Below are positions 1 through 64,000 of a stretch of DNA of 64,000 nt, in pieces. The stretch spans positions 10,416,001-10,480,000 of the forward strand of contig NC_134031.1 in the NCBI RefSeq assembly GCF_964204645.1, in the 5' to 3' direction. A model generated the notes under the pieces. That model was not told where the DNA came from, ran no database searches, and saw only the letters and a list, made by a program, of their open reading frames with translations. The position numbers and the translations under genes are program-made. The first letter of the stretch is position 1. The number at the start of each line of letters is the position of its first letter. This stretch comes from Tubulanus polymorphus (taxonomy: Eukaryota; Animalia; Nemertea).

Positions 1-565
1 TTAGTTGTCAGTACCACTCGGAGTAAGTGCTGACTAATTTTCTAAATTCCATTAGTTCAACTGTGTTTCTAGATTGAAGAAACAATGTGAATTAGTTCAA
101 GCGAACTGAAATCAGTCTTGACTAATTAAATAATTTCTTGATTTAAGAAACAATGCAAATTAGTTCTCCAAGTGAACTGAAATCAATCACAACAACTAAC
201 AAACTAACAATTTCCTTTGGCGTTACAATAATGATTAAGTTTATTTTCAAAAGAAATTTACAAAATACAAAAATATCACGTTAAGATTTTATGACGATAA
301 AATTTTGTCCGTATTAAACCATCCTCCCCGGCAGGGATTCGAAATCGAGATTAGCGATATGTATTCTGTATTTAAACTGCGCGGGAAATGGGCCGAGTTG
401 GTTGGGACAAAAAGGACTAGTTGGCAGTGGGCCGACTTGACCGTACTCCATTTTGAATGTATTCACAGTTCATATTAGCGCCATTCTCGCGAGATTATCA
501 ACAACCCGGAAATAAAATCCAAGCCCATCGCCAAACCCCTACGTACATTACCTACAACTCTGATG

Positions 566-1042
566 CACAGGGACTTGACACAAAAGGATTTTGACCCCAG
601 TATCCTAGGTACTATAGGCCTATATAAAAAGACAAGGGAGCCAACTCTCCGTCAGATCGGTCGATAGGTATGTCACCTCAACAGTTCGTAACTTTGTTAT
701 TAATAATCCAATTCGCTTCAAGTAAGATAACAAATTTCTGCCTAGACCGATTTTTTTGGATTAATCGCACGATTTAACAATCTCAAAGCACTCAAATCCT
801 TCTCAAACCAACCAGTCTAACGCAGAAATTTGTTATCTTTAAGAATAATCTTACTTGAAGCGCTAATTTGTTATCTTTAAGAATAATCTTACTTGAAGCG
901 GATTGGATTATCAATAACGAAGTTACGAACTGTTAGATTGACATACCTATCAACCGATCTGACGGAGAGTTGGCTCCCTTGTCTTTTTATATATAGTACC
1001 TAGGATACTGGGGTCAAAATCCTTTTGTGTAAAGTCCCTGTG
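566..1042. mobile_element. Foldback MITE, CA...TG termini, 8-bp TSD (hAT/P-like)
   Basis: CACAGGGACTTGACACAAAAGG... at 566 is inverted at ...CCTTTTGTGTAAAGTCCCTGTG ending 1042; CTCTGATG duplicated at 558-565 and 1043-1050. Confidence 0.85.
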
Positions 1043-1091
1043 CTCTGATGCGAGCCCCTGGGCTATGCATCAATCCTGCATCAAATCGCTG

Positions 1092-1482
1092 TGGCTACTC
1101 GTACGGACCCGTACGGATTACTATGGAGGCTATTCGTACGGAACTAGGATCTGTACGCTAATAACTGTCGCTGATTGGCTGAATAACGCCGCGCATGCGT
1201 ACAGAGTTGCGCGAATTCAAGGAAAGTGTGGAGAATAGAGTTAGAGAAAAATAGAGCGGATCGAGCGAGACTCAACCCCGGGACAGTAAATTACTAGCGC
1301 AGCATCATACCACTAGACCACCGAGCTCGCTGAGAGTAGGCCCAATGTTTCAAATACATAGGGCCTACAGCCTCACCTTACCCTAACCCTATCCCTTCCC
1401 GTACGAACATTCCAGAGTAATCCGTATGGGTGCGTACGAATAGCCTACGAAATTATTCGTACGTGTCCGTACGAATAGCTAC
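1092..1482. mobile_element. Small non-autonomous element with CGTACG-rich inverted ends and an internal tRNA-like segment
   Basis: GCTACTCGTACGGACCCGTACG vs CGTACGTGTCCGTACGAATAGC; minus-strand A-box-like TGGTCTAGTGG near 1310-1320. Confidence 0.45.
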
Positions 1483-2778
1483 TTCGCTATCAAATTGTGA
1501 CAAAACAAGCCCTACTATTACTAAGTAGTTAGGTATGTTCATGTCCGCGCGGGGTGCCACTATCGATTGTTACGACCATTATTGATTAGGAAAAGTGTGA
1601 TGCGCGTTTTTACTACGCGTTTTGACATCGCGTAGTAAAATCATTCATAAAACCTGTCTATCAATGCAAATGAGCTAAAATCTTTTGGAACCAACCAATA
1701 AGATCGATCTTTATCACTTGGGGGTTGGTTTAGTGTATAAATCCGCATCTTAGTCGAAGAAAATAGAAATCGAAATATACCCTTTTTCAAGAGCAAAATT
1801 AGTCAGCTTAGGACCCGGAATAAGCGACGAATCATCAGGAATCGGAAGGTTTAGGATCTTAAAATTCAAATACTGAAGACCGCATGATTTTATTTCGTGT
1901 CGGGGCTGAGCGATCGCTGCCGGAATAGTCGATGTCTAAGTTTCGCGTTGAAGCGAGCGATACAAAATGGCGGCCGGCACTTGTTATTGAATGACGACGC
2001 GCCGCGCTGCTCGTGATGAGATCAATATTCAACAATTATTCAACGGTCTAGCGGTGAATTATTGTATTCATTTTCCGATTCATAATTATTCATCACTATA
2101 TTTCTGAATATTAAGGACAGATTTAGCGAAATGATCGGCAAAAAATTTTTTTTGCGCGCGGATCGCCACTACGCTCCCGTCGGTAAAGCGGCTGTTGAAA
2201 GAGGGAGGCGTCTTATGGGATGAATTAAGGCTTGTGACGGGCAAAAATAGAGGCGCGTGATGGGACAGTGAGGCTCCCGAGGGGATTTTCCAAAAGCAGC
2301 AAAATTGAAATATATACAAAATATTGTTGAAATTTACCTCAAAACAAAACAAATGGATTATTATTTAGTTATTATTAGTAGTATTATTACTATTGCTTGG
2401 TTTATGTTTCTAAACTGATTGATTTTATTATGATATCATGAATATATTTCAAATTTAAGCGTTTTGAGCTAGGCCAAGCCTAATTTTCTGCTTTTCTTAA
2501 CTAAAATTCATTTAGCAAATAATATATAGAATTGGTATATTTAAATCAATTTGCAATAGGAGCCTATGGCTATAGACCTAACTGACAGGCCTTGATAATC
2601 ATGTTTATTCATTTCAAAAATTATGTAGGCCTAGTGAAAAAAATAATTTAATCTGAAATCATATCAATATTTCTCAATATTTCACATTTTTTCTTGCCGT
2701 TACCATGGAAACCTAATAATAATAATCTATATAATAATAGATATTCCTAGATAAACTTAGGGCAAACATAAACTATTG

Positions 2779-3334
2779 ATAACTAATGTCTATTTATTAA
2801 TGGATGAGACCTGTTTTTCTTGGATATTTTGCTTACTTTTTGGGGTACATACCTCATTTATGTCTTAACAGAATGCCAAAAATCGCGGACAACAACTGAA
2901 TATCCGATATATTTCCAGTTCTGTACCAATTAGATGGATTGGCAAAAAGACTCCTTAAGTCCAATTGAATGAGAGAGAAAATCCTCCATTTTGTGAAATT
3001 TCTTGAATTTTTACATTGTCACCATGCCTACGAAATGAAGTTATTTTTCTTGTGGGGTCTCAACAACTAAATCAGGGTGGTGTAGGCATGGTAACAATGT
3101 TCAAATCCAAGAAATTTGACAAAATGGAGGATTTTCTCTCTCATTCAACTGGACTTAAGGAGTCTTTTTGCCAATCCATCTAATTGGTACAGAACTGGAA
3201 ATATATCGGATATTCAGTTGTTGTCCGCGATTTTTGGCATTCTGTTAAGACATAAATGAGGTATGTACCCCAAAAAGTAAGCAAAATATCCCAGAAAAAC
3301 AGGTCTCATCAATTAATAAATAGACATTAGTTAT
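2779..3334. repeat. Long near-perfect palindrome (arms about 250 bp, loop about 50 bp)
   Basis: ATAACTAATGTCTATTTATTAAT...CCATGCCTAC inverted as GTAGGCATGG...ATTAATAAATAGACATTAGTTAT. Confidence 0.9.
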
Positions 3335-3628
3335 TCTATCCCCTTTCTACATCATAACTTTTGATCTAACATCGATATTTTCATTATTTTACCATTTTTC
3401 GGCTGGTTTCCATGGAAACCATAGGCATTTTGAATCAGATAAAAATTTTGGGTCTTTTAACTGTCACCTGAAAGTGCTATGAGTGTATTGCTCTTTAAAT
3501 TTCTAGTCTATCTCTTTTAGTTTAAGAGATATTGAAGTTTGTTTACATGAAATATTGCCTTCTTAGGTCACAGTTTTTGTGTATTGAAACATGAAGACAC
3601 TTTTTGCTCAAATTTTCAAACTTCATAT

Positions 3629-3840
3629 TGCGATATCTCAAAAACTAATGAAGATAATTCAAAAATTTAAAAAGCATATTGTTATTTGAGCCCTCCCCAT
3701 TCCAACAAGCTTTCTTTCAGTAAGATTGGAGCTATTTGAATTTTTTTATGGATATAGCTTAACTAGTTAGTAACTAGGCTCAAATAACAATATGCTTTTT
3801 AAATTTTTGAATTATCTTCATTAGTTTTTGAGATATCGCA
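3629..3840. repeat. Inverted repeat with arms of about 64 bp
   Basis: TGCGATATCTCAAAAACTAATG...TTTGAGCC and its reverse complement at 3777-3840. Confidence 0.8.
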
Positions 3841-4196
3841 TTAGTTAGTGAAATATCCACCTGACTTCCTTCTTTTTAAGCTTATATATACCGAAAATTA
3901 CCCATGCTTACCCCCAAACCAAGTAATTAGTTTTTGCAGACTTCGGCCACGCAAATTCTCCGAATATAACTTGGTCATCTTTGTTCGATATCGTTTTTTG
4001 TGCAATTGTATATTGCCTCAAAACGCTCAATACATCCGCCATGTTCAATGAGCAAGATGTTCCATGTCACTCGACAATGAATTCATTCAATTCAATTCAA
4101 ATCTTTATTCGTGACTGATCTTTGCATAAGACTGGTAACCGGTCTCTGTCTTCATTTTAGACTGGTTGCCGGTCTATCTACCTTCAGTTAGAGACC

Positions 4197-4515
4197 ATCC
4201 TCGCTTGCCAGGGGTCCGGTTTCACTCCCGAAATCGCTTCCACCAGCCCCCTGGCCTCACGAAGCGTGATTTCATTACTGGCGCTGTTGCGCGTGACGTC
4301 ATATATCGATTTGTGAAATACTTCCTTGTTCAGTAAAACGTTCGCTGATTGGTCAATTTAACAGGAAAACTAATAGAAGGCTAAAGTCGTTTGTAAGAAG
4401 CGCTGTGATTGGTACGACGGATTCTGGTCGGCTAGTAACGACTCCAACGACTCGTGAGGTCAAGGGGTTCGGCGAACAGCTTTAGCGTAGTGGGTTCGAA
4501 TCCCTTGACGGGTGA
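4197..4515 (+). repeat. Interspersed repeat of about 320 bp; inverted copy at about 13550-13827
   Basis: Shared CATCCTCGC.TGCCAGGG...GGCCTCACGA.GCGTGATTTCATTACTGG...GGCTAGTAACGAC...GAGGTCAAGGGGTTCGG. Confidence 0.75.
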
Positions 4516-5984
4516 AGATGGTTAGAGACCGGTTGATCCCATCCTCCATTTTACATTTTCGATGCATGTCAAACATGTCAGTATCGAGTTACTTCCGGGT
4601 TAAAATGGCGTCTCATCGAATAAGCGAAACTAAGAGTAATATCAAAATCGCACTAGAATGATTGATTACAGTAAATCAGCTGATAATCTATGAATCATAA
4701 ATGTAATCAGCAAACAAACGGAAATTTAAAGACCGAAGAAAAGGCATTAATTGCTGTGAGTATCGAATTAATCCGCTGATATTACTCGGAATTCAAATAG
4801 CCACTACTGAATTGATACTTATCAATTTTGTAGGTAAGAAAAAGGGATCAGCTGTGATAGACATTCTGAGGGAACTTGGCTGAAGGGCGGCATGGTTTCT
4901 TTGTCAACCTTACCGGGTATGTAAAATATATTCACTCAATTGTTGTGTTTCTGATGATGTGAAAATGACTAAAGTCTGAATAAAGTTTACAATAGTTGAA
5001 CTCCTTGTCAGTTTGATATCTGATATTTGGATCCAACGCGACATCTCATCATATATTCCTTATGATACAGACAGCAATTTGGGATAGACCAGTTATTCAG
5101 ATCAACTGGATATTTGCAATATTTTCCTCTCCTCATGGAGCATACATGATTTTTGTCGGAAACAACTTGATGTTACTGTTACTACTGAACTGTCAATCAA
5201 TATGACCTATATGTAACTCTGCATGCAGCCCCCTTTTCCGCCACTTGGCACGCTTTTCAATATAAAATAACTTAATAAGTTATTTTATATAGTAGCGTGA
5301 CGACCGTCTGATAATGATTGTTAACGACCAATTGTTTATCGAAACTTTATAGCGGATAAATAAACAATATAAACACAAGGTATTTCCGTGATATTTTGAA
5401 TTTATTCGCAGTTTATATTTAGCGCCATTCTCGCGAGATTATCAACAACCCGGAAATAAAATCCAAGCCCATCGTCAAACCCCTGTGGTCCATATATATG
5501 TTATAGAAAAATACTTGCACGGAATTTTTTTTTTCAAGTACGAAAATTCCAGCTTACTGCAACCTGTTGTCCCAAAAATAGAAATGATCCTCTGAAAAAA
5601 TACGAAGAATGCCTCATCATCCAGTTCACAATTGCGAGTTGAAATTAGTCAAAGCATAACTCACGCCTTACATCTATGGAACGGTCCCAAATCGATTGAA
5701 CAACAAGAGAAAACTTAATATATGCTTATATACGTATATGATACGAATGGAATAAATTTATTTGGATAATTCACTTGTTTGTGTAAATATGACATACAAG
5801 ATTATCTAGACAATAGGCCTACAGAGTCAACAACTATGGTTTACCAAACAAGTTTTTAGTGGTAACAATTAAACCACTGCCTCTAGGAAGTCATGAAGAA
5901 AGCACCCTTCCCACGTTTTAGTTCCCAGGTACTCGCTCCATGACTACCACAAAAGCAGTGAAATAACAATTACCTCATATACAT

Positions 5985-6520
5985 ACATCAAAGTGAAAAC
6001 AGTACACCAAAGATGTATATACAAAAACCATAGATAGATCTGTGTAATAATAGAAGTATAAATAATATATTGCAGTGAAAACAGTATACATAAGATGTAC
6101 ATATAAAAACAATGAATAGATCTGTAATAATGCATGTATAAATAATATATCACAGTGAAAACAGTACACCAAAGATGTAAATATAAAACAATAGATAGAT
6201 CCGTGTAATAATACATGTATGAATAATATATCACAGTGAAAACAGTACACCAAAGATGTAAATATAAAAACAATAGAAAGATCTGTGATAATACATGTAT
6301 AAATAATATATCACAATATATAATATAAAAACAATAAATAGATCTGTAATAAATAATATCACACAATAAAAACAGTACACCAAGGATGTAAATATAAAAA
6401 CAATAGATAGATTAATAACATAAATATAAATTATATATCACAGTGAAAACACAACACATCAAAATTATAAACAATATGTAAAAATATTTAAAAAAACAAT
6501 AAATAGATCTGCAATAGATA
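5985..6520. repeat. AT-rich minisatellite, unit about 80 bp
   Basis: Recurring CAGTGAAAACAGTACACCAAAGATGTAAATATAAAAACAATAGATAGATCTG. Confidence 0.85.
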
Positions 6521-7011
6521 ATCTATTTATGTGAAAAAAGTACACCAAAGATGTGAAAAAAAAGTCATAAGCACACAAAAAGCACCAGTAGGAAATCAGC
6601 GTGAATGATATTATATGCGTGCAAGAATATGTTTACCAGTGAATGTTAAGTACATGTATATTAAGTTAAAACATGAATTTCATTACCTTTTCATATAAAG
6701 CTAAAAGAGATAAAAGTTAAAAATTGAATATTAATTTTGATAATTTATACAACACAATGCCACGTAAAGCTAACAAAGATGAAAGTTTAAATTGTACAGC
6801 TATATATTAATTTCAATTGCTATATGGTATTACAATGTCATAGAATTCAAATGCATAAGGAGGTTATATGTTTATAGGCGATGGGCAGAATAAGAAAAGG
6901 AATAAACCCACAACAAATGAAGATAAATCCACGAGACAAAAGAGATATAAGATGAATCCACAGATAAAAGAATGAAGATGAGCCCAGAAGGTAAAAGATA
7001 AGAGGTCTACT

Positions 7012-8340
7012 ATAACTCAAGCTCAATGAGATCTACTTTCACATAACAACTCACGCTCAATGAGATCTACTTTCACATAACAACTCACGCTCAATGAGAT
7101 CTACTTTCACATAACAACTTACGGTCAATGAGATCTACTTTCACATGACAACTTACGCTTGATGAGATCTACTTTCACATAACAACTTACGGTCAATGAG
7201 ATCTACTTTCACATAACAGCTCACGCTCAATGAGATCTACTTTCACATAACAACTCACGCTCAATGAGATCTACTTTCACATAACAACTCACGCTCAATG
7301 AGATCTACTTTCACACAACTAACACTCGGAAGGCATCCTCACCTAAAAATCTTAATAATGGACCCAATACCTTGAAATGCAAAAAAAGGGAAATGAGCGA
7401 ATGACTTGAAGACTTCCCTGGAAGGAGAGAATTGCTATGGGAAGAATAAGAAAAGGAATAAACCCGCAACAAATGAAGATAAATCCACGAGACAAAAGAG
7501 ATATAAGATGAATCCACAGATAAAAGAATGAAGATGAGTCCAGAAGGTAAAAGATAAGAGATCTACTTTCACACAACAACTTACGCTTACGCTCGATGAG
7601 ATCTACTATCACACAACAACTTACGCTTACGCTCGATGAGATCTACTTTCACATAACAACTCACGCTCAATGAGATCTACTTTCACATAACAACTCACGC
7701 TCAATGAGATCTACTTTCAAATAACAACTTACGGTCAATGAGATCTACTTTCACATAACAACTTACGCTTGATGAGATCTACTTTCACATAACAACTTAC
7801 GGTCAATGAGATCTACTTTCACATAACAACTCACGCTTAATGAGATCTACTTTCACATAACAACTCACGCTCAATGAGATCTACTTTCACATAACAACTC
7901 ACGCTCAATGAGATCTATTTTAACATAACAACTTACGGTCAATGAGATCTACTTTCACATAACAACTTACGCTCAATGAGATCTACTTTCACATAACAAC
8001 TTACGGTCAATGAGATCTACTTTCACATAACAACTCACGCTCAATGAGATCTACTTTCACATAACAACTCACGCTCAATGAGATCTACTTTCACATAACA
8101 ACTCACGCTCAATGAGATCTATTTTCACATAACAACTTACGGTCAATGAGATCTACTTTCACATAACAACTTACGCTTGATGAGATCTACTTTCACATAA
8201 CAACTTACGGTCAATGAGATCTACTTTCACATAACAACTCACGCTCAATGAGATCTACTTTCACATAACAACTCACGCTCAATGAGATCTACTTTCACAT
8301 AACAACTTACGCTTGATGAGATCAACTATCACACAACAAC
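7012..8340. repeat. 34-bp minisatellite in two blocks
   Basis: Tandem AATGAGATCTACTTTCACATAACAACTCACGCTC, no spacers. Confidence 0.95.
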
Positions 8341-8548
8341 TAACACTCGGAAGGCATCCTCACCTAAAAATCTTAATAATGGACCCAATACCTTGTAATG
8401 CAAAAAGGGAAATGAGTGACCGACTTGAAGACTACCGTGGAAAGAGAGAATTGCTACACTTTGAAAAAGTCACAGAGAAAACACCCTTCCCACGTTTTAG
8501 TTCCCAGGTTCTTGCTCCACAACTTTCTCAAAGCAAAATCTAAGGAAT

Positions 8549-8780
8549 TTACATGTTCGGGTCACAGGAAAGACAAAACCATTTCTCAGTCAATGGTTCA
8601 TCGGTCAAACCAACACATTTCCAGTGAAACCATTGGTCACATGTATCGCACCCAATTGAGTGATGTTTATTTGGGTTAGCGCTACAGTTCTGTTTGCATA
8701 CAGGACACCTCCATTGTCTTTGAATTTTTGTTTCAGCTATAAATTCGGATGGACATTTCTCTTTCTTCTCTTTACAGACA
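8549..8780 (-). pseudogene. PHD-finger C-terminus of the Mutator-like gene, separated from its body by the IS3EU insertion
   Basis: CPVC...IGCDTCDQWFHWKCVG...WFCLSC (C4HC3); frame joins 17386 when the insertion and one TSD are removed. Confidence 0.8.
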
Positions 8781-8786
8781 CTTTTG

Positions 8787-9360
8787 TATGGTGGCTGATA
8801 AGGGCCATGGCGTAAAATTCCTGGTATGTAAATGAGGGCGCCAGAACGCCAGAACGCCAAAACGAAAAAAAACGTCCAATTTTCTCTTAAAGTTCGTTTT
8901 GGCGCGCCAAAACAAAGAAAATTCCGTTTTGGCGCCCCCGCCAAAACGAACTTTCATTTTGGCACCCCCGCCAAAACGAACTTTCGTTTTGGCGCCCCCC
9001 GCCAAAACAACGAAAAACGTCGAAATTTCTCTAAAAGTTCGTTTTGGCGCGCCAAAACGGAGAATATTCCGTTTTGGCGACCCCGCCAAAACGAACTTTC
9101 ATTTTGGCGCCCCCGCCAAAACAACGAAAAACGTCGAAATTTCTCTAAAAGTTCGTTTTGGCGCGCCAAAACAAAGAAAATTCCGTTTTGGCGCCCCCGC
9201 CAAAACAACGAAAAACGTTGAAATTTCTCTGAAAGTTCGTTTTGGCGCGCCAAAACAAAGAAAATTCCGTTTTGGCGCCCCCGCCAAAACGAACTTTCAT
9301 TTTGGCGCCCCCGCCAAAACGAACTTTCGTTTTGGCGCCCCCGCCAAACAGCGAAAAACG
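8787..9360 (+). repeat. Left TIR of the IS3EU element with internal GGCGCCCCCGCCAAAA/TTTTGGCGCGCCAAAA repeats
   Basis: Reverse complement of about 16856-17379. Confidence 0.9.
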
Positions 9361-10058
9361 TCGAACTTTCTTTGAAATTCCGATTCGTCTCCCTTCGATT
9401 TTGTTACGAGTCGGATCTAGGTATACGTGATAATACATATCGTTGGCGATGGTGGTGGTGTATACATAAACGGACTAACGAACAGGTATGTAGCCTATTC
9501 AGGGTTAAATGCAGGGGTTGCTTTGGGTCCTCGAGAACCCCTCCCACTTGGAAAACTACTTTTCAAAGTAGACATGTTAGGCCTACATCTTAAATGTATG
9601 AGATGATCAAGTAGCGCCTAAAAACGCTTACAATGCATGAAAATGGGATTAAGTTTTTAAGATTTCTCGGGATGACCAGCAAAGCACCACCGTACCCCCT
9701 CGACCCCCACTCCTTAAATACTGGATCAGCCCCTGGTATCATTTAAATCCTATACATTGCCTCGCATTGCTTAGCTCACATAGGCCTATTCATAAACTTT
9801 GTTCTTTAATATGCCAATATATGTTAAAAATCGATTGATTTTCGGCCGCTGAAAACTTATTAAAAAAACCGATGTCGTTCTCTGGTATGCGCAGGCAATA
9901 TAACACGTACTGGTAGTATTCTAAGTTTTCGACGTGAACCGTTTCTCTCGTACTGCCTAATCATTGTAAGCGACGATTATTTTGCTCGGTCTGCATTAGT
10001 GAAAACTAATGAATTATAATCATTCAATGGCGTTTATTCGTAAATGTCTTCTTTACAG

Positions 10059-12653
10059 ATGGACAATATACTCCTAGAATTGGGAATAGGCCAATACATT
10101 GCAAAGTTTCTCGAAAATAAGGTACCGTATTTCAATACTTTATGTATACACAGACTTGCCCCGATTGGTAATGCTATAGGGCCATAACTTCTGAAAATGT
10201 ATCATATTTTAATTTCTCATCCAGATAGGTGTTAGTGACGTCACGACCATGACAGATAGTGATTTTGAAGCAGCAGGAGTTACAGCTATCGGGGATAGAG
10301 TCCGGCTAAGGAATAGGTGTAGGATAGTAAATTCTCAGCCTAAAGAAGAAGAAAATGTGTCTAGTGCAGGTAATAATTTGAGTTTTAAGATAAATCACGT
10401 GCTTAATTCCAACTTTCATGACCGTTGTCACTGACCGTTACGCTAATTCAATTCTGTCCATGAGATTGTGCTATCAGAGGGTTATACTTTTAGAGAGGTT
10501 ATGCAGGCTTGTGCCTATTTCTCGTGATTAAGCTAAGCTGAGGTCGACTTACGACGATCATCTCGTCGTAAAAACAGCGGTAGTAAACACGTGACCGCCG
10601 ATTGGCGATTCGTTTGTCACAGTCAGATCGACACCGATTCAATCATCGCCGAGTCCAAAGGTCATTTGACGCATAACTCATCGCTGAAATAGAACTTGTT
10701 CTATCCTTGCGATTCGACTTACGACGGGTCTGCGATCAATGGATTTTTTTACAAATTTGTAAATTGTTTACTTGAAATATATAACACTTTCCTTTATTAT
10801 TTCATTTTCAGGATCATCTAGTGTTTTGTGCAGGTTGAGAACGCAATTTCAAAAACGGAAGGCCGGCACCAAGAAATCAATGACGACAAAAAATGCAGAG
10901 AAAGATACACGACGAATAAAACTAGGTTGGAAACACGCCATCAAAAGCGGGACCTTTGTACTAGTTACTGCAAGCAAGGGTGGGGGGACACACACTTTGG
11001 ACCTGAAAATAGAAATGAACTTGTCGGCCTTAACCATGGAGTTCTTAAACCTATTTTTTCCAGACGGCAAATCGAATGCGATGAACCTAAAAATCAATGA
11101 TGTGAGCTATTACTTAGCAAATTTCAATGGTAATCGGTTATGTGATTATCTTGAGTGTGGTAATGTTTTTGGTCTAGAGGCCTACATCGCAGCACATAAA
11201 ACAAACCCTATTAGGCTCTATCTTCACACAACTGTTTTAGTTGACGATAGTGATGATGAAACATCCTTGCCATCCGTGTCATCCTTTCTTGCTAATACCC
11301 ACCAGCCGATTTCTGAGTCAACTTTACCTATGTTTTCGTTGATGCAACCGGCATTGTCGTTTACGCCAGCAGCCTCATCTACAATTTCGGCTAGTAGTGA
11401 TATTCAACCTATCGTTTTAACTACGCATACCCAATCTGCCCATACACTTTCAACTCCATTTGCGGCCGGGATTCAGTCTGGTACCTACCGGTGCTGTTGG
11501 CATACATACGGGTGCAAATGATACACATTCTCGTGATGGTATAGCAGATATCAACTTTAATGATTTCGAATTGATACAGCCTGATACGCCTCTAATTCAG
11601 TTCAGAGTACAGACGAGTGGCGAGTTATCACAAGAAGAGATAAATCGCATTGAACGGGAAGGATACAACCTTCTGGTTCGCAGAACAGCCATGGTCGAAG
11701 ATATGATAAACGCTTTTTGTGATGCATCGGTGATGGGGAAAATAATAAATGCTCGAATGATACTCCCTCATGGAAATGTTGAAGCCGGAGAAGGACACGG
11801 TGTCTTTCGAGAGTGTCTTACTGAATTTTGATCAGAATTTAGAAAGCAATGTATGACGGGTAGTAGTCAGATGATCCCTCTCATACGCCATGATTATGGC
11901 ACAGAGAAATGGGAGGCTTTCGGACGCATCATCGGTAAAGGATTTCAGGAAACATCATATTTCCCAATATTCCTCGCGCAGCCATTTGTTTCCGAATTGT
12001 TCTTCCAGCAGGATGATAGCGTAGACTTGGTCGAATCATTCCTGAAATATGTTTCTCCGTCTGAGGAGCTGGTATTTCGACGCGCATTGGCTAATTTCGA
12101 TGATGAAGCAAATGACGTCGAAGAGATAATAGACATACTGGGGGGATATGAATGTCGGAAACTTCCTACGAAGGAGAACTTCTCCATGTTGATTCGGGAA
12201 ATTAGTCACCAGGAATTGGTGCAAAAGCCGAGATTTATAGTTGATTGTATAAATCCTATGATACAGAAATATGTAACAATATCATATAAACAGTACCTCG
12301 ATCTTTGTACGGATCTTAAACCCTCCTGTCGCAAAGTGGTAGAATTACTTTCTTTTCCAAACGTTTTGTCAGCTCCTCAGTCAAATGTTGCTACGTTACT
12401 GAAGAGATATGTCAGATCATTGGATGAAAGCATGTTATCTAAGTTCCTCCGCTATTGTACTGGTTCTGACATCTGTAACTGCCAAAAGATTGACGTGACC
12501 TTTACTAAGGTAGACGGTCTCCAACGAGCTCCCGTTGCTCGAACATGTGCCCAGATATTGGAGTTACCAGAAACATATGACGAATACGTCGAACTGAAAC
12601 AAGAATTCGATAATATTCTCCAGAGCAATGTTTGGGTTATGGACGTCGTATAA
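10059..12653 (+). pseudogene. Spliced SAM-domain plus HECT E3 ligase-like cargo gene, disrupted
   Basis: Exons MDNILLELGIGQYIAKFLENK / IGVSDVTTMTDSDFEAAGVTAIGDRVRLR (SAM); GEGHGVFRECLTEF...KFLRYCTGSD...PVARTCAQILELP (HECT with catalytic Cys); frameshift near 11460-11520 and in-frame TGA at 11829-11831. Confidence 0.75.
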
Positions 12654-13362
12654 AATTATTCTAGAAACGAAATGACGTAATCCACGTAAGTTTCATATTT
12701 TCAAAGTTGGATCAAAACGTGTTTAAGTTCTTTTGTTTAGGCCAAAAGTGGTGTGTTTATTTTTAATATTGCCAGCCCTGATGTCGTTTCTTTTATCATA
12801 GAATTACTTAGTGACGATCTTTTTAATGATAGAAGTAATTATTCATGCAGTGCATTTTGACCAGGTTCTACAGTTCTCGGTTAAGTTTGACTGTAGAGTT
12901 AAAGCATTGGAAATATTGAAAAAAACCGACTTAACTCTCGAGTCAAACCTTACCGAGAGCTGTTAAACTTGCTCCTTATATATGTCGTTTCAAATCAGGG
13001 CATCAATCATGACCAAATACGTTTTTTGTTTGTATTGAAAACAGGGCGATTTGGGGATGCCACTTCTCTGCTGTCAAGTTATGTTTTGTCTCGAAATTGT
13101 AAGACAATCATCTTTAAGTACATATTGATATATTGTATCAACACGGTATTAAAACGTAGATAATGTTTTAAGGCTTTTAAGAGAAACTTTGATACTTCGA
13201 TTAAAATATTCAAATATCTTCACTTCATTGCGTTTTCGTTCTTTCATGGTGTCTCACTTTCACTTGAGCTGCAAATGATATCGTAGTACGAAAGTGTCAT
13301 TGGCACGTATTCGAACACGATTAAATTATATACTGTCAAAATTGCACATTCATATAGAGATA

Positions 13363-13536
13363 CAGTGGAACTCGTTATAACTAACTGGGATACAACGATT
13401 CATCGGACATAACAAATACAAGATTGTGTCCCACATTAGACAATTTGATTAATTTCACACTGGATATGACGAAATATCTGTTAAAATGAACAATATTTTC
13501 TGGTCCCCAGAGGTTCGTTGTAACGAGGTTCCAATG
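13363..13536. mobile_element. pogo/Tigger-like MITE nested in the IS3EU element
   Basis: TA|CAGTGGAACTCGTTATAAC...GTTGTAACGAGGTTCCAATG|TA. Confidence 0.75.
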
Positions 13537-14258
13537 TATGCATCTTCACCTGTCATGGGAATCGAATTCACTAAGCTAAAGCCGTGTTCCCCGAACCCCT
13601 TGACCTCGCGAGTCGTTGGTGTCGTTACTAGCCGACCATAATCCGGTCGTACCAATCACAGCGCTTTAAGCAAACGACATTATAGGCTTCTGTTGGTTTT
13701 CCCGTTAAATGGACCAATCAGCGTACAATGAGGTATTTCAACCAGTAATGAAATCACGCGTCGTGAGGCCAGGGGGTGGTGGAAACGAGTTCGGGGTGCG
13801 ATACCAGAACCCTGGCATGCGAGGATGAAAGTTATGTGACTTGTCCATAAGACCACTTTTTAAAAAACCGCTTCATAGAACTTTCTCAAAATAAATTTAA
13901 TCAAAAATACATCTTTTTGAACCATACGCAAATTTATTCTGAAGCGTTTTGAGAATAGCGGATACTGGAGTACGCTTTCGCAGATAATTCTCCATGTAAA
14001 TTGATGGCACGTGTATTCTATTTCTGAGACACCTACTTGAGATGGGGTTGAATAGCGAATTAAAACATGGGTAGTGTTAGTATGATGTATTACTAAGCCC
14101 AAACAGTCGCATGAATCCATGAAAAATTACAATCATATTCTTTTCAACGCGTAACGTATATCATAGATATATTTGAATCTTCGAAATACATCATGAACAG
14201 ACAACACATAAACCGTGCAGGACAGATACGTATAAAAATGATTCTAACATGTATGCTC

Positions 14259-16690
<2,432 letters not shown>

Positions 16691-16855
16691 TAAGATCATC
16701 AACAAGATCAACAGCAAATCCGTTGAGCAACTTGGTCTTTATTACGTAAAAGGATACAAGTCCGAACGGTGTCCATTATAATTAAGCGGTCGTGCACGAG
16801 TACGTATGCGTATGTACATAATTTGTATGTCAGCATCTGGAGTAGACACGTTTCC

Positions 16856-17379
16856 GGGGCGCCAAAACGAAAGTTCGTTTTGGCGGGGGCGCCAAAACGG
16901 CATTTTCCTTGTTTTGGCGCGCCAAAACGAACTTTCAGAGAAATTTCGACGTTTTTCGTTGTTTTGGCGGGGGCGCCAAAACGAAAGTTCGTTTTGGCGG
17001 GGGCGCCAAAATGAAAGTTCGTTTTGGCGGGGGCACCAAAACGGAATTTTCTTTGTTTTGGCGCGCCAAAACGAACTTTTAGAGAAATTTCGACGTTTTT
17101 CGTTGTTTTGGCGGGGGCGCCAAAATGAAAGTTCGTTTCGGCGGGGTCGCCAAAACGGAATATTCTCCGTTTTGGCGCGCCAAAACGAACTTTTAGAGAA
17201 ATTTCGACGTTTTTCGTTGTTTTGGCGGGGGCGCCAAAACGGAATTTTCTTTGTTTTGGCGCGCCAAAACGAACTTTAAGAGAAAATTGGACGTTTTTTT
17301 TCGTTTTGGCGTTCTGGCGTTCTGGCGCCCTCATTTACATACCAGGAATTTTACGCTATGGCCCTTATCAGCCACCATA
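16856..17379 (-). repeat. Right TIR of the IS3EU element
   Basis: Reverse complement of the left TIR. Confidence 0.9.
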
Positions 17380-17385
17380 CTTTTG

Positions 17386-20300
17386 AGTTTTAGCTTTGCA
17401 ATATTTTGTATACAAGGGGAGCCAAACGTATTCGTTAATTTCTTCAAATCATCTTCATTGTTAACCTCTGATATTTTTTGCGTGATGTTCTTATTCCTAA
17501 TCTTTGATGATTTTATTCTTTTGACTCTTTTCTTTTATTCTATTGAATTTATGTACGAGTTTAACATGTTTTTCTAAATGAGCTATACTAGGAAAAGATA
17601 AATTTACGCCTGATGTCCAACATAATGCGCACATAACAAAATTTAAGTCATGGACAATAGATATATGCTTATCAAGGTCCGGACGACTTGAACAAATATA
17701 AGGGGATTTAGAATTATTTTTTATGCGTAATGAACATAAAACTGTCTTAGTTGTATTGACAGGAACATTTTTATTTGTTTCTTTCAGGTCTGAAGTAACC
17801 TCACGTGTTCTTATATCAACAGTTGAGTCTTCATTATCAATATCATCTATATTATCATTAGCTAAATCAGAGTTTTCATTTTTACGATTCATTTGCAATT
17901 CATTTTCAGCTGGTTTATTAGGTAACGGTTCACTAATTACATTTTGGGACAACTCAATTTTTTCATCTAGCACTGTTTTTCCTAATTTATATAATGCATC
18001 TGTGACAGTTTTATTAAATGAAACACCTCTTTTTGATAATCTTGTTCTTTTTCTACCACCATGTCGGTCACTCCAAGAAGCCTGGGGAAATGAAACATTA
18101 GGACGATAGGGATCATAGACAACAGACTCCTCAGAAGATACTAAATCATATTTGCTGTCTTTAACAGCTCCACCAAGACGTCGGGGGCCAAGATTGTGAG
18201 GCTGCCGTTTGGCTAGTTTGCCTGAAAGAAGTGGAACCCCTAAATGGCTTTCATCATGTAAGATTTTCAATATCTTGGCCTTCTTTTATAAATTCAAGCT
18301 CTTCACTTGTTGCTGAATGTAAAACAGCTTTCAATTCATCAATCAAATGACTAGTAAGAACTTGCCGAGGTGGATAATTGTTGACACCACTTTCAATTTT
18401 ATGCGACAAGTAAGACGACAGCAGTTCATCAACTCTGTTTATTTTCTTGTTGTGAGCTATTAGGGCAAATAGATGTTTGCAGAAGTAAGGCTGTCCCTTC
18501 ATTATGAATGCTTCGCAGCTACAAATACCTAGTTGAAGATTAACTATATGATAATTATCTCCTATTTTCTCTTGTAATGCATCCGGAACCAAGGTGAATA
18601 AATACTTAAAATAAAGTCTAGCAGCAAGTGAATCTAAGTCTCCAATATAACTGCGACATTTACTGATTATATCATAACTGTGTTCATTAGAGATCTGATT
18701 AAAATTACAGGCGAGAAACTGACTACTTACAGGCGTACTTGATGGTAATCGATCTTCTAATATTTGAAGGTCATAATCATTAGTGACACTTTCAAAAAAT
18801 TGATCAGACAGTGGCTCATCTGACGTATCTTCGGACCCACATATATTTCTATTTGACTTTCTGCGAGGACTATTAAAAATACCCCATCCATTTCCATCAG
18901 AGGCAACCAAAAATCCACTCTTTAACAATTCAAGTGCTCTATCACAGGTTCCTCGCACAAATGTCTTCTTTCGTATAGTTCGAATCTTTTCTGAAGATTT
19001 TTGGTAATTAAAATTGGCCGCTTTTAAATCATCATCAAATACATAACGGAGCATTTTTACTACAAAAATTGATATCAAACGATTGAGATGATTGCTGAAA
19101 TATGTTGAATCTATATCTTTGAATTTTCGTTCAGTAACATTGTCTGTCATAAGAAGGGGATTGTGACGGTCAGTAGCTATGGTGCGATATATCGGCTCAG
19201 CATTAAATATTTCTGACCATGTCTCAGATGAAAACCAATTTGTCTCGAGATAATTTATCAAATTTTTCTTTGAGTCATCACTTAGTAAGTTTGCAGGGAT
19301 ATTATTCTTTATAAAATTGAGAAATTCATTAGCAAGGAAAGTGTGGGAAGGTTTATCCCATGAGCGCATAACACATTTAAATCCCGTCTCTAATGGCCTC
19401 ATAAGCAATTTTAATTGTGAATCATTATTCAAAGTACGTCTAATGCACTGTAAAGCATGAAAATTACAGAGAACAGACAGCAAACCATTTAATGATGCTC
19501 CCCTTTTAAGGGCAGTATCTCTGTCATGTTGTACTAGAGGGGAAAGGGGTTGAATGAAAGAACATGGACGGATTGAGAAAAAACCACTGCCATCATTGTA
19601 TATATAGAACTCTCTAGGATGTTGACAATCTATTCTTTGACAGGGTGTGTTAGCACATAAAATCTGAAGTGAGAGAGCATGCGAATCTGCATCATCAGAA
19701 TTGCTTACTGAAGCTGCTGCTATACGACCTTCGTTTAAACTATCAGTAAATGTAATAAAAGCTGGTTTTGAATCTAACTGCATTGAAATCATGTTTAACA
19801 TCCATTCCTATAACTGAACGGCCAAATTTTGATAGATATGAAAGATTTTTTTCAGGAGCTAATACAAAATGATAATTTTTTTTCAGACTCCGATCTCCCC
19901 TTTGAAATAAAATCACAGATTCCACTTCAGTCTCTAATAGTTTTTCAGTATTGCGCCAATCTGAGCTAACCAAAGGGATATCATCTTGGCTTCGCATACT
20001 TTTTTTAACAGCCTCCCTATCGATATAACGCAATCGATCACTTACTTGCTTTAATGTATGATTCACTGAGGAGCTTTCTTCATTTTCATTTGACAAATGG
20101 ACTTTCTGTTGATTGTTTGTAGCAGAAAGAACTTGTTTTGGAGTAGCTTTAAGTACGATTCGTTGTTGATCCCACTTATCTCTGGTTGCTAGGGATGGAC
20201 GTTTATTTGATTGTACAGGAACACTCTGATGGTATTTACCATTATCGCAATGTTTATATATCTTCCATGTTGAAAGGTCATCATTGTATAAGACAAGCTT

Positions 20301-22266
20301 TATTTTCCAATTGCAAACTAGATGAGGGTGTTTTGGTTGATCACTTAATCTTGCCTGGGCTGGTCGATCCTTTTTTGTTCTCAATTTATAATTGTAGCGA
20401 ATAACACAAAGTTTCCTACCATCAGTGTCTAAAACCCATTTTTTACTAGACGCAGTTGTACAGTGCTCACAAATGTTAGGCAATTCTAAATTCAGATGAC
20501 AAGCAGTGCAGTTCATGGCTGTTATTGATCTATCTAAACCACTAAGTAATTCACCACATGCTGAGCGACAATCATTTGACTTAGATGAACATGTTATGAT
20601 CATTTCAACAACTTTTTTCCCATGAGGTTTTTCATTGATTCCTGATATGAACTCATATTTTTCATCAAATCTGTGAGTTTTCTTTCCCCCATCCAGCCTT
20701 TTCTGTTACAGATACCTTCATAGTTGTTTGATTACCTGGATAAATAGCACGCACATTTTTGTCAAACATATAGACTTTTTTGGTGATATCAAATGTAAAT
20801 TTACTGAAGTGATTTTTGGTTTCAACACCAGTTTCTAATTCACCATCTTCTATCCACTGAATAGTAGTGAATTCTCGAATCCAATTACAAGCCTCTCCAT
20901 TGTTCAAAAACTCATTGATTCTATCCATTGATACCTTATCATCCTTTCCAGCATCCGAGCATGGGAATGTTTTATGTAACTGCTTTCCCGTTTTCAAAGT
21001 GATTTTCAATTCTAATACGTGATTACTGTTTCTGCACCAATGATGAATTTTTGGTTTCCCTTTAATTAATTCGCTTAACTTGTTCAAACATTTTTCTTCC
21101 ACTAAAGGGCTGCTTCTAGTAGGGCCTTGAGGTTTCTTGAGGTTAGCGTGCGTATACGATTCTTTTTTCCTCTTTGATACTGGTATTTCAAAGTCATCAT
21201 CATCATTATCAGAAATTGTGATTATCTTAGTACCTTTCCTTTTCAGTTTAGATGCAAGACCATTCTCTCTTGGTATAACCGAAGAATCAGTTGAATAAAT
21301 ATGACTTAACTGAATTGATTGTCCAATTATCCAGTCAATAAGAACTTTGCGTATAAAATGTGAATGTTTGCTTATGTCATGTAAATATCCAATTTTTGAA
21401 GATATAGGGCTGAAACTAGTAAGATTTGAAAATTCCTCAATATCCTGGGCCGCAAGACATCCTATGAGTACAGCAGATGGACCACAGACAGAACTACATG
21501 TTTGAATAGGATAAAGAGGTGCACAAGATCTACCACAATTGACAAATCGGCGGCTTGCGTTATGATGTTCTGTATCATGGCAACAAAGAAGAGTGGGCAA
21601 TGGGAGTTTAAAATTTGAACATAGCTCGTTGATATTAGCCACTAATGCTATTGGACAAGACCAGCCCAATGTGTCCAAATAAAAGAGCTTGTTGTTTACC
21701 TTATCATAAACTGCAAGGGCCCAATGATTAGCATTTTGAGCATTTAAAACAGAAACATTATCAATGCAGCCAACATGAAGGAAAAAGATCATTCCATCAC
21801 ATTGTTCAATAGAACCAATTTTAGTTACACACTCAAAGAAATATTTCAAATTGTTAGCACTGTGGACAGTTTCAGTGTGAGGGTGGTTGGAGGGTTCAGA
21901 ATCAAACCAGTCACATACTTTCTTAAATTCATTTTTCTTTGCTTTGACAGTAGTTAAGATATAAATAAACCTGTTTATCTCACCCAAACTAAAGCATCCA
22001 TAATCGAGTTTTACATGCGCATGCCCTGCTCCGGTTGTCAGTCTATCTTGAAGTTGAGTTTTGATCTGGTTAAGCTGGTTTAAAGGTGGTGTGTATCTCG
22101 ATTGATCTGCTTTCTTGCACTCTTCAGACGAACAAATAACAAAATCTACATTAGTTGATAATCTGGTTTCTGGAATAATGAAAGTTGAAAAATACTCTAG
22201 CCCATCACTTGTCTCATTAGTTGTCGTATCTGCATTCATGTCGCTGGTTTCATCATCACTGATCAT
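17386..22266 (-). pseudogene. Decayed Mutator-like (MULE) gene: Ulp1-like protease, DDE transposase, SWIM, C2H2, continuing to the PHD at 8549
   Basis: Consecutive ORFs 22266-20665 (HWALAVYD..FYLDTLG..QTCSSVCG), 20603-19743 (GMDVKHDFN), 19801-18254 (QHDRD, CNFH, TDNVTERKF, CSC..FCKH), 18270-17497 (CALC..HLEKHVKLVH). Confidence 0.7.
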
Positions 22267-22679
22267 TATAATTTCCTCATAGCCACCACCGCTGAAACTT
22301 GAAAATAATTGCTATCATTATCAATCAGGGAGATATTTTTGTTACATGACCAATCAAATTGATATTTACCTGGATACAAAATTATAATTATTATTATTCC
22401 TGACCCTTGCGCGTAGAATCCTGCTCTGTAGCATCTCTCAGCAATTTTTCACTGAAATGAAATTCATATTCTTGCATTATTTACATTCATAATTCCTAAG
22501 ATTTACCAAGCAACAGCATGGTTACAGTAAAAGCACTTGTGTAGATTAACAAGAAGAAACTAAGGAGAGAATAATAATTTGTTTGAATAATTCATAGCAG
22601 CTGTTATGTATTGTACCTTATTCCTATTGATTGAAGAAACAGTCATACATAATTTCTTAAAATTAACAATGTTTTTTCT

Positions 22680-23370
22680 TTACCTCGGTACATGGTGATC
22701 TATCACATGATCTAACAGTTCCATATCAGTTTCATAATGAAATCTGTTGCACCAACACTCCAGTTTCCTCGCAGGTTGATGAACGGCAGTACATGTATAT
22801 GTTGAAGTCTTCTCACCAACCCAAATAGCCTTCTTAACCTTCTCAACAGTTAAGCAATCATACCTGAAAAATTAGATTAAGGGCAACATTTGCAGTGTAG
22901 AGACAGACATAACTTAAATTCTGAATTTATTTAGGTACCAGTATTATGTTTATTTACCTGTTTGTTGTTCTAAAATCAATGTTCTTCAGTGTTGTTGGTT
23001 TTCTCATATGTCGTCTACTGAGATGTTTCTTCTTTGATGGTTGAATATTGTTTGAATCGTCAGTTGTCACGCGTGTAATTTTTCTGGTTCGTCTCCATGA
23101 GATGACTAGACTCTCTGATTTTGGTTCAGCTGAAATCAATGAAAATTTGTTCTCAAGATACTTTCCACGTTTCAACATAACTGAAAATGTCATATTAAGC
23201 ATTATTTCAAATGCTTACATAATGCTGGTTGAAAAGCACAAATACTCGAATAAGAATGTGGAAATTCATCAGTTACTTCCACAGGACGCGTGCAATTAGA
23301 TAAGGGAGGATAATTGCAGTCATAGTCATCTACATCAAGTTGCTCCTCACACACTCGAATTGGTTCCCTT
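22680..23370 (-). CDS. Possible small spliced gene of unknown function
   Basis: GT-AG bounded open segments ending CWCNRFHYETDMELLDHVIDHH (zinc-finger-like). Confidence 0.25.
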
Positions 23371-23884
23371 CAATTAAAAACCAAGAAATTAAACATTTAT
23401 AAAAGGTTGATATCATAGAGTTCAACACTGCACTGACACCCTACCACTTGAAAATTTGCAAACAGGACTTTTTGAAGAATTTTCGAAAATAAAATGTGAA
23501 AATCAATATTCTGCCACCAAAACCTGCTAACACTACTGGACTGCTAATTAGCAAACTTGTTACTGGCTTTCTTTATGCATGTATGTGGCACAAAAATATT
23601 TGTGAGTTTTAATTTTTACTTTGTCGGTTCTACAGCCAACTATCGTCCAGCTTGTGGTGCCATCTCTGCGAGTAGCAAATTATTAACCCTGTAATTTAAT
23701 TGGGGCCAATCTCTGGCCTTTATTTGGCCTAATTGGACGATGATCTGTTAGAATATATTACATATATTTTCAGTGATCTTAGACTTAGTATGTAAGATTC
23801 CCATTATCGGTCGATGTCTACGAGATAGAACCTAATAATTGACAGTCAAAGAGGAGTCAGCTATCACATTCCTAACTGGCTAAC

Positions 23885-25003
23885 TTACGGTTTAATGTTT
23901 TCGAAGAGAGAAGCTGCCATCTTCTTGATACCAAGCCGACTGAAATGAAGTCCATCGGCGCACAAAAAGTCATTCAAATATTCATCGAAGTCATCATGAC
24001 TGATGAATGTTGTAAAACCATAAACCTAAAACAGAAAATAAAATTCCATTATAAATTGGTGACAAGTCATTTCAGCTTAAACATATCAAAGACATGAAAT
24101 ATATGCCAAAACAATCACAATTTACCTGGCAAAGTTCTTCAAGCAGCTGATTAGCTCTCCTGATCTCCATATTCATTCGATCAATGAATGCCCGATGATC
24201 TCTTCGCTCCTTCGCCAAAACTACGTGCCTAGTCTCCCTCCTCAACAATATGCCTATAAAACAAAACAAAAAATGAATTATATCAACAACAATAATTTTC
24301 AATTTTGCAACTAGTGAAAACTTAACAAAGCCTACCTGATACATAAATCTGGCAATGTGGATTGAATCTCCGGAGCCTGTTGAATAGGCATACCATCTCA
24401 TCCCTCACATTCACTGGACTTCGGCCCTATAATGTAAATTTATATCAATTATCATCACTGAAAGTTAAGAAAAAGTTGCAATTAATGACACTCTTTTTTT
24501 CTAATCAAGTGTTAACATTAGCCAAATCAAGTGTTCAAGACAAAAACAACACAATTTCTCACTTAGTAAGAGTCAATAGATTTAAGACACTGAATATTCA
24601 CTAACTTTATACCTCAAAGTTAGAAATGGGCCTACTACACTAATACAGTAAGCTCACAATGTCATTACGGTATAAACTGAAAGAATGATAATCTACTAAG
24701 AAGCGTGCAATTATAAGCAGAAGAAACCTGAATAAGATTATTCGTGCCACCATGGATAACAATGCCATCTGCACCCGAAACCAGTTGTCCAACACTCGAA
24801 CCTGCTGCCTCCAGAATCTCCGCAACCGTGCTCCCCGACCACCAGAACAAATTCTGCCACTCCACTACATCGATTAGGGTTGATCCTCTCCGACTACAGC
24901 AACCAGCCATATACTTCAGCATACTATCGCTGAAAAAAAGAACAGACGACGGCAACCCAGCACCAGGACTAGGAGCAGCTACCTTCCTAAAACTTAAAGA
25001 CAT
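23885..25003 (-). CDS. Four-exon SGNH/GDSL esterase-like protein
   Basis: Exons 25003-24728, 24426-24336, 24253-24126 and 24025-23885 splice in frame: FFSDSML, IHGGTNNL, IYVSGILLRR, ANQLLEELC, ADGLHFS. Confidence 0.75.
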
Positions 25004-26859
25004 GATTAATTATCAAAACAATACAATACAATAATACACCGAGAGAGAGGTGGAAATTGGATAGCAGGCTACCACTAACTTCTAGAATGAAACAGAAAGC
25101 CTAAGTAAAGGGACCTACAACCACGAAAAAAAACTTGAGCACGAACTAGGGCTACGGGGACCACAAGTGCGTTTAAAAAAATTCTTCACCTAAAAGTTAA
25201 AAATATACGTTAATTAGAATAAAAAGTATATAAAACTGACCGTATACGTAATATATATAAACACTTTGATGCGTATGTGTATGTAGATCTGAAGTATCGC
25301 GCTACCAATTGCTCGAAATTCGCTCAAAATGTAGCACGAAAAGCAGCTCTAAGTTACCGCAATAAGGGTGACCAAACAAACTGCGCATTCCCGCTGCAAA
25401 AGTTCACGCAGGTTAATTCCAGCAGCGTACTGACATGACCCACTTTTGAAAAACTGACATGTAGTGACGCCTGCGCACTCGACTGTTTTCTGGACTTAGA
25501 GAATTTCCCCAACACATACATCATGCGCATGCGTTAAAAACGGAGACATTGGAAACATTACGGTTTTTGCAACCGAGACACTCTGGAGGCGGCCATGTTA
25601 CATTGTTCACGTGATGAAATACTGAAATCTGATTGGATCCGTATATTCCACGGAAGATGGCGGACGGGTTAAACCTGTCCTATTCTGACTGCGAATGCAG
25701 GTGGCGCAGAATTGGACAGGCGACCAGTCCATCTTCATTTACACCGGTTACTGTCACAACCCAAGTGGCAATCACCCCGTATTCAAACTATTATAAATTG
25801 AAGATTTCAGAGGTGGCACGTGCTCTCCAGGAAAAGAAGAAAAATAGTTCATATGAAGTAGAAGATTAAGAAATTATAGAAACGGAAGCCAAATCATTCA
25901 TTACGAGCGGGTGGATCCGATTGTTTTTTGAATTTTTGCCACGCTGGGCGGCCCCGCAACCGCCAATTCGTTCGTTGGAATTAATACAATTTATATCTCC
26001 CAGTTTTGATGTGATTGGGATTTTGAAAAATCAATCTTGTGAGAATAGAATGGTACCGGTATTAGTAGTACGTATTTATAGTTTAGTATCACGTAGTAAT
26101 AGACTGCTTAGCGGATGGATGATATCCTCGTTAGTAAGCCTGTACCATGAAGTTCGATCATTGGGTTATCATAAAGCCGTTCGTCTAAAATAATCCAGAC
26201 GGAAAATATGGACCGAACCTCAACTGCATATTAAAACACAACAAGGTGACAACTGCAGTCCTTGGTATGCCGATGTGAGTCCAACTTTCCCTAGTTGAAT
26301 AGCTCACAGACTTGGAATCATACCGAAAATAGCAATTGTGGAATTTATTCCTATTTCACTCGGAATAAACCGAGGAAAAATTTTGTGCTAAGTGGCGTAC
26401 GATGGCGATCAAGATAAATTTTGAAATCTAAGAATAGTTGATTCCTAGTCTTAGTTTCATCAAGCGACTCCCTTTTGTTAAAATGTAATCATTCCTAGCT
26501 CACAAACGATATAAACTTCGAAAATCACTAACTATAATGATTCTAGATCTCGAGTCGGAAGTTACCAATAATCCCTTAATTTGAAATTAAACTAGTGATG
26601 TCCAGCTCAGAGACTCGAAATTTACACAAACGCTCGTGAAAAAAGGGCGATGATTAACTCAGAAACTCAGAATGTACTAACAAAATCACTTTTGAAATTA
26701 AAAGGGCAATGATTTCAGCTCACAGAAACTCGGAATTTACCTAAATCACTTATGAAATGCGATGATTTCATTCACTTCAGAAATGTAGCGGTGTGACATC
26801 GCTCTCTTGAAAAGAATCCATTGTTGTTCTGGTGAGTTGTGTGTGATCCCGGTTGTCAC

Positions 26860-27270
26860 TGCGAAATTAAAAGGGCGATGATTTCGGCTCAGAAACTCGG
26901 AATTTACCTAATAGTCGCTTGCGAAATTAAAAGGGCGATCATTTCGGCTCAGAAACTCGGAATTTACCTAAAAGTCACTTGCGAAATTAAAAGGGCGATG
27001 ATCTCGGCTCAGACACTCGGAATTTACCTAAAAGTCGCTTGCGAAATTAAAAGGGCGATCATTTCGGCTCAGAAACTCGAAATTTACCTACAAAATCGCT
27101 TGCGAAATTAAAAGGGCGATTATTTCGGCTCAGAAACTCGAAATTTACCTACAAAATCGCTTGCGAAATTAAAAGGGCGATGATTTGAGCTCAAAAACTC
27201 GGAAAATACCTAAAAAGTCACTTGCGAAATTAAAAGAGCTCATTTCAGCTCAGAAACTCGGAATTTACGT
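26860..27270. repeat. 60-bp tandem repeat
   Basis: GCGAAATTAAAAGGGCGATGATTTCGGCTCAGAAACTCGGAATTTACCTAAAAGTCGCTT about 7 times, degenerate copies upstream. Confidence 0.9.
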
Positions 27271-27703
27271 AGTCGGATACTCGCTTATATCACAATCACA
27301 TTTGTATCACATGAATACTGATGGTCCAGAATTTTCTCCTCTTTTCACTTTTCTGTTCCGACCCTTTTTTTTCTGGCTGTAAATCGATGATACATATCAA
27401 CAGTCGTTACTCTAGTTGTGAGAGTATATTGGAAAAAAATAAACCCGAAATATTTCAGTGTTTTTAATCATTTCTTGTAGATATGGATTGAATTTTTCCG
27501 TTTACAGAAATTAATTGGAAGTCGTATAGTTTTTGGAAACGGCTGGAAATCGGAATTTTTCGAAGTCGAAGGATTTGTCTGGTCCCAAAAAGATCCAACT
27601 TACGCAAGGCTTTTAGACTTCGGATAAACCGTCGAAATCACTTTACAATTTTAAAACTAGTTATTCATAGCTCAGGAAGTCGGAAGAAACCCCACTTCAT
27701 CTC

Positions 27704-30044
27704 CGGTTCCTGAACTTCGCTGAAAAAGCTGAAACACTGAAAAGCTGAAACGCTGAAATAAAAACGCTGAAATTTCAGGGAGTTTCCAAAAAACGCCGAA
27801 ATTTCAGGGAATTCCCGAAAAATGCTGAAATCGTGCTAGGTACCGACAATACACGTTTTGAAATGTTTTCCGGGCCGGTGTCCGCTGACGAGTCCTGATC
27901 CGTGTTTTATGCTCTACCTTCGGTTACAGAGACATGCCTTAAGGTCATCGTCATGATCGACTTGATCGATTGCGGATTGCGTGGATTGTTAGATGTGTTT
28001 TTTGCCATAGTTTTATGTGCATATACCGGTACGATCTAACAATGAAGTTATCACTTCATTTGAATAAATTCTTAATTACAGTAATATTAATTCACAATAT
28101 TTTTTCTTATGTTTGGTGATTTCTTGCAACTTATCATTGCCAAGTCTCATACAAGTAGTTGCTGAATGAAAGTACAGTTAGGCTGAACCCGATAACCCAA
28201 ATTAAGTGCTAGCATGGAACTAATGATTATTTTGATTCTATTTTCGGTGTCATTGAAATTCGTTAATAAAGGTTCAACCGTCATAGTATACTGTACTTAG
28301 CATTGCTACGATTGGGTGCCATATTTCTACAATTTCTACAAGGAGGAAGGAATCTTTAAGTGTCTTTGTTCCCGGGCAGGGTACGGGGTAAAACCTGGTT
28401 TACTTTCTCTTTCGACTTGCCGGAGACTACTATCTGCAATGTATTGCATGCTTTGATTTGTCTGGCCTATAGGAGTCGAACGATATTTTTTTCCCATACA
28501 CAGGCTTGGCTTTAGTGTAGATGAAGGCTAGGCACTGCACATTGTGGATTGACTGGAACTCTTAACTCACAAAATTAAACGAGTCAACAAGAAAGATCCA
28601 ATAATTGGATATTTGTCTAACTATATTATCTAACAGCTTGAAATAATACATAACACATTCTGCAAGAGTACACAAAGGAAATCAGTTCTTACATTATATC
28701 AGAATCAATAGTTCGCTTAACTCTGGCTAGAATTCTGGTTCCATTGCTTCATATTCTAATGAAATCCACTAGCATACCTTAGAATATCGCTTAGCTTAAG
28801 ACTAAAAATTTGGTACCAGGAAACAGGGAAGAAAAGTGGGTGTACTGTACATCCGCAATTGACTTATTTCGAATAGCCATTTTATTTTTAAAAATTGTGT
28901 CGTTCAGCTATCCTGCTGCAAATTTCGCAGTTGAAGTTTACTGGTGCCATCTGATTTCTCAGTATCTCAAAAAATTTGCACATTCTAAGCCGGAATCTAA
29001 AAATAGGAAAAGGTGCATTTTAGTCGGATATAAAAGAATAGTGGCTAATACACCCTGGACTATATAGCCTATGGGTTGGGCCTAGTTTGAAAGCACTGAG
29101 GTCCGAGAGAACAGCACTTAGTAAATAAATACTGAAATTAAACTTACAAAACACCCAGTACTTGAGATGATGTACTTGACAAGAAGTGTCTCCAGCTAAG
29201 CAAATCAACTTTGTCTATGACTCCTCCTTTTATAGATTCAGTAGTAGTCTACAAATAAGAATCGGTACATTTTTCTAACAGTTGGTATGTCATTTCTTCA
29301 AAAAAACTAATTATTATCACGCCACAGCAAATAAATTATTCACAGTTGTTGAATGGTTTGCCCGATTTAGATTATTTGGTTGACGCTAATCAGTATGACC
29401 CATACGTAGGGGCCTACTGCATGCCATTGGCGTCAATCCATTCCATTCCATTCCACAGTGAATTAAAAAGAAATTTAGTTAGATCCCTTTTGTCCAAAAG
29501 CTGCATCATTTATATAACTAGCTGTCAAATTTAATTTACCTCCTTCAGAGAATACCATAGTGACATAGTCCGTCGCCCATCAACGTGTTGACAAAAGAAA
29601 AGTTGCTCCATGTTTTATACATGAACGTTCAAATAAGATATTTTGCGTCTTGCAGGGAATATTGAGCATTAGTGTTTAAGTTGGCTTGCACGGTTTGTGA
29701 ATGGGTTTTCCTCATTATGCTGCCTGTACGCATTAAAAATCCGGATTTCAAGCGAATTAATTTGTCCAACAAGTGGCCCTCTAGAAGTATACTCCACACA
29801 TACTGTCCATGCGTGTCTCTGTAACCGAAGGTAGAGACTAAAACACGGTTCAGGACTCGGCAGCGGACACCGGCCCGGAAAATATTTCAAAACGTGTATT
29901 GTTGGTACCTAGCACGATTTCAGCGTTTTTTGGGAATTCCCTGAAATTTCGGCGTTTTTCGGAAATTCCCTGAAATTTCAGCGTTTTTATTTCAGCGTTT
30001 CAGCGTTTCAGTGATTCAGCTTTTTCAGCGAAGTTCAGGAACCG
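27704..30044. mobile_element. Non-autonomous DNA transposon, TIRs about 235 bp, CGG...CCG termini, 6-bp TSD
   Basis: CGGTTCCTGAACTTCGCTGAAAAAGCTGAA... inverted at the right end; CATCTC at 27698-27703 and 30045-30050. Confidence 0.85.
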
Positions 30045-33000
30045 CATCTCTCCTTACAGATTCGGATTTGGCACTCAGTCTGGAAATTATTTTTTTAAAT
30101 GTGTTTTAGCTACCCCACTCAACAACGAGTCACCATGTTTAATGGATGGCTGAATTTTTTAATTTTGATGCTTTGTATGTTGCGCTCATCTTAATCACTA
30201 TTCTAAACATTTAGGCTAAGTGACATCACGATGTGAATGCATTACATGTAATATTATGATTGAAACAATAAAAATAAATCCATGCTTCAAAATATTTCGT
30301 ATTGGGGCTTACGTCGGGTACTTCAGTAATTATCATTAAATGTTATGATAGAATGCCAGAAAAATGTATGTGTAGGGCTGAACAGGTCATTCGTTGGGCT
30401 CTGCATCAAAGATCTGGTGGCCTCGAGATATTGCATTAGAAGCCTTGGCAGTACTTAGGAATCGATCTGCAGTCTTGGCCGACAACAATTCGATATTTTT
30501 CCTTCTATATATTTGAGATATTCGCCCAACGGTGTTGTCTTCCAGTCAAAACTATACAGGCATAAACTACTCAACTAAAATGTTGAACTAAAACCCAATA
30601 TTCCGACACTTTTGATAATTACAGCACAAAATTAATCTTTTACACAGGGGTCATTTTAAATTATGTACGATATACATGTACCTGAGGTTGATAGAAATTC
30701 CTCAAATCGAAAATAACTGAATCTACATAGGGGAATCAATATTATACCATGTAGACAAATGGCCATTTAACATCATTATCAATACATAACATGGTTTTCA
30801 TAAAAATTGACTAATACGTAGTAATTTATTCAAATTTTCAACTCCCGGTGTAGAGTATACTCATTAGTCACAGATTTCTACAGGTATATAACATGTGACA
30901 GTGCTAATGATTATTGAATATGAAGAAAATCATACATTGGATAATATAGCAGCAATATTAGACAATTGGTGGACACCAATTTTAATAGGGGTAGACCTCT
31001 AACCTGCTAATACACCAGGGTCAAGGAAATCAATATAGGTTGGCAGGCTGTATGGTGCCAATGAAAAATTCAAGATGGCAGACATGGCTGTCATGTTGGA
31101 CATATCATCTAACTGATAGATCACCATTTTCAATATCACCTCTTACCTGTTCCAACTCATACACAAACTTTCAAGAAGATTTATTAAGACTTACCGGCCG
31201 TAGAGTGCTAACAAACCTTACAGGAGGGTGGTGCAGGAGGGTTAGAGATTATTACAACATTGAACATTTTGAAAGTTCAGATGAGAAACTAAGTTTCTTT
31301 CGCAAGTTATTTTGTACCAATGGAGGCACGTGTCATACATGAGCAAAAATGGACTTCAGTAAAGCAAATGTCCATAAAAATTATACGATGCCCCTAGGAA
31401 AGGCATCAAGACAACACATCAAAGTGTAATGAAAACGTTAAAAAGAAACCTGATTCCATCTATGGACACTCATAATCCTCAAATGAACATAAATGTTTGA
31501 ATATTCAATACAAGTTCATACCTGCAAATGCAAATCAATTATACAAATTCACACATGGAATCAAAATTAGAAGTTGCGTTGGCAGAACCATAGAAGAGAA
31601 TCTTCAATTACATAACAAAATAGAGAATATTCTTTTTTTCAGAGTACATTTTTAAACGAGGGGTCCAGGAACACTATGCCTACTAGGAAAGTGGTATGAA
31701 ATGCCCAAAAATCGGACAATTTCTATATGCCTCTTATACAGAAACCTTTGGAATTTACCACTAGAACTTGTCATGAGCTAAAATTTTGCAATTATTGTAA
31801 CAAAATAAGCCCAGATATCAATGTAATATGAAAAACTACGTTATTTGGCTATTCAGCGCTCACTGGTGACAATTTACATAACCCAATGACCTTGAACCCC
31901 ACCGAAATTATAGAACAAGTCATGAGCTACAATTGATTGCGGTTACTAAATTTTAAACGGATAGGTACCAATATAAATGGACGAATTGAATACATTCAAC
32001 AACTGCCCCTGATGGTGAGAAAAAGAACTGGGTGATCCCAATTTCACATGAGGAGATGAAACCTATGACGGTGCTAATAATTATCAATTATCAAGACTCA
32101 AATTTAACACCCGTTGAAATTTTTCCACTTACGAATGAGTATTCATCACACTAAGATGGCCACCAGCTGCAAAATATTTGACTGATCAAAATATGTGTCT
32201 GACATGTTAAAGATCCCTTCCCTTATAATACCAATCACAAATTTCAACGAAAAATGGCAAACCATTAGGAAGCTACAGGTCTTGCACATTCAAGCCAAAA
32301 ATAACCTTTTAGCACATAGAAAGGTTACAGGATGGCCATCTTGTAACCAATTGACCCAATTCTTCTAATGCTGATGGGTACAGGGGGACACATATAGATC
32401 AAGATAATTGATCAATTTGCTTCAAAATTTTCATTGATAAAATGTGTAAAAAGCGTTGATTCTGGTGACTGTCATCTTGATTCCAACAGGCTCAGTTTTA
32501 GGGCAGTCAAGCGGATGATAAGTGAATGCAATAGCCCACGGGGACTTAAGTCCCAGTTTAGCTAAAAATGAGAAACCTTTTAACACTTACCATTTATCAT
32601 TTTTCAACATAACACACGGTACCAATTAACAGTTACCATATAACAAAGGGTTTATCAGGTCTTATCTAAATATCCGAAACCGCATAAAATCTAATTCTAT
32701 TTTGTCTATTTTTTAATTTCAGCCTGTTCCGCGGACTTACGAGGTTTAGGCATGGTGGCGCCATGTTTGCATAAAACCTTTTGAATGAGCGTGTAGAACG
32801 GACTATCCGCCGGTGCTGAAAAGTTGAAACTGGTAGCGAACGAGCCCGAAGGCGGTCGGTCAAACGTTAATGGTGAACAGGAAGTGGTCAATTCGGATGG
32901 TGGAATCCAAGGCGACGACTCCCTGGAACCCGGATGCGTGATGGGACCTGCCTATAAGAAAATTCGTCGAAATCCTTGCGGTCAGGATCCGCATGGGTAA

Positions 33001-33619
33001 CATCCCTGGGACTGGAGTTCTCTGACTCAGAAGACAGAGAGCGAGGGGCTCCAGAGCCAGTCGGGTTGAGGCGACCCTTTGCCGACTCTAACAGTCCCCG
33101 AAGTTCTGCCTGAAAGGCCTTAAAATCCTCTGCCTAATCTAACTTGGATGAGGATGTAGTCTGCTCAGGAGACAAGGAGCTCCTGCGACAGCTCCTATAA
33201 GGACGTTGAGGACGCTCTGCTTGACCTCGAGGAGCTGGACCGGGAGCATGGCCTTCTCGGGTGGTAACGGTCGTAATAAAGAAGTTTCCAGTCTCCGGCT
33301 GGATGAGGTTGGAGATGGAGACTGTCTCCTACGACATGCTCCAGGGAGCGACGAACGGGCGAACAAGCTCTTGGCCCAGCTGGGCAACTTGACACGATAT
33401 CAGACGATGCATGGGCAACCGGAGCTGGAGACGAGAGCGGCACAGACTTGGGCACTGGCTCTGTTTACTACTGGTATCTAGTACCGTAGTCGCGGGAGGT
33501 GGATGGCTGGATTTCTTATGAGAACCCCATGAGGGATCGCCGGCCTGCTCCCCTACCGATGGACGGCCAGTAGGAGAAGAGCAAAGACAACCATTGACTT
33601 GCCTTTTGCATTGAATTTA

Positions 33620-33910
33620 GTTAAACTGCCGAATAACCTTAGTTACCCCCTGTGCGTTTAGAAGGCTTACGTAGGAAACTAAGCATAAATGAACAGTTCC
33701 GTGAGCACTACCGAACTTTCATGTCGATGGCAATCAAGTTAGGTTACGCCGAACTGGTACCCCCAGATAGCGTAATAACCAATGGCCACGTATGGTATCT
33801 ACCCCATCACAGTGTCTGTCACCCGAGAAACCACACAAGGTTCATGTCGTTTTCGATGCCTCGGCGTAGTTCAACGGAGTGTCGTTGAACTACGTACTGT
33901 TACAAGGGCC
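33620..33910 (+). pseudogene. BEL/Pao LTR retrotransposon pol fragment
   Basis: LGYAELVP...WYLPHHSV.HP, then after a frameshift KVHVVFDAS.*FNGVSLN.VLLQGP. Confidence 0.75.
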
Positions 33911-36900
33911 CTGACGATTTGAGCGCTTTTACATTGTCATTTTTCCGACAGAGGAAAAATTTGATAAGAAAACGTCTTTTCTCTGGCTGAACGACGTTTT
34001 CGGGTCGAAAAGTGCTTTTCCTGACGATTTAAGCGCTTTTAAGCATCGACATTGTCATTTTTGCGACAGGGGGAAAATTTGGTAAGAAAACGTCTTTTCT
34101 CGCGCTGAACGACGTTTTCGGGACGAAAAGTGCTTTTCCTGACGATTTAAGCGCTTTCACGCATCGACATTGTCATTTTTCCGACAGGGGGGGGGGGGGG
34201 GAAATTTGATAAGAAAACGTCTTTTCTCGCGGTGAACGACGTTTTCGGGTCGAAAAGTGCTTTTCCTGACGATTTGAGCGCTTTTACGCATCGACATTGT
34301 CATTTTTCCGACAGGGGGGAAATTTGATAAGAAAACGTCTTTTCTCGCGCTGAACGACGTTTTCGGGTCGAAAAGTGCTTTTCCTGACGATTTGAACGCT
34401 TTTACGCATCGACATTGTCATTTTTCCGACAGGGGAAGAATTTGATAAGAAAACGTCTTTTCTCGCGCTGAACGACGTTTTCGGGTCGAAAAGTGCTTTT
34501 CCTGACCATTTGAACGCTTTTACGCATCGACATTGTCATTTTTCCGACAGGGGGAAAATTTTATAAGAAAACGTCTTTTCTCGCGGTGAACGACGTTTTC
34601 GGGTGAAAAGTGCTTTTCCTGACGATTTGAGCGCTTTTACGCATCGACATTGTCATTTTTCCGACAGGGGAATAATTTGATAAGAAAACGTCTTTTCTCG
34701 CGCTGAACGACGTTTTCGGGTCGAAAAGTGCTTTTCCTGACGATTTGAACGCTTTTACGCATCGACATTGTCATTTTTCCGACAGGGGGAAAATTTGGTA
34801 AGGAAACGTCTTTTCTCGCGCTGAACGACGTTTTCGGGTCGAAAAGTGCTTTTCCTGACGATTTGAGCGCTTTTACGCATCGACATTGTCATTTTTCCGA
34901 CAGGGGAAAAATTTGATAAGAAAACGTCTTTTCTCTGGCTGAACGACATTTTCGGGTCGAAAAGTGCTTTTCCTGACCATTTGAACGCTTTTACGCATCG
35001 ACATTGTCATTTTTCCGACAGGGGGAAAATTTGATAAGAAAACGTCTTTTCTCTGGCTGAACGACGTTTTCGGGTCGAAAAGTGCTTTTCCTGACGATTT
35101 AAGCGCTTTTAAGCATCGACATTGTCATTTTTCCGACAGGGGGAAAATTTGATAAGAAAACGTCTTTTCTCGCGGTGAACGACGTTTTCGGGTCGAAAAG
35201 TGCTTTTCCTGACGATTTGAGCGCTTTTACGCATCGACATTGTCATTTTTCCGACAGGGGAAAAATTTGATAAGAAAACGTCTTTTCTCGCGGTGAACGA
35301 CGTTTTCGGGTCGAAAAGTGCTTTTCCTGATGATTTGAGCGCTTTTACGCATCGACATTGTCATTTTTCCGACAGGGGAATAATTTGATAAGAAAACGTC
35401 TTTTCTCGCGCTGAACGACGTTTTCGGGTCGAAAAGTGCTTTTCCTGACGATTTGAACGCTTTTACGCATCGACATTGTCATTTTTCCGACAGGGGGAAA
35501 ATTTGGTAAGAAAACGTCTTTTCCGCGCTGAACGACGTTTTCGGGTCGAAAAGTGCTTTTCCTGACGATTTAAGCGTTTTTTACGCATCGACATTGTCAT
35601 TTTTCCGACGGGGGAAAATTTTATAAGAAAACGTCTTTTCTCGCGGTGAACGACGTTTTCGGGCCGAAAAGTGCTTTTCCTGACGATTTGAACGCTTTTA
35701 CGCATCGACATTGTCATTTTTCCGACGGGGGAAAAATTTGATAAGAAAACATCTTTTCTCGCGCTGAACGACATTTTCGGGTCGAAAAGTGCTTTTCCTG
35801 ACCATTTGAACGCTTTTACGCATCGACATTGTCATTTTTCCGACAGGGGGAAAATTTGATAAGAAAACGTCTTTTCTCTGGCTGAACGACGTTTTCGGGT
35901 CGAAAAGTGCTTTTCCTGACGATTTAAGCGCTTTTAAGCATCGACATTGTCATTTTTCCGACAGGGGGAAAATTTGATAAGAAAACGTCTTTTCTCGCGG
36001 TGAACGACGTTTTCGGGTCGAAAAGTGCTTTTCCTGACGATTTAAGCCTTTTTTACGCATCGACATTGTCATTTTTCCGACGGGGGAAAATTTTATAAGA
36101 AAACGTCTTTTCTCGCGGTGAACGACGTTTTCGGGCCGAAAAGTGCTTTTCCTGACGATTTGAACGCTTTTACGCATCGACATTGTCATTTTTCCGACGG
36201 GGGAAAAATTTGATAAGAAAACATCTTTTCTCGCGCTGAACGACATTTTCGGGTCGAAAAGTGCTTTTCCTGACCATTTGAACGCTTTTACGCATCGACA
36301 TTGTCATTTTTCCGACAGGGGGAAAATTTGATAAGAAAACGTCTTTTCTCTGGCTGAACGACGTTTTCGGGTCGAAAAGTGCTTTTCCTGACGATTTAAG
36401 CGCTTTTAAGCATCGACATTGTCATTTTTCCGACAGGGGGAAAATTTGATAAGAAAACGTCTTTTCTCGCGGTGAACGACGTTTTCGGGTCGAAAAGTGC
36501 TTTTCCTGACGATTTGAGCGCTTTTACGCATCGACATTGTCATTTTTCCGACAGGGGAAAAATTTGATAAGAAAACGTCTTTTCTCGCGGTGAACGACGT
36601 TTTCGGGTCGAAAAGTGCTTTTCCTGATGATTTGAGCGCTTTTACGCATCGACATTGTCATTTTTCCGACAGGGGAATAATTTGATAAGAAAACGTCTTT
36701 TCTCGCGCTGAACGACGTTTTCGGGTCGAAAAGTGCTTTTCCTGACGATTTGAACGCTTTTACGCATCGACATTGTCATTTTTCCGACAGGGGGAAAATT
36801 TGGTAAGAAAACGTCTTTTCCGCGCTGAACGACGTTTTCGGGTCGAAAAGTGCTTTTCCTGACGATTTAAGCGCTTTTACGCATCGACATTGTCATTTTT

Positions 36901-39900
36901 CCGACGGGGGGGGGGAAATTTGATAAGAAAACATCTTTTCTCGCGCTGAACGACATTTTCGGGTCGAAAAGTGCTTTTCCTGACCATTTGAACGCTTTTA
37001 CGCATCGACATTGTCATTTTTCCGACAGGGGGAAAATTTGATAAGAAAACGTCTTTTCTCTGGCTGAACGACGTTTTCGGGTCGAAAAGTGCTTTTCCTG
37101 ACGATTTAAGCGCTTTTAAGCATCGACATTGTCATTTTTCCGACAGGGGGAAAATTTGATACGAAAACGTCTTTTGTCGCGCTGAACGACGTTTTCCCGT
37201 CGAAAAGTGCTTTTCCTGACGATTTGAGCGCTTTTACGCATCGACATTGTCGTTTTTCCCATAGGGGGAATATTTGATACGAAAACGTCTTTCCTCGCGC
37301 TGAACGACGTTTTCGCGTCGAAAAGTGCTTTTCCTGACGATTTGAGCGCTTTTACGCATCGACATTGTCGTTTTTCCCATAGGGGGAATATTTGATACGA
37401 AAACGTCTTTTCTCGCGCTGAACGACGTTTTCGCGTCGAAAATTGCTTTTCCTGACGATTTGAGCGCTTTTACGCCTCAACATTGTCGTTTTTCCCATTG
37501 GGGGAATATTTGATACGAAAACGTCTTTTGTCGCGCTGAACGACGTTTTCGCGTCGAAAAGTGCTTTTCCTGACGATTTGAGCGCTTTTACGCATCGACA
37601 TTGTCGTTTTTCCCATAGGGGGAATATTTGATACGAAAACGTCTTTTCTCGCGCTGAACGACGTTTTCGCGTCGAAAAGTACTTTTCCTCACGATTTGAG
37701 CGCTTTTACGCATCGACATTGTCGTTTTTCCCATAGGGGGAATATTTGATACGAAAACGTCTTTTCTCGCGCTGAACGACGTTTTCGCGTCGAAAAGTGC
37801 TTTTCCTGACGATTTGAGCGCTTCAACTCATCGACATTGTCGTTTTTCCCATAGGGGGAATATTTGATACGAAAACGGGTTTTCTCGCGCTGAACGACGT
37901 TTTCGCGTCGAAAAGTGCTTTTCCTGACGATTTGAGCGCTTTTACGCATCGAAATTGCCGTTTTTCCGATAGGGGGAATATTTGAAACGAAAACGTCTTT
38001 TCTCGCGCTGAACGACGTTTTCGGGTCGAAAAGTGCTTTTCCTGACGATTTGAGCGCTTTTACGCATCGACATTGTCGTTTTTCCCATAGGGGGAATATT
38101 TGATACGAAAACGTCTTTTCTCGCGCTGAACGACGTTTTCGCGTCGAAAAGTGCTTTTCCTGACGATTTGAGCGCTTTTACGCATCGACATTGCCGTTTT
38201 TCCGATAGGGGGAATATTTGAAACGAAAACGTCTTTTCTCGCGCTGAACGACGTTTTCGGGTCGAAAAGTGCTTTTCCTGACGATTTGAGCGCTTTTACG
38301 CATCGACATTGTCGTTTTTCCCATAGGGGGAATATTTGATACGAAAACGTTTTTTTCTCGCGCTGAACGACGTTTTCGGGTCGAAAAGTGGTTTTCCTGA
38401 CGATTTGAGCGCTTTTACGCATCGACATTGTCGTTTTTCCCATAGGGGGAATATTTGATACGAAAACGTCTTTTCTCGCGCTGAACGACGTTTTTGGGTC
38501 GAAAAGTGCTTTTCCTGACGATTTGAGCGCTTTTACGCATCGACATTGTCGTTTTTCCCATAGGGGGAATATTTGATACGAAAACGGGTTTTCTCGCGCT
38601 GAACGACGTCTTCGCGTCGAAAAGTGCTTTTCCTGACGATTTGAGCGCTTTTACGCATCGAAATTGTCGTTTTTTTTTCCCATAGGGGGAATATTTGATA
38701 CGAAAACGTCTTTTCTCGCGCTGAACGACGATTTCGCGTCGAAAATTGCTTTTCCTGACGATTTGAGCGCTTTTACGCATCGACATTGTCGTTTTTCCCA
38801 TAGGGGGAATATTTGATACGAAAACGTCTTTTCTCGCGCTGAACGACGTTTTCGGGTCGAAAAGTGCTTTTCCTGACGATTTGAGCGCTTTTACGCATCG
38901 ACATTGTCGTTTTTCCCATAGGGGGAATATTTGATACGAAAACGTCTTTTCTCGCGCTGAACGACGTTTTCGGGTCGAAAAGTGCTTTTCCTGACGATTT
39001 GAGCGCTTTAACGCATCGACATTGTCGTTTTTCCCATAGGGGGAATATTTGATACGAAAACGTCTTTTGTCGCGCTGAACGACGTTTTCCCGTCGAAAAG
39101 TGCTTTTCCTGACGATTTGAACGCTTTTACGCATCGACATTGTCGTTTTTCCCATAGGGGGAATATTTGATACGAAAACGTCTTTTCTCGCGCTGAACGA
39201 CGTTTTTGGGTCGAAAAGTGCTTTTCCTGACGATTTGAGCGCTTTTACGCATCGACATTGTCGTTTTTCCCATAGGGGGAATATTTGATACGAAAACGGG
39301 TTTTCTCGCGCTGAACGACGTCTTCGCGTCGAAAAGTGCTTTTCCTGACGATTTGAGCGCTTTTACGCATCGAAATTGTCGTTTTTTTTTCCCATAGGGG
39401 GAATATTTGATACGAAAACGTCTTTTCTCGCGCTGAACGACGTTTTCGCGTCGAAAATTGCTTTTCCTGACGATTTGAGCGCTTTTACGCATCGACATTG
39501 TCGTTTTTCCCATAGGGGGAATATTTGATACGAAAACGTCTTTTCTCGCGCTGAACGACGTTTTCGGGTCGAAAAGTGCTTTTCCTGACGATTTGAGCGC
39601 TTTTACGCATCGACATTGTCGTTTTTCCCATAGGGGGAATATTTGATACGAAAACGTCTTTTCTCGCGCTGAACGACGTTTTCGGGTCGAAAAGTGCTTT
39701 TCCTGACGATTTGAGCGCTTTAACGCATCGACATTGTCGTTTTTCCCATAGGGGGAATATTTGATACGAAAACGTCTTTTGTCGCGCTGAACGACGTTTT
39801 CCCGTCGAAAAGTGCTTTTCCTGACGATTTGAACGCTTTTACGCATCGACATTGTCGTTTTTCCCATAGGGGGAATATTTGATACGAAAACGTCTTTTCT

Positions 39901-40433
39901 CGCGCTGAACGACGTTTTCGCGTCGAAAAGTGCTTTTCCTGACGATTTGAGCGCTTTTACGCATCGACATTGTCGTTTTTCCCATAGGGGGAATATTTGA
40001 TACGAAAACGTCTTTTGTCGCGCTGAACGACGTTTTCCCGTCGAAAAGTGCTTTTCCTGACGATTTGAGCGCTTTTACGCATCGACATTGTCGTTTTTCC
40101 CATAGGGGGAATATTTGATACGAAAACGTCTTTCCTCGCGCTGAACGACGTTTTCGCGTCGAAAAGTGCTTTTCCTGACGATTTGAGCGCTTTTACGCAT
40201 CGACATTGTCGTTTTTCCCATAGGGGGAATATTTGATACGAAAACGTCTTTTCTCGCGCTGAACGACGTTTTCGCGTCGAAAAGTACTTTTCCTGACGAT
40301 TTGAGCGCTTTTACGCATCGACATTGTCGTTTTTCCCATAGGGGGAATATTTGATACGAAAACGTCTTTTCTCGCGCTGAACGACGTTTTCGCGTCGAAC
40401 AGTGCTTTCGCGTCGAACGTCTTTTCTCGCGCT
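33911..40433. repeat. 118-bp satellite array, left part (variant A to about 37150, then variant B)
   Basis: Tandem CTGACGATTTGAGCGCTTTTACGCATCGACATTGTC...GAAAAGTGCTTTTC. Confidence 0.98.
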
Positions 40434-40553
40434 AGTAATTGGGAAAGTAGGCTTTCATACCAAAGTACGAAGTACGAGACACCACTCATCACCACAAGTA
40501 ATTTTTTTCCTAACACTCATCACCACAAGTAATTTTTTTTCCTAATAAATGGG
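40434..40553 (+). repeat. Polinton left TIR
   Basis: Matches the reverse complement of 56794-56913 with one mismatch seen. Confidence 0.95.
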
Positions 40554-43500
40554 GGAGAATGAACACCAACTAGAAAACAATAATGTCAATAAAAATCAAT
40601 ATTATTTTCAATATTGTAAAAAATACATCGATAAATCTAATAAATCTAAACATGAAAAATCTTCAGATCATATAAAAAATGTTATAGATTTTGAAACTCC
40701 AGAAAATTCCATTGAAAGAAAAGAACGATTAGAATATATGAATGTGGATGAAATAAAATGTGAAGTTTGTGATGAATTTATAACAAAAAGGAATTATAAT
40801 AAACATCTCGAAACAGAAAAACACCATCAAAATTTGAGAAATAATGTTTTAGGAATAGATTATTTTGATGATAAACCTCAACAAGTAAAAGAATCAACTT
40901 CAAAAACTAAATCCATTTCAAATAAACCTTACATGGAAAATATTAGAAATTATATTGATTCACTAGAAATAAAAGATACAATTGAAATCTTAGAAACATT
41001 ACATAGTAAAATTGGTCCTGCAGCTATTATATTTAGATTTTTTAAAGGTACAACAATAGAAGATTATAGTAAATTTAATGAAATAATAGAAAAAATACTA
41101 GATTTGATAACAGATGTTGAATATCCAAAAATTAGTATCTCTGGGAAAGTAAGTTTTATAAAGTCAGAAGAAAAAATGGATTATAATATTCAAACACACT
41201 CTGAAGAAATAATTTCAAAAACACAAATAAAAGAGAAGTTAGAAAAAATATTAAATGAATTTAAACGTCATATTGAAGAAAGATATTTTGAGGGTTCTGG
41301 CTTAACATTGAATGAAATTATATATTTAGATTTAAATGTTTATAATACAAAAAGGAATAAAACATCAAAATGTAATAAAATGTTTAAAAATGATTCAAAC
41401 TTTACAACAGAAAAGGATATGAAAGCATCAAGTTATATCAAATTACCGTTTACAACAAAAGCAGTAATAAATATTCAAAATGAAGATAATAAATGTTTTC
41501 TATGGTCAATTATTAGTTGTTTACACCAAACAGAAGATATGACACATAGTTTTAGAATAACAAATTACCGGAAATATGAAACATTATATAAAATTGATCA
41601 ATATCCAGTAACTATAAAAATGATTCCTAAAATAGAAAAAGTTAATAATTTAAAAATAAATGTATTCGAATTAATGCAATTACCAAAAACAAAAGGTGAA
41701 AATATTAAAGATTATACATTGGAAGCTGTATATTTAACAGAATAATATGATGATGAAAATGCTATAGATTTGTTATATTACAAAAAAGATGAAAATGAAC
41801 ATTATATGTGGTTAAAACAAATTGATTTATTCTTTAGAACAGAAAGTGATCATCATAATAAAATTTATCTATGTAGAAAATGTTTATCCAAATTTATGAC
41901 TGAGAATACATTATTAAAACATAAAGAATTATGTGATAATAAAGATTTTTGTAAATTAATAATGCCAACAGAAAAAGATTATAAATTGAAATTTACTAAT
42001 TATAAATTTGAAAATATTGTTCCATTTGTAATTTATGGGGATTTTGAATCGTTGAATAAAGAATTAACTGATCAAGATAGAAAAGAAATATATAACAAAA
42101 AGCAATTATTAAAATCAATGGATAAAGGAAATGAATTAAATGAAGACACAATACAAGACCCACCAATTATAAATACAATTAAAAAAGTTCATCAAAGAGC
42201 TGCTGCTTATGGAATTTACATCAAATCAAATTATCCCGAATTATATGAAAGTCAATATATTTCTTTTAGAGGTGAAAATGTAGTTAATGATTTTTGTGAT
42301 AAAATGATTGAATTAGAAAGTGATTTTACAAAATTATTAAACAAAAATAAAAGAATAGTTATGACAAAAGAAGATGAAATTGATTTTAATTATGCAACTC
42401 ATTGTTGTTATTGTGAAAAACGTTTTTATTCATTTGATAAAAGAGTTAGAGATCATGATCATTTGAATTCAAAATATCGTGGAGCTGCTCATGAAGATTG
42501 CAATTTACAAGCTAAGAAAGTTAATTTCGTACCAATATTATTTCATAATTTATCAGGCTATGATACCCATCTATTTATAAAACAATTATCAGGAAAATTG
42601 GGCGCAATTAATCAAGAAATAGAAGAATATAATGCTATGAATGAAGCAAATGTAAGAAAATATGATTTTAAACTATTAGCTAAAACATCTGAAAATTATA
42701 TTTCATTTCAATTTGGTTGCATTAGATTTTTAGATTCTTATAGATTTCTAGCAAGTTCATTAGATAATTTATCAAAAAGTTTAGTTGATAATGATTTTGT
42801 TATAACTCGATATTATTATCCAAATGAACAAGATTTTAAATTATTGAGATATAAAGGCGCAATTCCTTATTCATTTTATAAAACACATGATGATTTTAAT
42901 GTAACAGAATTATTAAAAGATCAATTTTATGATCAATTAAAAGAGGAGTATGTGAAAGACGAAGTGTTTAATAGAACATTAAATATTTGGAACCATTTTA
43001 AGATGAAAAATCATGGCGAATTAGTTGATTTATATTTAAAATCAGATGTTATGATATTGGCTGACATATTTGAAAAATTTAGAGAAGTTAATTTGAATCA
43101 TTTTAATGTTGATCCTTGTTATTGTTATTCAAGTCCTGGTTTAACCTGGCAATGTGGTTTAAAATATACAAATGTAGAATTAGATTTATTAAAAGAACCA
43201 GATATGGTTTTATTATTTGAAAAATCAATTAGAGGTGGAATTAGTGGTGTTATGGGAGATAGGTATTTTAAAGCAAATGATGAATATAAATTATTATATA
43301 TTGACGCCAATAATTTATATGGTTGGGCAATGATGCAACCTCAACCATATAAAAATTTTATATTAACAGAAGTTGAAAATGATGATAAAACTAATTGGGA
43401 AAGCGCAATTATGAGTTTAGAAGATGAAGCACCAATTGGTTATTTCTTTGTAGTTGATTTAGAATATCCTGATAACATAAAGTTTAAAACAAGAAACTTA

Positions 43501-45618
43501 CCTTATTGCCCAGAACATTTAACTGTAGATGATAGTTATTTAAGTGAATACCAGAAGAAAATAAAACCGAAAGATCATGTTTTTACAGAAAAATTAATAC
43601 TTACTCAAAATAATAAATACAATTATATTGTTCATTATAGAATGTTAAAATTTTATCTAAAACAAGGAATGAAATTAAAGAAAGTACATAGATATATTGA
43701 ATTTAATCAATCAAAGTGGTTAGAAAAATATATAGATTTCAATACTCAACAGAGAACCATATCAAAAACAGATTTTGAAAAAGATTTCTTCAAATTAATG
43801 AACAATAGTTTTTATGGTAAAACATGTGAAAATATTAGAAATAGAAATGATATTGAATTAGTAAATAATTCTGAACGATTGAGACACCTACAATCAAGTC
43901 CTAGACATTTAGGAAATAAAAGATTTGAAGATTATTTAACAGCAGTAAAATTAAAAAGAACGTCAATGAAATTTAATAAACCCATTTTCATTGGTTCAAC
44001 AGTTTTAGAAATATCAAAATTATTAATGTATGATTTTTATTACAATGTATTACAACCATTGTTTGGGGAAAAACATATAGAAATTCTATACTTCGATTCT
44101 GTAACAGCTGACACCCCAATATTATTAAAATACAATAACCAAATATTAATTAGAAGAATTTCAGAAATAATTCCTAATCAAAATAAATCTTATATTTCAT
44201 ATGGTGAAAAAGAACTAATACAAATAAATGGTTTAATAGATGTTTGGACAAGAAATGGATGGAAAAAATTAAAGAATATTATTAGACATAAAACAAATAA
44301 GAAAATCTATAGAGTTAGAACTAAATTAGGATTTGTAGATGTTACTGAAGACCACAGTTTAATTAAACGAAATGGTGATGAAATAAAACCAACTGATATA
44401 AAAATTGGAGATGAATTATTACATAAAAGATTTTTCCCAAGAATGAATCATATGTCATTTGATGAAATAATTGATAATATTTATAATATAGAACCCGAAA
44501 CATTGGAAGAAAAAGAATATTTTATCAAAGGATTTTTCATGGGTGATGGTTCAGCAGGTGTGTATAATTATATTTGGGGTAATAAATATTGTTGGTATTT
44601 ATGCAATCAAGACTTAAAATTATTAGAAAGAATTAAGAAATTCTGTGAAGAAGTTTATTCACATAAAACATTTAGAATCATGGATGTTATGAAATCATCA
44701 GCAGTTTATAGAATACTTGTAAATAATCCTAAAGATTTTGCTATAGAATATAATGATGAATTCTATATTCATGCAATAGTGAAAAGTAATACTTCAACTA
44801 AAGAAAAAATAGTACCAGATTATATATTAAATTCAGAATATAATCTTAGAAAATGGTTCTTCATTGGGTTCTACGCAGCTGATGGTACTAAAAAATTTAC
44901 AAAGGATAAAACGATAACCTTTGCACAGAAAGGAAAATGTGCAATAAGTGGGTTAAATGTGTTATGCAGTTCATTAGGCTTCAATATGAATATTGGATTG
45001 ATTAAATCTAAACCAAATTGCTTTAATTTAAGGCATGTAGAAAAAGATTTAACTGAAGAAGTTAAAGATTTATTTGAAATATATAACCCAACTGATTATG
45101 TTTATGATTTATCAACAGATGATGGAACATTCAATTCTGGGTTCCCATTAATCCAAAAAAATACGGATGCGTACATACTAAAAATCAAGACAAATGACAT
45201 AACAAAAGACTTAAAAACATTAAAACATCATTTTGATTTTAGCAATTATCCTAAAGATCATGAACTATTTAGCAATGATAATAAAAAGATTCCTGGTAAA
45301 TTTAAAGATGAATTAGGAGGTGATGAAATGATTGAATTTGATGGGATAAGAAGTAAAATGTATAGTTACAGAACAAAAGATCATGAAGCTAAAAAGTTAA
45401 AAGGAATAACAAAACATGTGGTTGATAAACATATAGAATTTCAAGATTATATAAAGTGTTTATATAAATCAATTGTAATGAAACACAAGATGAATTGTTT
45501 AAGATCAGAAAATCATGAGATGTACATTAATGAAGTTGAAAAAACTAGTTTAAATCCATTTGATGATAAAAGGCATATTTCAGATGATGGTATAAAAACA
45601 TTACCTTATGGCCATTAA
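40549..45618 (+). CDS. polB: Protein-primed family B DNA polymerase, intein-containing, with one in-frame TAA at 41743-41745
   Basis: ExoI IYGDFES, ExoII FHNLSGYD, ExoIII YLKSDV, motif A YIDANNLYGWAM, motif B KLMNNSFYGK, motif C YFD|TDA; ORFs 40549 and 41770 share a frame; N-terminal zinc finger and OTU-like KCFLWS...HY. Confidence 0.93.
42403..42504 (+). other. Endonuclease VII-like His-Me finger inserted in the pPolB exonuclease domain
   Basis: CCYC...VRDHDHLNSKYRGAAHEDCN. Confidence 0.7.
44098..45162 (+). mobile_element. Intein (355 aa) with LAGLIDADG homing endonuclease
   Basis: Block A SVTADTPI, block B VTEDHSL, block C FIKGFFMGDGS, block E FFIGFYAADGT, block F YVYDL, terminal KN with +1 Thr. 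Confidence 0.95.
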
Positions 45619-45881
45619 AACATAAAATCAATATCATCATACTCGAAATCACTATTGGCTTCTTCATTTTCATTTAATTGTTCAGGTTCTTCTTCCATTA
45701 CATTTTTCTCATTTAAATAAAGTTCTATCTTGTTCCACATTTCATCTCGCTCTCTTTGTTTCTTTTTGTTTGTTAATTCATCAAATGGAATTATAATATC
45801 TAGGTTTAAATAATTTACAATCTTATTTAAAAAGAATTCATAATTTATTGAATCTGTTATTCTATTTTCCAAATGATACAT
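45615..45881 (-). CDS. Small hypothetical protein with acidic tail
   Basis: 88-aa ORF packed between neighbouring genes. Confidence 0.55.
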   Translation of the reverse strand: MYHLENRITDSINYEFFLNKIVNYLNLDIIIPFDELTNKKKQRERDEMWNKIELYLNEKNVMEEEPEQLNENEEANSDFEYDDIDFMF

Positions 45882-45891
45882 TAATATTTGT

Positions 45892-46917
45892 TTAAATATT
45901 TTTTTTTATATTTTCCATATCTTCTTCTGTTAATTTAGGTTTTTCATAATAATCGTTAAATAATAAATATAAATACATTTTCTTTTGTTTTGTGTTAAAT
46001 GTTGGTGGAATAATTGTTTTTATAATATCTTTTTTAGTTATTTCACCATTTTTATTTTCTATTATTTTCATTTTTTCAAGCCATTGCATATATTCTGGTG
46101 TATTATCTTCTATAGAAAATATTTTAAAAATTTCATCTAGATAATTAAATTTTGGTTCTATGAGAAAATCTCTAGTTTTTTCTTCACCCCATAAATTCTT
46201 TTGCCATCCACATTCAACACAAAATAACACAGTACCTTCTTGCCTTAAGGTCGCATAACTACATTGTGGGCATTTTTGTTTATAATTTCTTGGTAATAGA
46301 TCTTCATTAAGCTCTTGGTATTTTCTTACGTTTTCTTTATGTTTTATTGTTCTATTATGTAGATTTGAATTACTTGTTGTAATAATCAATTTACAATATT
46401 TACAATAATATGTTTTTCTTGTTAATTCATTATATTGTTTTTCTAACTTTTCAACTGTTTCTTCATTATCTGGTAACGTTTTCTCATATTTTATTTTTTC
46501 TAATAAATTATTTTTTCTTGCATTGAATTCAGTTTCAAATTTATTAGAAATTTTATCTATATGTGCTTTACGAAATTGATGATTCTCCCAATCTTCTATA
46601 TTTTCAAGGCTATATTTTATTCGACAAGGCTCACAGAAATGATCTTTTATATTATCCTTATCATAGTATAAGAAAGGTCTTTTCCAAATAACTTCAGGTT
46701 CAACTTCAGCAGAATTACTATCAACATTAGCCGTTGCGCCATTAATTCTACACTTCTCTGAATGTTTTTTAACATAATTTCTTGAGAATAATTTATTACA
46801 TTTTGGACAGTTTATTTTAGGGGGTTTATAATTTTCATTATGTTTTTTCATATGTCGAGCCATATTACTTTTTCTTAGAAGTTCACCACAAATTTCGCAT
46901 GCTATCTTCTCATCCAT
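45892..46917 (-). CDS. Multi-zinc-finger protein
   Basis: CEICG..MARHMKKH, CPKC, CEPC..H..H, CKYC..H..H, CPQC..CVEC; TAAATG start. Confidence 0.8.
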   Translation of the reverse strand: MDEKIACEICGELLRKSNMARHMKKHNENYKPPKINCPKCNKLFSRNYVKKHSEKCRINGATANVDSNSAEVEPEVIWKRPFLYYDKDNIKDHFCEPCRIKYSLENIEDWENHQFRKAHIDKISNKFETEFNARKNNLLEKIKYEKTLPDNEETVEKLEKQYNELTRKTYYCKYCKLIITTSNSNLHNRTIKHKENVRKYQELNEDLLPRNYKQKCPQCSYATLRQEGTVLFCVECGWQKNLWGEEKTRDFLIEPKFNYLDEIFKIFSIEDNTPEYMQWLEKMKIIENKNGEITKKDIIKTIIPPTFNTKQKKMYLYLLFNDYYEKPKLTEEDMENIKKNI

Positions 46918-46985
46918 TTATTAAGGAAAAATTTTATTAAAATTAATTTTTAGCGATGAGTGGTAATTTTTTTATGTTATAAATA

Positions 46986-47743
46986 ATGGTAGAATTAAAA
47001 GAATACAGAATATTTGTTGATTCTAGAAAACTTCAAATTATAAATCTCATAATTTACTAGTACAATTAGATAGAGAATTTAAGAATTGTGTAGATTTAAA
47101 ATTAGTTAATATAAGTTTATGTAATTCTTTTTATAATATATCGGATAAAAGTCTAGAACATTTAATTTTTTCAATCTTTTACAAAAAAAGGAATAAATGG
47201 TTTTTTATATATTTAAAACCAGGATTATATAATTTAGATACATTAACACAAGAAATTAATAGAAAAGCTCGAGCTAAATTAGGAAGTGATTCCGGATTTA
47301 GTATTAGAATTTTAAAAAGTGCTAGTTCTAATAAAATAAAGATTAGGTTAGCTAATGACGAACAATTTAAATTTACAATAAGAAAACCTTTAGCTAAACT
47401 GTTAGGAATTGCACCAGATACCGTTACAGCATACGCAGAAGGTAACTCAAATATAATACCTTTTACACACTTTTATATTTATTGCAATTTAATCGATCCT
47501 ACAAAAACATTTGAAGCAACTAAAGATACAATTTGTAATTCTGGTTTATTAAATATTTTACCATTAAAAAATGTCAAACAATTCGGAACTCAAATAAATT
47601 ATAATTTAACTGAATGTGATTTCAAACCTTGTATTCCACATTTCAATAATTTTAAATTAGAAATAAGAAATCATAATGGTTATTTAATTGATTTGAATAA
47701 CTTTCCTGTAATTTATGAATTAGTTATAAGATGTAAAGAGTAA
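46986..47743 (+). pseudogene. Minor capsid protein (penton), 1-nt frameshift; absent from the ORF track
   Basis: MVELKEYRIFVDSRK, then another frame: LCNSFYNI..LKPGLYN..LAKLLGI..FYIYCNLI..LLNILP..LEIRNHNGYLIDLNNFPVIYELVI*. Confidence 0.75.
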
Positions 47744-47759
47744 TTTTTCACCTTTATAA

Positions 47760-48113
47760 ATGAATATAACTGTTGGACCGAGTATATGTTTTGGGTTTGA
47801 TTTTAAACGTGAGAAAGAAATGAAATTTAACATTAATGATGTAATAACACATATCAAAAATATTGCATTTTCTAATGAAACAACATTTGAGTATGAAACA
47901 ACAATAGATAAAGAAACTTTAAATGTAGAAAAGATTACTAATTTAATTAGAGAATCTTTAAGATTTTATGAATTAGATGAAGATTTTATAATCGATGATA
48001 TTAAAAAAATAATAATTGAAATATATACAAATGAAACTAGTAATAAAATAAATGTTGAATTAATCATAAATAAGTTAACTAAATATTTTGATGATAGTAA
48101 TTTTTTTGATTAA
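47760..48113 (+). CDS. Hypothetical Polinton protein
   Basis: 117-aa ORF, TAAATG start. Confidence 0.65.
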   Translation: MNITVGPSICFGFDFKREKEMKFNINDVITHIKNIAFSNETTFEYETTIDKETLNVEKITNLIRESLRFYELDEDFIIDDIKKIIIEIYTNETSNKINVELIINKLTKYFDDSNFFD

Positions 48114-48116
48114 TAA

Positions 48117-48338
48117 ATGAGTGATAATAAGTGGATAATAACTGGATTATATAATGGCGCATTACTATCAGTTGGAACTGTTGGTTATTCAATGGTATTA
48201 AAAAAAGTATTCAAAATGGGAAGTGTTAATGTTGATAGATTTGATATCAATGATATTTTAAAGTTAACATTAGCAGTTACTTTATCTAATTTAACAATTG
48301 ATTATTTGGAAAAACAAAAATATATTCCTCCCAGATAA
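48117..48338 (+). CDS. Small hydrophobic Polinton protein
   Basis: 73 aa, two hydrophobic stretches, TAAATG start. Confidence 0.7.
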   Translation: MSDNKWIITGLYNGALLSVGTVGYSMVLKKVFKMGSVNVDRFDINDILKLTLAVTLSNLTIDYLEKQKYIPPR

Positions 48339-48362
48339 ATACATAATTTTTTTGTTAAATAA

Positions 48363-48785
48363 ATGGCTTCTGCAATTATAACTATTATAGGATCGGCAAT
48401 TGTTAACGCTTTAGCATTTACTGGTGGTGGTTATTTATTTAAACATATTGATAAAAATAGTTCATTAGGAGAACAAAGAAGACATAACTTAGCGTTAGAG
48501 AAATACAATAAAGCTGCAGAAGAATATAGAGAAAAGAGGCAAAACTATATGGATTATATTAACAAGGAATTATATGATCAGAAGATTCCACATAGAGATT
48601 TTCAATCAGTTGATGATGCAATGAGTTTATATAACGCGGTAACCAATAAAGAAAAATTACATCTATACAAACCTAAATTATCAGATTATTATACCCCAAG
48701 TAAAGAACAACAAAAATATGAAATAATATGGATTTTAGGTGGAACTGTTATTGTTATATTTGTTGCTTATAAGTTTACTTATTAG
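48363..48785 (+). CDS. Putative membrane protein (hydrophobic termini, central coiled coil)
   Basis: MASAIITIIGSAIVNALAFTGG...EQRRHNLALE...WILGGTVIVIFVAY; TAAATG start. Confidence 0.75.
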   Translation: MASAIITIIGSAIVNALAFTGGGYLFKHIDKNSSLGEQRRHNLALEKYNKAAEEYREKRQNYMDYINKELYDQKIPHRDFQSVDDAMSLYNAVTNKEKLHLYKPKLSDYYTPSKEQQKYEIIWILGGTVIVIFVAYKFTY

Positions 48786-48804
48786 TAATTTTTATTCTAA
48801 ATAA

Positions 48805-49239
48805 ATGGAAGATAAAGTTGATAGTATTGATATTATTCCTCATGATATAAATAAAACTAAATTAAAAACATATTTAGAAAAACAAATATTAGAATTTGAA
48901 AGTGACTTAAAGATAAAAAAGAAAAAATATTTAAAAAGTAAAATTATATATTATTTGATTATAAGTGGTTCGGTTACAATTAGTTCTGTAATAACATTTC
49001 TAGCAATATTCAGCCCATTAACACCTTTAGCTATATCAATTGGTGTGTTAGGATTAAGTTCAAGTGTTTTAACTGGTATAAGTTCAAAATTAAATATAAA
49101 AAGTAATAAAGAAAAAATAAAATCTAATATAAAAGAAATTAATAAATTAAAGAACACACTAGATTATATAATAAGTTTAAATGGTCATATAACAGTTGAA
49201 GAACAAGATAAATTATTAAAAGAATTAATAAATTATTAA
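48805..49239 (+). CDS. Two-transmembrane coiled-coil protein
   Basis: Central hydrophobic hairpin; TAAATG start. Confidence 0.7.
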   Translation: MEDKVDSIDIIPHDINKTKLKTYLEKQILEFESDLKIKKKKYLKSKIIYYLIISGSVTISSVITFLAIFSPLTPLAISIGVLGLSSSVLTGISSKLNIKSNKEKIKSNIKEINKLKNTLDYIISLNGHITVEEQDKLLKELINY

Positions 49240-49255
49240 TTTTTTAATTATATAA

Positions 49256-50644
49256 ATGGTAGATAGTTTTCCAAAAGCTTTCCGATATAATAAATCAATT
49301 AAATATAATATTCCAGCAATAGATTTTAATAAAGATATTACATATAGAAATGAAGTTTTAGATTCATTAACTAATTTAGAAATTTATGTTACTGAAACTA
49401 ATAATTTTAATGCAAAGATGGAAAATATATTTCATGTATATTTAATTAATTTTAAAAAATTGAAAGATGAAAAACAATGGTTATTAAAATCTAATATGAA
49501 GTATTGGCAGAACCAATTAAATTTTGCTGTTTATTGTGCAACAACAGGATGTGGAATAAGTTGGAATGATCATTTGAATAATTCTAAATATAAATTAATT
49601 CAAAGTTTATTTAGATTTCATACATACTTTCAAATCAGAATAATATTAAATGAATTAGAGTGCGCTTTACCAGGATCTAGGTATTTCAAAGAATTAGATA
49701 ATAATATTAATTTATCAAAGTTTTATAAAATTTGCAATGAATTTAATATAGATATAAATAATTCTGATTTTAGAATAAAAATTGGAACAATAAGATCACT
49801 TCCATGCCCTAGAAAGATTGCAGAATATTGTGCACTTCCCATACCATCTAATAGCTTTTATAATATCTATAATAAAAAATTAGGTTATGGTAAAATAGAA
49901 ACAAAGGATTTAGAAACATTAAATTTCAATAAATTACCGAAATTTTATGATAATTTAAAACAAGAAAACAATAATGGTTGGGTTTATTTTATTTTAGAAA
50001 ATAGTGAAGGTTTTACTAAATCAGGTATAGAAAGAATAAATCAATCTATTAGAACTTATTTGATTTGTATTTTAGGTGCGCAAGTTGAAACAAGATCACC
50101 GATAATTGGAAATTTGAATACATCATTCGATACACAAAAACAATTTAAAGTTTTATTTGAAGATTCCATACATGATGATAAAAATAGATCGATTCCAGAA
50201 AACATTATAAGATATCAAAATTATTTAGATAAATCTCATGTAAGACTTAATTATTGTATAGGCCCTAATCTATTAATTATTTCTAATGATTTAGTATTGA
50301 AGATGGGAAATATAATTGGTTATAATAATCTAATTAAAACTGCAACAATAAATAATTCATTTGGATTAAATGATATAAATAAAAAGATTATTACTGCTCC
50401 AAAATTAATGGAAGGTGAAAAAAATAAAAAACATATTCAATCAACTGAAACTAAAACTAAGAATATTAAATTGGTTAATGATTCTAAAATAAAAGATTAC
50501 AATACATCAGAAAATAATAGAACTGATAAAATTCAACATGATATAATTAAACTAAATAATGATAATAAATCCCATGAAAATACTAAATTAGCTATAACTT
50601 GTATAGGAATTGTAATCGGAGGAATATTATATTTTAAATTTTAA
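49256..50644 (+). CDS. Uncharacterised Polinton protein with C-terminal TM anchor
   Basis: 462 aa, WQNQLNFAVYCATTGCGIS, C-terminal LAITCIGIVIGGILYF. Confidence 0.8.
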   Translation: MVDSFPKAFRYNKSIKYNIPAIDFNKDITYRNEVLDSLTNLEIYVTETNNFNAKMENIFHVYLINFKKLKDEKQWLLKSNMKYWQNQLNFAVYCATTGCGISWNDHLNNSKYKLIQSLFRFHTYFQIRIILNELECALPGSRYFKELDNNINLSKFYKICNEFNIDINNSDFRIKIGTIRSLPCPRKIAEYCALPIPSNSFYNIYNKKLGYGKIETKDLETLNFNKLPKFYDNLKQENNNGWVYFILENSEGFTKSGIERINQSIRTYLICILGAQVETRSPIIGNLNTSFDTQKQFKVLFEDSIHDDKNRSIPENIIRYQNYLDKSHVRLNYCIGPNLLIISNDLVLKMGNIIGYNNLIKTATINNSFGLNDINKKIITAPKLMEGEKNKKHIQSTETKTKNIKLVNDSKIKDYNTSENNRTDKIQHDIIKLNNDNKSHENTKLAITCIGIVIGGILYFKF

Positions 50645-50660
50645 TTTTTTTATTATATAA

Positions 50661-52049
50661 ATGGAAGTAGAAGGTGGAGAAGATATTGGAATGGATCCTT
50701 TTGATGAACCTGGTATAACTGATGAACAACCACCTGATTTTGATGAAACAAGTTTCAGTAACGAAAATGAAACAGCATATAATTCTAATTTAGCAAGACC
50801 TGATACCAATGAATATGTTAATAAAGCACGTTCAAGATTGGATATTGAAAATGAAAATCCAGATTTAATGAAAAAAGAACTAGAATATGACGAATTAACA
50901 GATAAATTCAAACCAATATTAGAAAAATCTGGATTCAATATAACAAATAAAAATGAATTATTTAGTAAAAGATTTGAAATATTTAAATGGTGATTATTAT
51001 TGGCATTTGAAAGATGACTATTATTTTAAGATTTCTTCTAATAAAAGTCTTGATAAAATAATAACAAAATCAACTTTTATTAAATTAGAACAATCTAGAA
51101 TTAAAAAAATCAATAATGATGTTATAACTGATGTTACAGAAGAAGAGATAAATCAAAATAGAAGAGAATTTAATCGAAGAAATAATGATTTTTTGAAGAT
51201 AATTAATGAAAATTTAGAACCAGAAACAATTCCTAAAGAAGATAAAACTTCCAAAACTAGTAGACCTAATTCAAGAGAAGTTCAAACTGAAAAACTTTTA
51301 CCGAAGGGATTACTTGATGCAACAGATCAAGAATTAGAAGATTTAGATATATTTTCTGATAAAGCAATTAGAGAAATTATTAGTATAAGACTTGCATCTG
51401 ATAAAATTGCACATAATAAAAGTATAAGAGATTTTAAAATTAGAACTTTAGAAAAAGAATTAACTGATAAAAATAAAGAAATAGAACAATTAAAGTCTGA
51501 TTTAGATCATCAAGTAATTGATGAAATAGAATATAGGCAAAAAGAATTACGTTTAGAAAAAGAAAAAGATGATTTAGAATATAACATAATATTAATAGAT
51601 TAAAAGTTATTTTTAAAGATTTGTTGATTAAACCAAATTCTGAAATATCACTAAAAGACAGAATAAGATTATTATTTAAATTAGAAGGAATAACAATTCT
51701 TTCAATTCTAACAGCTGTAACTATGTTATTTACAACAATTGGTTTAGCAATATCAAATGCTTTGAAATCTACTCCTACTCCAAATAAACCAGATAAACCT
51801 CCAGGTAATAATTCTATACAAGATAAAGTTAAGGATGGTTTAAAGAAATTAGCAAAATATTTATGGGAACTATCTAAAAAATCTGCTGCAGCATTGCCAG
51901 GAATTATTGCATCAATTGTTGGTTTTATATTGAAATCTGCTGGGAATATTCTTAACTTTGCTGCTGAACATATTATTTTATTTTTAATTACAGTTGTAAG
52001 TGCTATTATTTTTGGTTTAGTAAATATGATATCAAAAAATATCAAGTAA
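50661..52049 (+). pseudogene. Coiled-coil membrane protein broken by two frameshifts
   Basis: ORFs 50661-50993, 50953-51603 and 51621-52049 overlap or abut in different frames; only the first has the TAAATG start motif. Confidence 0.7.
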
Positions 52050-52090
52050 ACCATGATAAAAAATAAATAATTAATTTTTTTGTTAAATAA

Positions 52091-53338
52091 ATGAGTGGGA
52101 GTTATATAAGTCCTTCAAAGATTTCTAGAATATCTAATGCTATTAAAGCAGAAAGATCACATCATATAATTACTCATAACCCTTCAAATATTAATCCCGA
52201 TGAAACTTTATACGTTAGAATCCCTCGATTAACACAAAATACTTTTTATGTTCCAAATAGTATTTATTTATCAGCCGATATAAAAGTAACTGGCCATGAT
52301 AACAATTATGTTGTTGATAATGTTGGAAGATATTTGATTAAAAAATTAACTATAAAGATTGGTCCGGAAACAGTTTTCTCATTAGATGATTATAATTTAT
52401 TTATGCATTATAAAGATTTATGGTTAACTAAAGAAAATAGAAATAATATGATATTTCAAGGCATCCAATCGGAAAACCATAATAAATTAAGATCTGAAGC
52501 CAATAATGCAGTAGTAACTCGTGCCACAGATAATTTGATTAAAAAGATTTATGGAAGCAAATATAAAATTCCATTAGACTTTGAATTGATAAATAATAAT
52601 GCACCTTTATATAAATACGCAATTCAAGAAGATATTATATTTGAGATAACATTTGCTCCTGTAAATGAAATTGTATTATCTAGCGTTGTTAAAGATATGG
52701 GTTATAAATTATCGAATATATGTTTAGAATATAACACAGTAACTAATGAAAATATTGCTAGCACAATTCAAACTCAATACAATCAAGGATTTTCATTATT
52801 ATATGATTATATTGATAAATTTAAAACTGTAACTATTAATGCAAATGATGAAATAATTAATGAGAATATTAACTTTCCTAGAAGATCTATTAAAGGTATA
52901 TTAATACTTTTTACTATTGCAACATATTCTAATGGTGCAATAAATGTTGATAATTATTATAATCCTGAAATAACAAAAGTAGAAATAACTATTGAAGGTA
53001 TAGCGAATAAAATATTTTGTCAAGGAATGAGAATGATTGATCAATGGTCAGAAATTAAAAAACATTTTATGAATGAAAAAGTAAAATCATTTGAAAATTG
53101 TAATATTAATCAAATTGATTATTATACCGGTAATAAATATGCATTATGGTTAGATTTTAGAACAACTGAAGATAATTCATTACATGGTTCTGGAAAAAAA
53201 CTACAGAACACTAAAGATGGAATACAATTATTCATGAAAAAGAATAAAGGAATCAAAAATTTTAAAATGCACATTTATATTATATCTGACGCACAATTAA
53301 ATATTGTAAATTCACAATTAGATAGTATTCAATATTAG
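52091..53338 (+). CDS. Major capsid protein (double jelly-roll)
   Basis: 415 aa, beta-strand-rich pattern (TLYVRIP, LSADIKV, LIKKLTIKIG, IIFEITFAP, LSNICLEY, ITKVEITIEG, ALWLDFR); size and context fit. Confidence 0.8.
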   Translation: MSGSYISPSKISRISNAIKAERSHHIITHNPSNINPDETLYVRIPRLTQNTFYVPNSIYLSADIKVTGHDNNYVVDNVGRYLIKKLTIKIGPETVFSLDDYNLFMHYKDLWLTKENRNNMIFQGIQSENHNKLRSEANNAVVTRATDNLIKKIYGSKYKIPLDFELINNNAPLYKYAIQEDIIFEITFAPVNEIVLSSVVKDMGYKLSNICLEYNTVTNENIASTIQTQYNQGFSLLYDYIDKFKTVTINANDEIINENINFPRRSIKGILILFTIATYSNGAINVDNYYNPEITKVEITIEGIANKIFCQGMRMIDQWSEIKKHFMNEKVKSFENCNINQIDYYTGNKYALWLDFRTTEDNSLHGSGKKLQNTKDGIQLFMKKNKGIKNFKMHIYIISDAQLNIVNSQLDSIQY

Positions 53339-53368
53339 AAATATAAAGTTAAAATTAAGGATATATAA

Positions 53369-54496
53369 ATGAGTGGTAAAAAAACTCCTAATATTAAAGA
53401 ACAATATTTAAGAAATTTATATTACAACCCTGAGAGTTCGGTTGCTTATTCTTCTACTAAAAATATATGGCGTAAAGTAAAACAAGATAAATTAGATAAG
53501 ATAATCCCACAAAATTTAGTTAAATATAAAGATATAAATGAATTTATGTTAGAACAACCAACATATACAACACATAAAAAAATTGTTAGAAAATATAAAA
53601 CTCGTAAAACTATGGTAAGTTATGTAGATCAACAGTGGCAAGGAGAATTAATTGATATGAAAAATGTTAAGAAAGATAATGATGATTATTGGTGGTTATT
53701 GAATATAATTGATATTTTTAGTCGTTATGTATGGAGCTTCCCACTTTATAGAAAAGATGCTGTACAAACATCAAATGTTTTAAGAAAATTTCTTTCGGAT
53801 GATAAACTAAAACCAGAAAAAATACAATTTGATGATGGAAAAGAATTTGATAATTCACTTGTTCATGGACTTTTAGATTTTCATAATATTAAATATTTTT
53901 CAACAAAATCGGATAAAAAAGCAGCAGTTGTTGAACGATTTAATAGAACATTAAGAACAAGAATGTGGAAATATTTTACAGCAAATAATACTTTTAAATG
54001 GATTGATGTTTTACCAAAATTGATAGAAGGATATAATAATTCTTATCATTCTTCTATTGGAATGAAACCTATTGATGCTAGAAAACCTGAAAATGCTGAA
54101 ATTGTTTGGAATAATTTATATGGAGCATTTCTTGTAGATGATTTTGGTGAACCTAAATTTAAAGTTGGTCAAAATGTTAGAATTTCTAAGTATAAAAAGA
54201 TATTTGATAAAGGATACGATCGAAATTTTACTAGAGAAATATATAAAATAAAAAAGGTAATAACAACTAAACCATATGTCTATAAATTAGAAGATTTAGA
54301 TGGTGAAGAAGTTGATGGATATTTTTATGAAGAAGAATTAAGTTTAACTACTGAAAATCTAGAACAAGAATATAAAATTGAAAAAGTACTAAAAACAAAA
54401 ACTATTAAAAGAAAAAAATATTCTTTAGTAAAATGGGTTGGATGGCCAGATAAATTCAATGAATGGATATTATCAAGTAAAATTAAAAATATATAA
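53369..54496 (+). CDS. Retroviral-like (rve) integrase with C-terminal chromodomain
   Basis: QWQGELIDM, IDIFSRY, QFDDGKEF, VVERFNRTLR, YNNSYHSSIGMKP; YKIEKVL...LVKWVGWPDKFNEW. Confidence 0.93.
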   Translation: MSGKKTPNIKEQYLRNLYYNPESSVAYSSTKNIWRKVKQDKLDKIIPQNLVKYKDINEFMLEQPTYTTHKKIVRKYKTRKTMVSYVDQQWQGELIDMKNVKKDNDDYWWLLNIIDIFSRYVWSFPLYRKDAVQTSNVLRKFLSDDKLKPEKIQFDDGKEFDNSLVHGLLDFHNIKYFSTKSDKKAAVVERFNRTLRTRMWKYFTANNTFKWIDVLPKLIEGYNNSYHSSIGMKPIDARKPENAEIVWNNLYGAFLVDDFGEPKFKVGQNVRISKYKKIFDKGYDRNFTREIYKIKKVITTKPYVYKLEDLDGEEVDGYFYEEELSLTTENLEQEYKIEKVLKTKTIKRKKYSLVKWVGWPDKFNEWILSSKIKNI

Positions 54497-55105
54497 ATGA
54501 ATAAGGAATTATTCATATTTGAGCCTCATAATATGTTAATTTCTGGCGTAACAAATTGTGGAAAAACTTATTTCATATTAAATTTATTAGAAACTGTTTA
54601 TAAAAACTATTTTGATAATATAGTATTATTTTGTCCAACATATGAATTTAATCAAACTTATGATAGAAATATTACTAGGAATAATAAATTTATTATATTA
54701 GATCCTAAAACAGTAAAAGAAAATTTAGATAATTGTATAAAAATAGCAATTGATATTTATAAAGGATCAAATACATTATTTATCATAGATGATTGTGCAA
54801 ATTTACATGATTCAAAAATTAGAGAAAGTGAGTTATGCTATTTAGCTTTCTCTGGGAGACATTTTGGGATAACAACTTGGGTTTTAAATCAAAAATATAA
54901 TTCAATTGTTAAAGACTTTAGAGAAAACATTAGATTTCTAGTTTTATTCTACAATAAAGATAGAAAATCAATGAAAAATGCACTTGAGGAAAATGATATT
55001 ATTCCACATGATTTACATAATGAATATATGGATAAGTTGAAAAATATTAAAAGATCAAAATTACTATTTAGATTACAACACCCATTTAAATATGTATTTA
55101 TTTAA
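54497..55105 (+). CDS. A32-like FtsK-HerA packaging ATPase
   Basis: Walker A GVTNCGKT, Walker B FIIDD, GRHFGITTWVLNQ. Confidence 0.92.
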   Translation: MNKELFIFEPHNMLISGVTNCGKTYFILNLLETVYKNYFDNIVLFCPTYEFNQTYDRNITRNNKFIILDPKTVKENLDNCIKIAIDIYKGSNTLFIIDDCANLHDSKIRESELCYLAFSGRHFGITTWVLNQKYNSIVKDFRENIRFLVLFYNKDRKSMKNALEENDIIPHDLHNEYMDKLKNIKRSKLLFRLQHPFKYVFI

Positions 55106-55109
55106 ATTC

Positions 55110-55370
55110 AATTAGTTTGTTAATCTAGTTGAATTCTAGTTGAATTCTAGTTATTAGTAGTTGTAACAAAAATCAAATAGATTTAACAATATTTTAACTA
55201 GCTTGTTAATCTAGTTGAATTCTAGTTACATTCTAGTTGAATTCTAGTTGTTAGTAGTTGAAACAAAAATCAACTAGATTTAACAAGAAATAAACAAAAA
55301 CACTAATATTTCAACTAGCTTGTTAATCTAGTTGAATTCTAGTTACATTCTAGTTAAATTCTAGTTGCAA
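55110..55370. repeat. Internal non-coding direct/inverted repeat cluster
   Basis: Three copies of TTGTTAATCTAGTTGAATTCTAGTT...; inverted TCAACTAGATTTAACAAG. Confidence 0.8.
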
Positions 55371-55400
55371 CATCACACAATTAATTTTTTTGTTATATAA

Positions 55401-56006
55401 ATGGTAGGTGAAAAGAAAATAAAATCTAAAAATGGTGATGTTCCAATTGAAAAAACTTTAGATGATTTAGGAATAACAGAAACAAAATTAACTCCAGATG
55501 ATGGTGCTTTAAATATTGTTACAACAAATAATAATTATGAATATTATCTTTATTGTAAACATCAATTAGAAATATTAATAGCATCTGGAAAATGTAAAAA
55601 TTTTATCGGTAAAAATTTAACTTATAATGAATTAGATACAATGAAATCAGATGAAATTATTAGATTATTTAAGATTTATGAAGCCGCGAGAACAGCTAGA
55701 ATTAATGACGCGATATCAGAAAATGTAGTAAAAGGTTATAGTAAATTATGTAATTATATACTACCAATTGAAGATGAAAATAGATTATATTCCGATTTAA
55801 AAAATGATTATTTAGTTATGACTGAATTAAATAAATGGATTGGATATTTATCATTTCAATTAGGTGGATTTATGACATTATTATCAACTGGGGTTATAAC
55901 ATTTTCAAATATTGAAAGTAAAAATATTTCTATAATAAATGAGCGAAGTGAAAGAAGTGAAGGAATTAACTGTGAAGAAAAAACCGAGAACTCAGAAACA
56001 AATTGA
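55401..56006 (+). CDS. Hypothetical Polinton protein
   Basis: 201 aa, TAAATG start. Confidence 0.75.
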   Translation: MVGEKKIKSKNGDVPIEKTLDDLGITETKLTPDDGALNIVTTNNNYEYYLYCKHQLEILIASGKCKNFIGKNLTYNELDTMKSDEIIRLFKIYEAARTARINDAISENVVKGYSKLCNYILPIEDENRLYSDLKNDYLVMTELNKWIGYLSFQLGGFMTLLSTGVITFSNIESKNISIINERSERSEGINCEEKTENSETN

Positions 56007-56307
56007 ATGGTCTCGACAATTAGGAATTAAATCACAAGAATATAAAAAAGCTGTAAAAGAAAAAATAAGTAATAAAAATGTTAATAAAAATGGCGAAAAT
56101 ATTGTTATTTCTACTCCTTCTGATAGTAGAATATTTGATAAATATTTATATTTTACAGTTGGATTTGTAATTGTATTCATTTTGATTGGGTGTAATTGGT
56201 ATAAGAAATCAAATAAAATTCATGATATTAGTAATTCTGAACCAACTGCTATCAAAAATGAAAGTACTTCTGAAATTCCAAAATTGATAATAAAAAAAAT
56301 GGATTAA
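55939..56307 (+). CDS. Basic single-TM protein
   Basis: KKKPRTQKQIEW...LYFTVGFVIVFILIG; TAAATG start. Confidence 0.7.
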   Translation: MSEVKEVKELTVKKKPRTQKQIEWSRQLGIKSQEYKKAVKEKISNKNVNKNGENIVISTPSDSRIFDKYLYFTVGFVIVFILIGCNWYKKSNKIHDISNSEPTAIKNESTSEIPKLIIKKMD

Positions 56308-56471
56308 TATTTTAGAAAAAAAGCAAAAAAAAATAATTTTTTTTAATTAATTGAATATTAATTGAATATCTCACTACTTTTGTCTATCTATGTGGAGCAA
56401 TTAAATTGTCCAGATAAGTCATTTCGGATTCTAGATATTCATTATTTTTATTAATTTATTTTTTTTTAAAT

Positions 56472-56798
56472 TTAATCAACAATTTCTAAATCATGATGAC
56501 CGTCTTCATTTTTCCCATGATATATTATTTTAAATCCTACTAAATCTTTCAATTCCTCCGTACTCAATGAAACCCATTTATCGGGTAAAAACACTTTAAA
56601 TTCTCGTGATGTACTAACATTACAGTAGCTTAAATTAGCTGATACTTTCTCTCCATATTTAGTTTTTATCTTTTCTAATTTCAATATTTTATGTTCAATT
56701 TCTTTTGTAACATCAACTAACTTTTTTATTTCAAATTGTTTTTTTGCTGGTTTTATTCTGTTATTTATTGTTGCTAAGAATGCTTTTCTATCTCCCAT
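56472..56798 (-). CDS. Terminal small protein, possibly OB-fold
   Basis: KTKYGEKVSANL...KVFLPDKW; ATG lies inside the right TIR. Confidence 0.65.
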   Translation of the reverse strand: MGDRKAFLATINNRIKPAKKQFEIKKLVDVTKEIEHKILKLEKIKTKYGEKVSANLSYCNVSTSREFKVFLPDKWVSLSTEELKDLVGFKIIYHGKNEDGHHDLEIVD

Positions 56799-56913
56799 TT
56801 ATTAGGAAAAAAAATTACTTGTGGTGATGAGTGTTAGGAAAAAAATTAATTGTGGTGATGAGTGGTGTCTCGTACTTCGTACTTTGGTATGAAAGCCTAC
56901 TTTCCCAATTACT
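56794..56913 (-). repeat. Polinton right TIR
   Basis: Reverse complement of 40434-40553. Confidence 0.95.
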
Positions 56914-59900
56914 CGCGCTGAACGACGTTTTCGCGTCGAAAAGTGCTTTTCCTGACGATTTGAGCGCTTCAACTCATCGACATTGTTGTTTTTCCCATAG
57001 GGGGAATATTTGATACGAAAACGTCTTTTCTCGCGCTGAACGACGTTTTCGCGTCGAAAAGTGCTTTTCCTGACGATTTGAGCGCTTTTACGCATCGACA
57101 TTGCCGTTTTTCCGATAGGGGGAATATTTGAAACGAAAACGTCTTTTCTCGCGCTGAACGACGTTTTCGGGTCGAAAAGTGCTTTTCCTGACGATTTGAG
57201 CGCTTTTACGCATCGACATTGTCGTTTTTCCCATAGGGGGAATATTTGATACGAAAACGTTTTTTTCTCGCGCTGAACGACGTTTTCGGGTCGAAAAGTG
57301 CTTTTCCTGACGATTTGAGCGCTTTTACGCATCGACATTGTCGTTTTTCCCATAGGGGGAATATTTGATACGAAAACGTCTTTTCTCGCGCTGAACGACG
57401 TTTTCGGGTCGAAAAGTGGTTTTCCTGACGATTTGAGCGCTTTTACGCATCGACATTGTCGTTTTTCCCATAGGGGGAATATTTGATACGAAAACGTCTT
57501 TTCTCGCGCTGAACGACGTTTTTGGGTCGAAAAGTGCTTTTCCTGACGATTTGAGCGCTTTTACGCATCGACATTGTCGTTTTTCCCATAGGGGGAATAT
57601 TTGATACGAAAACGTCTTTTCTCGCGCTGAACGACGTTTTCGCGTCGAAAAGTACTTTTCCTGACGATTTGTGGGCTTTTACGCATCGACATTGTCGTTT
57701 TTCCCATAGGGGGAATATTTGATACGAAAACGTCTTTTCTCGCGCTGAACGACGTTTTCGCGTCGAAAAGTGCTTTTCCTGACGATTTGAGCGCTTCAAC
57801 TCATCGACATTGTCGTTTTTCCCATAGGGGGAATATTTGATACGAAAACGTCTTTTCTCGCGCTGAACGACGTTTTCGCGTCGAACAGTGCTTTTCCTGA
57901 CGATTTGAGCGCTTTTACGCATCGACATTGTCTTTTTTCCCATAGGGGGAATATTCGATACGAAAACGTCTTTTCTCGCGCTGAACGACGTTTTCGGGTC
58001 GAAAAGTGGTCTTCCTGACGATTTGAGCGCTTTTACGCATCGACATTGTCGTTTTTCCCATAGGGGGAATATTTGATACGAAAACGTCTTTTCTCGCGCT
58101 GAACGACGTTTTCGCGTCGAAAAGTGGTTTTCCTGACGATTTGAGCGCTTTTACGCATCGACATTGTCGTTTTTCCCATAGGGGGAATATTTGAAACGAA
58201 AACGTCTATTCTCGCGCTGAACGACGTTTTCGGGTCGAAAAGTGCTTTTCCTGACGATTTGAGCCCTTTTACGCATCGACATTGTCGTTTTTCCCATAGG
58301 GGGAATATTTCATACGAAAACGTCTTTTCTCGCGCTGAACGACGTTTTCGGGTCGAAAAGTGGTTTTCCTGACGATTTGAGCGCTTTTACGCATCGCCAT
58401 TGTCGTTTTTCCCATAGGGGGAATATTTTATACGAAAACGTCTTTTCTCGCGCTGAACGACGTTTTCGCGTCAAAAAGTACTTTTCCTGACGATTTGAGG
58501 GCTTTTACGCATCGACATTGTCGTTTTTCCCATAGGGGGAATATTTGATACGAAAACGTCTTTTCTCGCGCTGAACGACGTTTTTGGGTCGAAAAGTGCT
58601 TTTCCTGACGATTTGAGCGCTTTTTCGCATCGACATTGTCGTTTTTCCCATAGGGGGAATATTTGATACGAAAACGTTTTTTTCTCGCGCTGAACGACGT
58701 TTTCGGGTCGAAAAGTGGTTTTCCTGACGATTTGAGCGCTTTTACGCATCGACATTGTCGTTTTTCCCATAGGGGGAATATTTGATACGAAAACGTCTTT
58801 TCTCGCGCTGAACGACGTTTTCGGGTTGAAAAGTGGTTTTCCTGACGATTTGAGCGCTTTTACGCATCGACATTGTCGTTTTTCCCATAGGGGGAATATT
58901 TGATACGAAAACGTCTTTTCTCGCGCTGAACGACGTTTTTGGGTCGAAAAGTGCTTTTCCTGACGATTTGAGCGCTTTTTCGCATCGACATTGTCGTTTT
59001 TCCCATAGGGGGAATATTTGATACGAAAACGGGTTTTCTCGCGCTGAACGACGTTTTCGCGTCGAAAAGTGCTTTTCCTGACGATTTGAGCGCTTTTACG
59101 CATCGAAATTGTCGTTTTTCCCATAGGGGGAATATCTGATACGAAAACGTCTTTTCTCGCGCTGAACGACGTTTTCGGGTCGGAAAGTGCTTTTTTTGAC
59201 GATTTGAGCGCTTTTTCGCATCGACATTGTCGTTTTTCCCATAGGGGGAATATTTGATACGAAAACGGGTTTTCTCGCGCTGAACGACGTTTTCGCGTCG
59301 AAAAGTGCTTTTCCTGACGATTTGAGCGCTTTTACGCATCGAAATTGTCGTTTATCCCATAGGGGGAATATTTGATACGAAAACGTCTTTTCTCGCGCTG
59401 AACGACGTTTTCGCGTCGAAAAGTGCTTTTCCTGACGATTTGAGCGCTTTTACGCATCGCCATTGTCGTTTTTCCCATAGGGGGAATATTTGAAACGAAA
59501 ACGTCTATTCTCGCGCTGAACGACGTTTTCGGGTCGAAAAGTGCTTTTCCTGACGATTTGAGCCCTTTTACGCATCGACATTGTCGTTTTTCCCATAGGG
59601 GGAATATTTGATACGAAAACGTCTTTTCTCGCGCTGAACGACGTTTTCGCGTCAAAAAGTACTTTTCCTGACGATTTGAGGGCTTTTACGCATCGACATT
59701 GTCGTTTTTCCCATAGGGGGAATATTTGATACGAAAACGTCTTTTCTCGCGCTGAACGACGTTTTCGCGTCGAAAAGTGCTTTTCCTGACGATTTGAGCG
59801 CTTTTACGCATCGACATTGTCGTTTTTTTTTCCCATAGGGGGAATATTTGATACGAAAACGTCTTTTCTCGCGCTGAACGACGTTTTCGCGTCGAAAATT

Positions 59901-62900
59901 GCTTTTCCTGACGATTTGAGCGCTTTTACGCATCGACATTGTCGTTTTTCCCATAGGGGGAATATTTGATACGAAAACGTCTTTTCTCGCGCTTAACGAC
60001 GTTTTCGGGTCGAAAAGTGGTTTTCCTGACGATTTGAGCGCTTTTACGCATCGACATTGTCGTTTTTCCCATAGGGGGAATATTTGATACGAAAACGTCT
60101 TTTCTCGCGCTGAACGACGTTTTCGCGTCGAAAAGTGCTTTTCCTGACGATTTGGGCGCTTCAACTCATCGACATTGTCGTTTTTCCCATAGGGGGAATA
60201 TTTGATACGAAAACGTCTTTTCTCGCGCTGAACGACGTTTTCGGGTCGAAAAGTGGTTTTCCTGACGATTTGAGCGCTTTTACGCATCGAAATTGTCGTT
60301 TTTCCCATAGGGGGAATATTTGATACGAAAACGTCTTTTCTCGCGCTGAACGACGTTTTCGCGTCGAAAAGTGCTTTTCCTGACGATTTGAGCGCTTTTA
60401 CGCATCGACATTGTCGTTTTTTTTTCCCATAGGGGGAATATTTGATACGAAAACGTCTTTTCTCGCGCTGAACGACGTTTTCGCGTCGAAAAGTGGTTTT
60501 CCTGACGATTTGAGCGCTTTTACGCATCGACATTGTCGTTTTTCCCATAGGGGGAATATTTGAAACGAAAACGTCTATTCTCGCGCTGAACGACGTTTTC
60601 GGGTCGAAAAGTGCTTTTCCTGACGATTTGAGCCCTTTTACGCATCGACATTGTCGTTTTTCCCATAGGGGGAATATTTCATACGAAAACGTCTTTTCTC
60701 GCGCTGAACGACGTTTTCGGGTCGAAAAGTGGTTTTCCTGACGATTTGAGCGCTTTTACGCATCGCCATTGTCGTTTTTCCCATAGGGGGAATATTTTAT
60801 ACGAAAACGTCTTTTCTCGCGCTGAACGACGTTTTTGCGTCAAAAAGTACTTTTCCTGACGATTTGAGGGCTTTTACGCATCGACATTGTCGTTTTTCCC
60901 ATAGGGGGAATATTTGATACGAAAACGTCTTTTCTCGCGCTGAACGACGTTTTTGGGTCGAAAAGTGCTTTTCCTGACGATTTGAGCGCTTTTTCGCATC
61001 GACATTGTCGTTTTTCCCATAGGGGGAATATTTGATACGAAAACGTTTTTTTCTCGCGCTGAACGACGTTTTCGGGTCGAAAAGTGGTTTTCCTGACGAT
61101 TTGAGCGCTTTTACGCATCGACATTGTCGTTTTTCCCATAGGGGGAATATTTGATACGAAAACGTCTTTTCTCGCGCTGAACGACGTTTTCGGGTTGAAA
61201 AGTGGTTTTCCTGACGATTTGAGCGCTTTTACGCATCGACATTGTCGTTTTTCCCATAGGGGGAATATTTGATACGAAAACGTCTTTTCTCGCGCTGAAC
61301 GACGTTTTTGGGTCGAAAAGTGCTTTTCCTGACGATTTGAGCGCTTTTTCGCATCGACATTGTCGTTTTTCCCATAGGGGGAATATTTGATACGAAAACG
61401 GGTTTTCTCGCGCTGAACGACGTTTTCGCGTCGAAAAGTGCTTTTCCTGACGATTTGAGCGCTTTTACGCATCGAAATTGTCGTTTTTCCCATAGGGGGA
61501 ATATCTGATACGAAAACGTCTTTTCTCGCGCTGAACGACGTTTTCGGGTCGGAAAGTGCTTTTTTGACGATTTGAGCGCTTTTTCGCATCGACATTGTCG
61601 TTTTTCCCATAGGGGGAATATTTGATACGAAAACGGGTTTTCTCGCGCTGAACGACGTTTTCGCGTCGAAAAGTGCTTTTCCTGACGATTTGAGCGCTTT
61701 TACGCATCGAAATTGTCGTTTATCCCATAGGGGGAATATTTGATACGAAAACGTCTTTTCTCGCGCTGAACGACGTTTTCGCGTCGAAAAGTGCTTTTCC
61801 TGACGATTTGAGCGCTTTTACGCATCGCCATTGTCGTTTTTCCCATAGGGGGAATATTTGAAACGAAAACGTCTATTCTCGCGCTGAACGACGTTTTCGG
61901 GTCGAAAAGTGCTTTTCCTGACGATTTGAGCCCTTTTACGCATCGACATTGTCGTTTTTCCCATAGGGGGAATATTTGATACGAAAACGTCTTTTCTCGC
62001 GCTGAACGACGTTTTCGCGTCAAAAAGTACTTTTCCTGACGATTTGAGGGCTTTTACGCATCGACATTGTCGTTTTTCCCATAGGGGGAATATTTGATAC
62101 GAAAACGTCTTTTCTCGCGCTGAACGACGTTTTCGCGTCGAAAAGTGCTTTTCCTGACGATTTGAGCGCTTTTACGCATCGACATTGTCGTTTTTTTTTC
62201 CCATAGGGGGAATATTTGATACGAAAACGTCTTTTCTCGCGCTGAACGACGTTTTCGCGTCGAAAATTGCTTTTCCTGACGATTTGAGCGCTTTTACGCA
62301 TCGACATTGTCGTTTTTCCCATAGGGGGAATATTTGATACGAAAACGTCTTTTCTCGCGCTTAACGACGTTTTCGGGTCGAAAAGTGGTTTTCCTGACGA
62401 TTTGAGCGCTTTTACACATCGACATTGTCGTTTTTCCCATAGGGGGAATATTTGATACGAAAACGTCTTTTCTCGCGCTGAACGACGTTTTCGCGTCGAA
62501 AAGTGCTTTTCCTGACGATTTGGGCGCTTCAACTCATCGACATTGTCGTTTTTCCCATAGGGGGAATATTTGATACGAAAACGTCTTTTCTCGCGCTGAA
62601 CGACGTTTTCGGGTCGAAAAGTGGTTTTCCTGACGATTTGAGCGCTTTTACGCATCGAAATTGTCGTTTTTCCCATAGGGGGAATATTTGATACGAAAAC
62701 GTCTTTTCTCGCGCTGAACGACGTTTTCGCGTCGAAAAGTGCTTTTCCTGACGATTTGAGCGCTTTTACGCATCGACATTGTCGTTTTTCCCATAGGGGG
62801 AATATTTGATACGAAAACGTCTTTTCTCGCGCTTAACGACGTTTTCGGGTCGAAAAGTGGTTTTCCTGACGATTTGAGCGCTTTTACACATCGACATTGT

Positions 62901-64000
62901 CGTTTTTCCCATAGGGGGAATATTTGATACGAAAACGTCTTTTCTCGCGCTGAACGACGTTTTCGGGTCGAAAAGTGGTTTTCCTGACGATTTGAGCGCT
63001 TTTACGCATCGACATTGTCGTTTTTCCCATAGGGGGAATATTTGATACGAAAACGACTTTTCTCGCGCTGAACGACGTTTTCGGGTCGAAAAGTGGTTTT
63101 CCTGACGATTTGAGCGCTTTTACGCATCGCCATTGTCGTTTTTCCCATAGGGGGAATATTTGATACGAAAACGACTTTTCTCGCGCTGAACGACGTTTTC
63201 GGGTCGAAAAGTGGTTTTCCTGACGATTTGAGCGCTTTTACGCATCGCCATTGTCGTTTTTCCCATAGGGGGAATATTTGATACGAAAACGTCTTTTCTC
63301 GCGCTGAACGACGTTTTCGCGTCGAAAAGTACTTTTCCTGACGATTTGTGGGCTTTTACGCATCGACATTGTCGTTTTTCCCATAGGGGGAATATTTGAT
63401 ACGAAAACGTCTTTTCTCGCGCTGAACGACGTTTTCGCGTCGAAAAGTGCTTTTCCTGACGATTTGAGCGCTTCAACTCATCGACATTGTCGTTTTTCCC
63501 ATAGGGGGAATATTTGATACGAAAACGTCTTTTCTCGCGCTGAACGACGTTTTCGCGTCGAAAAGTGCTTTTCCTGACGATTTGAGCGCTTTTACGCATC
63601 GACATTGTCGTTTTTCCCATAGGGGGAATATTTGATACGAAAACGTCTTTTCTCGCGCTGAACGACGTTTTCGGGTCGAAAAGTGGTCTTCCTGACGATT
63701 TGAGCGCTTTTACGCATCGACATTGTCGTTTTTCCCATAGGGGGAATATTTGATACGAAAACGTCTTTTCTCGCGCTGAACGATGTTTTCGCGTCGAAAA
63801 GTGGTTTTCCTGACGATTTGAGTGCTTTTACGCATCGACATTGTCGTTTTTCCCATAGGGGGAATATTTGAAACGAAAACGTCTTTTCTCGCGCTGAACG
63901 ACGTTTTCGGGTCGAAAAGTGCTTTTCCTGACGATATGAGCCCTTTTACGCATCGACATTGTCGTTTTTCCCATAGGGGGAATATTTCATACGAAAACGT
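56914..64000. repeat. 118-bp satellite array, right part (variant B)
   Basis: Same monomer, resumes in phase after the TSD. Confidence 0.98.

Follow-up and report, generated by a model that had tools for sequence, protein, structure and literature searches.

A Polinton in a satellite array

The window, i.e., the whole 64,000-nucleotide stretch of DNA analyzed here, contains a 16,480-bp Polinton (40434–56913) in which the gene for the protein-primed DNA polymerase (pPolB) is interrupted by an intein (44098..45162, plus strand). The element begins with AGT and ends with ACT, and an inverted-repeat search delimited its left (40434..40556, plus strand) and right (56791..56913, minus strand) terminal inverted repeats (TIRs), each ~120 bp long, within 128-nt inverted arms that are 98% complementary. 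It is bordered by an exact 6-bp target-site duplication, CGCGCT, at 40428..40433 and 56914..56919 (both plus strand). Published Polinton criteria include TIRs, a 5–8 bp target-site duplication, and a size of 13–25 kb (passages cited from bioRxiv 2023.08.22.554363), a range within which this element falls. The polymerase gene (40549..45618, plus strand; PF03175, E 4e-19) has a frame broken once. The same strand encodes an rve integrase with a C-terminal chromodomain (53369..54496; PF00665 above cut-off, PF00385 weak) and an A32-like packaging ATPase (54497..55105; PF04665, E 3e-13). Together, the TIRs, 6-bp duplication, pPolB, integrase, and ATPase confirm the Polinton pPolB proposed as host gene in an initial sequence-only reading of this DNA.

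The remaining Polinton genes are less clear-cut. A 415-aa protein (52091..53338, plus strand) is a likely double jelly-roll major capsid protein based on Atlas clusters and weak Pfam similarity: Atlas matches at 0.97 lead to clusters in which 14–24% of members carry Capsid_N, while the Pfam Capsid_N match itself is weak (E 0.035) and a single-sequence model reached a pLDDT of 30. The putative minor capsid gene (47027..47743, plus strand) is a guess from size and position with a weak DUF5901 match; its frame has no in-frame ATG and an apparent frameshift by its start, a second apparent lesion in this element at ~47025. A zinc-finger protein is encoded on the minus strand (45892..46917; zf-U1, E 7e-7), and directly downstream of it a small minus-strand ORF (45618–45905) gave a Pox_VLTF3-like match (E 3.7e-5); these two ORFs are perhaps one gene broken in the window copy. 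No adenain-type protease was found by motif or by Pfam match in the Polinton ORFs scanned, a set that omits some short ones of the 39 ORFs, and a divergent protease could escape detection.

On both sides, the Polinton is flanked by arrays of a 118-bp satellite, to the left at 33931..40433 (TRF, 54.7 copies, 94% matches) and, in unchanged orientation, to the right at 56914..64000 (TRF, 60 copies, 95% matches). This satellite contains a CpG-rich near-palindrome and is covered ~24,000× in X6, a raw read set from a separate study carrying the same species label; it is possibly centromeric, and no exact match to it was found in viral contigs. The exact CGCGCT duplication, with satellite continuing on both sides, indicates a true integration, as had been proposed from the sequence. 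Further left, a HECT-domain gene outside the Polinton (11330..12653, plus strand) matches XP_074659475.1 of Tubulanus polymorphus, encoded on a 14.3-Mb contig: the first 51 of 51 residues are identical, followed by 7 differences over ~389 residues (~98%), while the next of 11 matches reaches 43%. This gene lies 28 kb from the Polinton, within a transposon with long inverted repeats. Specifically, the interval 8786–17380 is an 8.6-kb HECT-bearing DNA transposon with long, internally repetitive inverted ends, in which the HECT gene contains a stop codon (11829–11831) and has a PHD-like ORF close by. Also observed in the window were a minus-strand run of ORFs at 17497–22311, among them a MULE/SWIM-like transposase (Atlas 0.94) and one of 533 aa that resembles a cysteine protease by eye and has no Pfam match, as well as MITE-like elements at 27704–30044 and 2779–3334 with inverted arms of 234 nt and 253 nt, respectively. 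None of nine window proteins had an exact copy in the protein collection.

These data bear on whether the element belongs to the animal at all. It might derive from a symbiont, a parasite, a contaminant, or a mis-assembly, in which case no intein would reside in an animal chromosome. The Polinton has a GC content of ~24% compared to 33–45% for most of its surroundings, the HECT gene that matches T. polymorphus is a transposon gene that differs from the database copy, and Polinton-like contigs of animal data sets can be contaminants (passages cited from PMC8502044). In addition, the satellite–TIR junction of the window copy was spanned by none of the reads or contigs listed, X6 pieces included, and no single-copy host gene was seen. 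However, the 6-bp satellite duplication is exact at both ends with satellite orientation unchanged and the window is free of N, satellite and element are both abundant in the separately generated X6 reads, and the HECT protein is ~98% identical to a T. polymorphus protein when the next match stands at 43%. We thus give a foreign or artifactual origin very little credence. The animal chromosome suggested in the sequence-only reading accordingly stands as likely, on the basis of the duplication within satellite, the T. polymorphus protein match, and the reads sharing satellite and element: the Polinton is likely integrated in a satellite array of a chromosome of the ribbon worm T. polymorphus (Nemertea).

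A full-length intein in polymerase motif C

The insert is a full-length intein of 355 aa, combining a Hint domain with a two-motif LAGLIDADG homing endonuclease, as recognized from profiles, translation, and model. It comprises 355 uninterrupted codons preceded by ILYFD and followed by TDAYIL, interrupts the polymerase within motif C (YFD|TD), and parts the two Asp of this motif by 355 residues. The translation starts with SVTADTP(I), stops with PLIQKN, and includes TEDH, IKGFFMGDG, KIVP, FIGFYAADG, and YVYDL in between, reproducing every element initially listed at this locus, i.e., the split motif C, the open insert, Ser1, TEDH, both LAGLIDADG motifs, VYDL, the terminal Asn, and the +1 Thr.

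All residues expected for class 1 splicing are present (coordinates on the plus strand): the block A nucleophile Ser1 (44098..44100), the block B TxxH motif, here TEDH at residues 83–86 (44344..44355), the block F Asp337 in VYD (45100..45108), and a C-terminal junction made of Lys354, Asn355, and the +1 extein Thr (45157..45165). The endonuclease domain includes LAGLIDADG motif 1 (IKGFFMGDG, 44524..44550; acidic residue D150, model helix 136–150) and motif 2 (FIGFYAADG, 44860..44886; acidic residue D262, model helix 248–262), so that both helices retain their acidic residues alongside a conserved Lys237 (44806..44808), presumably the endonuclease block D lysine with the role it has in LAGLIDADG inteins. 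Across 44 aligned sequences, S1, T83, D85, H86, D150, K237, V335–D337, and N355 were invariant.

Profile searches agreed in part with the Hint and LAGLIDADG assignment of the sequence-only reading: TIGR01445 intein_Nterm (33.9 bits, cut-off 24.5) and Pfam LAGLIDADG_3 (27.5 bits, cut-off 22.5) passed, but Pfam Intein_splicing, despite an E-value of 5e-7, scored 30 bits and thereby fell short of the 35.8 bits required. A phmmer comparison of the intein with PI-PkoII yielded an E-value of 1.7e-6. An AlphaFold model built on the 44-row alignment (pLDDT 93.8, pTM 0.92) predicts a complete Hint fold with a LAGLIDADG domain inserted, and its closest PDB structures are full homing-endonuclease inteins, namely 2cw7 (PI-PkoII, E 5.5e-17), 7qsu, and 7qst. 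A profile search of solved structures mostly matched PolB exteins.

Three other identities for the insert were considered and rejected. A chance ORF is ruled out by TIGR01445 and LAGLIDADG_3 scores above cut-offs and by a confident model resembling inteins, an intron-encoded endonuclease by the continuous frame and protein-splicing junctions, and a Hedgehog-type Hint domain by the two LAGLIDADG motifs and the terminal Asn|Thr junction.

One usual class 1 feature is absent: the penultimate residue is Lys354, not His. A penultimate His is usual but not universal in inteins, and the last two residues of 96 extracted relatives, near-duplicates included, were KN in 41, HN in 48, and SN in 7. The Lys could also be read as the mark of a non-splicing accessory nuclease domain that stays in the polymerase after maturation, comparable to HNH and VSR domains of Polinton polymerases. 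Inserted nucleases have been published for pPolB (passages cited from bioRxiv 2023.08.22.554363 and PMC11161782), and some relatives of the window polymerase carry an Endonuclease_7-like domain. Yet a retained insert would leave the Asp pair of motif C 355 residues apart, all other splicing residues are kept within a complete predicted Hint fold, and KN ends are common in this allele group (41/96). Of the alternatives examined, we consider a non-splicing domain the least probable, with barely any weight, and retain the splicing intein as our reading.

A precise empty site at the pol-c position

Homologs lacking the insert show where it starts and ends. The four nearest polymerases, 71–84% identical, are insert-free at this site: KHIEIMYFDTDSYILK. 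Since these empty relatives read across the exact site, both intein junctions are fixed. When the 120 best pPolB relatives were scored by alignment, 110 were empty and four filled (two whole, two truncated), while the remaining six comprised one tandem duplication without intein and five sequences that stop short of the site. The alignment to intein-free pPolB proposed along with the sequence-only reading hence yielded a precise empty site in 110 of 120 relatives.

The position itself is a familiar one. As had been noted from the sequence, D|T of motif C is the pol-c site, read as YGD|TDS in Mimivirus and archaea (passages cited from PMC549080), and most of the related inteins extracted here sit at YxD|TD. 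By site and by likeness to the inteins found there, we assign the window intein to the pol-c allele. In P0128, P0130, and 33 of the 110 empty relatives, D-C-D-S takes the place of D-T-D-S in motif C, and site changes of this kind could represent escape from the endonuclease.

A multicopy family with a damaged window copy

In X6, read depth was ~325× over the N-extein and ~343× over the C-extein; within the intein, it was ~225× at 44199–44801 and ~90× at 44802–45002. Reads were mostly 95–99% identical to the window Polinton. These depths indicate a multicopy Polinton family, in which the intein seems to be kept by most copies, at a minimum over its first two-thirds. With a genome size of 313–358 Mb for T. 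polymorphus (passages cited from PMC8468679), and if all X6 reads are from the host, the family would amount to roughly 50–60 copies. The dip to ~90× may reflect some copies with diverged or deleted endonuclease parts, and no intein-skipping joint was found among the 15 joints listed out of 76 in X6.

The window copy of the polymerase carries a single premature stop (41743–41745, codon 399), upstream of the intein; the ORF before it shares 62% identity with the N-terminal part of P0297, a relative whose frame is unbroken. Because this stop precedes the polymerase domains, the window copy is likely dead and its polymerase non-functional, although its intein is intact. At codon 399, 262 of 270 X6 reads differ from the window copy, hence the lesion is likely private to it. 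The initial claim that the polymerase works only after splicing would therefore be expected to hold for intact family members and not for the copy in the window.

A distinct intein clade with signs of homing

To what extent this intein is mobile can be gauged from its relatives. Among the best 120 long proteins with a related intein, 8 were protein-primed polymerases, most others RNA-primed PolB, and a few topoisomerase II or thymidylate synthase. The same allele group occupies D|TD in topoisomerase II or thymidylate synthase in P0007, P0105, P0108, P0121, and P0029, which indicates that it moves between genes. A search of 50% representatives returned 2,112 matches; among 140 newly listed proteins, a pPolB extein was seen in P0308 alone, which is truncated and 75% identical. 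Two further observations concern individual sequences: a related intein occupies the same motif in P0120, DNA polymerase delta of Chloropicon primus, already included in PMC10710043 (passages cited), and P0176, a close Polinton polymerase, is labelled Sulfurimonas sp. in UniRef and is probably a binning contaminant.

The pPolB inteins formed one clade both in a quick 76-row tree, obtained by dropping 20 near-duplicates or fragments from 96 sequences (9/9 rows, SH-aLRT 100), and in a 38-row tree (8/8 rows, support 100/100), both intein trees being unrooted. They are 42–77% identical to each other, and all eight retain the acidic residues of both LAGLIDADG motifs and the conserved Lys. A tree of 11 filled and 31 hand-picked empty exteins required at least 8 changes, and forcing the filled exteins together was rejected (AU p 6.8e-87).

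The proposed survey of other Polintons revealed two further families in which filled alleles coexist with empty ones. Among the 15 listed members of a 136-member cluster of ENA proteins, on contigs of up to 1.0 Mb, 7 were filled, 6 empty, and 2 off-site, and the 15 listed members of a 121-member cluster comprised 5 filled, 1 empty, and 9 off-site sequences. Many copies on long contigs suggest that these intein-bearing relatives reside in eukaryotic chromosomes. Polinton genes were found at none of 117 intein loci of viral and metagenome contigs (37 and 80 loci), and a polymerase scan of viral contigs yielded three loci, none with the insert. Individual pairs can be very similar outside the intein: filled P0139 and empty P0142 differ at 6/577 and 0/169 extein residues. 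Between filled P0122 and empty P0134, a single difference was found across 1,011 distal N-extein residues, compared to 4 in the last 7 N-extein residues and 12 in the 150 residues downstream, a pattern that would fit homing and co-conversion from a diverged donor. Finally, P0005 carries an intein of the same clade, and its pPolB is so divergent that it does not align with the window polymerase; an intein jump between polymerase lineages is needed here.

Some of these patterns could also arise if the intein splices but has lost homing, i.e., through an old entry followed by vertical descent, recurrent exact loss, and routine recombination among copies. Among HNH-type polymerases, the intein tree is broadly congruent with the extein tree, an agreement that would be compatible with long vertical descent and repeated loss as well. 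The pPolB inteins are just 42–77% identical, and the lower depth across the second half of the endonuclease may reflect decay. With only four of 120 close polymerases filled, however, very many exact losses would be required; moreover, endonuclease catalytic residues are intact in 8/8 inteins, P0122 and P0134 differ mostly at the insertion site, and P0005 requires transfer between distant polymerase lineages. Loss of homing thus strikes us as unlikely, while retaining more weight than a foreign origin of the element.

Outside Polintons, the nearest relatives point to giant viruses. Inteins from giant-virus metagenome-assembled genomes (MAGs) were up to 42% identical to the window intein, with the insert following YGD at 10/10 MAG loci examined, and giant-virus polymerases were the best viral fold matches of the intein. 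We infer a giant-virus donor from the diversity of that group and from these MAG and polymerase matches, on trees that are unrooted. Likely, the intein lineage found in Polintons goes back to a single transfer from giant-virus-type PolB pol-c inteins, or has an ancestor in common with them, and then spread among Polintons. That its nearest outside relatives are giant-virus-type PolB inteins in the same motif suggests that such viruses and Polintons shared cells and exchanged DNA.

Predicted splicing and homing

Taken together, we consider it probable, with fairly high confidence, that the locus holds an intein in motif C of the pPolB of a satellite-integrated Polinton, likely in a ribbon worm, with predicted Ser/Asn/Thr splicing and likely homing into empty copies. 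In an intact copy, the polymerase would first be made as an intein-containing precursor. Ser1, aided by TxxH, would then attack the upstream bond, the N-extein would pass to Thr+1, and Asn355 would cyclize, steps that follow standard intein chemistry (passages cited from PMC7765530). The rejoined D-T-D would restore the metal-binding site of the polymerase, and for this reason replication of intact copies should depend on splicing. Once released, the endonuclease would cleave polB alleles that lack the intein, either in other chromosomal copies or in co-infecting Polinton genomes, and repair off the filled copy would bring in the intein along with some flanking DNA. Endonuclease cutting and intein copying are predicted because the catalytic residues are kept and filled/empty pairs exist.

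We put at roughly even chances the broader scenario in which actively homing inteins of one clade reached animal chromosomes by way of Polintons, with copying among the dispersed Polintons of one germ line, drag of flanking polymerase sequence, and jumps from one distant Polinton lineage to another. If true, this would be the first intein family to live and move within the nuclear genomes of animals, and also the first for protein-primed polymerases. An intein that is intact and part of a multicopy element on an animal chromosome offers a route across the animal gap in intein distribution, and the old question of whether animal cells allow inteins to splice, to home, and to persist now becomes testable. 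Filled and empty alleles within one family serve as a natural archive of homing among dispersed repeat copies, and the intein itself is a candidate new splicing reagent.

Comparison with known systems

Eukaryotic intein surveys cover fungi, algae, protists, and giant viruses, and animal inteins are absent from the passages cited (PMC5784728, PMC10710043, PMC7765530); nuclear, chloroplast, and viral inteins are listed in PMC5784728, with no animal ones in that part. The passages cited from PMC12220804, PMC3671162, PMC11131425, and PMC13768754 contain nothing on inteins in Polintons or animal chromosomes, and “intein” occurs 0 times in the main animal-Polinton papers (nematode, coral, adintovirus). 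The words Polinton, Maverick, animal, and metazoa are absent from the main text of PMC10710043, whose data sets could list such inteins. In the literature searched, a scope that excludes subscription journals, Repbase-type annotations, and supplements, neither Polintons nor animal chromosomes were reported to carry a Hint-domain intein. Within that literature, the earlier statement that inteins are not known from animal nuclear genomes is upheld, and pol-c LAGLIDADG inteins of the protein-primed polymerases of Polintons, here likely in a nemertean chromosome, are apparently undescribed so far.

The carrier resembles published Polintons/Mavericks (adintoviruses) in TIRs, 6-bp duplication, pPolB, rve integrase, ATPase, and likely capsid (passages cited from bioRxiv 2023.08.22.554363, PMC11161782, and PMC8502044), and differs in that no adenain protease was found. 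HNH and VSR inserts are reported in Polinton pPolB (bioRxiv 2023.08.22.554363), and pPolB nuclease domains were suggested to come from intein invasions (PMC11161782). In the passages cited, these published inserts are nuclease domains, with no Hint domain or active-site interruption described and an intein or intron origin only suggested. An HNH-like motif is also found in the window polymerase family.

Animals have their own Hint domains, in Hedgehog and Hog proteins, which share the Hint fold and autoprocessing chemistry (passages cited from PMC5784728 and PMC7765530). They differ in lacking endonuclease, extein ligation, and mobility, whereas the window insert has two LAGLIDADG motifs and an Asn|Thr end.

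Inteins of viruses provide closer parallels. The host gene of the Chilo iridescent virus intein is that of ribonucleotide reductase. This Gln-type intein of an insect-infecting iridovirus (passages cited from PMC549080) is likewise an intein in an animal DNA virus; unlike the present one, it belongs to a free giant virus that is not chromosomally integrated. Mimivirus and archaeal PolB pol-c inteins (passages cited from the same source) are alike in motif C site, Ser…Asn|Thr residues, TxxH, and homing endonuclease, but lie in RNA-primed PolB, compared to a protein-primed polymerase (PF03175) here, in an element that is small and integrates. The Polinton inteins also form their own clade.

Finally, for Klebsormidium, Tetrabaena, and a labyrinthulid, inteins have been reported in endogenous viral polymerases that lie on nuclear scaffolds (passages cited from PMC10710043). 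There as here, the nuclear genome was entered inside an integrated viral polymerase gene, and the window intein similarly rides in a gene of an endogenous virus and does not interrupt one of the host itself. Those hosts, however, are algae and a protist, whereas the intein described here sits in a multicopy, integrase-bearing Polinton, likely of an animal, with filled and empty alleles in related families.

Follow-up and report, generated by a model that had tools for sequence, protein, structure and literature searches.

A pol-c intein in the protein-primed DNA polymerase of a Tubulanus polymorphus Polinton: relatives, likely homing and candidate donors

The intein, its insertion site and its host element

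The intein of the Mimivirus B-family DNA polymerase (PolB; R322) occupies the pol-c site, YGD/TDS, the slash marking the insertion point (Ogata et al., 2005, PMC549080). As intein hosts, the survey of eukaryotic inteins by Green et al. (2018, PMC5784728) gives in its section 5 fungi, algae, amoebae, some further protists and four families of giant viruses; neither Polintons nor animals are named there. As for Polintons, HNH and VSR nuclease insertions have been described in their protein-primed polymerase (pPolB) (Jeong et al., 2023, PMC10748475), and such insertions have been suggested to represent intein invasions (Krupovic et al., 2024, PMC11071308); the words intein, LAGLIDADG, homing and Hint are all absent from the text of Jeong et al., as far as it was available. 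Competition between co-infecting giant viruses by means of homing endonucleases has been proposed for Bodo saltans virus (Deeg et al., 2018, PMC5871332). In the accessible parts of the open PubMed Central and bioRxiv literature (e.g., PMC8502044, PMC12220804, bioRxiv 10.64898/2026.10.13.758929), no description of a Polinton with a complete intein came to light; supplements could list some.

The insert located at 44098..45162 (+ strand) of the 64,000-nucleotide stretch of T. polymorphus DNA analysed here (the window) is a genuine intein at the pol-c site. Its 355 aa include Ser1, the T83-x-x-H86 motif, D150 and D262 within the LAGLIDADG motifs, and a terminal Lys354-Asn355 followed by Thr+1. 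The reading frame, open throughout, begins with SVTADTPI and ends with FPLIQKN, and it is flanked by the ILYFD and TDAY of a protein-primed PolB. The insertion therefore falls between the D and the T of polymerase motif C (YFD/TDA), which reads YFDTDS in empty relatives and is the very site occupied by the Mimivirus intein. The host protein matches the Pfam family DNA_pol_B_2 (E 4e-19), with additional weak matches to Intein_splicing and LAGLIDADG_3. Both LAGLIDADG motifs (GFFMGDG and GFYAADG) are intact, and residues S1, T83, H86 and N355 are invariant across 25 aligned inteins. The AlphaFold model of the intein, obtained with the alignment of 25 sequences (pLDDT 89.6, pTM 0.90), finds its top solved matches among endonuclease-bearing inteins, namely TliVMA (E 1.5e-17) and PI-PkoII (E 2e-16). 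The intein is predicted to self-splice and to home into empty alleles. Splicing by the standard Ser/Asn/Thr route would restore the D-T-D active site, so that the polymerase would be functional only if the intein splices.

The window intein resembles the giant-virus pol-c inteins, as these are presented in PMC549080 and PMC5784728, in its position between D and T of motif C, in its Ser...Asn/Thr ends, in its length of about 350 aa, in its LAGLIDADG endonuclease and in its motif set. It differs from them in its host, which is a protein-primed Polinton polymerase residing in a eukaryotic chromosome, and in its flanks, YFD/TDA instead of YGD/TDS. All ten motifs on which the original prediction had based a likeness to the Mimivirus PolB intein are found in the window intein; however, among the 246 non-Polinton inteins extracted each of them recurs in between 16 and 158 sequences and the KN end in 86, so that these motifs mark the intein family and not Mimivirus. 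The HNH and VSR insertions described in PMC10748475 likewise place endonuclease domains inside Polinton polymerases, but as far as the paper could be consulted those are bare nucleases, whereas the window holds a complete splicing domain with a LAGLIDADG endonuclease in the active site, and both carrier and empty alleles exist. Complete homing inteins in Polinton polymerases extend the pol-c allele to protein-primed polymerases.

The polymerase gene belongs to a Polinton/Maverick of 16,480 bp (40434..56913) with AGT...ACT ends, inserted within a 118-bp satellite array. The Polinton hallmarks present are terminal inverted repeats (left, 40434..40556, + strand; right, 56791..56913, - strand; 98% match), a 6-bp target-site duplication, CGCGCT (40428..40433 and 56914..56919), pPolB, an rve integrase and an A32 ATPase. 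The 5′ part of the pPolB gene (40549..41745, +) matches the N-terminus of the intact protein P0408 at 57% and is closed by an in-frame stop at 41743-41745, while the 3′ part, in the same frame (41746..45618, +; 69% to P0408), encodes the exonuclease domain and the polymerase domain, the latter interrupted at motif C by the intein. The element further carries a zinc-finger protein gene (45892..46917, -; zf-U1, E 7e-7), a frameshifted gene broken near its start (46986..47745, +; end coordinate approximate), which by resemblance may be a minor capsid (penton) gene, a likely double jelly-roll major capsid protein (52091..53338, +), a retroviral-type integrase (rve) with a chromo domain (53369..54496, +) and an A32-type packaging ATPase (54497..55105, +), the last two recognised by Pfam. 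The capsid candidate has feature match scores of 0.97-0.98, the matched named clusters bearing DJR or Capsid_N on 10-24% of their members, and neither a Pfam nor a PDB sequence match. No Pfam match to an adenain-type protease was obtained among the 15 element ORFs scanned. Signs of decay are the pPolB stop upstream of the intein, the frameshift at about 46986 and the region 50661-52049, which resembles one fragmented gene. Since pPolB is broken upstream of the intein, the latter is likely not made from this particular copy.

The satellite array, with its 118-bp unit, extends over 33931-40408 (55 copies) and 56912-64000 (60 copies) and yields spurious repetitive ORFs. Elsewhere in the window, in the region 8549-22266, HECT-fragment ORFs are surrounded by related repeat clusters of 30/84/114/144 bp, which lie at 8855-9348 and 16856-17311 and are oppositely oriented; a PHD-finger ORF adjoins this repeat region and three further ORFs are found at 18254-22266. 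A HECT fragment flanking the element resembles protein clusters in which Chordata is the most frequent phylum, a weak hint that the host is an animal. The region possibly holds other mobile elements.

Relatives, age and donor of the intein

The closest inteins (41-75% identity) are all found in Polinton pPolBs and at the same site. They are those of P0005 (75%, partial), P0002 and P0007 (67%, partial), P0048 (65%), P0049 (50%), P0050 (48%), P0003 and P0052 (47%), P0051 (46%), and P0056, P0057 and P0011 (41-42%). Inteins of RNA-primed PolBs, up to about 42% identical, form the next tier, and 269 proteins matched at E 1e-30 or better in a search of representatives. For tree building, 267 inteins extracted by regular expression were reduced to 225 by end and length filters and to 192 by clustering at 80%. 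The Polinton inteins were monophyletic in FastTree with support 100 (9 of the 192 rows), and the same clade was recovered in a quick tree (SH-aLRT 100; 10 of 74 rows) and in an LG+G4 tree (100/100, with the bootstrap still not fully settled; 8 of 46 rows). In every tree it was nested among inteins of RNA-primed PolBs, mostly from giant viruses. Because the intein lies among those of RNA-primed PolBs while its extein is a Polinton pPolB, it must have crossed polymerase subfamilies, as the original prediction had held. That the jump was particular to this Polinton lineage is contradicted by the position of the window intein inside a Polinton-wide clade and by the roughly parallel divergences of intein and extein. 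As a side observation, inteins of the same family are present in thymidylate synthase and topoisomerase II, at D/TD-like sites (P0075, P0053, P0151, P0154, P0167 and P0210).

Among carriers belonging to the pPolB class of the window, intein/extein identities are 65/57, 50/46, 47/42 and 42/42%, and the branching orders agree. The GC content of the intein (0.256) is like that of the extein (0.238-0.258), so a recent arrival is not indicated. The agreement of intein and extein in composition, identities and branching speaks for a long residence in Polintons, and the nesting in the Polinton clade, together with the parallel divergence, for an old entry. The intein likely entered Polintons once, long ago. 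Carriers are scattered among empty relatives: 12 of the 13 closest polymerases (52-84% identity) are intein-free, including the nearest at 84%, and a survey of 158 rows yielded 26 carriers, 78 empty proteins and 54 unclassified rows (mostly the uninterrupted DCDS variant or fragments). On an extein tree of 38 hand-chosen rows, the presence of the intein needs 10 changes, 9 of which are forced by strong branches. In P0051, an intein similar to that of the window is combined with an N-extein that cannot be aligned with the window's (E 0.53), which indicates a horizontal jump between pPolB classes. The empty Polinton alleles P0423-P0524 and P0313-P0320 display an unusual variety of motif C (DCDS, DTDA and DTDG beside DTDS), possibly an escape from the endonuclease.

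A one-residue C-terminal deletion (G-F-P-L-I type) is shared by all 21 complete-ended Polinton inteins, as compared with 18 of 237 others; 13 of these 18 are of giant-virus type and 5 belong to the phage-type polymerase group. The names of 12 giant-virus MAGs were sought in the supplement of PMC8575486, in which 8 are listed: the five classifiable MAGs with the deletion are all IM_01, that is, Mesomimiviridae, and the three without it are IM_06 or IM_18. When Polinton and Mesomimiviridae-type inteins were constrained to group together, the likelihood was 1.6 above that of the free tree in one test (p-AU 0.53) and 3.4 below it in another (p-AU 0.445). Mesomimiviridae-type and phage PolB inteins are 38-42% identical to the window intein. 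Our best guess from these characters is that the intein most likely came from an Imitervirales giant virus of the Mesomimiviridae type. The reading that we favour, and hold to be fairly probable, is that of a Polinton-wide clade of homing inteins which would go back to a single old entry from the pool of RNA-primed PolBs, most likely from Imitervirales of the Mesomimiviridae type.

The Mimivirus intein itself was not found by a pattern scan and a P0098-based scan of the viral contigs; it is represented by two stand-ins, P0098 and L080, chosen for the match of their C-exteins to Fig. S1 of PMC549080. These are 38% and 31% identical to the window intein, respectively, and both lack two shared indel characters, including the one-residue deletion. 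The spacer preceding the first LAGLIDADG motif measures 47 residues in P0098 against 59-64 in the Polinton inteins, and in the alignment this stretch is missing from L080 as well. The intein of Megavirus courdo11 is 28% identical (structural alignment). AU tests in which the stand-ins were made the sister of the Polinton clade gave p 0.053 with P0098 alone and 0.288 with both, no formal rejection in either case. Compared with these stand-ins, the window intein lies in a separate clade, that of the Polinton inteins, and shares its indels with Mesomimiviridae-type inteins. A sister-group position of the Mimivirus stand-ins appears disfavoured by these data, and the view of Mimivirus as the closest source, advanced in the original prediction, finds no support beside the more similar Mesomimiviridae-type and phage inteins.

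A different donor, either a protist Pol delta intein or the intein of a T4-type phage polymerase, could be combined with the same Polinton clade and the same homing; we consider this unlikely, although it has the most in its favour among the alternatives. The T4/RB69-type phage PolBs P0059, P0061, P0063, P0180 and P0352 (three typed by PHROGs, one by PDB) carry related inteins. Those of P0059, P0061, P0063 and P0180 have the one-residue deletion and are 40-41% identical to the window intein, and a grouping of Polinton with phage inteins reaches p-AU 0.40. On the other hand, the phage-polymerase inteins group with IM_01-type inteins in the LG+G4 tree (support 93/92; 46 rows), which suggests acquisition from the same pool and an apparent exchange of inteins between giant viruses and bacteriophages. 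In quick trees, P0058, a protein like Pol delta (E 1e-176 against a Pol delta of solved structure; weak C4 zinc finger), adjoins the Polinton clade together with P0269 (SH-aLRT 94), and the match of the P0058 intein (E 2e-78) is on a par with the best giant-virus inteins; however, this intein lacks the shared deletion and its placement beside the Polintons is absent from the LG+G4 tree. The top solved match of P0269 is 8ywg, which we take to be an asfarvirus polymerase. Proteins of Pol delta type with C4 zinc fingers, namely P0166 (named Chloropicon primus Pol delta), P0058 and P0214, have inteins of the family at YGD/TDS; the nuclear intein hosts tabulated in the accessible part of PMC5784728 do not include Pol delta.

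A donor other than a giant virus also has to be set against a pool that is mostly viral: 417 intein matches were obtained among the 599 stretches of viral contigs scanned, as compared with only 11 weak loci in prokaryote and archaeal genomes (best full-length match 25% over 342 aa) and 2 weak matches in annotated phages. The weakness of the archaeal matches rules out an archaeal origin. The phage and protist groupings, which the original prediction had also named as contrary outcomes, keep some plausibility as sisters, T4-type PolBs and Pol-delta-like proteins both carrying close relatives. With the phage and Pol-delta carriers, one intein family moves among four kinds of B-family polymerase; in the text of Ogata et al. 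(PMC549080) available to us, movement between polymerases was thought possible only via a series of steps.

Homing among Polintons and cutting of viral sites

The family of P0049 is a cluster of 136, of which 15 members were listed; from these and two close matches, seven carriers and eight empty proteins were aligned. The exteins are mostly 95-100% identical, yet within 11 residues of the site in either direction carriers and empty proteins match at only 55-64%. The divergence between carriers and empty proteins, 3.4% on average, rises to 41% in the window of 20 residues that surrounds the site, the top peak of 1172 windows. At the site, three haplotypes can be distinguished among the empty alleles. 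When these alleles are compared with one another, the site ranks second by divergence, so that their escape from cutting is at most suggested. P0341 and P0344 are 98-99% identical, one with and one without the intein, and have identical flanks. Both endonuclease motifs are retained in all nine Polinton inteins inspected. In the window, five of the eight codons flanking the intein, four on each side (44086..45174, +), end in G or C, against a GC3 of 0.13-0.17 in the extein; five such codons per eight are reached in 1 of 907 other 8-codon windows, a size picked after the patch had been seen. The G/C-ending flanking codons fit a converted patch. On this evidence, which is at the protein level or from single copies and takes the contrast of carriers and empty alleles from related families, the intein likely still spreads between Polinton copies by homing.

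According to the mechanism that we propose, empty polB alleles in co-resident Polintons would be the target of cleavage by the LAGLIDADG domain, and carrier-templated repair would copy the intein along with a few adjoining codons. Within lineages the intein would be gained and lost in turn, and at least once it would have jumped to a distant pPolB class. The logic proposed for Bodo saltans virus is the same, in that a carrier cuts the empty allele in a related genome that replicates alongside it (PMC5871332, as far as available); the likely targets in our case differ, being other Polintons, many of which reside in one host genome. Multi-copy Polinton families with carrier and empty alleles that are 97-100% identical make homing, co-conversion and target escape measurable within single eukaryotic genomes.

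It is quite improbable, in our judgement, that, after its entry into an ancestor of the pPolB class, the intein was passed on mainly by vertical descent, with many losses and with homing now rare or absent in the lineage of the window. Congruent branching of intein and extein, their similar identities and their like base composition are what such a history would produce, but it is at odds with the conservation of the endonuclease motifs in nine of nine Polinton inteins, with the near-identical pairs of carrier and empty alleles and with the sharp divergence peak at the site; moreover, P0051 requires a horizontal jump, and the intein would have had to be lost precisely some ten times.

In a comparison with 144 intein-bearing loci, the flanks of the window intein showed at least 8 mismatches in 24 nt every time (median 12), and the window site differs at 8 positions from the published Mimivirus 18-mer (PMC549080; manual count). 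In the same paper, as far as its text was available, Ogata et al. judged homing across 5-7 mismatches implausible. Given a mismatch of at least 8 in 24 nt at all 144 loci, the speculation in the original prediction that the window endonuclease might cut an empty viral polB is unsupported. That this Polinton lineage took the intein directly from a Mimivirus-like polymerase, and that the endonuclease can still cut the viral site, is highly improbable: the common site and motifs speak for it and the AU values leave room for the stand-ins, but the window intein is nested within the Polinton inteins, the stand-ins and Megavirus courdo11 are distant, the stand-ins lack the deletion and P0098 has a shorter spacer, and the target sites do not match.

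Late-type gene starts and contact with large DNA viruses

In the vaccinia late-promoter consensus, TAAATG lies over the start codon and a T is found at -10 among other Ts (PMC11980589, accessible text). The gene starts of the element match this consensus. The late-like start of the pPolB gene (40530..40551, +) consists of a T-run, a T at -10 and TAAATG. TAAATG is present at 14 of the 15 ATG-started element ORFs as compared with 44 of the 639 ATGs of the element, and the lone ORF without it is probably an internal fragment. A T at -10, mostly within a T-run, accompanies 13 of the 14 TAAATG starts but 10 of the 30 other TAAATG sites (Fisher p 0.0003). The four host-side ORFs checked have no TAAATG start. 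Overlap with poly(A) signals or stop codons could add TAAATG; this would leave unexplained both the T at -10 and the first gene after the terminal repeat. Upstream of the integrase, the ATPase and ORF 55939, the sequence is A-rich and nearer the intermediate promoter class.

No RNA polymerase was detected in the Polinton. Late-like gene starts suggest transcription by a large cytoplasmic virus and hence the presence of Polinton DNA in a viral factory. We infer that the element would depend for its transcription on a large cytoplasmic DNA virus; Polinton and virus DNA could meet there, which makes it a plausible setting for the exchange. Vaccinia late promoters (PMC11980589, same text) and helper-dependent virophages offer the likeness, with TAAATG at the start and T at -10; the difference is that the putative promoters described here belong to an integrated Polinton. 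Mesomimiviridae-type loci have 0-3 TAAATG starts per locus and do not share this usage, so that helper and donor may be different viruses. No report of poxvirus-type promoters in Polintons was found in open PubMed Central papers and bioRxiv.

Intein and promoters provide two separate hints of contact between Polintons and large cytoplasmic DNA viruses. A wider proposal, to which we give somewhat less than an even chance, is that old, giant-virus-derived inteins act as a gene drive among Polinton copies in animal genomes and diversify the active-site codons of empty alleles, the exchange having occurred through parasitism of cytoplasmic large DNA viruses. If true, working inteins would be resident in animal chromosomes.

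Close relatives of the Polinton were sought in viral contigs, where a polymerase scan returned three distant loci and a capsid scan none. One of the three is L210:1-9034, a Polinton-like but distant contig in which 7 of 8 ORFs start with TAAATG; in the other two, 0 of 10 and 0 of 1 do. Within each terminal repeat of the window element, a 31-bp tandem duplication (40483-40545 and 56802-56864) doubles the T-run portion of the promoter, and both terminal repeats direct a TAAATG start inwards.
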